Source of the DNA: Dehalococcoidia bacterium
GTDB taxonomy: Bacteria > Chloroflexota > Dehalococcoidia > Plut-88900
Direction of reading: 5' to 3'
DNA: 64,000 bases
NCBI GenBank assembly: GCA_965116945.1
Contig: OZ220734.1
Span: forward strand, 2,589,740-2,653,739
Below the pieces are notes generated by a model that was not told where the DNA came from, made no database searches, and was given only the letters and a program-made list of their open reading frames with translations. The translations under genes and the position numbers were made by a program. Positions within the stretch are counted from its first letter, which is position 1. The number at the start of each line of letters is the position of its first letter. Of this stretch, positions 1 to 64,000 are shown piece after piece.

Positions 1-46
1 CTCTTCAGTCCGCAGGCAAGACCTGGAGACCCGTCCCATGAGGTGA

Positions 47-79
47 GAGCCCTTTTATCCAGTGCAGGGCCTTTTTTTG
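47..79 (+). terminator. Possible intrinsic terminator of a transcript from upstream of the window
   Basis: Short GCCCT...AGGGC stem followed by a run of 7 T; the stem is weak. Confidence 0.35.
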
Positions 80-542
80 TTAGCTAGGTCTCTGGCACAA
101 GCCAGGTAGTCCCGTAACGATGATTCGTACAAGACCGACTTGCCGGCCCGCCCGACCTCCTCCAGCCCAATTCATACCGGATAGTTGCGTTTCCCTCGTC
201 TATAACAGCCTAAAATGAATAATTGCACAATATAGACACATTTAAGAGTTTATATGTAACAGTACTTATACACTTGTGCTGTAGAGTATATGGACGAACA
301 CCTCTATTGGGGGGAGTTCTTGGAGATCGCTGAATGCGGCCTCGGGATGTTCGACTGTATGAACTACGAAGAGTTCCAACGATTCCAGGGGTCTATGCCG
401 TTCACCTTCGCATGGTCGAGTGCCTGAAGAGGAGCGTCCCCTTTGAAGGGCTGCCTTCCAATCCGACTACCCATCCATCTATCTCCCGCATGCCATTCTC
501 CAGGAAGAATGTCTAGATCTAAACGAAGATCGCAACGCTAAT

Positions 543-2027
543 ATGAGAGCGAAAGACACAACCCCGGAACCCAAAGGTCCCGCTGCCGAGGAAAGTTGGG
601 CTAAACGTGTAGAAGGAGCGACGGACCCCGCTGGAGGAGCGTCCCGGGAAGAGGTACCGGTCCAGTACTGCAGCCGGAGCGAACTCCCCCAACGGGAAAT
701 TGCCCTCCACCGCTTCAGCCTCAGGAGAAAGTCGACGCTGATATGCATCGGCCTTGTCATGGCGTTGCTATTCATCGTAGCAGGAGCAGTTTTGGCCGCC
801 ATTGCTTTCAACCAGCTGGACCAACAGGCAGAGAACAATCCCCAGGGATTCGCATCAGAGTCTCATGGCGTAATCACGAGCGCCAGAACCGGTATCCTGA
901 TCCTCGCCGCTGGAGCTCTCGTGGCCCTGACCATCACCGCTATTATTATCGTCCGAGTTGCCCTTCGCATAGTACCGCTGGAATTCTGGATCAGGCGCAT
1001 GGGCGCCGGGGATCTGACCTATACCGTGGAGCCATCCGGCAACGACGAGATCACGCAGCTCTCCTATGATCTCGAAGTGCTGAGACGCCAGTCGGTGAAA
1101 GCCCAGCGTCTGGACCTGGTGCAGGAGCTTTCGGAGGACCTGCAACGCAAGAACGAGGAATTGGAGGTCGTGTTAGAGGAGCTCCAGACCGCTCAGGACT
1201 AGGTTATCAGCCGCCAGAAGCTGGCCGAAATGGGCGAACTCACCGCCGGGGTGGCCCACGAAATCAGAAACCCGCTGAACCTGAGTCAGAACTTTGCCCA
1301 AGCCTCGGAAGAATTGGTCAAGGAACTGCAAGAGACCCTGGCGGACGTTAGGGGGGCGCCCGATAGGGAGCAGGCAGAACTAATCGACGAACTTGTCCGT
1401 GAACTCTTCGACAACATGAGGCGCATATCCGAGCACAGGGATAGAGCCAACCGCATCGTTCAGGACATGCTGGCAATGGGCCGGGACACCAAGGGCAACT
1501 ACCAGTCGGCGAATATCAACGAATTGGTCGAAGACCACGTCATGCTGGCCTACCACTCGGCGAGGGGCCTAGACCCGACGTTCAACATGGAGATTGTCCT
1601 GGAACTGGACCCGCAGGCCGGCACGGTCAACGTAATTTCCGAGGACATTGCAAGGGTGATCTTTAACCTAGTCAACAACGCCTGCCACGCCACGTCAGAT
1701 AAGAGCAGGTTGGAACCGGGATACCAGCCCACCATGTGGGTTAGCACCTTAAGAGACGCCGACGCCGTGGATATCAGGGCGAAGGACAACGGGAACGGCA
1801 TACCCAAGGAAATCATCGACAAGATTTTCAACCCCTTTTTCACCACCAAGCCCACAGGCCAGGGCACCGGGTTGGGACTCAGCATGTCCAACGACATCAT
1901 CCGTGAGCACGGAGGAGAGATCCGACCCGAGTCCCAACCGGGCGAATATGCCCAGTTCACGGTCCGCATACCCGCCCATGCGACGCAGGCTGAACCGCCT
2001 GAGGAACCTAATTCTTCCTCGGCCTGA
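543..2027 (+). pseudogene. Membrane sensor histidine kinase (2 TM, HAMP, HisKA, HATPase) interrupted by an in-frame TAG at 1200-1202
   Basis: ORFs 543-1202 and 1230-2027 are in the same frame and read ...TAQD*VISRQKLAEMGELTAGVAHEIRNPL (H-box). N box NLVNNA, G1 DNGNG, F box IFNPFFTTK and G2 GTGLGLS are present; HAMP-like 'GDLTYTVEPSGNDEITQLS'. Confidence 0.8.
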
Positions 2028-2050
2028 GTCGGCGTAGGGAGGCACTTGTC

Positions 2051-2800
2051 ATGAACTCCATGGCAGAAAGACACGACCGTTTCGCAGACATAATCATATG
2101 CCGGGACGTACACAAGTGGTACGGCAGCTACCACGCCGTTCGGGGCGTCACCACCACGGTCAGAAGGGGCGAGGTGTTGGTGATCATGGAACCCTCAGGG
2201 TCGGGTAGATCCACCTTCATCAGGACTATCAACTACCTGGAGAGATTCCAGAGGGGCGACATCATCGTGGACGGAGTGCTCCTGAACGATGACACGCGGA
2301 ACATCGAGGCGGTACGCCGCAACATCGGTATGGTGTCTCAGACCTTTGATCTGTTCCCTCACATGACTGTGCTGCAGAACATAACGCTGGCCGCCATCAA
2401 GGTGGGGAAGGTCGACCCGAGTGACGCCCGCGATGACGCCTTGGAACTGCTGGATAGGGTGGGAATAGCAGAGCAGGCCGGTAAGCCGCCGCATCAACTG
2501 TCGGGAGGACAGCAACAGAGAGTGGCTATCGCAAGAGCGCTGGCCATGCGCCCCAAGATCATGCTCTTCGACGAGCCTACCTCGGCCTTGGATGTTGAAA
2601 TGGTCAGGGAGGTCCTTGACGTGATGAAGGGCCTGGCACGGTCTCAGACGACCATGCTGGTCGTCACCCATGAGATAGGATTTGCTCGAGAGGCTGCGGA
2701 CCACATATTGATGTTCGACGAGGGACAAATAGTGGAAGACCAACCTCCGGAGGACTTCTTTGGCAGTCCCAGGCACAGCCGCACCAAGCGGTTCCTGTAA
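2051..2800 (+). CDS. Polar amino-acid ABC transporter ATP-binding subunit (GlnQ-like), probably degenerate
   Basis: LSGGQQQRVAIARAL signature, MLFDEPTSALD Walker B and VVTHE H-loop. Walker A is altered to EPSGSGRST. No permease or binding-protein genes are adjacent. Confidence 0.8.
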   Translation: MNSMAERHDRFADIIICRDVHKWYGSYHAVRGVTTTVRRGEVLVIMEPSGSGRSTFIRTINYLERFQRGDIIVDGVLLNDDTRNIEAVRRNIGMVSQTFDLFPHMTVLQNITLAAIKVGKVDPSDARDDALELLDRVGIAEQAGKPPHQLSGGQQQRVAIARALAMRPKIMLFDEPTSALDVEMVREVLDVMKGLARSQTTMLVVTHEIGFAREAADHILMFDEGQIVEDQPPEDFFGSPRHSRTKRFL

Positions 2801-2803
2801 GCG

Positions 2804-3754
2804 ATGGACCAAGACATGACACACCATCTTCCCATCAGACAACCCTTCGACTTGACGACCACCCTGGAAATGGGGCAGGTCTTCCGCTGGCGGCGGATCG
2901 GCGACTGGTACTCTGGCGTATTGGGGGAATATCTGGTGCATCTGAGACAAGTGGACGGTGGGTTGGAGTACCGGGTGGGAGGCGAGGAGGGCGAGAGTCA
3001 CGACATCGACCTAGGCCGGCTCCTCCACGACTACTTCCGTCTGGGCGACGACTTAGAGGGAATCCACGGCCGGTTGGGGAGTCACCGTGGGGTGGCCGAG
3101 GCAATTGATCAGTACCCAGGCCTGAGGCTGCTGCGCCAGGACCCGTGGGAATGCCTGTTATCCTACCTTTTGTCAGCAACCAACTCCATCGGGGGCATCC
3201 GGCAAGGGATGGAGAAAATAGCGCGGCTAAGTCACCGCAAGTTCCGCTTGGCCGGCGAGGAACGATACGGCCTTCCCGGACCTGCCGATGTCGTCGAGCA
3301 GGGAGAGCAGGTGCTGGCTGAGTTGGAGCTAGGCCTGGCGTCCAGGGTTCTCAACATCTACCGGATGGCAAGTCACCTGGCCCGCGACTCGTCCCTGTCG
3401 GAACTGAGAGGAAACCCGAGGGTATCCACGGCCGAGGCCGTGCGGCAGCTGGACAGCTACCGGGGCATCGGCCCAAAGATCGCCAGCTGCGTGGCACTGA
3501 TGTCCCTTGACCGGCTTGACGCCTTTCCAGTGGACCGGTGGGTGGGCAGGGCGCTGGCCCGCTGCGACCTGTCTTCAATGCCCGGCGGACTGTCGGATAG
3601 AATCACTGGCGGTAAGCGCTTGACCGACCCTCAGCAGTACCGAGTGGCCCAGTGGGCACGGGACCATTTCGGAGGGTACGCGGGGTATGCCAACCAGTAC
3701 CTCTTCCATTGGATTGAGCCACAAAAACAACTGGCCCTCAGAGGCGGAGGATAG
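2804..3754 (+). CDS. 8-oxoguanine DNA glycosylase (OGG1/HhH-GPD family)
   Basis: N-terminal FDLTTTLEMGQVFRW, GLRLLRQDPWECL, HhH 'YRGIGPKIASCVAL...AFPVDRWV' and C-terminal GYAGYANQYLF. The start may be ATG 2816. Confidence 0.85.
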   Translation: MDQDMTHHLPIRQPFDLTTTLEMGQVFRWRRIGDWYSGVLGEYLVHLRQVDGGLEYRVGGEEGESHDIDLGRLLHDYFRLGDDLEGIHGRLGSHRGVAEAIDQYPGLRLLRQDPWECLLSYLLSATNSIGGIRQGMEKIARLSHRKFRLAGEERYGLPGPADVVEQGEQVLAELELGLASRVLNIYRMASHLARDSSLSELRGNPRVSTAEAVRQLDSYRGIGPKIASCVALMSLDRLDAFPVDRWVGRALARCDLSSMPGGLSDRITGGKRLTDPQQYRVAQWARDHFGGYAGYANQYLFHWIEPQKQLALRGGG

Positions 3755-3833
3755 AGGGCCTGCGTCTCGGCCTTCTTTCCGGCAATGCCCAGCCATCGAC
3801 AAAGTGACTACCGAGACCGAAGGACTAAACTAC

Positions 3834-5018
3834 ATGACCTCCAACTACTTCCACTACACCTACCTAGATGATCCCGAGATAAGGCCCGATGCCGCAAGTA
3901 ACGCACGGCAGAGGTTGATCCGCAGCCCTCCACCACTTGTGCCGTCATCTTCCTCCCAGCTATGGAGATTCATGGACGTTACAAAGCTGATTTCGCTTCT
4001 GAACAGGAATGCCTTGTTTTTTACTCGCATCAATAAACTCGAGGATAGTTTCGAAGGGACTGTTTCTAAGGCAACCCACGAGTTGCTCTATGGGGACGGC
4101 GAACTCAGTGTTAGCCAGTCATTCGATCAGTTCAGCTTGATCAGGTCTGGAGTAAAGCATGGCTTGACCTTCCCACGGCCATATTCTGAAGTGGACGACC
4201 CGGAGGAAAAGGAATTGTTCCACAAGATCGCCATCCAGGTTCTTCTGAGTGAGGCCTCCGATGAGAAGAAACTACGCGATGAGATCAACACACACGGCCC
4301 TCTGCTCTTCGAGGTGCAACGTTCCACATACTCGTCCATCGAGAACAGTCTGACCTTCCAGCATAAGCGGAGCGGGAAGACCTTTATGGTGTTGGACAAA
4401 GAAGGACTCCGTCAGGGGAGGGATGTGAAGGTTTACCGGCTCGCGTCAGGTTCGGCAGCAGCGTTAAGGGTGGCTAGGAGACATGTTGATACATGGCAGG
4501 AACACATTTTGCCTTTCACAATGGTCAATTGCTGGCACGAGAGTGAGTATGAATCAGAGCTCATGTGGAGCAAGTACTCAGGAGGCGATCATGGAATTGC
4601 GATCAAGACAGACATGAAATCCCTTGCCGGGAGCTTTGACGGAAGATATCCCGAGGCAATAGCCAGAGTCGAGTACATCCCGTACGACCAAGAGGTCACG
4701 CCCCTTGGACTTGGCACTCCCGCGTTGTTCAAGCGACAGAGCTTCGAAGGCGAACGAGAGGTCAGGGCAATTATGTTTGATCTCTTTGACCATCGAGGCC
4801 CGGATGACCGTGTGTTTCGCTCCCATACATCTTGCCCCGAGTGCGTCGGAGACACCGGACGATTCTATCGTGTCGACGCTAGCCAACTGATACGCGAGAT
4901 TGTAATAAGCCCATTTGCTGCGACTTGGGTCTTGGGAGAAGTTGAGATGCTTGTCAGGAAGTATGGTCTCAACATGCCTGTGCTGCCATCTAGCATCAGC
5001 GAAGAGCCGGTGGGGTAG
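3834..5018 (+). CDS. DUF2971-like protein with a large internal insertion
   Basis: LWRFMD...LFFTRINKLEDSFEG, NCWH...ESELMWSKYS and KRQSFEGEREVR motifs. Start placed at ATG 3834, downstream of the ogg stop. Confidence 0.65.
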   Translation: MTSNYFHYTYLDDPEIRPDAASNARQRLIRSPPPLVPSSSSQLWRFMDVTKLISLLNRNALFFTRINKLEDSFEGTVSKATHELLYGDGELSVSQSFDQFSLIRSGVKHGLTFPRPYSEVDDPEEKELFHKIAIQVLLSEASDEKKLRDEINTHGPLLFEVQRSTYSSIENSLTFQHKRSGKTFMVLDKEGLRQGRDVKVYRLASGSAAALRVARRHVDTWQEHILPFTMVNCWHESEYESELMWSKYSGGDHGIAIKTDMKSLAGSFDGRYPEAIARVEYIPYDQEVTPLGLGTPALFKRQSFEGEREVRAIMFDLFDHRGPDDRVFRSHTSCPECVGDTGRFYRVDASQLIREIVISPFAATWVLGEVEMLVRKYGLNMPVLPSSISEEPVG

Positions 5019-6112
5019 GGCCAGCCCAAGATTTGACGGATTTCAGAGGTTCAGCACGTTGTCCACCATCCTAGACTCGAACCAATATATTGATCAGTAT
5101 AGATGCGTATGGACAAGTTGGATGAGAGTGATGAACGCAGAACGATCCTTAGTCGCCTATCCGGTGGTAATCGATGTGGGAACCGGTGAGCTAATAACCC
5201 TATTTCAGTCGTAATTCGTAATCCCACCCTCTCCGCCACCATAACATTTCACACTGTTCAACAACATCCCATGCGATTCCCACTGCGTAGCTAATCGCAA
5301 CTGTCGCTGTGCTCTTTAGCGCTCTCCTTGTCCCCTGATATCCCACACACTCGAGGGTGGCGAGAATCTTGGCTGACGGTTCACTGTAAATGGCCTAAAG
5401 ACTACCTATTTGCCCCGACGACGAGGGACTGGCGTGGTCGATACGATTCAGCAGCGCGGCAAATCATTAGACTATCAACAAGACTGCCCAGGTGTCTGTC
5501 GCGCCTTTCCTGATGGTGGTGCAAAAAGGGACTATGAGAACTACATAGATCACGAGTCCCACTTCATGGACGAACTGACTCACCTCGCGCAGTCTGGTAG
5601 CTCGATGTCAGGGTGGAAGAGACGAATGCTCCTCGCTCAGTCTTTAAGTCCAACTCGTCGGTCTGTAATCGCTGATCTCTATAGACATCTTCAAGCCTCT
5701 GAGTGGACACAGCAGATCCCCAAGAGACCACCTTCACATTCTCGGGTTGGCAAAGCGCCATTAACTACATCCCGTACCAACTTCAGTATCGCGATGAGCT
5801 ACTACTCACCATTCCGCGACCTACAGGGCATTGCACCACCGTCGGTCACTCATTTCGTAGGCAAATTACCTTCCCGGATGGCGATAGCGATGAAGCCGCT
5901 AGTAATCGAGCTTTTGTTTTGAACTGCAACGGTACGAAACGTGCACGCGCTTGCATAGATGCCCCTACCACCCCCCACCTCGAATAGGGATGATCTTTCC
6001 CCACCTCCCTCAGCCACTACCCTTGCCCCGACCATACCACCACAAGCAATGGACAGTCCGTCCCATTTCAACAACCCGTCGGATCTGGGAGCAACCGTCC
6101 TGTAATCTACCG

Positions 6113-7027
6113 CTACGCCGAAAGCGCGGCAGCGGCACCTTCTACCTTTGCCGATCCTTCGGTAGTCAGCTCACCGATCGCCTTGACGATGTTTGGGTGC
6201 TGCAAGCCGGAAACAAGGAAGGTCCACCTCCACGCTCTCTGCGTTTCCGTAGTGATTTCCTCTTTCTCGGCCTCAGTAAACGTCCGTCTTGTCACATTCT
6301 CAAGAGCTTCTATGTTCAGCCCTATCTGCTGCGCAAGGAGTCCGTCTATAGCCCCACCCAGCTCAAGGACTTCATCGATTGCTTTCTCCCGTTCTTCAAG
6401 CGTTAACTGCACCGCAACTTCCCCAATTAACAGCGTATCCAACTTGGCGTGCTGCGCCTCTTCCATCCAGTGAAATCTCAAGAGGTCCCGGAACAGGCCA
6501 TCCAGCTCCGAGTCTTCCTGTACGTGTTCTATGTAATGCCGTTGGGTGAACCATTCGATAATCGCGGTCAATACCATGACTGCCAACTTTGACTTGCCCC
6601 GCACGACTCTCGCAACTTCCTCTCGACCGGGAATTAACCCGCACTCAACCCCAAACCCCTCACCAAAGAGCTCAACCGACCTCCTGAACAATTCCTGGTG
6701 CTTGAGTTCTTCCTCGGCGAATCTCAACAGAGATCGGGCCCTGATCTCATCACCGTACACGTCTTTCATAGCCTCTTCAGTGACGGTCGGGATAATGAAC
6801 TCCTCCACAAAGGCGAAAAGGTGGCAGTAGCCGTTACCCATGATCTGATTCAACTGGAGCTTCTCATGCTCGTTCAGGCATCCAATCCCATCTACGCCGG
6901 TCAGTTTGTTGGGAAGAAAGCGCTTCGAGAAATCGAAGTTCTTGTCGGCCAGTACGTCGTCTTCCAACCAGGAGACCCTCTTCGAGATATTTAGGCAGTC
7001 CTTGTATGTGTAGTTGTGGGAAAGCAC
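6113..7027 (-). CDS. Ferritin-like diiron-carboxylate enzyme (AurF/acyl-ACP-desaturase-like superfamily)
   Basis: Two ExxH motifs (EELKH, EEAQH), each preceded by a helix Glu (FVEEF, IIEWF); GTG start with AAAGGAGA RBS. Confidence 0.7.
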   Translation of the reverse strand: MLSHNYTYKDCLNISKRVSWLEDDVLADKNFDFSKRFLPNKLTGVDGIGCLNEHEKLQLNQIMGNGYCHLFAFVEEFIIPTVTEEAMKDVYGDEIRARSLLRFAEEELKHQELFRRSVELFGEGFGVECGLIPGREEVARVVRGKSKLAVMVLTAIIEWFTQRHYIEHVQEDSELDGLFRDLLRFHWMEEAQHAKLDTLLIGEVAVQLTLEEREKAIDEVLELGGAIDGLLAQQIGLNIEALENVTRRTFTEAEKEEITTETQRAWRWTFLVSGLQHPNIVKAIGELTTEGSAKVEGAAAALSA

Positions 7028-7265
7028 TGAATTCTCCTTTCATTTTCGGGCCCTTTGCCAGGGTCCTCGCTGGTCGACCGCCCGAGTCCAACACTCATTA
7101 TATACACAGCGGGCATTGTCGGTTGGCTAGGTACCGCGTTAAGACTGTCCATCATACCTGAGATTTGGACAGGCAGTGGCCTGCAACGAGCGGTAAATGC
7201 GCCCATCCTTTCGCCAGGTGAGTCGGTCAGCTTGCCTGTGAGCGCTCGTCTTGAGCGTGCAACGA

Positions 7266-8147
7266 CTAGTCGACTTCGAGCGGCAGCAACGGATCGGCTG
7301 CGTATTCTGACAATGACGCGTCGTATACCCCAATGTCTCGGTACCCTAGCAACGACAATACGAAGGCGTCGTTCGAAGCAGCGATGCCTCCGCCGCAATA
7401 GGTAACCACCCGCCGACCCTTCTCCGCCCCTACCCCTTCGAACATCGACGCCAATTCTCCAGCTGGACGGTACAGCCCGGTCGTTGCATCTATCAATTCC
7501 GTCGCTGGCACATTCGCCGCTCCCGGGATATGCCCGGGACGCCCGTACACCCGACCCCCGTCCGCGCCGGAGTGCTGATCTCTACCCAATGCGTTTATCA
7601 GGCAACTGCCATCAACACCGCCGGACTCTACGAACGCCATGACCTCACCAAGGTCTGCGAACCTGGCCTCGTCGAAAGTAGGTGTAAATAATGTGGACTC
7701 ATACGTATCCTCGCTGGTTGACACCGGTTTGCCCTCAGCAACCCAGCGGCGCCAGCCGCCGTCCAGCACCGCAGCGCCGTGGCAACCCATGGACCTGAAC
7801 ATCCACCACAACCGGGCGGCCCACATTGAACCCGACCGGTCATATAGGACCAGCTTAGAGGACTCCGATATCCCATGCCGTCCAGCCGCTTCGGCAAATG
7901 CCTCGGCGGAAGGCATCATGAAACGGAAGCTCTGATCGTTATCGGAAAAGTCATCCTGCAGGTCCAGGAATCCCGCACCTGGTATATGTCCTTCCTCGTA
8001 CTTGCACCGCCCCGACTCGACCCTATAGCCCCCACCCTCGCGAGGATGTAGAAACACCGTCGATTCGAAGACGCGTAGGTCGCCCTCGGACCAATGTTCA
8101 ACCAACCAGTCCGTTGAAACCAGGAATTCCGGATGTGCGAAGGTCAT
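7266..8147 (-). CDS. Two-domain rhodanese / 3-mercaptopyruvate sulfurtransferase (SseA-like)
   Basis: LVSTDWL, GHIPGA twice, LDGGW, active-site YCGGGIAAS and YDASLSEY; GAGGAG RBS before ATG 8147. Confidence 0.88.
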   Translation of the reverse strand: MTFAHPEFLVSTDWLVEHWSEGDLRVFESTVFLHPREGGGYRVESGRCKYEEGHIPGAGFLDLQDDFSDNDQSFRFMMPSAEAFAEAAGRHGISESSKLVLYDRSGSMWAARLWWMFRSMGCHGAAVLDGGWRRWVAEGKPVSTSEDTYESTLFTPTFDEARFADLGEVMAFVESGGVDGSCLINALGRDQHSGADGGRVYGRPGHIPGAANVPATELIDATTGLYRPAGELASMFEGVGAEKGRRVVTYCGGGIAASNDAFVLSLLGYRDIGVYDASLSEYAADPLLPLEVD

Positions 8148-8270
8148 GATCATCTCCTCACAGTGAGATCTTGCATTGGAGCGCTTCGACAAATGTCCAG
8201 TATCAGTCCCGCATCCGAAACACCCGCCCACCAATGGAGGCGCCTTCCCGAGACTTTCCGGTTACTGGGC

Positions 8271-8765
8271 TTAAATCGACAACCCCTCGATGAACTCCAG
8301 ACCCGGTAGTTTCTCCAGTTCCCGGGGTGTCATCTTCAGTTTGGCTGAACGACTACCCGCTCCAAGGATGATATAGTCCATCTCCAGCAACCGTGCGTCA
8401 GCGTAGATAGGTAGTCCATCCGGGAGCGCCAAGGCCGTAACTCCACCGATCATCATGCCCGTCACTTCACGGGTCATCTCCGCCGAAGCAAATGACGCCC
8501 GCGACACCCTCATCAGCCCTCGCACCCGCTTGTTAACATCCAGCCGATCGCATCCCCGCACAATCCCAGCGCAGTATGCCGCAGGTCCTCGCTTACTTGC
8601 CACGATGATCGTATTGGCGCAATGGGGAGCATCATACCCATACTGTTCACAGAAGTCCGCCGTGTCGCCATACTGTGGGTCGATTTCAATCCACTCACAG
8701 TTTTCAATGCCCAGCTCGCCAAGCGCTATCCGCACTCGTGCTTCGATTTCTTCAGGTGTACTCAT
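8271..8765 (-). CDS. YbaK/EbsC-family aminoacyl-tRNA deacylase-like protein
   Basis: ASFASAEMTREVTGMMIGGVT, LPIYADARL and ILGAGSRSAKL; start placed at MSTPEE. Confidence 0.8.
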   Translation of the reverse strand: MSTPEEIEARVRIALGELGIENCEWIEIDPQYGDTADFCEQYGYDAPHCANTIIVASKRGPAAYCAGIVRGCDRLDVNKRVRGLMRVSRASFASAEMTREVTGMMIGGVTALALPDGLPIYADARLLEMDYIILGAGSRSAKLKMTPRELEKLPGLEFIEGLSI

Positions 8766-9414
8766 GTTCGTGTCCTTAGCGGAAAATTGGTAATCGCCCG
8801 CAAATTGTCCTGGCATCACACTCGCAGATCTGGGGATAAGCCCTCCGGACGGCTCTGCTGGGCCTTGTTCTGTCGCCACCACCTCACCACGACTAGCACT
8901 GGATTAAATCAGCCAACTGGGCTTCTGTCTATACGCCGGCCTCACAGAGTCAGATCGCAGGCCTCCCTGGGGGTTACTCTTCTAAAGTCACAAAGAACAC
9001 TGCCTCCGGCCTATGACTTCACTGTCATGTAGCCAGCGCCGACTCCGGCGCTTTGCCATCCTACCCCCTTGAGATCAGACGACGCTTAACTTTCCTCCTC
9101 GATGATAAGCCACACTATGGTTAGTCCTCCCTTTGTATCGATTTGACAGGTCATTTACCTGGGCGTTTACTCATGCCATCTTCCCGTAACTCCATGTATA
9201 CAAACCGCTGTACGAATCGGCCTCATTGCCGTGTTATAAAATAGGAGCGTTACGTAAATCCACTGACTTGGTATAAACGTGGATAGTGATGAAGTATGTT
9301 CCCGATCCTTGATAACCGTTAGCAGTTCCTCGGGGTATTCTCCTCCGTCCTGCGGGCTGCCGGCTCAACGAGATTATTATTGAGACCATTTAGCTGAAGG
9401 ACACAGCACCTGCG

Positions 9415-12400
9415 ATGCATCGTACAGAGAGAGTTATTTCAAACCAGCAGCAGCCTATTGCTATCGTCGGAATGGCATGTCGGTTTCCTCGCAGCAGGAC
9501 CATTGCAGAGTTTTGGAGACTTCTTGAGGCCGGCCAAAACGCGGTTGTTCACGGACCACCAGGTTCGGTCATCGGACGAGTCGGGCACAATATTCCGGAC
9601 CCTAACCCAGGCAACGTAGCCGTCCAATTCGGTGCCTTTGTCGAAGACATAGATCTGTTTGATGCGGAGTTTTTCCGCATGTCCCCCCTGGAGGCCCAAT
9701 TGCTGGACCCCCAACACCGCATGATGCTGGAGACCAGCTGGCAGGCTCTGGAAGACGCTGCCATCGACCCTGAAGGCCTCAAAGGAAGCCGCACTGGTGT
9801 CTATGCGGGAATCAGCAACTACGACTACAGGGATATCGCAATTGAGTCCCCGGAGACCTCGGGTGTAGCAGCCGGCCTCTACGCAGTTACAGGCAATACT
9901 TTCAATACCGCCATTGGTAGGGTCTCTTTTGCTCTTGGCCTTGAAGGGCCTTCTATGGCCATCGACACCGCCTGTTCGTCCTCACTCGTGGCCGTTCACC
10001 AGGCCGCAAGTGCACTTCAACAGCGAGAGGTAGATCTGGCCATAGCGGGTGGTGTGCAGATATTCCTTTCCGGGCGGTCTCTGGAACTTCGCGCCAATGC
10101 CGGAATGCTCTCCCCCGAAGGGCAGTGCAAGACTTTCGACGCGTCAGCCGACGGCTTTGTTTGTGGCGAAGGTTGTGGCCTCGTGGTCCTCAAGCGATTG
10201 GAGGATGCAGAGGCCGATGGGGACCGAATCTGGGCCGTTGTACGTGGCACAGCAGTCAATCAGGATGGAGCCAGCCAGGGCTTGACCGTTCCCAGCGGGC
10301 AATCCCAGGAACACGCAATTGAGGAGGCCCTGGCCCGTGCGGGACTCTCTCCCTCCGACACGGACTACCTCGAAGCACACGGGACGGGAACTGTAGTCGG
10401 CGATCCCATTGAAGTAAATGCAGCCGCGTCGGTCTACGGCAGAGGTCGGGCAAGCCGCAACCCACTCTTGATGGGCTCGGTAAAAACCAACATCGGACAC
10501 TTGGGGGCGGCAGCTGGTGTCGCGGGGCTGATTAAGTCCGTTCTGGCCATGAGGCACGGCATGATCCCCCAACACCTCAACTTCAATAACCCCAATCCTC
10601 GAATCAATTGGGACAAGCTGCCGGTACGCGTTACCGACACAAATACCCCTTGGCCACCCCACCCCGAGAGACGCCCCATTGCCGGCGTTAATTCATTTGG
10701 ATGGTCCGGAACCAACGCCCATGTGGTTGTGGAAGGCTACGGAGATCCAGTAAGCAGCCCCGGCCCCGGGATCATTTCTCCGCCCATGGGTTCAAACGCA
10801 GCAGTCGGCATATCCCTGCCCATATCTGCCTCACTTCCCGCCAAGGATTCCCTGGATTCCAACGACCGTGAGACCCGACTCCTGCCCCTCTCCGCCAAGA
10901 CTCCGGACGCCCTCCGTGACTTGGCTTCCCATTACCTATCTTGGCTAGACTCCAATCTGGGTAACCCTTATTCCGAACAGTCAGAAGCATTGCCTTCGCT
11001 TGCTGATTTGACCTGGACGGCATCTAGCGGGCGGAGTCATTTCCTCCACCGCTCTGCAATTGTCTTCTCTGATGTCGCCCGCCTTCGCAATAGACTCGAA
11101 GAAATTTCCGACGGGATCTTCGAAGGTGAGGCCCCACCCCCCAGTGAAGCGAGGAAAGTTGCCTTTGTCTTTACGGGCCAGGGAAGCCAGTGGATCGGCA
11201 TGGGAAAAGCCCTCTATGAGAGAGAACCCGTGTTCCGGGCAGTCCTCGATCAATGTGACCATCTCCTCACTGAAGAGCGTGGCATCTCTCTACTGGAGGT
11301 CATGTTCGGGCACAATGGCACCGACAACCTGCTGAATGAACCTTCTTGGACCCAACCCGCCATTTACACCCTGGAATGTGGCCTCACTGCTCTGTGGGCA
11401 AGCGTAGGTATAAAGCCGGATGTCGTAGTCGGCCATAGTCTGGGTGAGATCGCCGCTTCCCAGGCCGCCGGAGTATTTACATTGGAGCAGGGCCTAAAGT
11501 TTGCTTCCGCCCGCGGTACGCTGCTCGGGTCCACACGAAGCGACGGAGCAATGGCCGCAGTCTTCGCCCCCGCCGCCCGAGTCTCCGAAGTCGTTGCTGA
11601 ACACAATGCTACCTCTGGTGACGTAGGTCTGAGTGTAGCCGTGGATAACGGCCTGCAGCAGGTCGTCAGCGGACCATCGGAGGACCTCGAGACAGTCCTG
11701 CAAATATTCGAGGCTGAAGACGTCAAAGTCCGACGCCTGAAGCGGAGCCCTGCCTATCACAGTGCATTGATGGAGCCTGCGCTCGATGATCTTGCAAAGG
11801 CTGTTAGGGACATTGCCGGCACTCCTCCGGCCCCAGCAGTGCCTTTAATCAGCGATCTGAACGGCAGACCTATTGAAGAAAGTGTTCCGATGGACGCCTC
11901 CTATTGGCGTCGCCATGCCCGAGAACCGGTCGCTTTCCGCAGTTGCGTCGAAACCCTCGCAGAAATGCAAGTCGATACGGTTGTGGAGATCGGCCCTCAC
12001 GCCATCTTGGGCCCAGTAGTGTCCATGACATGGCCGGTTTCAGCCCTGGGCGGCGCTCCGGTCGTCCTGCAAAGCCTGCTGCGGCCACCCCGAGACCTGA
12101 ATGAGCCGGTCTTCGATACCAGCGGAGGGTTCGTAGACGCCGCCGCCAAAGCATACGAATCGGGTCTGGACCTGGAGTTTGCGGGCCTCTTCGCAGGGGA
12201 GTCCCGACGCAAGCTCTCTATACCAACCTATCCCTTCCAACGTAAGCATCACTGGGTCTCTACGACAAAGCGCCGGCAACTGACTTCTGACCATCCTCTA
12301 CTCGGTACCCGGCATGAGTCACCACGCGGGGAGGTCATGTACGAGACCGAGATGTTCCCCTCGGACCCCGCCTGGATGGTCGACCACCTCGTCTATGATC

Positions 12401-15400
12401 GAATTGTCGCTCCCGGCGGAATGTATGGAGCAATGGCAGTCTCTGCATTTCTTGCTAACGGAAATGGCCCCGCAGTTGTTGATGAGATGCAGACCTATAG
12501 CGCCCTTATTTTCGAGGATACTGACCCCGATGATCTATCAAGGGACATAGGCCGTAAGCTGCAGTTCGTGCTGGACAGCTCGGAAGATGCGCTGGGCCAC
12601 CGCTTCGAGATATTCAGCAAAGGCGGAAACGATGATGCCTGGACCCTCCACGCTGAGGGCTTGCTTTCGAAGGATCAATCCAGCATTGAAATGACTAGGC
12701 CCGTCGATTTGGACGCAATTAAATCGGGACTTGAGCCCCGAAGCCCTGCAGATTTCTATCAAATGCGCTCCGCCGACGCAATCTATCTCGGCCCGTCATA
12801 TCACACCCTGAAAGCCGTCTGGGCCAGGGAAGGAGAGTCCCTGGGGGAGCTTGCGCTCCAGGACTTCGTGGATGGCGACGGCATCGAGATGCACCCCCTT
12901 CTCTTGGATGGTTGCTTCCAGGTACTCTCCCTCGCCCGACACCTCTCCGGTATCGAGCAGGACGCCGTATACATGCCCTTTGGATGGGAACGGCTTTGGG
13001 TCTCAGGGCCCATGCCCGAGCGAATTATCTGCCACGCAACCCTTCGGCAACCCGCATCCGCCAACGGTACCGAAAGAGTATCTACCGCCCCGCCTGAGGT
13101 CATTACTGGAGACATCAATTTCTACTCCACCGACGGCCAACCAATCGGAGGGTTGAAGGGCTTCACGGTCAAGCGCGCAACCAGAACGGCCCTGCTGCCC
13201 CCCAAGGGTGACTTGAAGGACATCCTGTATGAGGTTGTCTGGCGGGAGAAGCCACTTGCCAAAGAAATGCCGCACGCTGGCTTCCTCACCAGCCCCAGCA
13301 CCATCGCAACCCAGTGTCCCCCTCTCTCCAGCTATCTGGCAGATCAAGGCGTAGATTCCGATGACAGATCAGATTTCCTGGGAGATATAGAGCAGCTTTC
13401 ACGTGCCTACGCCCTATCGGCTCTGGAGAATTTGGGGTGGCAGCGCAAGGCCGGCGCTACTTTGACCCTCCCGGACATTCAAGCCCGATTAGGCATTGTC
13501 GACAATCACGGCCGCCTCTTGGGACGCCTCCTCAACATGCTCTGCGAGACAGGAGTCCTGGCCCCCGCGGGAGAAGGGTTCATCGTCAAAATAGGTGCGG
13601 AAGACCCCCTCCCCAGCCCCTCGCATTCCAACCCGGAGTCCCTCGCCGATCAACTCTCCATCAGGCACCCTCATGGAATCAACGAACTCGGCCTGCTCCG
13701 ACGCTGTGGGTCCTATCTCGCAGCGATTCTCCAAGGTCGAGAGGATCCGCTCGCCCTCCTCTTTAGCGATGAAGGACCTAGCGCCTCAGACCTCTACCTG
13801 AAAGCGCCCGCCTCCCGTGCCGCAAACGAAATGCTTGGAGATGTAGTTGCAGCCTCCATTTCCTCACTACCCGACAACAGACCACTCAGAATCATTGAAG
13901 TCGGAGCAGGAACTGGTTCGGCAACCTCAGCGGTTCTCGCTCACTTGCCGTCCGGCAGGTTCGAATACACCTTTACCGACATTTCCGCCGGCTTTTTCGC
14001 CCAAGCCGAGGCCCGCCTCGCCGAGTTCGGCGCCGCCATCGAATACAAGGCTCTCAATATAGAGAATGACCCCGCTGACCAGGGATTCGTTTCCCACGGA
14101 TTCGACCTCGTATTAGCGGCCAATGTGCTGCACGCCACCCGGGACCTGGGCGAAACGCTCGCCCACTGTAGAGACCTGTTGGCGCCATCTGGCCAACTTA
14201 TCGCCCTTGAAGGGCTGCAGCGCCGTGCCTATCAGGACCTGACCTTTGGACTCCTCGACGGCTGGTGGCGTTTCTCCGATAACTACCGGGATGAACACGC
14301 TTTGGCCACACCGGATGCATGGACTCGCGCCCTCACCGATACTAGCTTCTCAGATGTGGAATACATCGGGCCCGAATCCCTTGAATCTACTACTACTCTT
14401 GGCTCCAGCATTATTGTCGCCCGTGGCCCCGATGAGATTACCTTTTCTCCGGGAATCTGGGTCCTTGCCGCCAACCGCAGCATTGCTGCAAATGGCTTGG
14501 CAGAGAGCCTCTCTGCTCGTGGCCAAACTGTAATACTTGCTGCCGCCGAACACCCCTCCCCAGCCTCTTCTTCCGCAAACTCCTATGTCACCACGGCCAA
14601 AATTAACACAACGCTTCGGGGCGAATGGAAAACCCTCTTTGGAACACTGCCGAAAGATTTGCCACTAAAGGGTGTTGTCCACATGGCTGCGCTGGATGGT
14701 CATGGCGCAACCGCTAGCACAGAGGAAATGGCCGAGGATGTAACTGCGGCCACCGCCAGCGCCCTGGCCCTGGTCCAGGGCATCATAGATGCCTCTGTTA
14801 CACCCAGCGATGGAGTCTGGTTCGTCACTAGAGGCGCTCAGATTCTGGGTCAGGATTTCATCGACCGGACAACCGGAGACCTCTCGGGTGCCACACTTTG
14901 GGGCTTCGGCAAAGTCATGTCCGGCGAAATGGCCCACCTCCATCCGAAAATGATCGACCTTGACCCCGCCTCCGATGAGGCGGCTTCCGCACACATCATT
15001 GATGATCTCCTTGCCCCAGATCCCGAGACCCATGTCGCCTACCGTGGAGGTCTGCGTCATGCCGCCCGACTAGTCCGCGGGGTGGCGGACAGGCGGCTTA
15101 CCATCCCGGACGGACCGGAGTGGGGCATCGGTCCCGAAGACCCAAACGCCGGCCTAACCACCCTCCGAACTAAACCTAGGCCTAAACATGCCCTGAAGCC
15201 CGGCGAGGTCCGCATTGCCGTGGAGTCGATGGGGCTTAACTTCGCAGACATCCTCCTCTCTCTGGGTGTCGTCGAATACGACATGGAAGTAGGTAGAGAA
15301 GCCTTCGGCCGCATTATCGAAACGGCTGAAGACGTAGAAGACTTTTCGGTTGGAGACCCAGTAGTCGCGGTAGGATTCGGCACTTTCTCCCCCGAGATGG

Positions 15401-18400
15401 TAACCAATTCAGTCTTGGCGGTTCCTGCTCCCGAGGGTTTCTCTGCGGATGCACTTGCCGGAGTGGCAACCTGCTTCACCACTGCAGAACTTGCCTTTCG
15501 GCTTGCAGCCCTCAAAGCCGGTGAAAGAGTGCTCGTCCACGCGGGGTCTGGGGGGGTGGGTCTTGCTGCTATACAGTTGGCGCGAGCCCTGGGCGCTGAA
15601 GTTTTCGTAACTGCTAGTTCACCCAAGCAGCCGTATCTGCGTTCTATCGGTGTGAAACACATCTTCGACAGCCGCCAGACCCTCTTCGGCAGGCAGATCT
15701 TGGAGGCAACGGAAGGAGAAGGTGTCCACCTAGTCCTGAACAGTCTTACAGGAGATGGCTTCATAGAGGCCAGCCTCTCCTGCCTCGCCAGGGATGGCCG
15801 CTTCGTAGAAATTGCAAAGCGAAACATCTACAGCGTGGAGGAAATGTCGCAAGCCCGACCCGACGTTTACTACCAGATACTGGATATAGATGCACTAAAG
15901 AGAGCCAACCCCGAGACCCCCGCAGCCTCCCTCTCTCGAGTCTTGACGCAGTTCTCCGTTGGGAAATTGGCGCCCCTGCCTCAAACCGTTTGGCCCCTGT
16001 CCGAGATACGAAAAGCCGTCGACATGATGCAGGACGCCCGCCACATCGGCAAGAACGTATTCCGGATGCCGCCCCTCGCCCGAGGCTCCTTGCGAAGAGA
16101 TCGCACCTACCTCGTAACCGGTGGTATGGGCGGCATCGGATGTGAGGTAGCTCGCTGGCTGGCCGATAACGGTGCAACCACCATCGTTCTCAACGGCCGC
16201 CGGGACCCCGATCCCTCGGCCCTGGACATTATCTCGGATCTCCGTAGCACCGGTATAGACGTTCGCCAAGAGGTCGCTGACGTAACTGACTTCCGAGCTG
16301 TCGACGACATGCTTTCCCGCATAGACGAGTCTTTACCGCCCCTCGGGGGCATCATCCACAGTGTTGGAGTACTCTCGGACGGCGTCATCGAAAACCAGAC
16401 CTGGGAACGGTTCGAGCAGGTCATGTGGCCCAAGGTGCTAGGCGCATGGCAACTGCACAAGGCAACCTTGGACAAGGACCTTGACATCTTCGTCATGTTC
16501 TCCAGCGTGACAGGTGTAGTCGGAAACGCCGGACAGTCTAATCACGCAGCTGCCAATGCATTCCTGGATCAACTTGCCGCCCATCGCAGGGTATTGGGAT
16601 TTCCGGCCCAGTCAATAGCATGGGGTGCATGGTCGGGAATTGGGGAGGCAGAAGAGCAACGCGAAAGGATAGAGAGACAGCTGGCTTCCACTGGTGCCGG
16701 TTGGATTACACCCTCGCAGGGTTTAAAGGCCCTCGACTGGCTCATAAGACAGGACGTTACCACGTCTACCGTAACCGCCGTAGACTGGTCAGTCTTGACA
16801 GAAGAAGATGAAAATCCTTCCCCATTCTTTGAAGATCTCTTGGTAAAGAAGAGCTCGCAAGAACGCAAATCTGGTGAGACGGCTCCCTCGTCCGGACTAA
16901 TGTCCACGCTGCTTGATTCCCCTGATCTTCAACGGCAAGACCTGCTTTCCGATTTCATCCGGGATGAATTGAAGGGCGTAATGAGGCTGTCCTCGGCCCC
17001 CTCCGCATCCGTCAGCTTCTTCGACCTCGGAATGGACTCCCTGATGGCTGTGGAACTGCGAAACCGCATTAACCGGGCCCTCGCAGGAGGATACACGGCG
17101 TCCAACACAGTAGTCTTCGACTTTCCGAGTGCCAATGCCCTTGCCGTTCACCTATCAGGGGAGATTGGGGCATTGTCCCACCCAGCCCCGACCCCGGATA
17201 AGCCCACCCCAACACCCCGCCCCAAAGTTCGCCGGGATGAAGAGCCCATAGCCATCGTCGGCATGGCATGTCGGTTCCCGGGCGCACCCGACCTTGACTC
17301 TTTCTGGCGTCTATTGGAAGGCGGCGGAGATGCAGTTACAGAGGGTCGACAGGATTCCGGTTCATGGGATGGGGTATTCGGAAACCCCAAGGCCGCTGAC
17401 TCCATGTTCCGCCGGGGCGCCTTTATTGATGATATCGACCTCTTCGACTCGAGATTCTTCCAGATCTCTCCGATTGAAGCCCGTACTATGGATCCCCAAC
17501 AGAGAATGCTCCTGGAAACCGGTTGGAACGCTCTTGAAGATGCAGGGATCGACCCGGAGTTTCTGAAAGGCAGCCGTGCCGGCGTGTTTGCGGGTGTAGG
17601 CAACAGCGAATATCGTGACCTGCTCACATCTCGAGGCCAGGACTACAGCTATGCCGGCACCAACGATGCCATTGCCGTCGGCAGACTTTCTTTCACCTTC
17701 GGTTTCGAAGGTCCCGCGTTTCCTGTGAATCTAGCCTGCGCATCATCTTTGGCCGCCGTTCACCAGGCGGTAGTAAGTCTTCAACGGGGCGAAGTCGATT
17801 TGGCCCTGACAGGCGGCGTAAATGCCGTCCTTTCCACAAAGGTAACAGGTCACCTCTTCGACCTGGGCATTCTTTCTAAAGATGGGCAGTGCCGGGCATT
17901 CGATGCTGCAGCTGACGGCTTTGTAAGGGGCGAGGGTTGCGGAATGGTAGTCCTCAAGCGACTCAGTGATGCCGAGGCGGACGGCGACCGCATTTGGGGG
18001 ATGTTGCTTGGTTCAGCCGTGAACCAGAACGGGACAAGCGCCGGCCTGATGGCCCCAAACGGACCCGCCCAGAAGCGTGTGATGGAAGACTCCTTGGCTA
18101 GGGCCGGTATCGACGCCCGGGACGTAGATTATCTGGAGGCCCAGGGCGTTGGAAGCGAGTTCGGCGATCCCATAGAGTTGAATGCAATCGCCGACATTTA
18201 TGGAGAGCGCCGAGCTCTGGCCTATCCCTTGTTTGTAGGATCAGTGAAGACGAATATCGGACACCTGGAGTGGGCGTCAGGGATTGCTAGCTTGATCAAA
18301 GTAGTCCTGGCTATGCATAAGCGCCTTATTCCCGAGAACCTTCATTTCAACACTCCGAGTCCCCATTTCGACTGGGAGAATAAAGCCCTTCGCGTCACCT

Positions 18401-19773
18401 CCGAGACCACACCCTGGCCCCTAACCCCGGACAGGCAACCCTTGGCAGCCGTGAACTCTTACGGCCTGTCCGGCGCTAATGCCCATGTTGTTGTATCGGG
18501 ATATCCGCAAGAAGGATTCCACGACAGGGCAGGATGGCCCGTCGGGCCAGCCCTTCTGACAGGAACCAACGACCAGGGTCCCCCACAAATCACCTCGCAG
18601 GACACGCTTGGCGCTCGTAAGACCCGGTTGCTCCCTCTTTCAGGCAAAACCCCGAAAGCACTTCGAGACCTGTCTTCCAGATATTTGGCGTGGCTGAACG
18701 ACCTTGGCCTACAGGCATCATCAAGCACAACAGTTGATCATTTCGGCGACATGGCCTGGACAGCAGGCATCGGACGTAGCCATTTCCCACACAGGGCCGG
18801 CTTGGTCTTCACCAACCTTTCGTCGCTCCGGGAACAATTGGAATACCTGTCAAACGGGTCAATCAACCCTGATGATCAAGCGCCCGCCGAGCATAAGACC
18901 GTAGCTTTCATTTACTCCGGAAGTGCCGGCGACCTGATAGATATTGGCATTCATCTTTACGAAACTGAACCTGTGGTCAAGACCATACTAGACCACTGTG
19001 ACGAGGCCCTCCGGGCGCAAATAGGATTGTCCTTACTGGGCGTGTTGCGCGGGGACGAAGACACTGCAACCGACCCCGCCGCAAGGAGCGCAGCCGCTTA
19101 CGCCCTTGAATGTTCACTCACAGCGCTTTGGAAGACCGTGGGTGTGGTCCCGAACGTCGTCCTCGGAAGTGGACTGGGAATGGTCTCAGCCGCGCAAGCC
19201 GCCGGGGCCATTGCCCTGGAGGATGGGTTAACGTTTGCCATACATGCCGCTGGCACAACCCGGAATGGAGACACCAGTCCGCTTGAAGGGTTGGCACTGA
19301 CCCCCCCGACCTTGACAATCATAAGCGGCTCCGATGGACGAGTCTTGCCAGCGGGCAAAGATTTCGAGGTTTCGGTTCTGGACTTTGGTTCGCAAAGCAG
19401 AATTATAAAATCTACCTCTGCCGCATCCCTCGCCGACCTAAATGTTGATACGATAGTTGAGATTGGCTCTGGTTCAGCGTTAGCGAAAAGTATTCATGGG
19501 TCTTGGCCAGGACCGGTTGATAGCCAGAACAATTCTCGGCCTCCTACAGTTCTGTCAGGCTTAAATGCGCCTTCCGGAGACTCTGTTTCGTATGATGGCG
19601 ACGCCCGTTTTATGAAGGCCGTAGCAAAGGCCTATGAAGCCGGTCTGGATATCACATTTCCTGCCCTGTTCACCGGAGAATCCCGCCGTCGTGTTGCTCT
19701 GCCCGCGTACCCATTCCAGAGGCGCCGCCACTGGGTGGACCTGCCACAAGACGTATCCCAGCCAAATGGCTAA
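9415..19773 (+). CDS. supA: Type I PKS of the sup (sponge-symbiont ubiquitous PKS) architecture: KS-AT-DH-cMT-ER-KR-ACP-KS0-AT0
   Basis: KS1 DTACSSS/EAHGTGT/NIGH; AT1 GHSLG; DH HPLLG, HLVYDRIVAP, LLDGCFQ; cMT IEVGAGTG; ER LVHAGSGGVG; KR LVTGGMGGIG; ACP LGMDSL; KS2 NLACASS/EAQGVGS; AT2 LGSGLG. A free ACP, PPTase and hydrolase follow, as in sup operons. Confidence 0.9.
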   Translation: MHRTERVISNQQQPIAIVGMACRFPRSRTIAEFWRLLEAGQNAVVHGPPGSVIGRVGHNIPDPNPGNVAVQFGAFVEDIDLFDAEFFRMSPLEAQLLDPQHRMMLETSWQALEDAAIDPEGLKGSRTGVYAGISNYDYRDIAIESPETSGVAAGLYAVTGNTFNTAIGRVSFALGLEGPSMAIDTACSSSLVAVHQAASALQQREVDLAIAGGVQIFLSGRSLELRANAGMLSPEGQCKTFDASADGFVCGEGCGLVVLKRLEDAEADGDRIWAVVRGTAVNQDGASQGLTVPSGQSQEHAIEEALARAGLSPSDTDYLEAHGTGTVVGDPIEVNAAASVYGRGRASRNPLLMGSVKTNIGHLGAAAGVAGLIKSVLAMRHGMIPQHLNFNNPNPRINWDKLPVRVTDTNTPWPPHPERRPIAGVNSFGWSGTNAHVVVEGYGDPVSSPGPGIISPPMGSNAAVGISLPISASLPAKDSLDSNDRETRLLPLSAKTPDALRDLASHYLSWLDSNLGNPYSEQSEALPSLADLTWTASSGRSHFLHRSAIVFSDVARLRNRLEEISDGIFEGEAPPPSEARKVAFVFTGQGSQWIGMGKALYEREPVFRAVLDQCDHLLTEERGISLLEVMFGHNGTDNLLNEPSWTQPAIYTLECGLTALWASVGIKPDVVVGHSLGEIAASQAAGVFTLEQGLKFASARGTLLGSTRSDGAMAAVFAPAARVSEVVAEHNATSGDVGLSVAVDNGLQQVVSGPSEDLETVLQIFEAEDVKVRRLKRSPAYHSALMEPALDDLAKAVRDIAGTPPAPAVPLISDLNGRPIEESVPMDASYWRRHAREPVAFRSCVETLAEMQVDTVVEIGPHAILGPVVSMTWPVSALGGAPVVLQSLLRPPRDLNEPVFDTSGGFVDAAAKAYESGLDLEFAGLFAGESRRKLSIPTYPFQRKHHWVSTTKRRQLTSDHPLLGTRHESPRGEVMYETEMFPSDPAWMVDHLVYDRIVAPGGMYGAMAVSAFLANGNGPAVVDEMQTYSALIFEDTDPDDLSRDIGRKLQFVLDSSEDALGHRFEIFSKGGNDDAWTLHAEGLLSKDQSSIEMTRPVDLDAIKSGLEPRSPADFYQMRSADAIYLGPSYHTLKAVWAREGESLGELALQDFVDGDGIEMHPLLLDGCFQVLSLARHLSGIEQDAVYMPFGWERLWVSGPMPERIICHATLRQPASANGTERVSTAPPEVITGDINFYSTDGQPIGGLKGFTVKRATRTALLPPKGDLKDILYEVVWREKPLAKEMPHAGFLTSPSTIATQCPPLSSYLADQGVDSDDRSDFLGDIEQLSRAYALSALENLGWQRKAGATLTLPDIQARLGIVDNHGRLLGRLLNMLCETGVLAPAGEGFIVKIGAEDPLPSPSHSNPESLADQLSIRHPHGINELGLLRRCGSYLAAILQGREDPLALLFSDEGPSASDLYLKAPASRAANEMLGDVVAASISSLPDNRPLRIIEVGAGTGSATSAVLAHLPSGRFEYTFTDISAGFFAQAEARLAEFGAAIEYKALNIENDPADQGFVSHGFDLVLAANVLHATRDLGETLAHCRDLLAPSGQLIALEGLQRRAYQDLTFGLLDGWWRFSDNYRDEHALATPDAWTRALTDTSFSDVEYIGPESLESTTTLGSSIIVARGPDEITFSPGIWVLAANRSIAANGLAESLSARGQTVILAAAEHPSPASSSANSYVTTAKINTTLRGEWKTLFGTLPKDLPLKGVVHMAALDGHGATASTEEMAEDVTAATASALALVQGIIDASVTPSDGVWFVTRGAQILGQDFIDRTTGDLSGATLWGFGKVMSGEMAHLHPKMIDLDPASDEAASAHIIDDLLAPDPETHVAYRGGLRHAARLVRGVADRRLTIPDGPEWGIGPEDPNAGLTTLRTKPRPKHALKPGEVRIAVESMGLNFADILLSLGVVEYDMEVGREAFGRIIETAEDVEDFSVGDPVVAVGFGTFSPEMVTNSVLAVPAPEGFSADALAGVATCFTTAELAFRLAALKAGERVLVHAGSGGVGLAAIQLARALGAEVFVTASSPKQPYLRSIGVKHIFDSRQTLFGRQILEATEGEGVHLVLNSLTGDGFIEASLSCLARDGRFVEIAKRNIYSVEEMSQARPDVYYQILDIDALKRANPETPAASLSRVLTQFSVGKLAPLPQTVWPLSEIRKAVDMMQDARHIGKNVFRMPPLARGSLRRDRTYLVTGGMGGIGCEVARWLADNGATTIVLNGRRDPDPSALDIISDLRSTGIDVRQEVADVTDFRAVDDMLSRIDESLPPLGGIIHSVGVLSDGVIENQTWERFEQVMWPKVLGAWQLHKATLDKDLDIFVMFSSVTGVVGNAGQSNHAAANAFLDQLAAHRRVLGFPAQSIAWGAWSGIGEAEEQRERIERQLASTGAGWITPSQGLKALDWLIRQDVTTSTVTAVDWSVLTEEDENPSPFFEDLLVKKSSQERKSGETAPSSGLMSTLLDSPDLQRQDLLSDFIRDELKGVMRLSSAPSASVSFFDLGMDSLMAVELRNRINRALAGGYTASNTVVFDFPSANALAVHLSGEIGALSHPAPTPDKPTPTPRPKVRRDEEPIAIVGMACRFPGAPDLDSFWRLLEGGGDAVTEGRQDSGSWDGVFGNPKAADSMFRRGAFIDDIDLFDSRFFQISPIEARTMDPQQRMLLETGWNALEDAGIDPEFLKGSRAGVFAGVGNSEYRDLLTSRGQDYSYAGTNDAIAVGRLSFTFGFEGPAFPVNLACASSLAAVHQAVVSLQRGEVDLALTGGVNAVLSTKVTGHLFDLGILSKDGQCRAFDAAADGFVRGEGCGMVVLKRLSDAEADGDRIWGMLLGSAVNQNGTSAGLMAPNGPAQKRVMEDSLARAGIDARDVDYLEAQGVGSEFGDPIELNAIADIYGERRALAYPLFVGSVKTNIGHLEWASGIASLIKVVLAMHKRLIPENLHFNTPSPHFDWENKALRVTSETTPWPLTPDRQPLAAVNSYGLSGANAHVVVSGYPQEGFHDRAGWPVGPALLTGTNDQGPPQITSQDTLGARKTRLLPLSGKTPKALRDLSSRYLAWLNDLGLQASSSTTVDHFGDMAWTAGIGRSHFPHRAGLVFTNLSSLREQLEYLSNGSINPDDQAPAEHKTVAFIYSGSAGDLIDIGIHLYETEPVVKTILDHCDEALRAQIGLSLLGVLRGDEDTATDPAARSAAAYALECSLTALWKTVGVVPNVVLGSGLGMVSAAQAAGAIALEDGLTFAIHAAGTTRNGDTSPLEGLALTPPTLTIISGSDGRVLPAGKDFEVSVLDFGSQSRIIKSTSAASLADLNVDTIVEIGSGSALAKSIHGSWPGPVDSQNNSRPPTVLSGLNAPSGDSVSYDGDARFMKAVAKAYEAGLDITFPALFTGESRRRVALPAYPFQRRRHWVDLPQDVSQPNG

Positions 19774-19877
19774 ATCAGAATCCTGATCGCTATGGCCCAT
19801 TCACGGTTGACCTTGTGGCATCATAAGGATAATCTTATTGTCGGCCCAAACGATGTCCATAAGACAGGAGTGTGAGA

Positions 19878-20123
19878 ATGGCCTCAACAGCAGAACGACT
19901 ACGAAGTCTCGTCAGCGACAATATTGAAGTGGATGGCAAAGCTCTGGATATACCCGGCGATTTGGACATCAGTCTGTCAGAGGCAGGTGTATCGTCCACG
20001 GACATAGTCGCTTTGGCTAAGTTGATAGCCCAGGAGTTTAACGTCAGCGTCGCTCCTGAGGAGTGCTCCAACCTAGACAACCTTAAGAGTGTCGTAGCCT
20101 TCCTGGACAACAAAGCTGCTTAG
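19878..20123 (+). CDS. Stand-alone acyl carrier protein of the sup cluster
   Basis: Small (about 81 aa) acidic protein with 'SLSEAGVSSTDIV' phosphopantetheine-site helix; AGGAG RBS. Confidence 0.85.
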   Translation: MASTAERLRSLVSDNIEVDGKALDIPGDLDISLSEAGVSSTDIVALAKLIAQEFNVSVAPEECSNLDNLKSVVAFLDNKAA

Positions 20124-20146
20124 CTCCAAAACATCAAGCGGGAATA

Positions 20147-20168
20147 CCCCGTCAGGCCGTTGACGGGG
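20147..20168 (+). terminator. Intra-operon hairpin after the ACP gene
   Basis: CCCCGTCA-ggccgt-TGACGGGG, with no U-tract. Confidence 0.5.
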
Positions 20169-20254
20169 AAAGGAGACAGGTCGGGCTCCTCACGTCTTTG
20201 ACGCGAGTTTTATGACGAAGGCGATAGCTTAGCGTTGACTTGGTAGGGCAGATC

Positions 20255-21022
20255 ATGGCTGTAGCCCAGACCACGGAACGTTGGTGGAGATCCATCGGCC
20301 TGATCGGCGAGGCCAATGTTCTTCACGTCGACCTGCATCCTGATCCCTCTAGGGAAGATCAAGCATCCCAGTGGCTGGATATTCGAGAGCGGCGTCAGCG
20401 TGATAAACTCATTAACCCCGGACCCAGACGCCAGTTCACACTATGCAGGGCCGCACTCCGGGCAATTTTGGGTAGCGAGCTCGGGTGCCCGAGTGAAGAG
20501 CTGAAATTTGGAACGTCCTACTACGGAAAGCCTTTCGCCATCGTAGGAGGGCGCCCTCATCCCATCAGCTTCAACGTCAGCCATAGCAGCAAAAGCGGCA
20601 TAATCGCTCTCGCGCCGGAGGGACGATTGGGTGTGGACGTTGAAGATTTGGCGCCTCGGAACAACATGGAGTTGCTGGCCGAAGCCGCTTTCACCGCCTC
20701 AGAGCAGATCGACTTGGGATCCGTTGATGGGTCCGAAAAGCTGCTTCTGTTCTTCCGAATTTGGACAATGAAGGAAGCCCTTATCAAGGCAGTGGGCATG
20801 GGACTATCCTTGGACATGTCCTCCTTCGAGATTCCAGGGGCAATGCGTCGCGGGACCGCCGATTCAGTCTTTTCCTTCCCGCAGGCTCCTTCTGTATACT
20901 GGAGGCTGGAGAGCATTAGCAACAGAGACTACTGCGCTGCCATCGCCCACGAGATTCGACCGGATAAGACCCGACCTTCCTCCGATATAGCGCGTATTCC
21001 CCCGGAAGGCCCGATGAGTTGA
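20255..21022 (+). CDS. Sfp-type 4'-phosphopantetheinyl transferase
   Basis: YGKP, ISFNVSHS, LGVDVE and WTMKEALIKAVGMG motifs. Confidence 0.92.
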   Translation: MAVAQTTERWWRSIGLIGEANVLHVDLHPDPSREDQASQWLDIRERRQRDKLINPGPRRQFTLCRAALRAILGSELGCPSEELKFGTSYYGKPFAIVGGRPHPISFNVSHSSKSGIIALAPEGRLGVDVEDLAPRNNMELLAEAAFTASEQIDLGSVDGSEKLLLFFRIWTMKEALIKAVGMGLSLDMSSFEIPGAMRRGTADSVFSFPQAPSVYWRLESISNRDYCAAIAHEIRPDKTRPSSDIARIPPEGPMS

Positions 21023-21930
21023 TTAGAGATTGTGCGCCGGTTTGGCAACTGCCTACGCCCCTATCTACCCACGACGTACGGGTAGACGATAATACTTTCA
21101 TTACAATCCGCCGCCATGGCAATCCGGATGGGCCAAGGCTCCTGCTAAGCCACGGCAACGGCTTGGCCATCGACCTCTATTATCCCTACTGGTCGCTGCT
21201 TGCAAACGAGTTCGACCTTTTCGTCCACGATCTTAGAAACCACGGATGGAACAGCGTTGGAAGACTCGAAGGGCACAACGTTCCAACCATGGTGGATGAC
21301 CACGACCGCATCCTTGAAGCCATCGACCTTTCCTACGGGCATAAGCCTACAGCAGGCGTATTCCATTCTGTTGCGTCCATGGTGACCCTGATGTCCCCTG
21401 CAAAAGGGAGCGGATATGAAGCGCTCATATTGTTCGATCCCCCCCTGTGCAAGCCGGGGCGAAACTACGAGGATTTCGAAAATGCAGCCCTGCGCACGGC
21501 TGCTGGGGCTAGGAGACGCACGCAGAACTTCCATTCTTTGAGACAGCTCATTGAAGTTCTGTCTGTAGTCCCGAACTATTCCAGGACCGAGCCTGGGGTC
21601 TGGGAACTTCTGGCTAGGACTACTCTGCGTAAACGTGATGATGGCGAGGGTTATATGCTGCGGTGCCCCCGCGAATACGAAGCGCAGATAATCGATTATG
21701 CATCTGTCTTCGCCGTGGGCATCAACTTTGACTCATTCAAGTGCCCTATCAAGGTAATTGGGGCAGACCCTATACTCCCGTATTCCTTTCTGCCGACGCT
21801 TGACCTCAGTGACGTCCTGAGCGTCGACTACGACTTCCTGCCCGATGCAACTCACTTTCTCCAACTGGAACAGCCGAAGGAATGCGCGAAGATCACCCGA
21901 AAATTCCTGGAGGACATCGGGTTTATCTAA
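21019..21930 (+). CDS. Alpha/beta-hydrolase (candidate thioesterase/acyltransferase of the sup cluster)
   Basis: LSHGNG oxyanion loop, DLRNHG, nucleophile elbow GVFHSVA and C-terminal THFLQLEQP; overlaps the PPTase stop. Confidence 0.85.
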   Translation: MIRDCAPVWQLPTPLSTHDVRVDDNTFITIRRHGNPDGPRLLLSHGNGLAIDLYYPYWSLLANEFDLFVHDLRNHGWNSVGRLEGHNVPTMVDDHDRILEAIDLSYGHKPTAGVFHSVASMVTLMSPAKGSGYEALILFDPPLCKPGRNYEDFENAALRTAAGARRRTQNFHSLRQLIEVLSVVPNYSRTEPGVWELLARTTLRKRDDGEGYMLRCPREYEAQIIDYASVFAVGINFDSFKCPIKVIGADPILPYSFLPTLDLSDVLSVDYDFLPDATHFLQLEQPKECAKITRKFLEDIGFI

Positions 21931-22108
21931 CGCAGAACCGGGCGAGTATTCATTCAAGATGGATTTCGATTTGACCTAGAGGGTTCACTAGGCGGTAGGA
22001 CTTCATTTTCCCTAGAGCAAAGCGCCGAAATACCATGACTGCCCGTGACAAGGGCAATTCCCAGTCAAGCCAGATTTTGCCTAAGACCTTATGGTAGAGT
22101 AAGCAATA

Positions 22109-23074
22109 ATGAATAGTCATCCTTTCGACAACAACTTCTCTCTTACCCCGGAACACAAAGCGCAATTCCATCGCGCTGGATTTGTCAAACTGGAGCAGTT
22201 CTTCAACTCTGCTGTGGTAGATACCCTGCTCGATCGTGTAGATGCTGAAATGAACAGGGGGACGGCCAGTAGTTTAAAGGCCAACTCGATGTTCAACCGG
22301 GCCAAGTATGATTTCGAAACCGAGAGGTCTCATGTCTACGAGTTGCTGGAAAGGCCATATTTTCAGCAGGCTTTTACGGAACTGGTCGGACATGACCTCT
22401 TTTTGACATTCGAAGTGTGCTTCGAACTGGAAAAGAACGTCAGCAAGGGATTTCCCTGGCATGTCGGCGCCCAGAGCTTTGGTTACCAGGTAGCGGAGGA
22501 ATTCGGCTACACAGTGTGGGCCCCGCTGCATCCCGTGGATTCGAAGGGGCAACGAGGCGGGATGGCATATGTACCGGAAAACCTCGTATCCGGCGACTTC
22601 GTTTACCGGCTGGAGTCGGCTATAGTCGAGACCCTGAAGGCCAAAGAAAAGGCCGGGATCAATACGAGCGTGAATGAGTACTTTGGTATGCGCACTGGAA
22701 CGCTCAATTCCCAGACCATGTTGGAGATTCTTGAACATAACCAGGTCGAAGATGATTTCGAACCGGGCGACGTCCTGGTATTCAACAAGAACGTCGTTCA
22801 TAGAAGCGTCATGCTTGGTGAGGGGCCGCTCCCCAGGCGTGCGGCCCACGTAATGCGCTTCGTTGATGCAGCATCCCACTACGATTTACAGCGCGCCAAG
22901 CTCCTGGAATTCCCGGAAGAACAATACGGGAAAGGCTTTTTCCCCTACAGGCCCTTCACCCGACAGCACATCGAAATCGCAGAAGCCGGCGCCCAGGACC
23001 GTGATCTTATCTCGGAATGCGCCTACTTCGACAACCGTGACAAGAGAACAATTCGCCGCGAACACGCTTCCTAA
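22109..23074 (+). CDS. PhyH-fold Fe(II)/2-oxoglutarate-dependent enzyme with HxG motif (putative halogenase)
   Basis: LTPEHKAQFHRAGFVKL N-terminus, PWHVG (H118-x-G120), VWAPL...GGMAYVP and PGDVLVFNKNVVHRS (H231) followed by RRA. Confidence 0.75.
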   Translation: MNSHPFDNNFSLTPEHKAQFHRAGFVKLEQFFNSAVVDTLLDRVDAEMNRGTASSLKANSMFNRAKYDFETERSHVYELLERPYFQQAFTELVGHDLFLTFEVCFELEKNVSKGFPWHVGAQSFGYQVAEEFGYTVWAPLHPVDSKGQRGGMAYVPENLVSGDFVYRLESAIVETLKAKEKAGINTSVNEYFGMRTGTLNSQTMLEILEHNQVEDDFEPGDVLVFNKNVVHRSVMLGEGPLPRRAAHVMRFVDAASHYDLQRAKLLEFPEEQYGKGFFPYRPFTRQHIEIAEAGAQDRDLISECAYFDNRDKRTIRREHAS

Positions 23075-23383
23075 GATTCACTGCACTGCACACCCCACAC
23101 CACCCATTCTCGGTTCAAAATCTCGCCTTAAGAACGGCAAGTCAGTCTCTCCGCAACAAAGGGATGCTGAATCCTTGCCGGATTTGACTACAGCGCGTGC
23201 TAGCGGAGTATTTCCGCTAAATTGTGACCAATTGGCGGACGCAGCCAGTGTTTCCAAGAGTCGCCTATGCACGGTTCCTGGCAAATCTAGGCTTGAACCG
23301 CAGCTATGCAAGCCGTACATCGCGCCACAAGAAATACCACCCAAATTTCTAGCCCTGACTCCCCTGTGCTAGAATCTTCCCTC

Positions 23384-24496
23384 ATGCAGGATATTAAGTA
23401 CTGGGTCGCGTTCAACAGGGTCCCTGGCATCGGCAGGGCACGTTACGCAGCATTGGAAGCCTACTTTGGCTCCCTGGCCACCGCCTGGACTGCCGGCCCC
23501 TCCGACCTCCGAAGAGCCGGTCTCGATAAGCGCTCCATCGCCTCAATCCAGGCCCGGCGCCCTTCCATAGACCCTGACACCTCTATGTCGGACCTGCAGG
23601 CCCGCAGCATCACCCCTCTCACCTGGCACGATGATCGCTACCCCGACCGACTTAAGCAAATCTATGACAAGCCCCCCGTCATCTACGTACGCGGTGAAAT
23701 TAAAGAGCAGGACGACTGGGGAGTCGCCGTCGTCGGCACCCGACAGCCCACCACCTACGGCCGGGAGATGGCCCGCCTTATGTCTACGGAACTGGTCCGC
23801 AACGGCATCACCGTAGTAAGTGGCCTTGCCCGGGGCATCGATTCCGTCGCACATCAATCAGTCCTTGATGCCGGTGGACGCACTATCGCCATACAGGCCT
23901 GTGGCCTCGATATGGTTTACCCGCCCGAGCACCGTCGCCTCGCAGATCAAATCGCAGAGTCCGGCGCCGTCATAAGCGACTATCCCCTCGACACCCGCCC
24001 CCGCCCCGACTACTTTCCCCGCCGGAACCGCATAATGAGCGGGCTCACCCTCGGCACCCTCGTCATAGAGGCCGATGAGAAAAGCGGCGCACTCATAACC
24101 GCCAGCTATGCCCTTGAGCACAACCGGGAGGTCTTCGCCTTGCCCGGCACAATCACATCCCCCAAGAGCAAGGGCCCCAACCGGTTAATCCAGGAGGGTG
24201 CAAAGCTTGTCACCAGCATTGAGGATGTCCTTGAAGAACTCAACCTCAAGGTCGTGCCCGAACAGCTGGTAATGCAGGACCTCATCGAAGTGTCTACTCC
24301 CGAGGCCGATCTTCTGCAGTTCCTTTCTCGTGAGCCCGTCCACATAGACGAAGTCACCCGACAATGCGCCTTGCCGGTATCGACTGTTAGTAGCACACTA
24401 GCTATGATGGAGTTGAAAGGCATAGTGAAGCAGGTCGGTTCAATGACCTACGTCAAAATCAGAGAAACAAGACCCGCATATCCCACACCCGCATAA
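23384..24496 (+). CDS. dprA: DNA-processing protein DprA
   Basis: VAVVGTRQPT, VSGLARGID, FPRRNRIMSGL, EADEKSGALITA and a C-terminal winged helix. Confidence 0.95.
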   Translation: MQDIKYWVAFNRVPGIGRARYAALEAYFGSLATAWTAGPSDLRRAGLDKRSIASIQARRPSIDPDTSMSDLQARSITPLTWHDDRYPDRLKQIYDKPPVIYVRGEIKEQDDWGVAVVGTRQPTTYGREMARLMSTELVRNGITVVSGLARGIDSVAHQSVLDAGGRTIAIQACGLDMVYPPEHRRLADQIAESGAVISDYPLDTRPRPDYFPRRNRIMSGLTLGTLVIEADEKSGALITASYALEHNREVFALPGTITSPKSKGPNRLIQEGAKLVTSIEDVLEELNLKVVPEQLVMQDLIEVSTPEADLLQFLSREPVHIDEVTRQCALPVSTVSSTLAMMELKGIVKQVGSMTYVKIRETRPAYPTPA

Positions 24497-24501
24497 ATAA
24501 C

Positions 24502-26961
24502 ATGGCTGCAAACCTCGTAATCGTAGAATCTCCCGCCAAGGCCCGGACCATCGAGAAAATCCTGGGAAAGGATTTTAGCGTCAAGGCCTCCTTGGGCCAC
24601 GTCCGGGACCTTCCCCAATACCGCTTCGGCGTCAACGTCTCTAAAGACTTTGAGCCCTTCTATGAAGTCCCGAAGGACAAAAAGAAAACCGTTCAGGACC
24701 TTTCCAAGGCGGCAAAGGGCGCCAGCGCCATTTACCTCGCCACCGACCCCGACCGCGAAGGCGAGGCCATTTCCTGGCATCTCCTGGAAGCTTCCAACAT
24801 CAGCGGCGTTCCCGTCCGCCGAGTCGTATTCCACGAAATTACCGAGAGCGCCATCGCAGAAGCCTTCGATAACCCCAGAGAGATCGACATGGACCTCGTC
24901 GACGCCCAGCAGGCCCGACGCATCCTCGACCGTGTTGTGGGATATCGGCTCAGCCCTCTTCTCTGGCGTAAACTGGAAAAGGGCCTCTCCGCCGGCCGCG
25001 TCCAGTCCGCGGCCCTGCGCATGGTCTCCGATCGAGAAGCTGAAGTCACCGCTTTCATCCCTACTGAATACTGGTCCATAGAATCGCAACTCACGAAGGA
25101 AAAGTCCGCAAAGAGAACGGCCTTCAAAGCTCTCCTCCACAACCTTAAGGGCAAGCGCGGCAAGATCTCCATACCGGATGAAGCGGCCAGCAAAATTATC
25201 GCCGACGCCCTTTACGGCGCCTCATACACCATCGCCAAGGTGGACAAGAAGCAGACAAAGCGCCAACCCGCCCCACCCTTCACCACCAGCACCCTTCAGC
25301 AGGAAGCCGGGCGTAAGCTCCGCTTTACAGCTAAGAGGACCATGGCCGTGGCTCAGCAACTCTACGAGGGCCTGCCCATCGGCGCCGAGGGCCAGGTCGG
25401 CCTCATTACCTACATGAGGACCGACTCCCCATCTGTATCTACCGAGGCCCGCAACGAGGCCCGACGCTACATCTCTGAAAAGTTCGGTTCAGAATTCGTC
25501 CCCTCATCCCCACGCGCCTACAAGGCCCGGTCCAAGGGAGCGCAGGAAGCCCACGAGGCCATCCGTCCAACTTCATGCTTCCGAGACCCCGCCTATCTCC
25601 AGGCTTACCTGGACAAGGACCAAATGAAGCTCTATGACCTCATCTGGAAACGCATGCTAGCTAGCCAGATGAGCGCCGCCCTCATAGACCAGACAACAGC
25701 GCACATAGAAGCCGAAAATAAACATACCGATGCCCAATCCCCCACCTATATGTTTAGGGCCACGGGCTCCGTAACCGCCTTCGCCGGCTTTCTGACCCTC
25801 TACCACGAAGACGACGAAGACAGGACAGACGAGAAACAGTCCCCCCTCCCCGTCCTCACCCCTGGGGAAATTCTTGAATTCCTGGAGCTAGAACAGAAGC
25901 AGCATTTCACGCAGCCTCCTCCCCGCTTCACTGAGGCTTCCCTGATAAAGGCCTTGGAGGAAAACGGTATCGGCCGGCCCAGCACCTACGCCCCAACCCT
26001 CTCAACAATTCAGGATCGCAAGTACATCCGCAAGGAAAAGGGTCGAATACACCCCACTGAACTCGGCTTGCGGGTCAACGGCCTGCTTAACGACCACTTC
26101 CCCGACATCGTCAACCTCGGATTCACCGCCGAAATGGAAAGAGAGCTCGACGAGATTTCCCGCGGTGAACGCGAGTGGGTTCCCGTCTTACGTGAATTCT
26201 ACGAGCCCTTCCAGCAAGCCTTGGACAAGGCCTCGGATGCCATCCCCGACGAGGCTACCGGAATGGTATGCGATATCTGCGGCGAGCCCATGGAGGTGAA
26301 GTCAGGCCGCTCGGGCCGGTTCCTATCCTGCAGTGCATACCCCAAGTGCAAGAACGCAAAACCCATCCCGGGCGAGGAGCCCCAGGAGACCGACATCTTC
26401 TGCGAAAAATGCGAACGCCCCATGCTCATCAAGGTGGGTCGTTACGGAAAGTTCCTATCTTGCAGCGGGTACCCTGAATGCAAGAACGCCCGACCCCTCC
26501 CCGGCGATGGGCGTGAAGCTCCCGAGGAAACCTCAGAGGTCTGTGAAAAATGCGATAGCCCCATGGTCATTAGGTCTGGCCGACGCGGCAAATTCCTTGC
26601 TTGCACCGCATACCCCAAATGCAAAAATACCAGGCCCCTTCCAGGTGACGAACGGGAGCAGCCTCAGGAGACCGACGAAGTTTGCGACAAGTGCGATAGC
26701 GCCATGGTCATCAGGTCTGGCCGACGCGGCAAATTCCTTGCTTGCACCGCATACCCCAAATGCAAAAACACCAGGCCCCTTCCAGGGGAACAGTCTCGAC
26801 CGGAGCCCGAGCTCCTGGATGAACCCTGCGAAAAGTGTGGAAAGCCCCTCGCTATCAAGGACGGGCGCAGAGGCAAATTCATAGCCTGTACAGGCTATCC
26901 CAAGTGCAAGAACGCTAGGCCTCTGGTCTCCACGAAAGCGAAGGAGCCCGTACCCGCCTAG
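24502..26961 (+). CDS. topA: DNA topoisomerase I with five C-terminal C4 zinc ribbons
   Basis: LVIVESPAK, ATDPDREGE, SAGRVQS and ITYMRTDS; five CxxC...C..YP.C repeats. Confidence 0.97.
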   Translation: MAANLVIVESPAKARTIEKILGKDFSVKASLGHVRDLPQYRFGVNVSKDFEPFYEVPKDKKKTVQDLSKAAKGASAIYLATDPDREGEAISWHLLEASNISGVPVRRVVFHEITESAIAEAFDNPREIDMDLVDAQQARRILDRVVGYRLSPLLWRKLEKGLSAGRVQSAALRMVSDREAEVTAFIPTEYWSIESQLTKEKSAKRTAFKALLHNLKGKRGKISIPDEAASKIIADALYGASYTIAKVDKKQTKRQPAPPFTTSTLQQEAGRKLRFTAKRTMAVAQQLYEGLPIGAEGQVGLITYMRTDSPSVSTEARNEARRYISEKFGSEFVPSSPRAYKARSKGAQEAHEAIRPTSCFRDPAYLQAYLDKDQMKLYDLIWKRMLASQMSAALIDQTTAHIEAENKHTDAQSPTYMFRATGSVTAFAGFLTLYHEDDEDRTDEKQSPLPVLTPGEILEFLELEQKQHFTQPPPRFTEASLIKALEENGIGRPSTYAPTLSTIQDRKYIRKEKGRIHPTELGLRVNGLLNDHFPDIVNLGFTAEMERELDEISRGEREWVPVLREFYEPFQQALDKASDAIPDEATGMVCDICGEPMEVKSGRSGRFLSCSAYPKCKNAKPIPGEEPQETDIFCEKCERPMLIKVGRYGKFLSCSGYPECKNARPLPGDGREAPEETSEVCEKCDSPMVIRSGRRGKFLACTAYPKCKNTRPLPGDEREQPQETDEVCDKCDSAMVIRSGRRGKFLACTAYPKCKNTRPLPGEQSRPEPELLDEPCEKCGKPLAIKDGRRGKFIACTGYPKCKNARPLVSTKAKEPVPA
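26551..26786 (+). repeat. Near-identical 95-bp direct repeat (period 141 bp) encoding zinc ribbons 3 and 4 of TopA
   Basis: 26551-26645 and 26692-26786 differ at only 3 positions by eye. Confidence 0.9.
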
Positions 26962-26976
26962 ACCCGGGCAATTGCC

Positions 26977-27921
26977 ATGGACGACCTCCTGGACAAATTC
27001 ATACTGCACCTCGAGGGTGAACGTAACCTCTCGCCCTACACCGTGCGCAACTACAGGACAGACCTCTTCCCATACCTGAACTTCCTAGAGGACAACGGCA
27101 TCTACAATCTCGCCCAAGTTGACCGTCACGTCCTCAGGAAATACGTTTCATGGCTCATGACCGAACGCCGTATCCAGGTCACGAAAGGCCTCGCCAAGCA
27201 CGGTCACGACATGCGCAGCGTATCCCGTAAGATCAGCGTACTTCGCACCTTCTACCGTTTCCTCGTCAGGGAAGGCGTCCTGGAAACCAATCCCGTGGCC
27301 CGAATATCCCTCCCCAAGCTGGACAAGAAATTCCCCAAATTCCTCTCTCCCCAGGAAGCCGCCTCCCTGGTAGAAGCCCCCCAGGACCCCACCCCTCAGG
27401 GCCTCCGCGACCGAGCTATCCTGGAATTGCTCTATGCAACAGGCCTACGGGTCAGCGAGGTAGTTAGCCTGGACGTCGATCACTTCACTGACGGCGCCAG
27501 GGAGATTAGGGTGCTGGGAAAAGGCTCCAAGGAACGAGACGTCGTCGCCGGAAAGCAAGCGCTGCAATCCGTAGCCCGATACCTATCTCATGGTAGGCCA
27601 AGGCTCTCCACCAACCCCAAGAACCGCGCCCTGTTTCTCAACATTCAAGGCGGTCGTCTATCTTCCCGCAGCGTCCAGTCCCTTGTCCGAAAATACTCCT
27701 TGGAACAGGGCCTCCACGACCCCGCCCATCCCCACACCCTCCGCCACTCTTTCGCCACTCACCTCCTCGACGGCGGCGCAGACCTGCGCGTAGTTCAGGA
27801 ACTTCTAGGACACGAGAGTCTTGGCACAACTCAGATATACACCCACATGACCACCGCAGAAACACGAAAGACCTATGAAAAGGCCCACCCCAGGGCCCGA
27901 GCCTCGGCGGAAACCCAATGA
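26977..27921 (+). CDS. xerC: Tyrosine recombinase XerC/XerD
   Basis: RDRAILELLYATGLRVSE, GKGSKER, HTLRHSFATHLL and LLGH..LGTTQIY. Confidence 0.9.
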   Translation: MDDLLDKFILHLEGERNLSPYTVRNYRTDLFPYLNFLEDNGIYNLAQVDRHVLRKYVSWLMTERRIQVTKGLAKHGHDMRSVSRKISVLRTFYRFLVREGVLETNPVARISLPKLDKKFPKFLSPQEAASLVEAPQDPTPQGLRDRAILELLYATGLRVSEVVSLDVDHFTDGAREIRVLGKGSKERDVVAGKQALQSVARYLSHGRPRLSTNPKNRALFLNIQGGRLSSRSVQSLVRKYSLEQGLHDPAHPHTLRHSFATHLLDGGADLRVVQELLGHESLGTTQIYTHMTTAETRKTYEKAHPRARASAETQ

Positions 27922-28358
27922 GAATCCTCGTAGTCAACGGCCCCAACCTCAACCGCCTCGGCAAGCGAGACCCGTCACAGTACGGCACCCAAACCCTCGC
28001 CGACGTGGAGTCCGCCATCTCCGCTCGCGCCACCGAGCTAGGCGTAGAGGTCTCCTTCTTCCAGTCTAACCATGAAGGCGCAATTATCGACTTCCTCCAG
28101 GCAGAGTCTGAATCCGCCGACGGCATAGTCATCAACCCCGGCGCACTGACCCACTACGGCCTGTCACTCCGCGACGCCCTCGCCGATACCACCCTCCCCA
28201 TCATCGAGGTCCACCTTTCCAACATTCACGCTAGGGAGAAGTTCCGTTCCGTCTCCGTCATTGCTCCCATAGCTCGCGGCCAGATTGCAGGCCAGGGCTG
28301 GATGGGCTACATTGCCGCCCTCAACCTCATCGTCGAATCTCTCACGCAAACCCGTTAG
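27918..28358 (+). CDS. aroQ: Type II 3-dehydroquinate dehydratase
   Basis: NGPNLNRLGKR..QYG, INPGALTH and EVHLSNIHARE. Confidence 0.96.
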   Translation: MRILVVNGPNLNRLGKRDPSQYGTQTLADVESAISARATELGVEVSFFQSNHEGAIIDFLQAESESADGIVINPGALTHYGLSLRDALADTTLPIIEVHLSNIHAREKFRSVSVIAPIARGQIAGQGWMGYIAALNLIVESLTQTR

Positions 28359-28370
28359 GATAGAACTACC

Positions 28371-29471
28371 ATGAGCACATTGGATAGGACGCAAAAGCTC
28401 AGGCAAAGCCTGGAAGAATCGGGGCTGGACGCAATCCTCATCTCCCAACCCGAAAACCGTTTTTACCTGTCAGGTTTCAACGGCTCTTCTGGTTTTCTCA
28501 TCGTCTCCCGGGACCACGCCTTCATAGCCACCGACTTCCGTTACTTCGAGCAGACTGAGCGCCAATGCCCCGACTACAACCTGCTCAAGATGACCGGCGG
28601 CAGACCCCTTGGTTGGTTCCACGAGGCCCTCGCCCAGATTAAACCCAAACGAATTGGCTTCGAATCGTCAGACGTTTCTTTCGCCTTCTACTCTGCCATT
28701 AAGCGTTCTCTCTCGGAACTCCCCTCCGACGCACGGCCTCGGCTGATGTCCACCCGCAACCTCGTAGAGGCCCTCCGCGAAGTCAAAGAAGCCGCGGAAA
28801 TCGCAGAGATCGACAAAGCAGCATCCTACGCCGATGCCGCCCTCGCCAACGTGGTCCCTACCATCAGTCCTGGCACGACCGAGAAACAGGTCGCCTGGGA
28901 TCTGGAAAAGGCCATGCGTGAGGCCGGCGCCGACTCAATAAGCTTCGACACCATCGTCGCCTCCGGCCCCAACGGCGCCCTTCCCCACCACCGCCCCTCC
29001 GATAAGCAGCTCCAGGAAGGTGAGCTTATCGTCATAGATATGGGTGCTAAGATCAACGGTTACTGCAGTGACATCACCCGCACCATCGTAGTGGGCCGCC
29101 CCGACGCCCGGACCGACAAGGTCTATCACACCGTGCTTGAAGCTCAGCTCAACGCCATTGAAGAAGTACGTGCCGGAATGACCGGCCATGACGCCGACTC
29201 CCTCGCCCGCACAGTTATCGATAACGCCGGCTACGGCGAACAATTCGGACACTCCCTCGGCCACGGCATTGGCCTCGCCGTCCACGAAGTCCCCGTCGTC
29301 GGGCCCCGGGGCGGCAGCGTCCTGGGAAAGAACATGGTGTTCACCATTGAACCTGGCATATACATCCCGGGTTGGGGCGGCGTCAGAATCGAAGACATGG
29401 TAGTCTTGGAAAATGGCAAAGTCCGGGTGATTACGCAAACTGCCAAAGGAATTGACTTAGCCAGCAATTGA
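28371..29471 (+). CDS. Xaa-Pro aminopeptidase (M24 family)
   Basis: IDMGA...YCSDITRT, GHSLGHGIGLAVHE, TIEPGIY and GVRIED. Confidence 0.93.
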   Translation: MSTLDRTQKLRQSLEESGLDAILISQPENRFYLSGFNGSSGFLIVSRDHAFIATDFRYFEQTERQCPDYNLLKMTGGRPLGWFHEALAQIKPKRIGFESSDVSFAFYSAIKRSLSELPSDARPRLMSTRNLVEALREVKEAAEIAEIDKAASYADAALANVVPTISPGTTEKQVAWDLEKAMREAGADSISFDTIVASGPNGALPHHRPSDKQLQEGELIVIDMGAKINGYCSDITRTIVVGRPDARTDKVYHTVLEAQLNAIEEVRAGMTGHDADSLARTVIDNAGYGEQFGHSLGHGIGLAVHEVPVVGPRGGSVLGKNMVFTIEPGIYIPGWGGVRIEDMVVLENGKVRVITQTAKGIDLASN

Positions 29472-29527
29472 TGAGTTTTGCCGTTGTCCCTGCCCATTGA
29501 CGGAAAACTCTGACTGAGGAACCATTT

Positions 29528-30085
29528 ATGATTGAAACAGGAGATATCAGAAAAGGAATGACCATCGAAATCGATGGCAGCCTATTCAAGATATTGATGC
29601 TCAAGCACATCAAAATCGCCCGGGGTTCGGCCCAGGTTAGAATGAAGCTCCGCAACGTAACCGAAGGTCACACCATAGAGAAGACCTTCCAGGCCGGTGA
29701 GCGCTTCGCCATCGCCCGACTCGAACGGCGGGAGGCCCAATTCCTCTACCGCGACGGTGACCTCTTCTACTTCATGTTCACCGACACCTTTGAGCAGAAT
29801 CCCGTGTCATCTGAACTCTTGGAGGACGTGGTCGGCTACCTTCTCGAAGGTATGACCCTGGACGTCATTCTCCATGGCGACGTACCCATAGGCGTCGAGC
29901 TCCCCACCACCGTCGACCTCCAGGTCTCCCAGACCGAGCCCGGCTTCAAGGGAGACACCGCTCAGGGAGGCACCAAGCCCGCCACCCTGGAAACCGGCAT
30001 TACCGTCACTGTCCCGATGTTCGTCAATGAAGAAGACACCATTAGGGTAGACACCCGTTCCGGCGATTACATCGAGCGGGTTTAG
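29528..30085 (+). CDS. efp: Elongation factor P
   Basis: PGFKGDTA, KPATLETG and VPMFV...VDTRSGDY; the tip loop is IARG. Confidence 0.95.
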   Translation: MIETGDIRKGMTIEIDGSLFKILMLKHIKIARGSAQVRMKLRNVTEGHTIEKTFQAGERFAIARLERREAQFLYRDGDLFYFMFTDTFEQNPVSSELLEDVVGYLLEGMTLDVILHGDVPIGVELPTTVDLQVSQTEPGFKGDTAQGGTKPATLETGITVTVPMFVNEEDTIRVDTRSGDYIERV

Positions 30086-30110
30086 CTCATGAAGTAGCCT
30101 TCATCCCAAT

Positions 30111-30146
30111 GTCATTCCGATGCCCCGCGAGGAATCTGGGGTGCGG
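30111..30146. repeat. Intergenic REP-like element (GTCATTCC...GAATCT type); degenerate relative at 48568-48600
   Basis: GTCATTCCGATGCCCCGCGAGGAATCTGGGG versus GTCATTCCAAGGCTCCGGGAGAAATCTGGGG. Confidence 0.55.
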
Positions 30147-30221
30147 TCCAGACACATTCAATTCTCTGGCTTAAACCGGGACACTCAGGTAGACAACGTC
30201 CTTGCGAAGGGAGGAGCATAA

Positions 30222-30860
30222 ATGGAAGGCCGCAAGCTGGTCCAGGAAATAATGATCGAGGCCGAATACGGCGCCGCCTACTTCGTAAAGAAGGGGCAGG
30301 TCCAGCGAGTCATAATGATTGACGGTCCCCAGGTTGGCGATTGGACCGCTTTCAACGCCAACAACTTCAAGGAGTACTACGACTCCTCGCACACCTTCAT
30401 CATGAACAGTTCGCAGGGCACCGGTGGTGCAAAGGCCGTCCGAGACTTCTACTCCCGGCCCCCTCACCTGAACGTTATGTTCACCACCGTCGAAGATACC
30501 GTCGGCATTCACTGGATGTTGTGCGGGGCCAAGTGTACCCCCCAGCGCTACAAGGTCTGGAACATCGAAGGTGGGCACCGTAGCTGCTTTATGAACCTCG
30601 TCGAGGCGCTCGAACCTCACGGCCTCACCCCCGAGGATGTCCCCGACGTATTCAACATGTTTATGAACGTCTCCTACGACGACGAGGGCCGCTACCACAT
30701 CCACGGTCCCGTTGCCGGCAAGGGCGGCTACATCGACATGCGCGCCGAGATGGACTCCTTGGTAGCCCTCTCTGCTTGCCCAGCCGGCGACGTTTCCTTT
30801 GTCAATGGCGAAGGAGAAGAGCAGGGTAACAAGCGCCTTAAAGTCGAAATCTGGGAATAG
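30222..30860 (+). CDS. DUF1989 / urea-carboxylase-associated family protein
   Basis: DGPQVGD, EDTVGIH...C, HRSCFMNL, FNMFMNV and RAEMDSLVALSACP; GGAGGAG RBS. Confidence 0.85.
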   Translation: MEGRKLVQEIMIEAEYGAAYFVKKGQVQRVIMIDGPQVGDWTAFNANNFKEYYDSSHTFIMNSSQGTGGAKAVRDFYSRPPHLNVMFTTVEDTVGIHWMLCGAKCTPQRYKVWNIEGGHRSCFMNLVEALEPHGLTPEDVPDVFNMFMNVSYDDEGRYHIHGPVAGKGGYIDMRAEMDSLVALSACPAGDVSFVNGEGEEQGNKRLKVEIWE

Positions 30861-30875
30861 TGAAAGGCGGTCGAA

Positions 30876-31187
30876 ATGATCCGCATGGCGATCATTTACA
30901 ACAGGACCGAGGACAGCACCTTTAACCTCGATTATTACATCAAGTCTCACATGCCCATGGCTGCGAGGGAATTCGGCGCCTTCAAATGGGACGTTGACAA
31001 CGTAGTCAGCGGCGCGGACGGCAGCGAATCCCCCATCCACTGCATCGGTTACCTCTACTTCGAAAGCGAGGAGGAGCGCCTCGCGGGCATGAACGCCACC
31101 TCGGTTCCCAAGGTCATCGGCGACGTACCCAACTACTACAAGCCTGGAATGCCTGTGGCCATCGTGAGCGAAATCGTAGACGGCTAG
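30876..31187 (+). CDS. EthD-family protein
   Basis: FNLDYYIKSHMPMA ... VIGDVPNY pattern, about 103 aa. Confidence 0.8.
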   Translation: MIRMAIIYNRTEDSTFNLDYYIKSHMPMAAREFGAFKWDVDNVVSGADGSESPIHCIGYLYFESEEERLAGMNATSVPKVIGDVPNYYKPGMPVAIVSEIVDG

Positions 31188-31209
31188 CCCGATTGCCCCC
31201 ACCCCACCA

Positions 31210-31980
31210 ATGCTCAACCTCGGTTGGTTCTCCACGGGCCGGGGCCCCGGCTCCCGTGCCCTCCTTTCAACCGTTCATCGGGCCATACAGGACGGCCGCA
31301 TCGATGCTAGGATCAGTTTCGTATTCTCCAATCGGGCACCGGGCGAAGCCGAAGGCAGTGACCAATACTTCGCTCTCGCCGACTCCCTCGGCCTTTCGGT
31401 AGTCCACCACTCCTCCAGGGCCTTCCGTCGCAACTGGTCCGGGGGCCCCACTCAGCGGCGCGCTGCCTACGATGCCGAGGTTGCAACGCTGATTAAGCCC
31501 TACTCCCCTGACCTCTGCGTTCTCGCTGGCTACATGCTTATCGTCAGCCCCGACCTATGCCGTAACTTCACCATGATCAACCTGCACCCCGCCGCCCCCA
31601 ACGGCCCCAAGGGCACTTGGCAAGACGTAATCTGGCAGCTAATTGATCAGAGAGCGGATCATAGTGGCGTCAAAATCCATCTCGTCACCGAAGAACTGGA
31701 CCAGGGCCCGACCATCTCCTATTGCCAATATCCCATCAACACCCAGGCTTTCGACCTTCATTGGAATGCAATCGGTGACGCCACGGCTCAAGACCTGCGA
31801 AACACCTTTGGCGAAGACTTGCCACTCTTCCGGGCCATCCGCGCCGAGGGCGTCAAGCGTGAACTCCCTCTCCTCGTCGCTGCTCTCACTTCCCTCTCCC
31901 GACGCCAATCCCCCCTCCCCCCCACCGCCACACCCCAAGACCTCACCCCCCAAATCGAATCATCCCTAACCACCTCCTAG
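31210..31980 (+). CDS. purN: Phosphoribosylglycinamide formyltransferase (PurN-like)
   Basis: VFSNR, VLAGYMLIV, INLHPA and HLVTEELDQGP. Confidence 0.8.
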   Translation: MLNLGWFSTGRGPGSRALLSTVHRAIQDGRIDARISFVFSNRAPGEAEGSDQYFALADSLGLSVVHHSSRAFRRNWSGGPTQRRAAYDAEVATLIKPYSPDLCVLAGYMLIVSPDLCRNFTMINLHPAAPNGPKGTWQDVIWQLIDQRADHSGVKIHLVTEELDQGPTISYCQYPINTQAFDLHWNAIGDATAQDLRNTFGEDLPLFRAIRAEGVKRELPLLVAALTSLSRRQSPLPPTATPQDLTPQIESSLTTS

Positions 31981-32085
31981 CCGCCCAATCTCGCCCATTA
32001 CCATCCTTCCATCCCGGTTCCCCACAAGGGGTCTGCCACTAGTCATCCCACTTCATTGGTAGCCAATCTCCCCCCTTTGGAAAAT

Positions 32086-32118
32086 AAGCATCAATAGCGC
32101 AAAGCACTATTGATGCTT
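32086..32118. terminator. 15-bp inverted repeat between convergent genes
   Basis: AAGCATCAATAGCGC-aaa-GCACTATTGATGCTT (one mismatch). Confidence 0.6.
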
Positions 32119-32204
32119 CAAATTAAACAGGACGGATGGATGGACCCTCACATGCCCATCAAGGAGGAGGGTCGGTATGAGGCTGATCTTCCTCCGGGGT
32201 GGGG

Positions 32205-32231
32205 CCGCTCACCCTGAGCACCGTCGAAGGG
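32205..32231. repeat. REP-like intergenic element (CTCACCCTGAGC...GTCGAAGGG type)
   Basis: CCGCTCACCCTGAGCACCGTCGAAGGG resembles a widespread short intergenic repeat class; single copy in this window. Confidence 0.45.
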
Positions 32232-32284
32232 TCGAGCGGGGAAGGGGCCGAGGGCAACTCAAGCTACGAGATCAGTATCCAGCT

Positions 32285-33070
32285 TCACCTTCCCCTATAG
32301 TTCGGCTTCCTCTTCTCCACAAACGCCAGAGGCCCTTCCTTCGAGTCCTCCGTCTTGTGGATCCGCTGCGACACCAGTTCCTCCAGCCGTAGCCCTTGCT
32401 CTAACGGCATGTCAATGCCCTGGTAAGCTAGCTGCTTGATCGCTCTCACCGCCAGCGGGCCGTTGCCGTTTATCTTGTTAGCCAGCTCCTCGGCGGTGGG
32501 CATAACCTCTTCGGGTGCAACGACCCGGTTCACGAGACCGAGATCGTAAGCCTGCTGTGCATTGAGCCGATCGCCGGTGAGTAAGACCTCCAACGCCCGA
32601 CGGAAGGGTATCGACCGGGGCAGCCTCTGCGTCCCCCCGCCACCCGGAATGATGGCCCTCAGCACTTCGGACAATCCGAAATGAGACCTGTCCGACGCAA
32701 TGATGAAGTCACACGCCAGGGCAAGTTCCAGCCCTCCCGCCAGACAATACCCATCCACCGCCGCAATCACCGGTTTGGTAAGATCACTCGTCCGCCAGAA
32801 CCCCGTGGCCCGGGCCCTGGTTAAAAGACCTTCCCCGCGGCCATCTCCCTTCCTCCGGTCAGACATCTCCTTCAGGTCCGCCCCTGCCGAAAACGCCCGA
32901 CCCCCGGCGCCTGTAACAATCGTGCACCAGATCTCGGTATCGTTCTCGATGTCGTACCACGCCGCATTCAGGCCTGTTACAACCTCGTTGTTCAGGGCGT
33001 TCATCTTTTCCGGCCGGTTAATCGTGACGTAAGCAATCCGGTCTTTTTTTTCGAAAATTACCTGCGGCAT
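32285..33070 (-). CDS. Enoyl-CoA hydratase/isomerase (crotonase) family
   Basis: INRPEKMNAL, AFSAGADL, GGLELALACD and GLSEV..IIPGGGGTQRL. Confidence 0.93.
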   Translation of the reverse strand: MPQVIFEKKDRIAYVTINRPEKMNALNNEVVTGLNAAWYDIENDTEIWCTIVTGAGGRAFSAGADLKEMSDRRKGDGRGEGLLTRARATGFWRTSDLTKPVIAAVDGYCLAGGLELALACDFIIASDRSHFGLSEVLRAIIPGGGGTQRLPRSIPFRRALEVLLTGDRLNAQQAYDLGLVNRVVAPEEVMPTAEELANKINGNGPLAVRAIKQLAYQGIDMPLEQGLRLEELVSQRIHKTEDSKEGPLAFVEKRKPNYRGR

Positions 33071-33122
33071 GGGTTCCTCCGGGACGATGTGCTAGCTTAT
33101 GGCGCTCTTCAGGTCCTTATCC

Positions 33123-33923
33123 CTACCTGGCCTTGAATTGCGGTTGCCTCTTTTCAGAGAATGCCAGGGGCCCCTCCACCGAGTCTTCCGTCGTATTCAG
33201 TAAACTGCTGAATACTCTCTCAAACTGGAACGCCTGCGGCAGCGTCAGATTGTATCCTCGCAGAACCGCTTCCTTGATAGCTCGCACCGCCAGGGGTCCA
33301 TTCCCACATATCTTCTCTGCAATGCCCTCTGCCGTGGACATCACCTCGTCCGCGGGCACCACCCGATTAATTAGGCCCGTTCTGTGGGCCTCCTGCGCAT
33401 CTATCCTGGACCCCGTGAGTAGGAGCTCCATAGCTATGCACATCGGCATTGCCCGGGGTAACCTGTCTACTCCGCCACCGCTTGGAATAATCCCCCACCT
33501 GACTTCCTGCAACCCAAACTGGGCGTGCTCTGCTGCCACCCTTATGTCGCAGCTCAATGCGATCTCCAACCCCCCCGCTATGCAAAAGCCATTGATTGCG
33601 GCTATGGAAGGAGTTGAAGTGTACATCTCGTAGATGTTCGGCAGTCCGGGTGCGTTCTCCACCGAATACTCTCCCGCCCAGGCCTCTGGCCCGGTTGCCG
33701 CCACATCCTTCAAGTCTTGCCCCGTGCAAAACGCCTTTTCTCCGGTTCCCGTTATGATGATCACCCAAACATCTGGATCATCATCCAGCATCCTCCAGGT
33801 ATCAGCCAGCTGTTTCCAATGCGCCTCAGTCAGCGCATTCAGCCTCTCGGGGCGGTTAAGAGTGACATAGGCAATTCGGTCCTTCTTCTCAACCAGCAGA
33901 TGAGATCTAATATCTTCACTCAT
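33123..33923 (-). CDS. Enoyl-CoA hydratase/isomerase (crotonase) family, paralog of the neighbour
   Basis: LNRPERLNAL, AFCTGQDL, GGLEIALSCD and GLQEVRWG; start placed at MSEDIRS. Confidence 0.92.
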   Translation of the reverse strand: MSEDIRSHLLVEKKDRIAYVTLNRPERLNALTEAHWKQLADTWRMLDDDPDVWVIIITGTGEKAFCTGQDLKDVAATGPEAWAGEYSVENAPGLPNIYEMYTSTPSIAAINGFCIAGGLEIALSCDIRVAAEHAQFGLQEVRWGIIPSGGGVDRLPRAMPMCIAMELLLTGSRIDAQEAHRTGLINRVVPADEVMSTAEGIAEKICGNGPLAVRAIKEAVLRGYNLTLPQAFQFERVFSSLLNTTEDSVEGPLAFSEKRQPQFKAR

Positions 33924-33942
33924 GACCCCTCCCCTTTTTGCT

Positions 33943-35271
33943 TCAGGCGGTCTTCTCTTCTTCGAACCCCGTGCCCAGGCGCAACCCCGACCCCACATCC
34001 TCCATATCGGCCTTCGCTTCCAGCGTCCTGCCATCCGACGTAATCAGGGTGGCCGACCCTTTTCTGGCTATCGCCTGCTCATCGACGTAACATTTCACAA
34101 CTTCAGGCATAGAAGGAGCATGGTACATCGCCTCCATCAGCGCTTCTTCCAGTATGGACCTCAGCCCTCTGGCCCCCGTCTTAAGCCTGATCGCAATGTC
34201 CGCAGCATGTTCCAGGGCCGCATCGGTGAACTCCAATTCCATTCCGTCCAGCTCGAATATCCGCTTGTATTGCTTCACAAGCGCATTCTTCGGCTGGGTT
34301 AACACCGTAACCAGGGAATCCCTGTCCAGAGCCCCGACCGCTGCCATCACCGGCAGCCGTCCTATCAGCTCCGGAATCAGTCCGTACTTAAGCAGGTCCT
34401 CAGGCTCCAGCAAGTTCAGCAGCTCCTCCGAGCCCTTGGCCCCCCGCACCCCCGCGGAAGTGAATCCGATGTTGACCACATCCTTCTTGATTCTCTGCTC
34501 TATCAACTCCTCCAAACCATCGAAGGCGCCCCCGCAGATAAAGAGAATATTAGACGTGTCAAGCTGAATATATTCCTGGTGCGGGTGCTTCCTGCCCCCT
34601 TGAGGCGGCACGTTCGCAATACACCCCTCTATCACTTTGAGCAGCGCCTGCTGCACCCCCTCCCCCGACACATCCCTGGTGATCGAAGGGTTCTCACTTT
34701 TCCGAGATATCTTGTCTATCTCGTCAATGTAGATTATTCCCCGCTGCGCCCGCCCGACATCGTAGTCCGCCGCCTGGATGATCCGGAGCAGAATGTTCTC
34801 GACATCCTCACCCACGTACCCCGCCTCGGTCAGCGTAGTTGCATCGGCGATGGCGAAAGGCACCTGGAGAATCTTGGCTAGAGTTTGGGCCAGAAGGGTC
34901 TTACCGCATCCGGTAGGGCCAGCAAGCAGTACATTCGTCTTGTCCAGCTCCACCTCCCCACCCGAGCCCCTGTTGTTTATCCGCTTGTAGTGGTTGTATA
35001 CCGCTACGCTGAGTACTTTCTTGGCCCGGGACTGTCCAATGACGTACTCGCTGAGCTTCTCGTACAGTTCCTTTGGCGTCGGAAGTTCTTCTAGTACCAG
35101 GTCCTTACCCGGCGAGATCCTGTCTTCATCTATTAACTGCTGGCACAGGGCGACGCAGTTGTCGCAAATATAAGTCTCCGCCTGGCCGCCAATTAGCTTT
35201 TTGACGTCGGGAGGGCTCTTGGAGCAAAAGGAGCAGGCGTAGGTTGGTTTTCCGTTGTTATCTTCGGGCAT
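33943..35271 (-). CDS. clpX: ATP-dependent Clp protease ATP-binding subunit ClpX
   Basis: CSFC/C..C zinc finger, GPTGCGKT and [14 protein letters not shown]. Confidence 0.97.
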
Positions 35272-35300
35272 GCACTCTCAACCGGGCCTCTGGGCCCCCG

Positions 35301-35948
35301 TCAATTAGCCTTATCTGCCTTCTTTTCTTCCTCGGCTTCCTCCACAGATCCCACCACCTTGTCCACCAATCCATATTCCTGGGCTTCGACCGCGCTCAGG
35401 TAGATATCCCGGTCCGTGTCCCTGGCTATCTTCTCGTAGTCTTGCCCCGTATGCGTAGCTAGGATATTCCTCAGCTTGTCCTGCAGCCGCAGTATCTCTT
35501 TGGCCGCGATCTCTATGTCGGATGCCTGTCCTTGTGCCCCTCCCATTGGCTGGTGCATGTGTATCGTCGAGTTGGGCAGAGCGAATCGCTTCCCCGCCTT
35601 GCCCCCGCTCAGCAGCACTGTACCCATGCTCGCCGTCATCCCGACACATATGGTGGAAACGTCGCATTGTACTAGACGCATCGTGTCGTAGATCGCCAGC
35701 CCGGCGCTGATGACTCCACCTGGTGAATTGATGTACAGGTTTATGTCCTTGTCCGGGTCCTCGCGTTCCAGGTATAGGAGCTGCGCCACAATCAGGTTGG
35801 CCACGTGGTCCGTAATCGGCGTCCCCAGAAATACAATTCGCTCCTTAAGCAGCAGCGAATATATGTCGAACGCCCTGTCCCCTCGGGCGCCGCTCTCGAT
35901 TATCATCGGTATCACGTTATCCGGTCGCATCTTTCTCCTCGTTTTCAT
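35301..35948 (-). CDS. clpP: ATP-dependent Clp protease proteolytic subunit
   Basis: YINSPGG, ASMG (catalytic Ser), HQP and RDTDRD. Confidence 0.96.
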
Positions 35949-37260
35949 TCACTGCCCCGCCCCCCGGCACCTCAAGCACCGGGCCTTGCTGGACAATCTC
36001 TTTCATTCGTTCAACGGCCTTTCTCAGCCTGATCCGATTCCCGATGTTGACCCTCACTTCATCACTGTGCAATCGCTCCAGCATCTCCGGGTCTGCAGTA
36101 TCTGCCTGAGACTCGGCCTCTCTTATCTCCTCGTCTATGTCTTCTTCGCTCGCCTCAATCCCTTCCGCATCCGCCAGTTCGTTCAGAATTAGCGACGTTG
36201 TCACCCGGTTCTGCGCCGACTCCCGCCTCGCATCCCTTAAACCCTCCGGCGACTGACCTATCGCCCGAAGATAGTTGCTAAATTCGAGCCCAGCCTGTGC
36301 AATGGACCGGGCTTCGTCCATAATCATGTGGTCTATCTCGCGTTCGGTCAGATTAGGTGGCGCCTCAATGCTGGCTTTTTCCTTCAGCGCCTGCATCAGC
36401 TCTTCTTCAAACTTGTGGTCTGAAAGCTGTTTCGCGTGCTCTTCCAACGCTTCCGCAGTTTTCGATCTGAAGTCGGCTAGGTCCTCGTAGTCTCCCTCCA
36501 GCCCCTTGACAAACTCTTCATCAACTTCGCCGGGCAGCTTCGCTTTCACCTCCTGCACGGTGACCTTGAACTCACAGTCCTTACCGGCAATCTCTACCTG
36601 TCTGAAGTCTTCCGGCAGAGTCAGCGTGAACTCTTTCGACTCGCCCTTGCCCATTCCTTCAAGCTGTTGTGAGAATCCAGGGACTGGGAAGTCCATGTCT
36701 GGATTAGGTTGGTATGGAGACCCCGACTCACTGATCACCGATTCCCCCTCCACCCGACCGTCTACGTCTATCGTAAGCAGGTCTCCGAACTCCGCAGTCC
36801 TGTCCACCTGTTCCCAGGGTGCATTTCTGGACCGCACCGTCTCCATTGCCTCTTCCACCTGCTCCGGAACCACTTCAACCGGGTCCGGCGTTACCCTTAT
36901 CGACTTGTAGTCACCCAATTGAACCGTAGGCTTCAGGGGCACGGTGGCTTTGATAACCGGCGGCTCCACCGTCTCGAACTCTACGTCAGGCGTATCAATC
37001 GCCTCCAGGTTCTGCTCCTCTATAGCCTTCTCGACAAGGCCTGGAGCCAGGTCTTGCAACGCTTCATGAATCACGGCTTCTTTGCCCACGAAGTTCTGAA
37101 TAATGGCCCTTGGCGCCTTCCCTGGCCTGAAACCCGGCACCTTGACCCGCTGCGCCAGGCTCCTGTACGTCTTCTTTAGCGTGCCTTCAAGTTCTTCCCC
37201 CCCTACTTCAATGGTGAGAAGGACGCGACTTTTAGGTAGTTTTTCACTGGTGACTTTCAA
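35917..37260 (-). CDS. tig: Trigger factor
   Basis: [10 protein letters not shown] ribosome-binding motif and FKBP domain; lies upstream of clpP; TTG start. Confidence 0.94.
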
Positions 37261-37360
37261 AGGTGGAGAACTCCCTTGGTACCGAGAATGCAACGTTCCC
37301 GTTAGTGAAAATTATAGCACAGCCCACTCCCCACAACGCCCCTCCCCCAACCCCCATAGC

Positions 37361-39154
37361 TCACTCAGGCACTATCCTAAGCTGCAAATCTCTAAGCTGA
37401 TTTGCGCTCACGGGTGCTGGTGCATCGGTCATAACATCCACCGCACTCTGGTTCTTGGGGAAGGCGATTACCTCACGGATGCTCTCCTCTCCCGCAAGAA
37501 TGGCCACCAGGCGATCTATACCCGGGGCAATGCCACCGTGGGGAGGAGCCCCGTACTCAAACGCCTCCAGCAAGTGCCCGAACCGCGCCTGCGCCTCGTC
37601 TTCATCGTAATTCAGCAGCTTGAACACCTTCTGTTGTAGCTCTCGATCGTGGATTCGAATACTCCCACTTGCAACCTCCTGCCCGTTGCACACCATGTCA
37701 TAACATCGCGCCCGCACCCGACCCGGGTCCGAGTCCATCAACCCGATATCCTCCTGCCTGGGCGATGTAAACGGGTGGTGTGTCGAGTCCCACCTCCCTT
37801 CATCCTCGTTCCAATCCACCAGCGGGAAGTCCACTACGAACAGGAAAGACAGCTCTTCCGAGTCAGCCAATCCTAACCTCTGTCCCATCTCATTCCTCAG
37901 CGCCGACAGGGCCGCATTCGTAGTCTTTTCATCTCCAGCCACGATCAACAACAGGTCACCTTGTTCCGCCCCAAGCCCATCAATAATCCCATTTAGATCA
38001 TCTTCACTCAGAAAACGGGTTACCGCAGACTTTACCTGCTCCCCACTCCATCGCCCCTCCGAGTCTGGCTCTCCTTGCAACGCAATCGTGACCAGCCCCT
38101 TGGCTCCCCTCTCCCTGGCAAACTCCGTGAGTTCATCCAATTGTCTTCGGCTGTACCCCGAGCATCCCGGCGCACGCATCCCCTTTATCGTCCCATCCCC
38201 GTCCGCCACCGACCGAAACACCTTGAAACCCGAACCTTTAACCACTTCTGTGATCTCTTCCAGTTCCAGGCCGAAGCGCAGGTCCGGCTTGTCCGTCCCG
38301 AACCGCCTCATCGCATCATCGTAGCTGATCCGTGGAAAGGGCTTGGTGAATCCCATCTCAGGCGTAACGGACTCCACCAGCCCCGTGAACAACGCCTCAG
38401 TCAAGTCAAGCACATCTTCGTCGTCCACGAAACTCATCTCTAGATCGAGCTGCGTGAATTCCGGCTGGCGGTCCGCCCTCTGGTCTTCGTCTCTGAAACA
38501 TCGGGCAATTTGGAAATACCGCTCAAACCCCGACACCATGAGCAACTGTTTAAGCTGCTGGGGTGATTGCGGCAAGGCGTAGAAACTTCCGGGATGCACC
38601 CGACTCGGCACCAGGTAGTCCCGTGCTCCTTCCGGAGTGCTCTTTATCAATACAGGAGTCTCTATCTCCAGGAATCCTTCGCCATCCAGGAAGTCCCGAA
38701 TATACTTCACCACCCGGTGCCTGAGGGCAATGTTTCGCTGGAGCCTCTGACGCCTCAGGTCCACGTACCTATGCTTTAACCGCAGGCTCTCTTCAACCTC
38801 CACTTCCTCGTTCACATAGAAAGGCGGCGTCCGGGACGGGTTCAGTACCTCCACAGATGTGGCTCCGACCTCTATCTCCCCAGTCCCAAGGTCTGGATTT
38901 TCAGTCCCCGCGGGCCTCGCCCCTACCCTTCCCTCCACCTGGACCACCCATTCATTGCGGAATTGCGTGCCGGTTTCGTGGGCCTCGGGAGATTCCTTCG
39001 GGTTCAGCACCACCTGCACAATCCCAGACCTGTCCCTCAGGTCGATGAATATCAGCCCCCCGTGGTCCCTTCGACGATGCACCCATCCGGCCAGCGTGAC
39101 ATCTTTACCCGCGTCAGCCGACCTGAGTTCACCACACCCTATTGTCTTTAACAA
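37361..39154 (-). CDS. aspS: Aspartyl-tRNA synthetase
   Basis: [38 protein letters not shown] and [12 protein letters not shown]. Confidence 0.97.
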
Positions 39155-39217
39155 CTCTTAGCACCCACGGCGGGCAATTATAGGTTAAGCCCCGAACTTA
39201 TATCAATCACCGGACCC

Positions 39218-39254
39218 CAAACAAAAAGGTGAGAGCCAAGAAGCTCTCACCTTT
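39218..39254 (-). terminator. Intrinsic terminator downstream of the sigma-factor gene
   Basis: AAAGGTGAGAGC-caagaa-GCTCTCACCTTT (12-bp stem), followed by a T-rich tract on the minus strand. Confidence 0.75.
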
Positions 39255-39291
39255 CTTCTCTGGAAGTAGGAAGTCAGGGTTGGTGGACGTG

Positions 39292-40335
39292 CTACAGGTA
39301 ACCCTCCAACATCTCCCTTGTCGACTCCCTATTCAGCTTGGCCACGGCCGCACTCTGGATCTGCCGGACTCGCTCTCGGGTTACGCCCAGGACCTCACCG
39401 ATGTCTTTCAGCGTGTGCTCCATGCCGTCCTTGAGGCCGAACCTCATCTCCAGCACTTCCCTCTCCCGAGGGTTCAGCTCGCTCAACATCGTGTCCAAGT
39501 GCCCTTTCAGCATGTTCTGCGAAAGGGTTTCCTCCGGGGTCGGAGCCTCGTTGTCTGTCAGCGTGCTCCCGAGAAGTAGCCCTGCGCTCCCCTGCGGTTG
39601 GTCCAGCGAGGCAGGCTGCTGCCAAGCCCGCATGATCCTCTTGATCTTGGCCTGGTCTATACCTGTTGCCTCGGCTATCTCTGCACCCTGGGGACGCCTG
39701 CCCAATTCCTGGGTTAGCGCCTGAGTGGCCTTCTCTACCTTGGCCGCAGTCTCACTCAGGTGAACGGGCAATCGGATCGTGTGGCCCTTATCCGTCAGGG
39801 CCCTCATCACGCCCTGGCGTATCCACCAGGTTGCATACGTGCTGAACCGAAACCCGCGCCGGTAGTCGTACTTGTCCACCGCCCTCAGCAACCCCAGGTT
39901 GCCTTCCTGTATCAGGTCTAGCAGCGGAAGCCCCTTGCCCTGGTACTTCTTGGCGATGCTTACCACCAGCCGAAGATTCGACTCCGTCATCCGACGCCTC
40001 GCCGACTCTCCTACCTTTGCCGCCTGCTGCAGCGATAACCGGCCCTCGACATCTGGTGCGCCGCCTTCCAGTTTCGCTCTAGCCTCGGCTCCGTATTCAA
40101 TGGCCCTGGCCAGTGCCTTCTCTTCTTCGAAGGTCAATAGCTCCGAGGCCCCTATTTCCTTTAGATAAGCCTTGAGAGGCTCGTCCACTAGTTCTTGCTG
40201 GGCTTGCCTGTCCTCGGTCTCCTCAGCAACTGCTGTGCTTGCGAGGCCGAGCCCTTCTTCTTCGTCTAGGCTCTCCAGCACCGATTCTATGTTGTATGTC
40301 GTTACCACTTCCTTGTTCATGACCTTATGCTGCAC
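39292..40335 (-). CDS. Sigma-70 family RNA polymerase sigma factor (RpoD/SigA-like, short N-terminus)
   Basis: YLKEIG (region 1.2), NLRLVVSIAKKY, DLIQEGNLGL, FSTYATWWIRQ and VTRERVRQI. Confidence 0.93.
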   Translation of the reverse strand: MQHKVMNKEVVTTYNIESVLESLDEEEGLGLASTAVAEETEDRQAQQELVDEPLKAYLKEIGASELLTFEEEKALARAIEYGAEARAKLEGGAPDVEGRLSLQQAAKVGESARRRMTESNLRLVVSIAKKYQGKGLPLLDLIQEGNLGLLRAVDKYDYRRGFRFSTYATWWIRQGVMRALTDKGHTIRLPVHLSETAAKVEKATQALTQELGRRPQGAEIAEATGIDQAKIKRIMRAWQQPASLDQPQGSAGLLLGSTLTDNEAPTPEETLSQNMLKGHLDTMLSELNPREREVLEMRFGLKDGMEHTLKDIGEVLGVTRERVRQIQSAAVAKLNRESTREMLEGYL

Positions 40336-40400
40336 TCCATTGCAAACCCGTTATCCGGGGTTATTCACGCTTAGAATACGCTCATTTGCATAATTTGTCA

Positions 40401-40436
40401 ATTGTTATATATAACAATAGCACAAACCTCTTGTGC
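40401..40436. promoter_or_regulatory. Candidate operator sites upstream of the sigma-factor gene
   Basis: Perfect 18-bp palindrome ATTGTTATATATAACAAT (40401-40418) plus GCACAA-N5-TTGTGC (40420-40436). Confidence 0.55.
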
Positions 40437-40512
40437 AATCCTCCTTACTATCTTTCGCTTCTGAATCCCTTATATGTATGTAACGCTCTTTACTACCCGA
40501 AGTTATCTGTAG

Positions 40513-41451
40513 CTACCTCACCGGCAGTAAATCAATATCAACCTGCTTTTGAGGCATTACTTCTCCCGCACGCGAAACCAGGCTTCCCGCCTTGAGCGTA
40601 TTAACCAGTAGCATCGCCACTGTCATCGGCCCTACACCACCGGGTACCGGGCTTATGGCACTGGCTCGCTCTTTCACACGCTCAAAATCCACATCCCCAA
40701 CCAGCCTGTAACCCTTCTCCCTGGTCCCGTCTTCCACCCGGTGCACCCCAACATCTATGACTACCGCACCCGGTTTCACCATATCCACCGAGATTTCTTC
40801 AGGCTGGTCAATGGCTGCAACAAGGATATCGGCCTGCTTGGTAACCTCGGCTAGGTTCTTCGTACCCGTATGGGCAACCGTAACCGTTGCGTTGGCTTCG
40901 GCATGCTTTTGCATCATAAGTGCAGCCAGCGGCCTCCCTACTATTAGGCTCCTGCCACAAATCACCACGTGCTTTCCGGCTGTCTCAACCCCCGACTCCA
41001 GTAACATTCTCTGGATCCCCGCAGGTGTGCACGGCACAAATCTCGGAGCCCCAATCAACAAAAGCCCGACATTGTCGGGATGCAGTCCGTCTACGTCCTT
41101 CATCGGGTCCACGGCGCTCGCGACTGCTAAGGGATCAATTTGGGCAGGCAATGGCAACTGCACCAAGATACCGTGGATAGAATCATCTTCGTTCAGGCAG
41201 TCCAGCAGACTGGTGACCTCTTTCTCGGCAGCGTCCGCGCCAAGTCTCATCGTCCTCGTTTCTATCCCCACTGCCCGGGCCGCACTTTCCTTAGTCTTCA
41301 CGTATACGTCCGAGGCCGGGTCATTGCCTACCATCAACACAGCCAGCTTCGGGACTACGCCCGAGTCCCTCTTCATCTTCAGCACCCCTACCCGCACCTC
41401 ATCCCGCACGATTTTGGCAATCTTTCGCCCGTCGATTAATTCAGCAGTCAT
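40513..41451 (-). CDS. folD: Methylene-THF dehydrogenase/cyclohydrolase
   Basis: GILVQLPLP, KDVDGLHP, PCTPAG, GRSLIVGRP and PVPGGVGPMT. Confidence 0.96.
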   Translation of the reverse strand: MTAELIDGRKIAKIVRDEVRVGVLKMKRDSGVVPKLAVLMVGNDPASDVYVKTKESAARAVGIETRTMRLGADAAEKEVTSLLDCLNEDDSIHGILVQLPLPAQIDPLAVASAVDPMKDVDGLHPDNVGLLLIGAPRFVPCTPAGIQRMLLESGVETAGKHVVICGRSLIVGRPLAALMMQKHAEANATVTVAHTGTKNLAEVTKQADILVAAIDQPEEISVDMVKPGAVVIDVGVHRVEDGTREKGYRLVGDVDFERVKERASAISPVPGGVGPMTVAMLLVNTLKAGSLVSRAGEVMPQKQVDIDLLPVR

Positions 41452-41607
41452 TCCGGCTATGCCTTTGTGAAATGTGGAACTTAACGCAATGTACCAAATT
41501 TCACAATGCTTTGCAACTACCCTGGATGACGAATTCTCCCTTTTGGGTTTACTATATGTGCCGGGGGAGCCTGCATGGCTCCCTCAAGAGCAATTTGAGG
41601 CGGATAT

Positions 41608-42513
41608 TTGCCTGCTTTCAAAGAAAAACTGGCGTCTGATTCCTTCCTGGTTACCGCAGAGGTCACCCCGCCCAAGGGCGTCAACATCGGGCCCGTCCTT
41701 TCAATCCTAGACTCCCTGGCCTCCGTAGACGCGGTTAACGTCACAGACCAGAACGCCTCGGTTATGAGGCTTGGCCCCCTGCCCCTTGGCAAAGTCATCC
41801 TCGACCGCGGTATCGAGCCCATCTGCCAGTTCACCTGTCGAGATCGCAACAGGATCGCCCTGCAGTCCGACCTCCTCGCTGCCAACGTCCTGGGCATTCA
41901 GAACATCCTCTGCCTCACCGGTGACCCCACAGGCACAGGTGACCACCCCGACGCCAAGCCCGTCTTCGACCTCAGCGTCATTGACCTCCTCCGCGCCGCA
42001 TCCGGCATGGAATCTGGCAAGGATCTCGCCGGAAACGACTTGAACGGAGCTCCCAGCTTCTGCCTCGGAGCGGCCGCCAACCCCGGCGCCCCTGATATCG
42101 ATCTGGAAGTTTCTCGCATGAATCAGAAGGTCGAGGCCGGCGTTCAATTCTTCCAGACTCAGGCCGTCTACGACCCCGACCAGTTCGCCCAGTTCATGGA
42201 AAAGGCCCGTCCCCTTAACGTTCCAATCCTTGCCGGCATACTCGTCCTTCACTCCGGCCGCATGGCCCGCTATCTCAACAACAACGTCCCCGGCATAGTC
42301 GTGCCCCAACACCTCATTGACGAAATAGACGCCGCCTCCGACAAACGGGAGAAAGGAATCGACATAGCCTCCCGTATAATCTCCGACGTCGTCCCACTCA
42401 CCCGCGGCATCCACATCATGCCTTTGGGTTGGGAACGGGATGTCCCTGGGCTTTTGCAACTCTCCGGAATCAACCCCTCCGAGCCCGATTCGGGGCCACC
42501 GGGCCCCGCATAG
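41608..42513 (+). CDS. metF: Methylenetetrahydrofolate reductase
   Basis: EVTPPKG, TCRDRNRIALQSDL, LTGDP and FFQTQ. Confidence 0.9.
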   Translation: MPAFKEKLASDSFLVTAEVTPPKGVNIGPVLSILDSLASVDAVNVTDQNASVMRLGPLPLGKVILDRGIEPICQFTCRDRNRIALQSDLLAANVLGIQNILCLTGDPTGTGDHPDAKPVFDLSVIDLLRAASGMESGKDLAGNDLNGAPSFCLGAAANPGAPDIDLEVSRMNQKVEAGVQFFQTQAVYDPDQFAQFMEKARPLNVPILAGILVLHSGRMARYLNNNVPGIVVPQHLIDEIDAASDKREKGIDIASRIISDVVPLTRGIHIMPLGWERDVPGLLQLSGINPSEPDSGPPGPA

Positions 42514-42563
42514 TGCCCTCACTATCCAAGACCCCTCTCGCCACATTCCTCCTCCTCCGAAAT

Positions 42564-43793
42564 ATGGAGAGTTGGAAGAGACAGGTGGCCCTTGTTTGCC
42601 TTGCCCAGGGCATAGCCTCCATTGGCTGGTCCTTCATGCAGCCCTTCTACCCCCTCTTCATCGAACAGGAATTGGGCGTAGATTCCGTGGCCGATGCAGC
42701 TTTCTGGGCCGGTGCCTCCTCTGGTGTTTTTGCCCTGTTCATGGGCATAGCCGGACCCTTCTGGGGCCACCTCGCCGACACCTACGGCCGAAAGCCCATG
42801 CTGGTGCGCGCCTACATGGCCGGGACCCTTGTCCTCATGTTCTCCGGCCTCATAACAAACATCCCTCAGCTTATAGGCGTCCGCATCCTCCACGGCGGAG
42901 TCTCCGGCAGCGTTGGCGCCGCTATGGCCCTTGCCGGCTCCTTCGTCCCCAGCAACCGCCTTCCCCTCGTGGTTGGCCTCCTCCAGTTCACTAGCTATTT
43001 TTCCATTACAATCTCGCCCTTTATCGGCGGTCAGCTTGCCGAGGCCTTCGGATTCAGGACCACTTACTTTATCTCCTCCGGTTTCGTATTCGCTGCGGGT
43101 CTCTCTATACTGGTTTTCGTCAAAGAGTCCTTCCAGAGGTCTGATGATAAGAGCGGCTCTCCCCTTGCCCTCTTCTCCGAGACCCGCCAGGTCCTCGCCA
43201 CCAAGGGCCTGCTTCCCGCCCTCCTCTTCGTCCCCATCATCCAGGGCGCACCGACCGTCCTCGCTCCCGTGGCCCCCGGCTTCATCCAGTCCATCACCGA
43301 CGCCAATCGCGCCATCTTCGATACCGGTCTCGCCTTTGGAGTCCTGGGATTTTGCTCGGGAGTCAGCGCCATATTCATAGGCAGAATGGGTTCAAAGTTG
43401 GACCTACGTGCGGTCCTGATCTTCTCCTGCATGGGCGCCTCCCTTTCCCTGCTGCCCCAGTTCTTTAACCACCAGTACTATATATTCGTCCTGCTGTTTG
43501 CCCTGTCAGGCCTGTTCAACGGGGCAATGATGACTTCCCTCAGCTCGATAGTCGGGCTTATGCTTCCGCGCAAGCACCTCGGGGCGGCATTCGGAATCCT
43601 AAACTCGGCATCCGCGATGGCCTGGGGCCTGGGCCCCTTGACCGGAGGGGGGCTCGCCTGGAGCATAGGCCACCGCCGAGTCTTCCTTGTCGAGTCCATA
43701 GTCCTCGCCGTCGCAGGCGCGTCCATAGCCGGAATCTTCAAGGGAATTCGTGTCCCGAGTCCCCCACCAACCCCAGACCCCGCCGAGGCCTGA
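42564..43793 (+). CDS. MFS transporter (MdtG/DHA1-like)
   Basis: WGHLADTYGRKPML motif A; about 12 hydrophobic segments. Confidence 0.88.
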   Translation: MESWKRQVALVCLAQGIASIGWSFMQPFYPLFIEQELGVDSVADAAFWAGASSGVFALFMGIAGPFWGHLADTYGRKPMLVRAYMAGTLVLMFSGLITNIPQLIGVRILHGGVSGSVGAAMALAGSFVPSNRLPLVVGLLQFTSYFSITISPFIGGQLAEAFGFRTTYFISSGFVFAAGLSILVFVKESFQRSDDKSGSPLALFSETRQVLATKGLLPALLFVPIIQGAPTVLAPVAPGFIQSITDANRAIFDTGLAFGVLGFCSGVSAIFIGRMGSKLDLRAVLIFSCMGASLSLLPQFFNHQYYIFVLLFALSGLFNGAMMTSLSSIVGLMLPRKHLGAAFGILNSASAMAWGLGPLTGGGLAWSIGHRRVFLVESIVLAVAGASIAGIFKGIRVPSPPPTPDPAEA

Positions 43794-43797
43794 CCCC

Positions 43798-45018
43798 CTA
43801 GTCCTTCGCGATCTCCGCCGCCCGGTCCAGCACTATGTGCGCTACCTCGATCTTGGGCAGTAGGGGCAACTCTTCCTTCTCGCCGTCCCTGCCAATAATC
43901 ACGACTCGGTTGGTATTCGACCCGAAACCGCTGCCTTCATCTGTGATGTTGTTGGCCACCATCAGATCGACACCCTTCTTCCGCATCTTTTCCCGTGCGT
44001 TGGCTTCCAGGTCCCGGCTCTCCGCCGCAAACCCCACCTTGACCAGCCCATCTCCCGCGGCCTCCGCCAGCACGTCGGCTGTCTGAGTCAACTCCAGCGT
44101 CATACCTCCACCCGACTTCTTAATCTTATGCTCCGCCTCCGTCACCGGCCTGAAGTCCGCTATTGCCGCCGCCATCACCAGTATGTCCGCCTTCGTGGCC
44201 CGGGCCACCACCTCCTGCCTCATATCCTCCGCCGTTTCAGCCCTCACGAATTCCACACCATATGGGGCCCTCAGCGCTGTTTGTGTGGAAACCAAAGTCA
44301 CAGAAGCCCCCCTATCCCGTGCGGCCTCCGCTATCGAGTACCCCATCTTCCCCGACGATCTGTTCCCGATGTGTCGCACTGGATCTAGCGGCTCCTGCGT
44401 CCCTCCAGCCGTAACAACAATCGACTTTCCAACCAGGTGTCCCTCCCGACCCAACTCTTGCTTCAGACCGCCTATGATGTCATCCACATCCGCCAACCTC
44501 CCCCTCCCCACCAACCCCGACGCCAGCCTCCCCTCCCCAGGCCCCACAAATGCCCATCCCCGTAAAGCCAGCTTCGAGACGTTCTCTTGAGTGGCCGGAT
44601 TCTCAAACATATACCCGTCCATGGCCGGGGCCAACACAACGGGCCTGCGCGTGGCTAACAGCATGCAGGTGAGCAAATCATCAGCCAGCCCGTTTGCCGC
44701 CTTGGCTATCACGTTCGCCGTAGCGGGCGCCACCAGGATAGCGTCACACGCTTCTGCGAGAGCTACGTGCTCAATCCCCGCGTCGGAGGCCGGGTCGAAG
44801 AGCTGGTGCAACACCGGTCTATGGGTCAGACTCCGGAACGTCAAAGGCTCCACGAACTGCGTCGCCCCGTCACTCATCACCACGTCAATTAGAGCGCCTT
44901 GCTGAACCAGCTTGCTCGTCAGGTCTGCTGCTTTGTAAGCAGCTATGCTCCCCGTGACACCCAGCACTATTCTTCTGCCACCCAGCCCCCTGCCCCTTGC
45001 GATACTATCCTTGCTCAT
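43798..45018 (-). CDS. coaBC: Bifunctional phosphopantothenoylcysteine decarboxylase/ligase
   Basis: GVTGSIAAYKA, PATAN, APAM, TAGGTQEPLDPVR and NRSSGKMG. Confidence 0.96.
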   Translation of the reverse strand: MSKDSIARGRGLGGRRIVLGVTGSIAAYKAADLTSKLVQQGALIDVVMSDGATQFVEPLTFRSLTHRPVLHQLFDPASDAGIEHVALAEACDAILVAPATANVIAKAANGLADDLLTCMLLATRRPVVLAPAMDGYMFENPATQENVSKLALRGWAFVGPGEGRLASGLVGRGRLADVDDIIGGLKQELGREGHLVGKSIVVTAGGTQEPLDPVRHIGNRSSGKMGYSIAEAARDRGASVTLVSTQTALRAPYGVEFVRAETAEDMRQEVVARATKADILVMAAAIADFRPVTEAEHKIKKSGGGMTLELTQTADVLAEAAGDGLVKVGFAAESRDLEANAREKMRKKGVDLMVANNITDEGSGFGSNTNRVVIIGRDGEKEELPLLPKIEVAHIVLDRAAEIAKD

Positions 45019-45782
45019 CTCGGGTTCAACTCGTGGATTAGCTTGAGCCCCTCCAGGGTCAGGTCCGGGTCGACCGTATCAAGCACATCCGTCTCCCCTG
45101 CCATTATCGCGGCCAGTCCCCCCGTCCCCACCACCGTGGCCTCACCCCCCAGCTCCTTTTTGAAACGCGCCACTAGCCCCTCAATGAGCCCAACGTACCC
45201 GTAAATCAACCCCGACTGCATGCTCGCCGGCGAGGTCCGGCCTATGGCACTCGGCGGTGCTTCCAATTCCACCCTGGTCAGCTTCGATGCCCTCGCCACA
45301 AGAGCCTCCGCAGCCACCCCGATGCCCGGCGCAATCGCCCCACCTAGGTACTCCCCGTCCTTGGAAATAGCATCAAACACAGTGGCCGTCCCCAGGTCCA
45401 CCACTATTACCGGCCCGCCATATTTATGATATGCCGCCACCGCATCGGCCACTCGGTCCGCACCCACGTCTCTCGGGTTCTCGTACAGTATTCGCATGCC
45501 CGTCTTGATTCCCATCCCCACCACCAGAGGTTTGAGCCCGAACTGCTTCTGGCAAAACTCCTCGAAGACTCCCGTAAGCGGCGGCACTACGCTGCAGACT
45601 ACTATCTCCGTGATCATTGAATCCGGCATTCCCCGGGTCAGCAGGAGCCCGTTAAACAGTACCGCGTACTCATCGGCCTGCTTGTTCACATCCGTCGAAA
45701 TCCGCCACGTCGCCGCCAAAGACTCACCGTCGTACACCCCAAGGGTTATGTTCGTGTTCCCTATGTCAATCGCCAAAAGCAT
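45015..45782 (-). CDS. coaX: Type III pantothenate kinase
   Basis: IDIGNTN, VGADR, VDLGTAT and GGAIAPG. Confidence 0.95.
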   Translation of the reverse strand: MLLAIDIGNTNITLGVYDGESLAATWRISTDVNKQADEYAVLFNGLLLTRGMPDSMITEIVVCSVVPPLTGVFEEFCQKQFGLKPLVVGMGIKTGMRILYENPRDVGADRVADAVAAYHKYGGPVIVVDLGTATVFDAISKDGEYLGGAIAPGIGVAAEALVARASKLTRVELEAPPSAIGRTSPASMQSGLIYGYVGLIEGLVARFKKELGGEATVVGTGGLAAIMAGETDVLDTVDPDLTLEGLKLIHELNPR

Positions 45783-45793
45783 GGCATTCCGGC

Positions 45794-46192
45794 TCAGTTA
45801 GCCTCTATCGGCATTAGCGCGATCCCGTCTACATACTCAAAGTGCCCGTCTGCCGACACCAGGTCCGCCCCCATCTCCATCGCATGAGCGGCTATCCAGA
45901 TGTCGTTTGTCGGAATCAGCCGACCCTTAATCCTCAGAGCTGTAGCTATTCTTGAGTAACGATCCGCTGTTGTCATGCCTATATTGGCAATTCTCACGTG
46001 TTGGGAATCCAGAAACGAATTCAAGGTCTCAAGGTTCCGTTGAAAATACCGCCCTCCGCGGAATCCAATCAATAATTCCCCTAATACAATCGCGGAGAAT
46101 AGGATCTCGTCTGCTCTTCGTACAATCTCAGCTACTTTCGCATCTCCGCGTTCAAGGTTTGAATAGGCGCTTGTATCAAGCAATATTCTCAT
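45794..46192 (-). CDS. vapC: PIN-domain toxin (VapC family)
   Basis: ILLDTSAY, LGEL, PTNDIWIAAHA and LVSADGHF; ATGA overlap with the upstream antitoxin. Confidence 0.9.
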   Translation of the reverse strand: MRILLDTSAYSNLERGDAKVAEIVRRADEILFSAIVLGELLIGFRGGRYFQRNLETLNSFLDSQHVRIANIGMTTADRYSRIATALRIKGRLIPTNDIWIAAHAMEMGADLVSADGHFEYVDGIALMPIEAN

Positions 46193-46455
46193 TGCCAAAT
46201 CGACTCATCAATCCTCTCGCATTCCTCCTCGATTATCGCGTTGAATTCATCCGCCTCTTCCTTGCTCCACTTGCCAAAAAGGTGATCAAGCGAGTTCCCC
46301 ACCCTACCCCTCCCCTCCCCACCATCCATCAGTCCCACCCCCCTCTTAAGAAGCTTCACCGCCGCCCGATTTAGTGAGATACCCTCTCGTTCCGCGAGAC
46401 TGCGTATCCTTTCCTTTAGGTCATCATCGAATCCCCTGATTGTCAGCTGGTTCAT
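46189..46455 (-). CDS. Ribbon-helix-helix antitoxin (FitA/VapB-like)
   Basis: MNQLTIRGFDDDLKERIRSLAEREGISLN RHH pattern and acidic C-terminus; lies upstream of vapC. Confidence 0.85.
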   Translation of the reverse strand: MNQLTIRGFDDDLKERIRSLAEREGISLNRAAVKLLKRGVGLMDGGEGRGRVGNSLDHLFGKWSKEEADEFNAIIEEECERIDESIWQ

Positions 46456-46472
46456 AGTTCATTCTCCCCAAA

Positions 46473-46513
46473 TGAGTCACTGTGTGAGTCATTATGCCTC
46501 ATAGGGTGCCTCA
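46473..46513. promoter_or_regulatory. Array of four heptamers, a likely antitoxin operator
   Basis: TGAGTCA at 46473 and 46485; TGCCTCA at 46495 and 46507. Confidence 0.6.
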
Positions 46514-48088
46514 CTTCAAATTCGGATTTGAAGCCTTCACCCCCCACCCTCCACCCCCCCTCACCGCCCCAGGCAGCCTAACCAGCAAATCGCTCGCCAC
46601 TAAACCCGCCTCCCCTATCTCCTCCCGACCCATCTCTCCCGCCACCCCGTGTAGGTACACCCCGGACAGCGCCGCCTCCCAGGCCCCCAATCCCTGCGCC
46701 ATGAGTCCCGCGATCGCCCCCGCAAGCACGTCCCCCGTACCCGCCGAGGCCAGACCCGGGTTCGCAAACGGGCTCACCACAGCCCTGCCATCGGCACGCG
46801 CCACCACCGTATGCGCCCCTTTCAAGACAACCGTCTTTCCCCACCTCCTCGCCGCCTCCCGAGCCGTCCCGATCCTGTCTCCCTGGATCTCTCGTGTCGA
46901 TGCCCCCATCAGCCTCGACATCTCTCCCGGGTGCGGCGTCAAAACAGCATCCCGGTTTAGCCTCTCCCACCACCCCTCCTCCGAGGCTAGAACGTTCAGC
47001 CCATCCGCATCAATCACCGCGGGCGACCCCTTCTCTCCCCTATCCAGGAGTAGCCCCTTCACCAACTCCCAGACCTGCAGATCCCTGCCCAACCCACACC
47101 CCACCAGCACCGCATCGGCCTGCTTCATTCCGTCTTCTATCGCAGACTTCCATTCTCTTGTCCCATCCCCATCTTCCAGCGGTATATAGGTCACCTCCGC
47201 CGCCCGCGCCCCGACAATCGCCCTCACCACCGGCGAGCAAGCCAGCGTCACAAGCCCCGCCCCGACCCTGGTTGCCGCCGCACACGCCAGGTATGCCGCC
47301 CCCACGTACTGCCCCGACCCTGCCACCGCTACCAGCCTCCCAAACGTCCCTTTGTGAGCGTCTGCCGGTCTCTGTGGCAGCAGCGCTTTCACCATCGGGC
47401 CTGTCAGCATTTCCAGAGAAATATGCTCCGCCAGCTCATCCGGTATCCCGATGTCCGCAACACGTAACTCCCCGACTCTCGCCGCACCCGGAAACGCGAA
47501 CATACCGACCTTAGGAAACCCAAGGGCAACCGTAAGGTCTGACTCCGGTCCCGCCGGGTCTCCCTCTCCCGAGTCCGCATCCACACCTGACGGAACGTCC
47601 ATTGCTGCTACCCTCAGGCTCGCATTGGATTCCCTCGCCTTATCCACCTCTGAGAATATCTCCTCCATATTCCCGGAGATCGGCCTGGAGCGACCTGTTC
47701 CAAGCACCGCATCAACCACAATCTCCGCCGCCCTCATTGCCTCACTCAACGTTTCCAGTCCGCCATCCTCATAGACAAGTACCGGCAGAAGCCCTCGTCT
47801 AATGAGCAATTGCAGGTTTTCATCCGCCTCCGACCTTGGGCTGCAAAGGCATACCTCAACGTTGGCCACCCAATCATGGAAGTACCGAGCGGCTACCAGT
47901 CCATCACCTCCGTTGTTTCCTGGCCCGACCAGCACAACCACGCGCTTCCCAGCTACCCCCTCAGCCCACTCCCTGACCTCTTCCGCAAACGCAAGCCCAG
48001 CATTCCCCATCAACTGGGTCGTCGCTATCCCTTCCGCCTCACAGCGACCCTCAATATCCCTCATCTCGGCGCTGCTTACTATCTTCAT
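46511..48088 (-). CDS. nnr: Bifunctional NAD(P)H-hydrate epimerase/dehydratase
   Basis: GPGNNGGDG, DAVLGTG, HKGTFG, DADGL, TPHPGEM and AGTGDVLAG. Confidence 0.95.
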   Translation of the reverse strand: MKIVSSAEMRDIEGRCEAEGIATTQLMGNAGLAFAEEVREWAEGVAGKRVVVLVGPGNNGGDGLVAARYFHDWVANVEVCLCSPRSEADENLQLLIRRGLLPVLVYEDGGLETLSEAMRAAEIVVDAVLGTGRSRPISGNMEEIFSEVDKARESNASLRVAAMDVPSGVDADSGEGDPAGPESDLTVALGFPKVGMFAFPGAARVGELRVADIGIPDELAEHISLEMLTGPMVKALLPQRPADAHKGTFGRLVAVAGSGQYVGAAYLACAAATRVGAGLVTLACSPVVRAIVGARAAEVTYIPLEDGDGTREWKSAIEDGMKQADAVLVGCGLGRDLQVWELVKGLLLDRGEKGSPAVIDADGLNVLASEEGWWERLNRDAVLTPHPGEMSRLMGASTREIQGDRIGTAREAARRWGKTVVLKGAHTVVARADGRAVVSPFANPGLASAGTGDVLAGAIAGLMAQGLGAWEAALSGVYLHGVAGEMGREEIGEAGLVASDLLVRLPGAVRGGGGWGVKASNPNLK

Positions 48089-48104
48089 CGGCTTCCCGTC
48101 ACCC

Positions 48105-48494
48105 TCACTCCAGCCTCTCTACCATCGCCACCGCCGATGCCACTGCAAATTCTTCCGAATGAGACAGGCTTATCGCAACTTCACCCATGCCCAGTTTCTG
48201 CGCCCGAGCCTCCGCCCTACGGTACAGCTTTACAGTTGGCTTGCCACTCGGCATCGGAAGTATCTCTATCTCCCTCCAGGCCACCCCCCGATTCCCCGTA
48301 CCGAGCACCTTCATTACCGCTTCCTTCCCCGCAAACCGCGCAGCCAGGTCAGGCACCCGTTTCCGATATCGTTCGATCTCTTTCGGCGTATACACCCTGT
48401 CCAGGAACTTCTCTCCCCACCTCTCCAGGGCCGCCTTGATCCGCGGAATTTCTGTTATGTCTACACCGACGCTCGGGAACCTGTCTTCAGCCAC
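48105..48494 (-). CDS. acpS: Holo-ACP synthase
   Basis: GVDITEI, ARFAGKEAVMK, SGKP and ISLSHS. Confidence 0.93.
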   Translation of the reverse strand: MAEDRFPSVGVDITEIPRIKAALERWGEKFLDRVYTPKEIERYRKRVPDLAARFAGKEAVMKVLGTGNRGVAWREIEILPMPSGKPTVKLYRRAEARAQKLGMGEVAISLSHSEEFAVASAVAMVERLE

Positions 48495-48919
48495 TATCTG
48501 CCCTCACCCAAAAAGGTAGCCGTGAGTATATCACCCAACCCCTCCCAACCCCGACTTCAACATCCTTGTCATTCCAAGGCTCCGGGAGAAATCTGGGGAG
48601 GGGACTCCACCGTCAGATAAGCATCCCTCTAGATATGTTGCTTGGAACGAACTGCTCAGAGCCTTCCTGATGTGCCATCGGACCCTTGCCTCCCGTCACC
48701 CCCTGTCCTTATCCTGTCTTTATGAAATTCCGCCGCCCCCCTACTTATGTGACCTTCCCCATCCGTAATGCCACCCTCGAATGCCCTCCAGAAAAAATCA
48801 CTTCCTTAAACAATTAAACTCGTGCCTGAATTGCCAAATCAATCAAACTTCGCTGCCTCACTAATGCCCCCACCCACCCCTTGCACCCCCATCGACCCCC
48901 CATTATCATCCCACCCGCA

Positions 48920-49915
48920 ATGGCCCACCCCCCTGATCCCAACGCAGCGAAAATCGTCGTCATAGGTGGCGGTACCGGCAACTTCGTCGTCCTGAACGGA
49001 CTCAAGCACCACACCCCTAACCTGACAGCCATCGTCTCCATGTCCGACAGCGGCGGCTCCTCCGGACGACTCCGAGATCAGCTAGGCCAGCTCCCTCCCG
49101 GAGACGTACGCCAGTGCCTCCTGGGCCTGAGCCCCGACAACCCCAACGACTCCATCCTCCGCCGCCTTCTAGACTATCGCTTCGACCGCGGCCAGGACCT
49201 TCAGGGCCACAGCTTCGGCAATCTGATGCTCGCCGCCCTCACCGAGCTCACGGGCAGCATGGCCCTTGCCATCATCGAAGCCGGACGAATGCTTCAGATT
49301 ACGGGCCGAGTTCTCCCTGTGACCCTGGACAATACCAACCTCAAGGCCAGACTCGTAGACGGCACAGTAGTCTCCGGAGAGGCCAGCATTGATGTCCGTG
49401 GCGTCAACCCCGGCGTTCATATTGAGTACGTATACCTGGACCCGCCTGCTCAGGTATACCCTCCCGTCGTGGCAGCCATCCTGGATGCCGACCTCGTGGT
49501 CATGGGCCCCGGCGACCTCTATACCAGCATCATCCCCAACCTTATGGTCGAAGGGGTTGGAGATGCCATTGCCCGCACCCGTGCCCCCGTTCTCTACGCC
49601 TCCAACATCATGACAAAGCCCGGAGAGTCAGACGGATTCAAGGTCTCCGATTTCGCCAGGGAGGTTAAGCGCTACATGGGTCCGGGTGGCCGCATCGACT
49701 ACCTGCTTGTCAACAACGGCCTCCTGCCTGTGGAAGCCGTCGAACGCTATAGCTCAAGCAATGCCTATCCCGTGGAGTTTGACTACGAAGCATGCGCTGT
49801 CATGGTCGGTCGCATAGTCAGCGGGCCCTTGGTAGGACACGGGCCCCAGATCAGGCACGACTCCCGCGCCCTCGCCGACATGATCATGGCCGTGGCCCGT
49901 GATCACGCCCCGTAG
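48920..49915 (+). CDS. YvcK/CofD-family (UPF0052) protein
   Basis: GGGTG, DSGGSSGRLR, PPGDVR, GHSFGNL and GPGDLYTSIIPNL. Confidence 0.9.
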   Translation: MAHPPDPNAAKIVVIGGGTGNFVVLNGLKHHTPNLTAIVSMSDSGGSSGRLRDQLGQLPPGDVRQCLLGLSPDNPNDSILRRLLDYRFDRGQDLQGHSFGNLMLAALTELTGSMALAIIEAGRMLQITGRVLPVTLDNTNLKARLVDGTVVSGEASIDVRGVNPGVHIEYVYLDPPAQVYPPVVAAILDADLVVMGPGDLYTSIIPNLMVEGVGDAIARTRAPVLYASNIMTKPGESDGFKVSDFAREVKRYMGPGGRIDYLLVNNGLLPVEAVERYSSSNAYPVEFDYEACAVMVGRIVSGPLVGHGPQIRHDSRALADMIMAVARDHAP

Positions 49916-51294
49916 CTGATCTCCCCCGACTGCGCCGCCACCTTGTTCAGCTTCCGGCTCAGGTGCAGCCCTTCCAGTATGAACTCCACCCCGGATGCCA
50001 CCGTCGAAGGCTTATCACAACCCAGCTTCTCCAACCCTTTGTCGAATCCTCCCAGCTTCTTCACCAGCCGTCCGTGAGTCCGGGAATGGGACATATCCGT
50101 GAATACCACGTTTGCTCCCTCTTGAAACTGGGTTAAAAGCGCAGCGAAGTCGGCCGCCTCAAAGTACCGGGCGAACACGTTGCTCACTGCCCGATCCACC
50201 AGCCCATCCAACACCTGCTCGCTCCTCTCGTCTTCCACCGTTTCCAACTCCAGCTTGCCGAGCGTAGACGCCTTGAGGTACGTCAGGTCAGAAATCCTCG
50301 GGGCCGCCGTCTTCTCACCTGTGTTTAAGGCCCGACGCAGCGCGTTTCCCAACATGCTCTCGTAATTTGCAGTCGTGATCCTTACGCTCACACCCGACCT
50401 CTGGTTCACGTCCGGGCTCTGCCTCGCCAGCGCCGACACCTGTGCCACTATCTCTTTCATGAAGTGTGGAGTGATGGTCTTCCTGTCGTCTTCAAACCGC
50501 TGCGCCTCCGACTCCATGATTTCGATTTCCACTTCAGGTGTTTTCGGGTAGTGGGTCCTTATTTGCGCCCCATACCTGTCCTTCAAAGGCGTGATGATAC
50601 GGCCACGGTTCGTATAGTCCTCCGGGTTCGCACTCGCCACCACAAGGATGTCTAGGGGTAGCCGGATCTGGTACCCCTTCACCTGGACATCTCTTTCCTG
50701 CATCAGGTTGAAAAGCCCGACCTGCAGCCTCTCTACCAGGTCCGGCAGTTCGTTGATGCAGAAGATTCCCCGGTTAGTCCTCGGCACCAGTCCGTAGTGA
50801 ACTGTCAGTTCATCGGATAGGTAGCGGCCCTCTGTGACTTTGATCGGGTCAATGTCACCTATAAGGTCGGCCATCGTCACGTCGGGTGTAGCCAGCTTCT
50901 CCGCGTACCTGTCCTCCCGGCTTAACCACCCCACCGGAGCCCCATCCCCGAGTTCACTCACCTTGTCTCTGCACGCCCGACACACCGGCTCATACGGGTT
51001 GTCATTGATCTCACACCCCTCCATCACCGGCACTTCCTCGTCCAGCAAGCTCACCAGTCCCCTGATCATCCGACTCTTGGCTTGTCCCCTCTCCCCCAAC
51101 AGGATAATGTCCTGCCCGGCCAGTAGTGCATTTTCCATCTGGGGCAGCACCGTGTCCTCATATCCCAGGATCCCGTCGAACAGCTTCTCCCCCGACTCCA
51201 GCTTGTGGATCAGGTTACGCCTGACCTCTGCCTTTATGGATAGCGCCTCATAGCCCGACTCCCTAAGCTCCCCGACAGTACTCGGTTTCGACAT
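49903..51294 (-). CDS. AAA+ ATPase of the Mg-chelatase ChlI-like class
   Basis: GERGQAKS Walker A variant, EKLATPD..ADLIGDIDP and ANPEDYTNRGRII. Confidence 0.85.
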   Translation of the reverse strand: MSKPSTVGELRESGYEALSIKAEVRRNLIHKLESGEKLFDGILGYEDTVLPQMENALLAGQDIILLGERGQAKSRMIRGLVSLLDEEVPVMEGCEINDNPYEPVCRACRDKVSELGDGAPVGWLSREDRYAEKLATPDVTMADLIGDIDPIKVTEGRYLSDELTVHYGLVPRTNRGIFCINELPDLVERLQVGLFNLMQERDVQVKGYQIRLPLDILVVASANPEDYTNRGRIITPLKDRYGAQIRTHYPKTPEVEIEIMESEAQRFEDDRKTITPHFMKEIVAQVSALARQSPDVNQRSGVSVRITTANYESMLGNALRRALNTGEKTAAPRISDLTYLKASTLGKLELETVEDERSEQVLDGLVDRAVSNVFARYFEAADFAALLTQFQEGANVVFTDMSHSRTHGRLVKKLGGFDKGLEKLGCDKPSTVASGVEFILEGLHLSRKLNKVAAQSGEISYGA

Positions 51295-51323
51295 CTATTC
51301 CACCTTCAAATTTGTCCATCAAT

Positions 51324-51362
51324 CCCCTCTCCCTTGACGGGAGAGGGTTAGGGTGAGGGTGA
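51324..51362. repeat. REP-like hairpin element (CCCTCTCCC...GGGAGAGGG-TTAGGGTGAGGG type)
   Basis: CCCTCTCCC-ttgac-GGGAGAGGG stem followed by TTAGGGTGAGGGTGA, in intergenic DNA. Confidence 0.6.
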
Positions 51363-51465
51363 GTCCCAACCCCCCAAGAACGCCGCCCATGTTCCCAAAC
51401 CCCCCTCCCCCATGTCAAATTAGCCTCGCCTTGCGATATGCCCCCTCCGAATGTACGCTTTCCCC

Positions 51466-52632
51466 ATGTCATCCCTGACCCTCACCCCCCACACCCTCTC
51501 CCCTGAAGGCCAACTCATCGCCTCCGTAAACGGCAATTCCATTCCTATACCCCTCGCCATCTCCGGAGAAACCGTAGAGGTCGAAATTCGGGAGGGCAGG
51601 AAAAGAACTAAGACCGCCACCGTCACCCGGGTCATCCACCCCTCCCCCGACCGGGTGAATCCTCCATGCCCCTACTTCGGACAATGCGGCGGGTGCCAGT
51701 GGCAGCACATCGCCTACCCCCGCCAGCTTGAAATGAAACGAGACGTCCTGAGAGGTAATCTGGAGGAGACTGAGGGAATCTCAGAACCGTACATTGCCGA
51801 GACTATTCCCTCTCCATCTACGACCGGCTACAGGAACCACGCCCGCTTCTCAGTTAACAGGGAAGGCATACTCGGTTTCACCCGCACCGGCACCCGACGC
51901 GTCCTGGAAATAGAGCGTTGCCTCCTTATGAACGACCGCATAAACTCAGTTCTTGCGCAGCTCCGGGGCAAGGTACAAAGCCTGCGTCAGGTCTCCGTAA
52001 GGTGTGGAGTCGGAGCGGACAACCTGCTCGTTCAGCCGTCTCTCGAAATCTCCGGCCTGGACTTTGCGTCCGGCCAGACCCACTACACTGAATCGCTGTA
52101 CGGTTACCCGTTCCGGGTTTCCAGCCCTTCATTCTTCCAGGTCAACACCCCTCAGGCCGAGCGCATGGCCTCCGAGCTACGTGATCGCCTCCAACCCACC
52201 GGCAATGAACTCCTGGCTGACGCCTACGGGGGAGTCGGTACGTTCGCCGTCCTGCTCGCCCCTTACTACCGACAGATAATCACCCTCGAAGAGTCCCCCT
52301 CCGCCATTGAAGACGCCATTATCAACTGCCGGCCCTTCTCCAACATCAGCGTCGTTAAGGGCAAGTCCGAAGACGTCCTCCCCTCCCTGGACACCCGACC
52401 CGACGTCGTAATCCTCGACCCTCCTCGCTCCGGCTGCCACCCCACCGTCCTCGACTTCCTCACCAACCTGGCCCCACGAAAAATCGCCTACGTCTCCTGC
52501 GCCCCGGCCACCCTCGCCCGTGACCTGCGCATCCTAATTGCCGGCGGGTACAGGCTCAGGGAGGCTATTCCCATTGATATGTTCCCTCAGACCCATCACG
52601 TCGAGTCTATATCGATTTTGGAAAGGAACTGA
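51466..52632 (+). CDS. rlmD: 23S rRNA m5U methyltransferase (RlmD/TrmA family)
   Basis: TRAM domain, CPYFGQCGGCQWQ Fe-S motif, SFFQVN, DPPRSG, YVSC and DMFPQTHHVE. Confidence 0.88.
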   Translation: MSSLTLTPHTLSPEGQLIASVNGNSIPIPLAISGETVEVEIREGRKRTKTATVTRVIHPSPDRVNPPCPYFGQCGGCQWQHIAYPRQLEMKRDVLRGNLEETEGISEPYIAETIPSPSTTGYRNHARFSVNREGILGFTRTGTRRVLEIERCLLMNDRINSVLAQLRGKVQSLRQVSVRCGVGADNLLVQPSLEISGLDFASGQTHYTESLYGYPFRVSSPSFFQVNTPQAERMASELRDRLQPTGNELLADAYGGVGTFAVLLAPYYRQIITLEESPSAIEDAIINCRPFSNISVVKGKSEDVLPSLDTRPDVVILDPPRSGCHPTVLDFLTNLAPRKIAYVSCAPATLARDLRILIAGGYRLREAIPIDMFPQTHHVESISILERN

Positions 52633-52635
52633 CCC

Positions 52636-53295
52636 ATCTCACCCGAGATTCCTCCCACCCTGGTCCTCGCCTCCCGCTCTCCGAGGCGCAGCCAGATTAT
52701 GGACGCCCTCGGCATCCCCTACGAAGTCTGCCCCGCTGATATCGACGAAGCGTCCCTCCTTAGTTCATCATCCAGGCCCGAGGACCTCGCCCACAGGATC
52801 GCCCTCGCTAAGGCCGAAGCCGTCGCCAAACTCCGCCCGGAAGCACACATCCTCGCCGCCGACACCATCGTATGCCTTAGCAGTCGAGTCTTCGGTAAGC
52901 CCCAGGATCAGCGGGAGGCCAGGGAAATGCTGGTCGCCCTCAGAGGAAAACCCCACCGGGTGGTAACGGGCATCGCCCTTCTCCCACCCCACCCCTCCGA
53001 CCCCATAGTCGCCCACGTGAACACCTCAGTTCTCATGCGCCCTTACACCAACGAGGAAATTGAAGCATACATAGCAACAGGCTCCCCCATGGACAAAGCG
53101 GGAGCCTACGGCATCCAGGACACTGGCTTCCACCCCGCCGCTCCCGTCAACGGCTGCTACTACAACGTAGTCGGATTGCCTCTCTGCGCCGCATCGGAGA
53201 TGTTGAGGCAGGTTGGATTCCCGCCCGTCGTAGACCTGGCCGCTGCCTCGGCATGCGTCAGCCACCGCTGCCCCTTCGCCGGCCTGGGCTCCTAG
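52636..53295 (+). CDS. maf: Maf-family nucleotide pyrophosphatase (start uncertain, probably non-AUG)
   Basis: LVLASRSPRR lies upstream of the first ATG (52699); AADTIV, FGKP, DKAGAYGIQ and NVVGLP. Confidence 0.85.
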   Translation: MSPEIPPTLVLASRSPRRSQIMDALGIPYEVCPADIDEASLLSSSSRPEDLAHRIALAKAEAVAKLRPEAHILAADTIVCLSSRVFGKPQDQREAREMLVALRGKPHRVVTGIALLPPHPSDPIVAHVNTSVLMRPYTNEEIEAYIATGSPMDKAGAYGIQDTGFHPAAPVNGCYYNVVGLPLCAASEMLRQVGFPPVVDLAAASACVSHRCPFAGLGS

Positions 53296-54524
53296 CCTTC
53301 CTGCTCCCCACCCGATCTCTGCGTGATTATTAACCCAGCCATCGATATCATAATCGGGCACAACGCAGAAATAACCATCGCCAACTGCAGGCTACCCGTC
53401 GCCGTTTGAATGACGGCCACTAGCAGCGGTCCAACAAAACTCCCCAACCACAACATCGAAAACATCATTCCCTGCACAACCGCCGCCTCCCGAGGCAGTA
53501 TCCCCGGCAACTCGAACGGCAGCGATGTGAACGGGATCCAGAACCCACCACGGGCTAGACCGTTGATGATGAAGGTCGCCGTCAGTATTGGCAGAGACCC
53601 GGTGAACAGCACCGCAACGGATGTTACCGTGATGACCAGGCCTATGGCGATCAGCGGAATGCGGTAGCCCCCCATCCTCTTTATCACCGGCAGCATCACG
53701 AATCCCCCCGCCGCCACAACTACACCCACCACCCCAACTATGAAACCTGCCTGCACCAGGGACATGTCGAATTCTTCTTGCATGTACGTAGGCCAAAAAG
53801 TGAACTGGGACATCTGCGCAATCGCATACCCGAATATCGCAATTCCCAACAGCCATGGCTCTTTGTATTTGAACAGGCTCTTCATCGGGGAGCCTTCCTG
53901 CGATTGCTCCTGTTCCTGGAATTCCGCCGTCCTGTTCTCCCGGCCGAAGAGCAGCCACGCAACCGCCATGCCCACGCTGAAAAATCCCCAGGCATAAAGG
54001 GTCTTCCGCCAGTCGTTGTCGAACGCCTCCAGCAACATGGGCGCAACTACAAAGCTCACCGTCAGGCTCACCCCGAACACCGCGTTCAGTATCCCGCTGG
54101 ATAGCTGAATCTCCCTTTTGGGAAGCCATTGCCTCACCAAAAGCACCCGAGACGCCTCCCGCGCCACGGGCGTCAGACCGAATAGAAGCCTCCCGAGCAA
54201 CAGGATCGCGAAGCTGGGTGCCGCCGCCTGCATGAAAACGAATCCCGCCCCCAGGATCAGCGTAATGGCGGTCAGCAGCATCGGTTTGAATCGCGAAAAC
54301 CACAACCCGAATGGAATGGACAGGAAGAGACTGCCGACTATCGCCGAAGACCCGAGCCACCCCTGTTGCAGAGGCGAAAGCCCCATGTCTTCCGCCATCG
54401 CCGGGAGCAGCACCCCCAGCACCAATGCCCCCACCATCGCCGACGCATGCGCCACGTTGTAGGTCATCATCACTACCCAGCGGTAGGGTGATGGCCTGTT
54501 TATTTCCAAGGGAGTGGTCGTCAA
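53292..54524 (-). CDS. MFS transporter
   Basis: About 12 hydrophobic segments, YRWVV N-terminus and WLPKREI; paralog of the neighbour. Confidence 0.85.
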   Translation of the reverse strand: MTTTPLEINRPSPYRWVVMMTYNVAHASAMVGALVLGVLLPAMAEDMGLSPLQQGWLGSSAIVGSLFLSIPFGLWFSRFKPMLLTAITLILGAGFVFMQAAAPSFAILLLGRLLFGLTPVAREASRVLLVRQWLPKREIQLSSGILNAVFGVSLTVSFVVAPMLLEAFDNDWRKTLYAWGFFSVGMAVAWLLFGRENRTAEFQEQEQSQEGSPMKSLFKYKEPWLLGIAIFGYAIAQMSQFTFWPTYMQEEFDMSLVQAGFIVGVVGVVVAAGGFVMLPVIKRMGGYRIPLIAIGLVITVTSVAVLFTGSLPILTATFIINGLARGGFWIPFTSLPFELPGILPREAAVVQGMMFSMLWLGSFVGPLLVAVIQTATGSLQLAMVISALCPIMISMAGLIITQRSGGEQEG

Positions 54525-54527
54525 ATT

Positions 54528-55772
54528 CTATTTCTTGTTCGAAGGGCTCCGGTCCCGGAACAATAGCAGACCGGCGGCGGCCATTGTAAGCCCGAAGAAA
54601 GAGCTTACCACCATAGGCCACACCCGGTCTCCGGTCGCATCCCACGCAATCCCGACAAATGCGGGCCCCATAACCCCTCCCAACCTCCCCACCCCCTCTA
54701 TAAATCCCGACGCTACCGCAATCTGCCTGTGGCTAATATCCGGGATCTCGAACGGCACCGTCCATATCAGCCCTATGAAAGAAAACCCCACACCGTGAAG
54801 CACTGAATACGTCCACAACAACGGAAGGGACGTGGACATATTCATTCCCACCGCCGAGCCCACGAGAAGTGTCACCAAGCCCGCCACAATCAGCTTACGC
54901 GTTACTCTGGATCCCCGTTTCATCAACATCGCCGAAACCACAATGTTTCCTATCCCCTCGGAAATCGCCGCCGCCAGTAACATCCCCCCGGACACCGTCT
55001 CCTCAATCCCTCGCTCGTGAAGCATTAGCGTCGGCCACAGGGTCAATATGGGGAACTCCATCACCAGCATCCCCGTCATGCCGAGGCCCACCATCCATAC
55101 ATCCCTGTCCTTTAGCACACCCCATGGAGACCCTTCCTCCGCCTTCTCCTCGCCTCGTAGCCCGGGTACATTTATCGGCTGTTCCGTCCTGCGCTCCTTC
55201 CCAACCACGGCCCAAATCACCGTTACAACCATGAAAAGCGCTCCGTAGATCGTCAGAGTCCAGCGCCAGCTATCGTTCAGCCAGACCTGCAGGTACGGCG
55301 TCAACAGCAACGCAATTACCGCCGAGGCCCCATAGGTGGTATTGACCAGCCCGTTGACCATCACAATCTCGCGCTTCGGGAACCATTGTGCAGTCAACAC
55401 GGCCCGGGCCGGTTGCCGTGCCACGATGGCGACGCCAAAGGCAAGACGCGCTAGCAGCAGGACTGTGTAATTGGGCGCCCATGCCTGCACAATTACAAAC
55501 GCTGTCCCGAATGCCAGCGCTCCAAGCAACACTCTGCTGGCGTTGGGCTTCGAGAGCCACAGCCCCGCAGGCATCGACATGAGCATCGTCCCGATGAACA
55601 TGGACGAGCCCAGGAACCCCTGCTGTGATGAAGATAGCCCCAGGTCCTCCGATATGTTGGGCAGCATTATGCCCAGCGAGAGCATGATCAGAGAGTTCAG
55701 GATGTTCGATAGGCCCAGGAAGGCCAGTACGACAAATCTGAACTTGGGATATCCCCCGTCTCCCGACTCTAT
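54528..55772 (-). CDS. MFS transporter (5' end anomalous)
   Basis: Multi-TM protein with WFPKREI. TM1 (PKFRFVVLAFLGL) is encoded in frame upstream of the first ATG at 55685. Confidence 0.75.
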   Translation of the reverse strand: MESGDGGYPKFRFVVLAFLGLSNILNSLIMLSLGIMLPNISEDLGLSSSQQGFLGSSMFIGTMLMSMPAGLWLSKPNASRVLLGALAFGTAFVIVQAWAPNYTVLLLARLAFGVAIVARQPARAVLTAQWFPKREIVMVNGLVNTTYGASAVIALLLTPYLQVWLNDSWRWTLTIYGALFMVVTVIWAVVGKERRTEQPINVPGLRGEEKAEEGSPWGVLKDRDVWMVGLGMTGMLVMEFPILTLWPTLMLHERGIEETVSGGMLLAAAISEGIGNIVVSAMLMKRGSRVTRKLIVAGLVTLLVGSAVGMNMSTSLPLLWTYSVLHGVGFSFIGLIWTVPFEIPDISHRQIAVASGFIEGVGRLGGVMGPAFVGIAWDATGDRVWPMVVSSFFGLTMAAAGLLLFRDRSPSNKK

Positions 55773-55838
55773 CTCAGACCCCTTTCAACTCCACAACACC
55801 GCATACTTCCCCATCAAAATAACGGCTATTCTAAATGA

Positions 55839-56636
55839 TTGCCTCAAAGCCATAATAGACAGGTCTTATTCCTGTTTCCATCTCTGCCTTTTAGGTATAA
55901 TTTCTTCGAATCCCGCCCCTGTTTTCATTTCCGCCCTGGAAGGTGTGCTGTGTCTCACAGCTGTTCCGTGGACGAACTCCCCGAACCCCAGGACCTTGAC
56001 TCGGAATTAAGCCAGTCGCCGACCCCGAGCCACGGCATGTTTTCGGGCATCCGTCTGCTTTTCGAAAGAGCCGGGATCGGACGGCAGCACTTGATAGCCG
56101 GCATGGCTATCGCCGCTATTGGGTTCAGCATCGGCGCGTTTTTCCTACACGACTACCTGCTTGATGAGAAAAGCCTCATCTCCCTCGGCTACGCTGGGGT
56201 ATTCATCTTCACATTCCTCGGTGCAGCCACCATTTTCCTGCCCAGCGCCAGCAGCCTCGTGGTTATCGGCGCCGGCGCCTGGCTCAACCCCTTCCTTGTG
56301 GGCTTGGTTGCCGGCCTCGCCGCAACCCTCGGGGAAATAACGGGCTACGCCATAGGCTACGAGGGTGGAGAGCTCCTTGAAAAGCGCAGCAGGCTCTTCG
56401 CCCGAGCCAAGGGCTGGATGGAAAATCGGGGAACCGTCACCCTGTTTCTCCTCTCCATCATCCCAAATCCCGCCTTCGACGCCGCCGGACTCGCCGCCGG
56501 GGCCATCAAGTTCCCCCTGAAAAGATTCCTGATCATCGTCTGGACCGGCAAGACCATTCAGGCCATAGTCGGGGCATACCTGGGCAACCAGACTTGGGGA
56601 TGGTTCTCCGGAATCGTAGATAGGGTCCTCTCCTGA
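55839..56636 (+). CDS. DedA/VTT (SNARE-associated) family membrane protein
   Basis: IFLP, GLAATLGEITGYAIG and IPNPAFDAAGLAAG; the true start is probably downstream of 55839. Confidence 0.8.
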   Translation: MPQSHNRQVLFLFPSLPFRYNFFESRPCFHFRPGRCAVSHSCSVDELPEPQDLDSELSQSPTPSHGMFSGIRLLFERAGIGRQHLIAGMAIAAIGFSIGAFFLHDYLLDEKSLISLGYAGVFIFTFLGAATIFLPSASSLVVIGAGAWLNPFLVGLVAGLAATLGEITGYAIGYEGGELLEKRSRLFARAKGWMENRGTVTLFLLSIIPNPAFDAAGLAAGAIKFPLKRFLIIVWTGKTIQAIVGAYLGNQTWGWFSGIVDRVLS

Positions 56637-56717
56637 CCCTTGACTGCTCAACCTGCACATCAATTGATGTAAAATTGCCTGGGTTCCGTAATACGCTCCC
56701 GCCTTAACAGAATTGCC

Positions 56718-57362
56718 ATGCCAACCTATTATCCTGCTTTCCTCAGCATCCAGGACCGGCCTTGCCTGGTTGTCGGAGGAGGCCAAATCGCCGAGCGAAA
56801 GGTGAAGGGCCTCCTGGACGCCTACGCCCAGGTCACCGTCGTCAGCCCCACCGTAACCCCCAGGCTCCAACGCCGCATTGAAAAGGGCCAGGTCACTCAC
56901 CTGCCAAGAAAGTTCCAATCTTCTGATCTGGACGGTTTCTACCTCCTGATAGCCGCCACCGACGACATGCCCTTAAACCGCCAGGTCGGCATTGAAGGCC
57001 GTAACCTTGGCTTGATCGTCAACGTCGTTGACGACACCCCCTACTGTGATTTCATTGCCCCATCCATTGTCCGTCGCGGTGACATCACCTTCGCCATTTC
57101 CACCGGCGGCGCCAGCCCGGCCCTTGCCCGTTGGCTTCGCCGCCAGGTCGAGGAGCAATTCCCTCCCGAATACAGCGGCCTCGCCAAGGTGATGTCCAAG
57201 GTCCGACTCCAGGTACGGGGCGAAGGTCACAATGTCAGCCCCACTAGATGGCAGAAGTCCATAGACGACGGTTTTCTATCTTTGATCAAACAACGCCGCC
57301 TCGCCGACGCCCGACGCTACCTTTTCACATCACTGACCGGCCGCAGCAAAGCTGGTAGGTGA
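56718..57362 (+). CDS. Precorrin-2 dehydrogenase / sirohydrochlorin ferrochelatase (SirC/Met8, CysG N-terminal-like)
   Basis: YYPAFL, VVGGGQIAERK, NVVDD...CDFIAP and ISTGGASPALA. Confidence 0.92.
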   Translation: MPTYYPAFLSIQDRPCLVVGGGQIAERKVKGLLDAYAQVTVVSPTVTPRLQRRIEKGQVTHLPRKFQSSDLDGFYLLIAATDDMPLNRQVGIEGRNLGLIVNVVDDTPYCDFIAPSIVRRGDITFAISTGGASPALARWLRRQVEEQFPPEYSGLAKVMSKVRLQVRGEGHNVSPTRWQKSIDDGFLSLIKQRRLADARRYLFTSLTGRSKAGR

Positions 57363-57375
57363 CCGGGGCGAGGCT

Positions 57376-58299
57376 GTGAAGCGCGCTATCAGACTCGGGA
57401 CACGGGCCAGCGATCTCGCTATGGCCCAGGCCCGTGAGGCCTCCGATGATCTATCTCGCGCCTTCCCAGACCTTCAAATCGCGATTGTCCCCATCCACGC
57501 CGTAGGAGATCGCGACAAGATTTCCCCAATAGCCAAGCTCAACGCACGCGGCGTCTTCGTATCTACCCTGGAAGACAAACTCAGATCCGGAGAAATCGAT
57601 GCCGCCATTCACAGCCTTAAGGACATGCCCACCGACGTAGAGCAGCACTTCACGCTCGCTTCCGTCCTGGAACGCCTCGACCCCAGGGACGCCCTACTGT
57701 CATCATCCCGCGCCGGATTGGACAAACTTCCATCAGACGCACGCGTCGGCACTGGTAGCCCTCGGCGCGCCGTCCAAATCAAAGCCGCCCGACCCGACCT
57801 CGAAATCACCCACATCCGCGGCAATATCGATACCCGCATCCGCAAGCTGGACAACGGAGATTACGACGCCATAGTTCTCGCCGCTGCCGGCCTGGTTCGC
57901 ATGGGCTGGCAGGACCGTATTTCCGAATATCTCCGCCCCGAGACCTGCCTCCCCGCCATGGGCCAGGGTGCACTCGCAGTTGAAACCCTCGCCGGCAACA
58001 CCGAAATTAACCGGCTATTCATGGAAACCCAACACACCCCCACCCGTCAGGCCGTCGACGCCGAAAGATCATTCCTTCGTGAACTCGGTAGCGGATGCCT
58101 GGCCCCAGTCACAGCGTATGCCAACGTCAACGGCGATTCACTAACGCTGTCCGGCATGGTCGGCCACCCCGAGACCTTTGAAATCATCACCGGTTCCATC
58201 CAGGGCAGCCCAGAACATCCCGAGTCCCTCGGTGTCCAACTCGCCAATCAATTGAAATCTAAAGGCGCAGCAGAGTTGCTCTCGGGGGTGACCGGATGA
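57376..58299 (+). CDS. hemC: Hydroxymethylbilane synthase
   Basis: GTRAS.LA, HSLKDMP, GTGSPRR, RGNIDTR and LGSGCLAP. Confidence 0.96.
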   Translation: MKRAIRLGTRASDLAMAQAREASDDLSRAFPDLQIAIVPIHAVGDRDKISPIAKLNARGVFVSTLEDKLRSGEIDAAIHSLKDMPTDVEQHFTLASVLERLDPRDALLSSSRAGLDKLPSDARVGTGSPRRAVQIKAARPDLEITHIRGNIDTRIRKLDNGDYDAIVLAAAGLVRMGWQDRISEYLRPETCLPAMGQGALAVETLAGNTEINRLFMETQHTPTRQAVDAERSFLRELGSGCLAPVTAYANVNGDSLTLSGMVGHPETFEIITGSIQGSPEHPESLGVQLANQLKSKGAAELLSGVTG

Positions 58300-59822
58300 G
58301 CAACGTCGGTTTCGTCGCCCTGGTCGGCGCGGGCCCCGGCGACCCGGGCCTCATTACCGTCAAGGCCCTCGAATACATCAAGCGCGCCGACCTTATCGTC
58401 TACGACCGACTCGTCAACCCCGACCTCCTTGACCACGCCCCCGAGACCTCCGAAAGAGTCTACGTCGGCAAAACACCCAAACACCACACCAGGACCCAGG
58501 ACGAAATCAACGAAATCCTCGTCGCCGAGGCCAAACAGGGAAGGCTTGTGGTCAGACTCAAGGGCGGCGACCCGTTCCTTTTCGGCAGAGGCGGAGAGGA
58601 AGCTGAGACCCTATCCGAAAACGGGATACCCTTTGAGATAGTTCCCGGCATCACCTCGGCAATCGCCGCCCCCGCCTACGCCGGCATCCCCGTCACCCAC
58701 CGAGACCTCTCCTCCTCCGTAGTCATAGTTACCGGCCACGAAGACCCTGAAAAGACCCGTGCCTCCGTCGATTGGGAAGCCCTCGCCCACGGCCCCGACA
58801 CCATCGTAGTTCTAATGGGGCTGGGTAACCTGGCCCCCATTACTAACAGTCTAATCGGGGCCGGCAAACCTCCCCACACCCCCGTCGCCTTAATCCAGGA
58901 TGCAACCACCCCCGACCAGAAAACCGTCAACGGCACACTGGCTGACATCGTAACGAAGGCCTCCGAAGCCGCTCTGCGACCCCCCTCGGTAGCTGTTATA
59001 GGGAAGGTGGCGACTCTCAGCGACAAAATCGCTTGGCACAATGCCCGCCCACTCTCAAACAAGCGGATACTCGTCACCCGAGCTCGCAAGCAGGCCAGCG
59101 CCCTAACCTTCAGGCTTGCCGCCCTCGGTGCAGAGGTAATAGAACTGCCCGCCATCGAAATTACCCAGTCCCCTGAACACAGGCAGGCCCTCAATACCGC
59201 AGTAGAGCACATTAGTGAATACGACTGGCTAGTCCTGACCAGCGTCAACGGCGTAAACCTCTTCTTCGATCGCCTCCAGGCCCTCGACGCCCGACCCGAA
59301 ACCTTCAATAGCCTAAAAGTCGCAGCCATAGGCCCCGAGACAGCCAGGGCCATCACAAAATACGGCTTTTCAGTCGAAGTCACTGCCTCAACATATACCG
59401 CCGAGGGTCTCCTTGACTCTCTGCGCCCCATCGAATTGCGGGGTTCCCGCATGTTGCTGGCAAGAGCCGAAGGCTCCCGTCCCATCCTCCCCGAAGGCTT
59501 GACCCGATTAGGCGCCACAGTCGATGAGTTCTGCATTTACGGTGCAACTGGTCCTCAGTCAATCCCGGAAAAAGCCATGGAACGTCTCACAAGCGGTGAT
59601 GTGGACATCGCCACCTTCGCAAGCTCCTCTACAGTCAAGAATCTGGCAGGCATATTGGAGGGCGATCTGGAGCCACTAAAGGAGGCAACCATCGCCTGCA
59701 TAGGCCCCGTCACAGCCTCCACAGCCCGAGAATTTGGTCTGAATGTAGCAATCGTGGCCAAGGAACACACCATACCCGGCCTGATTGACGCTATACTTAA
59801 GCAAGTAGGAGCTCAGCAATGA
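58296..59822 (+). CDS. cobA: Fused uroporphyrinogen-III C-methyltransferase / uroporphyrinogen-III synthase (CobA-HemD)
   Basis: [10 protein letters not shown] and [16 protein letters not shown]; C-terminal ILVTRA, TSVNGV, FASSSTV and CIGPVT. Confidence 0.93.
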
Positions 59823-60838
59823 CCAGTTTACTTGAACAAATTGCGACAACCCGGGGCACGGGCTTCCCCACCCAGCGCCTCCGACGCCTGCGCCGCAGCC
59901 AGGCAATGCGGGACCTAACTAAGGAGACCGCCCTTAGCCCCAGCGACTTCATATATCCCATGTTCGTCACCCAGGACTCGGGGCAAAAGAGGCCGGTTGA
60001 CTCCATGCCAGGCGTCTACCAACTCTCCCCCGACCTCGCAGCCAGGGAGACCGAGGAGGTAGCCGCCCTCGGTGTCAAAGCTGTCCTCCTTTTTGGAATC
60101 CCTAACGAAAAGGACTCGGTTGGTACGGGGGCCTACGATTCCAACGGCGTTATCCAGGAAGCAGTCGCCCGCATAAAAGACGCCTGCCCCGAGACCATTG
60201 TCATCACCGACGTTTGCCTCTGCGAATACACCGACCACGGCCACTGCGGCGTCATAGTCGATGATTACGTCGAAAACGATCAAACCCTGTCACTCCTCGC
60301 ACGCACCGCCCTTTCCCACGCCGAGGCCGGCGCCGACATCGTCGCCCCTTCCAACATGATGGACGGCGCCGTCGGCGCAATCCGGGACATGCTCGACCGC
60401 AACGACCTTGACCTGACCCCTATCATGGCCTACTCCGCCAAATATGCTTCATCCTTTTACGGACCTTTCCGGGATGCCGCCCAATCCACGCCCTCCTTCG
60501 GAGACCGTCGGTCCTACCAGATGGACACCCGCAACTCTCGGGAAGCCCTCCTGGAGATTGAATTGGACATCCAGGAAGGCGCCGACATAATCATGGTAAA
60601 ACCCGCCTTGGCCTTTCTTGACGTCATCTCCAAGGCCCGAGAAGCCTTCAACCAGCCCCTTGGCGCTTACAACGTCAGCGGCGAATACGCCATGGTAAAG
60701 GCTGCCGGCCGAAACGGCTGGCTCGACGAAAAGAGAGTTACCATGGAAATCCTCACCGGAATCAAGCGCGCCGGCGCCGACATCATTCTCAGCTATCACG
60801 CAAAAGAGGTCTCTCGCTGGCTAAGGGAACAGGAGTAA
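59819..60838 (+). CDS. hemB: Porphobilinogen synthase (Zn-type)
   Basis: DVCLCEYTDHGHCG, AKYASSFYGPFRDA, MVKP and YNVSGEY. Confidence 0.97.
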   Translation: MTSLLEQIATTRGTGFPTQRLRRLRRSQAMRDLTKETALSPSDFIYPMFVTQDSGQKRPVDSMPGVYQLSPDLAARETEEVAALGVKAVLLFGIPNEKDSVGTGAYDSNGVIQEAVARIKDACPETIVITDVCLCEYTDHGHCGVIVDDYVENDQTLSLLARTALSHAEAGADIVAPSNMMDGAVGAIRDMLDRNDLDLTPIMAYSAKYASSFYGPFRDAAQSTPSFGDRRSYQMDTRNSREALLEIELDIQEGADIIMVKPALAFLDVISKAREAFNQPLGAYNVSGEYAMVKAAGRNGWLDEKRVTMEILTGIKRAGADIILSYHAKEVSRWLREQE

Positions 60839-60846
60839 GTGGCTGG

Positions 60847-61428
60847 ATGAGTTTCGTATCGTTGGCCCTCAAGGAATGGGCGGTAATCACCCGGGCCCTC
60901 GCCCGAGGTGAGCAGTTTCTCGTCCTTCGCAAGGGTGGCATCCGGGAACAGCAGAAGCGCTTCGTCCTCGAAGGCAACCGCTTCCTCCTCTACCCGACCT
61001 ACGAGCACCAGAGCCCCGACCTCCTGAAACCCCAGTGGCACGACGCCTTGGCCCTCACCGAGGCCCAGGCCCCTCCTCCCGACACCGTCATAATTGACAC
61101 CCTCGCCGAAGTAGTCGAAATCCTCGAAGTCTCCGAACCCGAACGCGTCTCTGCCCTCGAAGACTTCTACATCTGCACCAACGACTATGCCCAGTACCGC
61201 CTTAAGTGGCGCCCCAAGCACCCACTCTCGATAATCCTGCTTCGGGCCATGAAACTCAAACGAGCTTTCTCAATCCCCGTTCTGCCCCGCTACGGCGGCT
61301 GCACCTCCTGGGTGCAGATCGAAGAGCCTATTAACGTCACCGGCGCCCAGGCCGTCGTCCCCGACGAGACCCTCCGCTCAGAGATCAACTGCATCAAGGA
61401 GGCCGTCGGCACGGCCGTCCCCGTATGA
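60847..61428 (+). CDS. DUF1802-family protein
   Basis: ALKEWA...LRKGGIRE, FLLYPTYEHQ and YGGCTSWV. Confidence 0.85.
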   Translation: MSFVSLALKEWAVITRALARGEQFLVLRKGGIREQQKRFVLEGNRFLLYPTYEHQSPDLLKPQWHDALALTEAQAPPPDTVIIDTLAEVVEILEVSEPERVSALEDFYICTNDYAQYRLKWRPKHPLSIILLRAMKLKRAFSIPVLPRYGGCTSWVQIEEPINVTGAQAVVPDETLRSEINCIKEAVGTAVPV

Positions 61429-62420
61429 AGTACCGCACGGTCCCCAACACCGACCTCTCAGTCTCCGAAGTCGGATTCGGCACATGGACCCTCGTCAGCA
61501 ACTGGTGGGGCAACGTCAACGAAGAACAGTCCATCAACCTCGTCCACAAGGCCCTGGACCTCGGAATCAACCTCTTCGACACCGCTGACCAGTACAGCTC
61601 CGGCGTCAACGAGGAAGTCGTTGCTAAGGCCCTCAAGGGCCAGCGCAACGATGTCGTCCTCTGCACAAAGGTCGGCTACGACTTCTACACCTTCACCGCC
61701 CGAGTCCGCCACAAGGAAAAACCTCAGAACTTCGAGCCCCAGTTCATCCGTGAAGCCTGTGAAAAGAGCCTCCGACGCCTCGATACCGACTGGATAGACG
61801 TATATCAACTCCACAACCCTCGCATCAACGTCATTGAGCGAGATGACGTTTTCGAGACCCTTGAAGACCTCAAAAAGGAGGGCAAGATCCGCTACTACGG
61901 TGTAGCCCTCGGCCCCGACATCGGCTGGTTCGAAGAAGGCCAGGCATCAATGCAGGAGCGTTCCGTATCCACCCTCCAGATCATTTACAGCATCCTGGAG
62001 CAGGACCCCGCCCGGGACTTCTTCCCTATCGCCAAAGACTGCGATACGGGACTATTCGTCCGTGTCCCTCACGCCAGCGGCCTCCTGGACGGCACAGTCA
62101 ACCGGGACACCGTCTTCCCGGAGACCGACCACCGCAGCTACCGCAAACGCGAATGGCTCGACGAGAGCATGGACAAGGTTGACCAGATCGGCTTCCTCAC
62201 CGAGGACACGGGCCTCAACATCGGCCAGGCAGCCCTGAAGTACTGCCTGGGTCAGGAGACCGTTTCCTCCGTCCTCCTGACCGCAACCGATCCCGCCCAG
62301 CTAGAGGACTACGCCCAGGCCCCCCACCTCCCCGACCTCCCCCGGGAGCATCTTGTCCGCGTCTACGAACTTTATAAGGACAACTTCGGCATCAAGCCGG
62401 CTCCCACCGCCGCAGGCTGA
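61425..62420 (+). CDS. Aldo/keto reductase
   Basis: VSEVGFGTW, FDTADQY, SLRRLDTDWIDVYQLH and EGKIRYYGV. Confidence 0.92.
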   Translation: MKYRTVPNTDLSVSEVGFGTWTLVSNWWGNVNEEQSINLVHKALDLGINLFDTADQYSSGVNEEVVAKALKGQRNDVVLCTKVGYDFYTFTARVRHKEKPQNFEPQFIREACEKSLRRLDTDWIDVYQLHNPRINVIERDDVFETLEDLKKEGKIRYYGVALGPDIGWFEEGQASMQERSVSTLQIIYSILEQDPARDFFPIAKDCDTGLFVRVPHASGLLDGTVNRDTVFPETDHRSYRKREWLDESMDKVDQIGFLTEDTGLNIGQAALKYCLGQETVSSVLLTATDPAQLEDYAQAPHLPDLPREHLVRVYELYKDNFGIKPAPTAAG

Positions 62421-62457
62421 TCCCCACCCCCCCGACCCCTTATCGCCAGGATTGAGC

Positions 62458-63459
62458 ATGGTCGCCAAAACCACCCCCGACCTCACCGCCACCGAAAAAG
62501 AGATCCTCAACATCCTTCAGTGGGACTTCCCCCTCGTCGAGACCCCCTTCGCTGAGATCGGGACGCGGCTCGGCATGACGGAAGACGAGGTCATCTCCCT
62601 CATCGGCAAGTTGAAGGACGACGCCATAATCCGCGAGCTCAACGCCATATTCGACACCCGACGCCTCGGCTACAAGAGCTCCCTTGTCGCCGTCCGTGCC
62701 CCCGAGGACCGCGTCGACCAGGTCGCCGACGTCATTAGCGAACACCCCGGCGTCAGCCACAACTACAAGCGCGACCACTACTTCAACATCTGGTTCACCC
62801 TCGCCGTCCCCCCCGAGGCCGAGCTCGAAACCGAGCTCGATTCCCTCGCCACCCGCGCCGGCGCCGAAAAGTACCGCCTCCTCCCCACCAAGCACCTCTT
62901 CAAGATCGGCGTCAAACTCGACATGACCAAGGACGAGGAAAAGTTGCAGCCCGAAGCCCGAGCCAGGAAGAAGCCCCGACCCGCGGCCGGCCCACTGACC
63001 GAAGAGGACAGGGCCTTCGTCCGTGAACTTCAGGAAGACGTACCCCTGGTCCCGCGCCCCTTCGACGGCATGGCCGAAAGCCTGGGCATATCCGTCCCGC
63101 AGCTTCTTGAGAAGATAACCTCGTTCCAGGAGTCGGGTCTGATGCGTCGGTTCGCAGCCGTGCTGCGACACCAGAATGCCGGGTTCACTTCCAACGGCAT
63201 GGTCTGCTGGAAGGTCCCCGAGGAGCGGATAAGGGAAGTGGGAGAGATGGCCGCCTCTTTCCCCCAGGTCAGCCACTGCTATCAGCGCCCCACCTACCCG
63301 GACTGGCCTTACAGCCTCTTCAGCATGGTCCACTCTCGCTCCGACGAAAAGTGCCGCCGCATCGCCGAACAGATTTCGGAGAAAACAGGAATAACCGACT
63401 ACGAGATTCTCTTCAGCACAAAGGAATACAAAAAAGAGAGGGTCAGGTACTTCGTTTAG
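62458..63459 (+). CDS. Fused siroheme decarboxylase AhbA/AhbB (NirDL/GH-like, Lrp/AsnC fold)
   Basis: Two repeats: FPLVETPF...GVSHNYKR...NIWFTL and VPLVPRPF...VSHCYQRP...WPYSLFSMVH. Confidence 0.88.
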   Translation: MVAKTTPDLTATEKEILNILQWDFPLVETPFAEIGTRLGMTEDEVISLIGKLKDDAIIRELNAIFDTRRLGYKSSLVAVRAPEDRVDQVADVISEHPGVSHNYKRDHYFNIWFTLAVPPEAELETELDSLATRAGAEKYRLLPTKHLFKIGVKLDMTKDEEKLQPEARARKKPRPAAGPLTEEDRAFVRELQEDVPLVPRPFDGMAESLGISVPQLLEKITSFQESGLMRRFAAVLRHQNAGFTSNGMVCWKVPEERIREVGEMAASFPQVSHCYQRPTYPDWPYSLFSMVHSRSDEKCRRIAEQISEKTGITDYEILFSTKEYKKERVRYFV

Positions 63460-63546
63460 CACCCGTCCCGTAGCCGGTTATACGGTTCAGAAACTAGCCC
63501 CGAGGCAAAACTCTACCCCAGGAACTCGACGGTAGACCGGACTGTG

Positions 63547-63651
63547 CTAGTCCGCCTCCGCCTCCTTGTTGCTCATGCGGCCCCTTATTATCTTGGCCGC
63601 CGCGCCAATCACCGCAGCAATCAGGGCAATGACGACGAACTTCTTCTTCAT
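63547..63651 (-). CDS. Small 34-aa single-helix membrane protein (below the ORF-track cutoff)
   Basis: MKKKFVVIALIAAVIGAAAKIIRGRMSNKEAEAD*; AGAGGTG RBS upstream. Confidence 0.55.
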   Translation of the reverse strand: MKKKFVVIALIAAVIGAAAKIIRGRMSNKEAEAD

Positions 63652-63827
63652 TTCAGACACCTCTTTCCCCAAGAGTCCGGGACCGGAACATTACTCGACC
63701 CCGGTATTTCAATTATATTGATTTTCCCGCTCATTTCGCAACACAACCCACCGCTTGGCATCGCCTTCGCCGGTTGCCCGTCCGGCTTGTCACGGCTACC
63801 ATATCCCTCTATAGGAGGAGAGTTGTC

Positions 63828-64000
63828 ATGACCCAGAGCAAGTTCCGAGTCCTTCACACCGACCCCGATAACCTCGGCGCTCCCCTCGACGTCGAGATCA
63901 ACACCCTGGCTCAGATCAGCGCCGAGATAATCTCAGTTGATTGCAAGACCGAAGAGGATGTCATTGAAGCCGGTAAGGACGTAGACGGCATCCTCAACAT
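63828..64000 (+). CDS. 5' part of a D-2-hydroxyacid dehydrogenase / CtBP-like protein (truncated by the window end)
   Basis: AGGAGG RBS; MTQSKFRVLHTD...DCKTEEDVIEAGKDVDGILN resembles the 2-Hacid_dh N-terminus. Confidence 0.6.
   Translation, partial: MTQSKFRVLHTDPDNLGAPLDVEINTLAQISAEIISVDCKTEEDVIEAGKDVDGILN

Follow-up and report, generated by a model that had tools for sequence, protein, structure and literature searches.

A predicted BtnX-family radical halogenase encoded beside a sup-type polyketide synthase and its association with sup loci in sponge symbionts

A gene run in a Dehalococcoidia bacterium, headed by a large polyketide synthase (PKS) gene, ends in a PhyH-fold gene whose product carries a glycine in its metal-binding motif, raising the questions of which reaction this enzyme catalyzes, on which substrate, and whether it belongs to the pathway of the neighboring PKS. 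The window, a stretch of 64,000 nucleotides of contig OZ220734.1, contains the whole run. Our reading, to which we assign a probability of roughly 0.5, is that positions 22109–23074 encode a BtnX-family Fe(II)/2-oxoglutarate (2OG) radical halogenase that would act as an accessory tailoring enzyme of a sup-type PKS pathway, providing a route to a 2-halo branched acid.

Open reading frames together with Pfam and NCBIfam searches bear out the five co-oriented plus-strand genes of the preliminary description, encoding a PKS, a free acyl carrier protein (ACP), an Sfp-type phosphopantetheinyl transferase (PPTase), an alpha/beta-hydrolase and the PhyH-fold protein, at the coordinates it had given. 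The features of the locus are as follows.

9415–19773, plus strand: sup-type type I PKS, 3452 aa (open reading frame, Pfam/NCBIfam domains)
19872–20123, plus strand: free-standing ACP (Pfam PP-binding, E 1.6e-07)
20240–21022, plus strand: Sfp-type 4'-phosphopantetheinyl transferase (Pfam ACPS, E 5.5e-17; NCBIfam HetI and AcpT models)
21019–21930, plus strand: alpha/beta-hydrolase, presumed chain-releasing thioesterase (Pfam Abhydrolase_6, E 1.4e-09)
21931–22108, plus strand: spacer of 178 nt between the flanking hydrolase and halogenase frames
22109–23074, plus strand: BtnX-family Fe(II)/2OG radical halogenase by homology, 321 aa (matches to PDB 9pv1/9q04 and CurA Hal)
22460–22468, plus strand: H118-V-G120 (CAT GTC GGC), aligned to BtnX H115/G117
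22472–22477, plus strand: Q122-S123, equivalent to BtnX Gln119/Ser120, which hydrogen-bond the free carboxylate of the substrate
22799–22801, plus strand: H231, distal iron ligand, invariant in the family alignment and within an FNKxVxHRS motif
22856–22858, plus strand: R250, equivalent to BtnX Arg248, which contacts the carboxylate and 2OG
23306–27921, plus strand: downstream boundary of housekeeping genes (dprA, topA and a xerC-type recombinase)

The PKS comprises KS, AT, DH, C-MT, ER, KR and ACP domains followed by a second KS and AT (Pfam/NCBIfam), a domain set common to a large family of 3.3–3.6 kaa proteins. Gln replaces the first catalytic His of KS2 (EAQGVGS), and Gly replaces the active-site Ser of AT2 (GSGLGM). 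The gene is present in a single copy in the 3.0 Mb genome, and its product is 73–75% identical to same-genus orthologues across KS1–AT1. The name SupA was absent among the PKS homologues found by database search; we call the PKS sup-type by its domain set and accessory genes, with reference to what we take to be the sup domain order. The sup-type accessory set of ACP, PPTase and hydrolase genes is present here and in related loci. The true start of the ACP is probably the ATG at 19878; its phosphopantetheine Ser42 (codon 19995–19997) is invariant among the 13 sup-linked ACPs compared. The first 4 nt of the hydrolase frame are also the last 4 nt of the PPTase frame, and other genomes have hydrolase orthologues of 44–74% identity in their sup loci. 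Like the described sup clusters (supA–supE), the locus combines a small FAS-like type I PKS containing a C-methyltransferase with subsequent ACP, PPTase and hydrolase genes, and its relatives, spread over many phyla, are MAGs associated with sponges. The excerpts of the sup descriptions considered here name no halogenase or oxygenase and assign SupE as a permease; unlike in those clusters, no permease occurs among the immediate neighbors in the window, although one is present in a related locus (L012). The sup product has been proposed to be mid-chain-branched fatty acids (PMC4245539, PMC9864124).

The PhyH-fold protein and BtnX (Dshi_3684), which is encoded on plasmid pDSHI01 of Dinoroseobacter shibae (PDB 9pv1, 9q04; Kipouros & Chang, Nature 2026, PMC13489965), share 62% identity along their entire length. 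A PDB search matched the PhyH-fold protein to BtnX 9pv1 with E 2.6e-127 and to CurA Hal with E 8.2e-26, and Pfam PhyH (PF05721) matched with E 4.1e-07. BtnX is described as having a 2His-1Gly site, demonstrated in vitro and by 1.2 Å structures, and as chlorinating, at C2, free carboxylic acids that have a propionate head group, free fatty acids included, with the substrate carboxylate held by Gln119, Ser120 and Arg248 (PMC13489965). Both proteins are stand-alone enzymes of ~320 aa sharing the 2His-1Gly site (H118/G120/H231 here) and the Gln/Ser/Arg carboxylate binders, and every residue named for BtnX catalysis in iron, 2OG or carboxylate binding is kept in the window enzyme and conserved across its relatives. 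The codons CAT GTC GGC are as first read, preceded by Trp, and the distal H231 and a downstream Arg (R250), described as intact, are both in place. By comparison with BtnX, H118 would be the first iron ligand, and G120 would occupy the position of the facial-triad carboxylate, freeing the site for halide. In alignments, G120 falls at the carboxylate position, matching BtnX G117, the Gly of the CurA Hal H-V-G motif and, in a weak alignment (E 0.042), the Ala of CytC3 H-Q-A. From the 62% identity to BtnX, the third iron position is predicted to be taken by no other carboxylate, as in the BtnX crystal (two His and Cl).

The HxG-type radical halogenase proposed in the preliminary description is well supported by the extent of this match to BtnX, and the window enzyme is very probably a halogenase, judging by its sequence. 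Its PhyH/cupin fold and two-His, one-Gly motif agree with the BtnX/CurA-Hal/AspX group of alpha-carboxylic-acid halogenases. Its relation to the carrier protein-dependent enzymes SyrB2, CmaB and CytC3 is more distant. These are likewise Fe/2OG halogenases with HxA/G motifs, but they use aminoacyl-S-carrier proteins, and the TIGR01762 "chlorinating enzyme" model gives a weak full-length match (E 0.001) whose 18.5 bits lie far under the family cut-off of 226 bits.

A quick tree of 45 halogenase sequences places the window enzyme inside a 36-row sponge-symbiont clade (SH-aLRT 99) that consists of the window and MAG-derived loci from at least eight phyla; by record titles, the relatives are MAGs from lineages that are known to occur in sponges. 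The glycine is not peculiar to the window: of the 120 top-scoring database homologues, counting the query, 112 carry HxG and the remainder HxD (6), HxE (1) and HxC (1), and the QS pair is found in 109 of the 120. Five members of the clade (L013, L027, L028, L035 and L039) carry HxD/E, and the switch from Gly occurred five separate times on the tree. BtnX G117D/E is reported to become a hydroxylase (PMC13489965), which implies that the halogenase and hydroxylase chemistries interconvert easily, and from their motifs the five HxD/E members are predicted to be alpha-hydroxylases. These switches lend some weight to the idea that the window enzyme is a hydroxylase, a desaturase or an inactive remnant in vivo despite its motif, and HxG by itself is no guarantee of halogenation. 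We nevertheless consider this very improbable given the complete set of BtnX catalytic residues, the prevalence of HxG among homologues and an intact reading frame present in a single copy in the genome. Pieces of the gene also appear in contigs from a sponge RNA library at 93–98% identity, a match that does not by itself prove transcription.

Whether the predicted halogenase is tied to the sup pathway was assessed from its occurrence across genomes. A sup-type PKS is present in all 36 clade genomes, at most 10 kb from the halogenase gene in 22 and elsewhere in the genome in the other 14. Gene orders vary among the 22 linked loci (e.g., PKS-HYD-HAL-ACP-PPT and PKS-HAL-ACP-PPT), and several have the halogenase gene inside the operon; by our own arithmetic, chance adjacency in a ~3.5 Mb genome would be ~1%. 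Outside the clade, the PKS was found in none of the four genomes tested (three with BioY-ECF linkage and L042). Within the family of the window organism, four genomes have both the halogenase and the sup PKS and five have neither, a count that sets aside a sixth genome, only 80% complete, matching neither query. Among 201 sampled genomes of the class, the halogenase occurs in 4 and a sup-like PKS in 14, and all 4 are among the 14. The 10 sup-like PKS genomes without a halogenase indicate that the enzyme is optional for the pathway. Sup presence maps on the halogenase tree as a single change, so that common ancestry or a shared habitat, instead of many independent events, may account for some of the co-occurrence. 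Co-occurrence and repeated linkage together support the functional tie to the sup cluster that had been suggested, and the halogenase likely works in the sup pathway. Among the papers and passages covered by our literature search, none reported a halogenase-sup association, and PMC10469786 (on Palauibacterales) contained nothing relevant.

The same distribution bears on the possibility that the enzyme is a functional BtnX orthologue whose substrate is biotin or some other free carboxylate with no connection to the PKS, perhaps forming an antimetabolite such as 2-chlorobiotin, with the sup adjacency incidental. The proposed native substrate of BtnX is biotin (Km < 2 µM), and BtnX is promiscuous (PMC13489965). 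The high identity between the two proteins, the 178 nt separating the hydrolase and halogenase genes, and same-genus homologues encoded at a distance from sup, next to CoA-transferase and enoyl-CoA hydratase genes, are compatible with this. However, only D. shibae and four cultured alphaproteobacteria have BioY-EcfA-EcfT genes following the halogenase gene; among the halogenase loci examined, BioY-ECF was found only at L024, L031, L033, L034 and L051, and at none of the sponge-symbiont clade loci. Unlike btnX, the window gene has no adjoining BioY-ECF biotin transporter and is followed instead by dprA, topA and xerC. The window enzyme belongs to the sister clade, with the BioY-linked sequences branching outside it. 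With sup in every clade genome, in several cases around the halogenase gene, and with family members that lack sup also lacking the halogenase, we regard this explanation as improbable. Unlike BtnX, the window enzyme has its link with a sup-type PKS and not with the uptake of a vitamin.

Comparison of close relatives shows that the halogenase gene has different positions within the genus. Same-genus relatives have the order sup-ACP-PPT-HYD-dprA-topA-xerC, with dprA directly after the hydrolase gene and no halogenase between, whereas in the window the halogenase gene lies between the hydrolase gene and dprA. In these relatives it follows a pair of CoA-transferase genes and one enoyl-CoA hydratase gene, 61–231 kb from the sup/ACP gene. 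The CoA-transferase/enoyl-CoA hydratase site also exists in the genome of the window (enoyl-CoA hydratase 97% identical), with the halogenase missing there. A repeat search around the inserted gene found short chance-level repeats only and no sign of a mobile element. Contigs from two DNA runs of different studies, one of which is possibly the source of the window itself, span the hydrolase 3' end, the halogenase gene and dprA with 0 differences, indicating that misassembly did not create the junction. A promoter and terminator scan of 8800–23500, including the 178-nt spacer, gave nothing above shuffled sequence. In one sponge metatranscriptome, short contigs of 90–98% identity matched the ACP, PPTase, hydrolase and halogenase genes, but none bridged 21930–22109 and an RNA library can contain DNA, so these contigs do not establish co-transcription across the spacer.

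In the proposed pathway, the PPTase would activate the ACP(s), the PKS would build a methyl-branched fatty acyl chain, and the alpha/beta-hydrolase would free the chain as the free acid. The halogenase would then hold the free carboxylate through Q122, S123 and R250, and its 2-His iron (H118, H231), with halide bound in the site opened by G120, would exchange a C2 hydrogen for Cl or Br, giving a 2-halo methyl-branched fatty acid. Conservation of Q122, S123 and R250 favors alpha-halogenation of the released acid over reaction of the ACP-bound chain, and we consider action on the free acid at C2 to be moderately likely. The distance of the gene from the ACP gene in same-genus relatives fits a diffusible free-acid substrate.

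The preliminary description had instead placed halogenation on the acyl chain bound to the ACP before hydrolase release. Such action on a substrate tethered to the free ACP or to the ACP of the PKS itself, as in SyrB2 and CurA Hal, would suit the presence of the free ACP and PPTase in the same gene run, and the halogenase gene is the immediate neighbor of the ACP gene in 6 of the 22 linked loci (L002, L013, L022, L025, L026 and L030; in the window, the ACP is two genes upstream). CurA Hal (curacin pathway; PDB 3nnf and related entries), which acts on an ACP-bound substrate, is also the best match among the older solved structures (TM 0.66–0.70), with the same fold, the H-V-G motif and a PKS-pathway setting. 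An AF2 model from a 31-row alignment (pTM 0.71, mean pLDDT 66; residues 106–130 below 50 and not used at residue level) had CurA Hal chains as its top Foldseek matches (TM 0.64–0.71) in a PDB copy extending to April 2026 that did not include 9pv1. However, identity to CurA Hal is only ~22% (Foldseek), compared with 62% for BtnX; CurA Hal is a domain of a PKS module; and it has Gly at the position of Q122, the counterpart of the free-carboxylate binder BtnX Gln119. The HMG-ACP substrate of CurA Hal itself carries a free carboxylate, and the carbon next to it is halogenated. A plain fatty acyl-S-ACP, unlike HMG-ACP, would offer no free carboxylate. The halogenase gene and the sup ACP gene are moreover over 10 kb apart in 14 of the 36 clade genomes, and over 1 Mb apart in some. 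When the halogenase and the free ACP were modeled as a complex, both entered as alignments, the prediction scored 0.01 against a mark of 0.32 and is evidence neither way. With BtnX acting on free acids and its Gln/Ser/Arg set retained, halogenation before release appears unlikely, and halogenation of the free acid is preferred.

An end product halogenated at C2 would also differ from the halogenated fatty acids already known from sponges, which the pathway had been suggested to explain. According to one abstract, those are vinylic bromides and iodides, whereas the BtnX family is described as halogenating the sp3 carbon adjoining the carboxylate (PMC13489965); the vinylic compounds are thus not products of BtnX-family chemistry. 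Our literature searches found no 2-halo branched fatty acids from sponges and returned nothing that tied 2-substituted or halogenated sponge fatty acids to sup.

More speculatively, many Sup PKS pathways in at least eight sponge-symbiont phyla may yield 2-chloro or 2-bromo mid-chain-branched fatty acids where the enzyme has HxG and 2-hydroxy ones where it has HxD/E. The 2-halo acids could serve as reactive lipid antimetabolites that defend host or symbiont, or as cryptic intermediates to the 2-hydroxy and 2-methoxy acids long known from sponge phospholipids. Sup genes dominate PKS surveys of high-microbial-abundance sponges, with supA accounting for >99% of KS amplicons in one survey (PMC4245539), and their product has so far only been proposed. 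A companion halogenase predicts a halogen next to the acid group; as its chemistry is known from BtnX, the expected mass spectrometric signature (a Cl/Br isotope pattern, or +16, at C2) makes the question of the sup product directly testable. The BtnX family would gain lipid tailoring as a second natural role beside vitamin modification, and the five Gly-to-Asp/Glu switches within one clade would provide a natural series for studying the interconversion of halogenase and hydroxylase.

The five ORFs of the cluster are co-oriented on the plus strand, and the preliminary description of this gene run and of its metal motif proved accurate in all details checked. Coordinates and domain assignments are as follows.

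9415-19773, plus strand: PKS of 3452 aa with KS, AT, DH, C-methyltransferase, ER, KR and ACP domains plus a second KS and AT (Pfam, NCBIfam)
19872-20123, plus strand: free ACP, PP-binding (Pfam)
20240-21022, plus strand: Sfp-type PPTase, ACPS (Pfam), HetI and AcpT models (NCBIfam)
21019-21930, plus strand: alpha/beta-hydrolase, Abhydrolase_6
22109-23074, plus strand: PhyH-fold protein, PF05721, E 4.1e-07

Genes for a YbaK-type editing domain and a rhodanese lie 5' of the cluster on the minus strand; on the 3' side follow dprA, topA and a XerC-type recombinase gene, which makes the PhyH-fold gene the last of the cluster. The C-terminal KS-AT pair of the PKS (residues about 2772-3452, window 17728-19773) appears non-canonical: in KS2, Gln replaces the first His (EAQGVGS) although the active-site Cys and second His are retained, and AT2 has Gly in place of the catalytic Ser (GSGLGM). 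Among 79 PKS homologues of 3300-3600 aa, a motif search found no second GHSxG; at the first-His position of KS2, 41 have His and 7 have Gln. Many contigs from the DNA runs start or stop inside the terminal part of the hydrolase coding sequence (3' end, window ~21816-21886), some continuing into dissimilar sequence. Apparently many sup (sponge symbiont ubiquitous PKS) clusters of the same samples have a short stretch in common here that breaks assemblies.

A search of solved structures with the PhyH-fold protein returned as best match, over residues 1-317, the biotin halogenase BtnX (9pv1, 9q04; E 2.6e-127), encoded on Dinoroseobacter shibae plasmid pDSHI01 and 62% identical over the full length (199/321). 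It was followed by the CurA halogenase domain (3nnf, E 8.2e-26) and, weakly, by CytC3 (E 0.042). The match to TIGR01762 ("chlorinating enzyme") is full-length but weak, E 0.001 and far under cut-off. Codons 22460-22468 (CAT GTC GGC) encode H118-V-G120, in which G120 aligns with the Gly of CurA Hal H-V-G and, within the weak CytC3 match, with the Ala of H-Q-A. The functional residues of BtnX correspond to H118, G120, Q122, S123 and R250 of the window protein, with H231 as distal ligand; both H231 and R250 are present. An AlphaFold2 model (mean pLDDT 66, below 50 in the active-site stretch) was used for fold only, and Foldseek placed CurA Hal chains at the top (TM 0.64-0.71). The best 120 database homologues carry HxG in 112 cases, HxD in 6, HxE in 1 and HxC in 1, and 109 retain the Gln-Ser pair. 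The Gly thus characterizes the family rather than being a private mutation, and the assignment as a radical halogenase, first made from the HxG motif, is supported by both homology and conservation. Some distinct homologues share one longest-contig size (P0007/P0039/P0045; P0013/P0057; P0077/P0094; P0027/P0049), which hints at two or three halogenase paralogues per contig in some organisms.

BtnX has a 2His-1Gly site (G117) and converts biotin to 2R-chlorobiotin (PMC13489965). The other compounds that it chlorinates, a wide variety of free acids sharing a propionate head group, range from free fatty acids to peptides, and Gln119, Ser120 and Arg248 bind the substrate carboxylate (PMC13489965). 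Conservation of these carboxylate-holding residues, the action of the family beside a free carboxylate, and the position of the halogenase gene far from any ACP gene in many genomes argue that the window enzyme most likely acts on the released fatty acid at C2. The free acid would be held via Q122, S123 and R250 and then halogenated. Halogenation of an ACP-tethered chain, as initially proposed, has in its favor that CurA Hal, which shares H-V-G with the window protein, is ACP-dependent and that in six loci the halogenase gene directly adjoins that of the free ACP. Against it, Q122, S123 and R250 would find no free carboxylate on a plain acyl thioester, and this route is unlikely. From the preliminary interpretation, the sup-linked radical halogenase is supported, and the ACP-bound substrate is not. 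The suggested connection to known halogenated fatty acids of sponges is likewise not supported: those are described as vinylic bromides and iodides (PMC12403660), a different chemistry.

Sampling one genome per species gave 49 homologous halogenase loci (L numbers). The tblastn queries run against them were the PKS domains, ACP, PPTase and hydrolase of the window. A sup-type PKS lies within 10 kb of the halogenase in 21 of them, all in MAGs, from Alphaproteobacteria, Gammaproteobacteria (Arenicellales), Gemmatimonadota, Nitrospinota, Dadabacteria, Binatia, Acidobacteriota and Actinomycetota. Gene order and orientation vary: PKS-hydrolase-halogenase-ACP-PPTase (L025), PKS-halogenase-ACP-PPTase (L026, L030), ACP-hydrolase-halogenase-PKS (L007), and halogenase-ACP-PPTase-hydrolase with the PKS opposed (L002). 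L025 and L026 bear the same isolate label; in each, the sup-type PKS is accompanied by a separate halogenase, ACP and PPTase, and the order differs between the two. They represent either two clusters of one organism or two strains. A Rieske oxygenase gene separates halogenase and cluster in L004-6, L010 and L012, with neighbors annotated in L004 and L012. There, the Rieske/ring-hydroxylating alpha-subunit gene (L004 12018-13193; L012 11376-12617) lies between halogenase and sup hydrolase and may encode an additional tailoring enzyme; in L012 a permease gene also intervenes. The passages on sup that were consulted mention a permease among the cluster genes (SupE) and name no oxygenase.

In a quick maximum-likelihood tree of 45 halogenases, leaving out L037, L043 and L046 (broken or truncated) and L047-L049 (fragments), a 36-row clade (SH-aLRT 99) contains the window and every PKS-linked sequence. 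Each of the 14 clade members that have no PKS in the 10-kb range carries one elsewhere in the genome (L001, L003, L009, L038, L020; L014, L015, L016, L039, L040; L028; L008, L017, L029). Most are frames of 3200-3500 aa that match KS-AT twice, and a few are on fragmented contigs. Two caveats on the association are that sup presence amounts to one change on the halogenase tree and that related genomes are not independent samples. The genomes of L024, L031, L042 and L033, which lie outside the clade, gave no match to the PKS query. Of the genomes with defective halogenase genes, that of L043 (gene at 10001-10713) has a sup-type PKS, and none was found in that of L037 (gene at 10001-10870).

A role in biotin metabolism, separate from the PKS, would follow the example of BtnX. 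Besides D. shibae, the only loci found with BioY-EcfA-EcfT genes 3' of the halogenase are those of four cultured alphaproteobacteria (L024, L031, L033, L034), and the BioY-linked halogenases branch outside the clade. This transporter is missing beside the window halogenase and the sup association is strict within its clade, making such a role very unlikely.

A sample of 201 genomes from the window's class yielded 4 with the halogenase, every one in the window's genus, and 14 with a sup-like PKS, those 4 included. Five genomes of the window's family lack both; a sixth, 80% complete and matching neither query, was set aside. As all clade genomes have sup and only 4 of 14 genomes with sup-like PKS have the halogenase, the enzyme is an optional accessory of sup clusters, within the clade never found without sup in the genomes searched. 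These findings support the proposed link to sup.

The halogenase has relocated in the window's genome. Its sisters (SH-aLRT 95) are L003, L009 and L038, of the same genus, and L001, in whose genomes halogenase and sup PKS are 61, 89, 125 and 231 kb apart. Two of these four have PKS-ACP-PPTase-hydrolase followed directly by dprA-topA-xerC; the products of these three housekeeping genes share 85-92% identity with their counterparts in the window. A pair of CoA-transferase genes and one for an enoyl-CoA hydratase precede the halogenase in L001 and L038. The window's own genome has the same site outside the window (G000:C1:2436150-2442055; hydratase 97% identical) with the halogenase missing; some 0.7 kb of different sequence stands in place of the approximately 1.8 kb that holds the halogenase and a small ORF. 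The single halogenase copy of this genome is flanked by the sup hydrolase gene and dprA, and contigs of two DNA runs from different studies span hydrolase end, halogenase and dprA with zero differences. A repeat search of the flanks revealed no repeats or mobile-element traces beside it.

In five clade members (L013, L027, L028, L035, L039; matches at ~10001-10960 each) the Gly is replaced by Asp or Glu, through five separate changes on the tree, and L013, L027 and L035 adjoin a sup-type PKS. Because G117D/E turns BtnX into a hydroxylase (PMC13489965), they are predicted to be 2-hydroxylases (alpha-hydroxylases). 2-Methoxylated fatty acids occur in sponges (PMC3826128), and a connection with these enzymes is speculation.

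The BtnX family was published in July 2026 (PMC13489965), so the window halogenase belongs to an already known kind of enzyme. "Sponge" and "polyketide" do not occur in the main text of that paper, which mentions only that ACP genes are co-clustered with some cluster members. Among the papers listed in literature searches, the original sup paper aside, titles and abstracts yielded no sup-halogenase link. The association is well supported and apparently unreported. With the chemistry already known through BtnX, the novelty lies in the tie to sup, which opens the Sup PKS product to testing.
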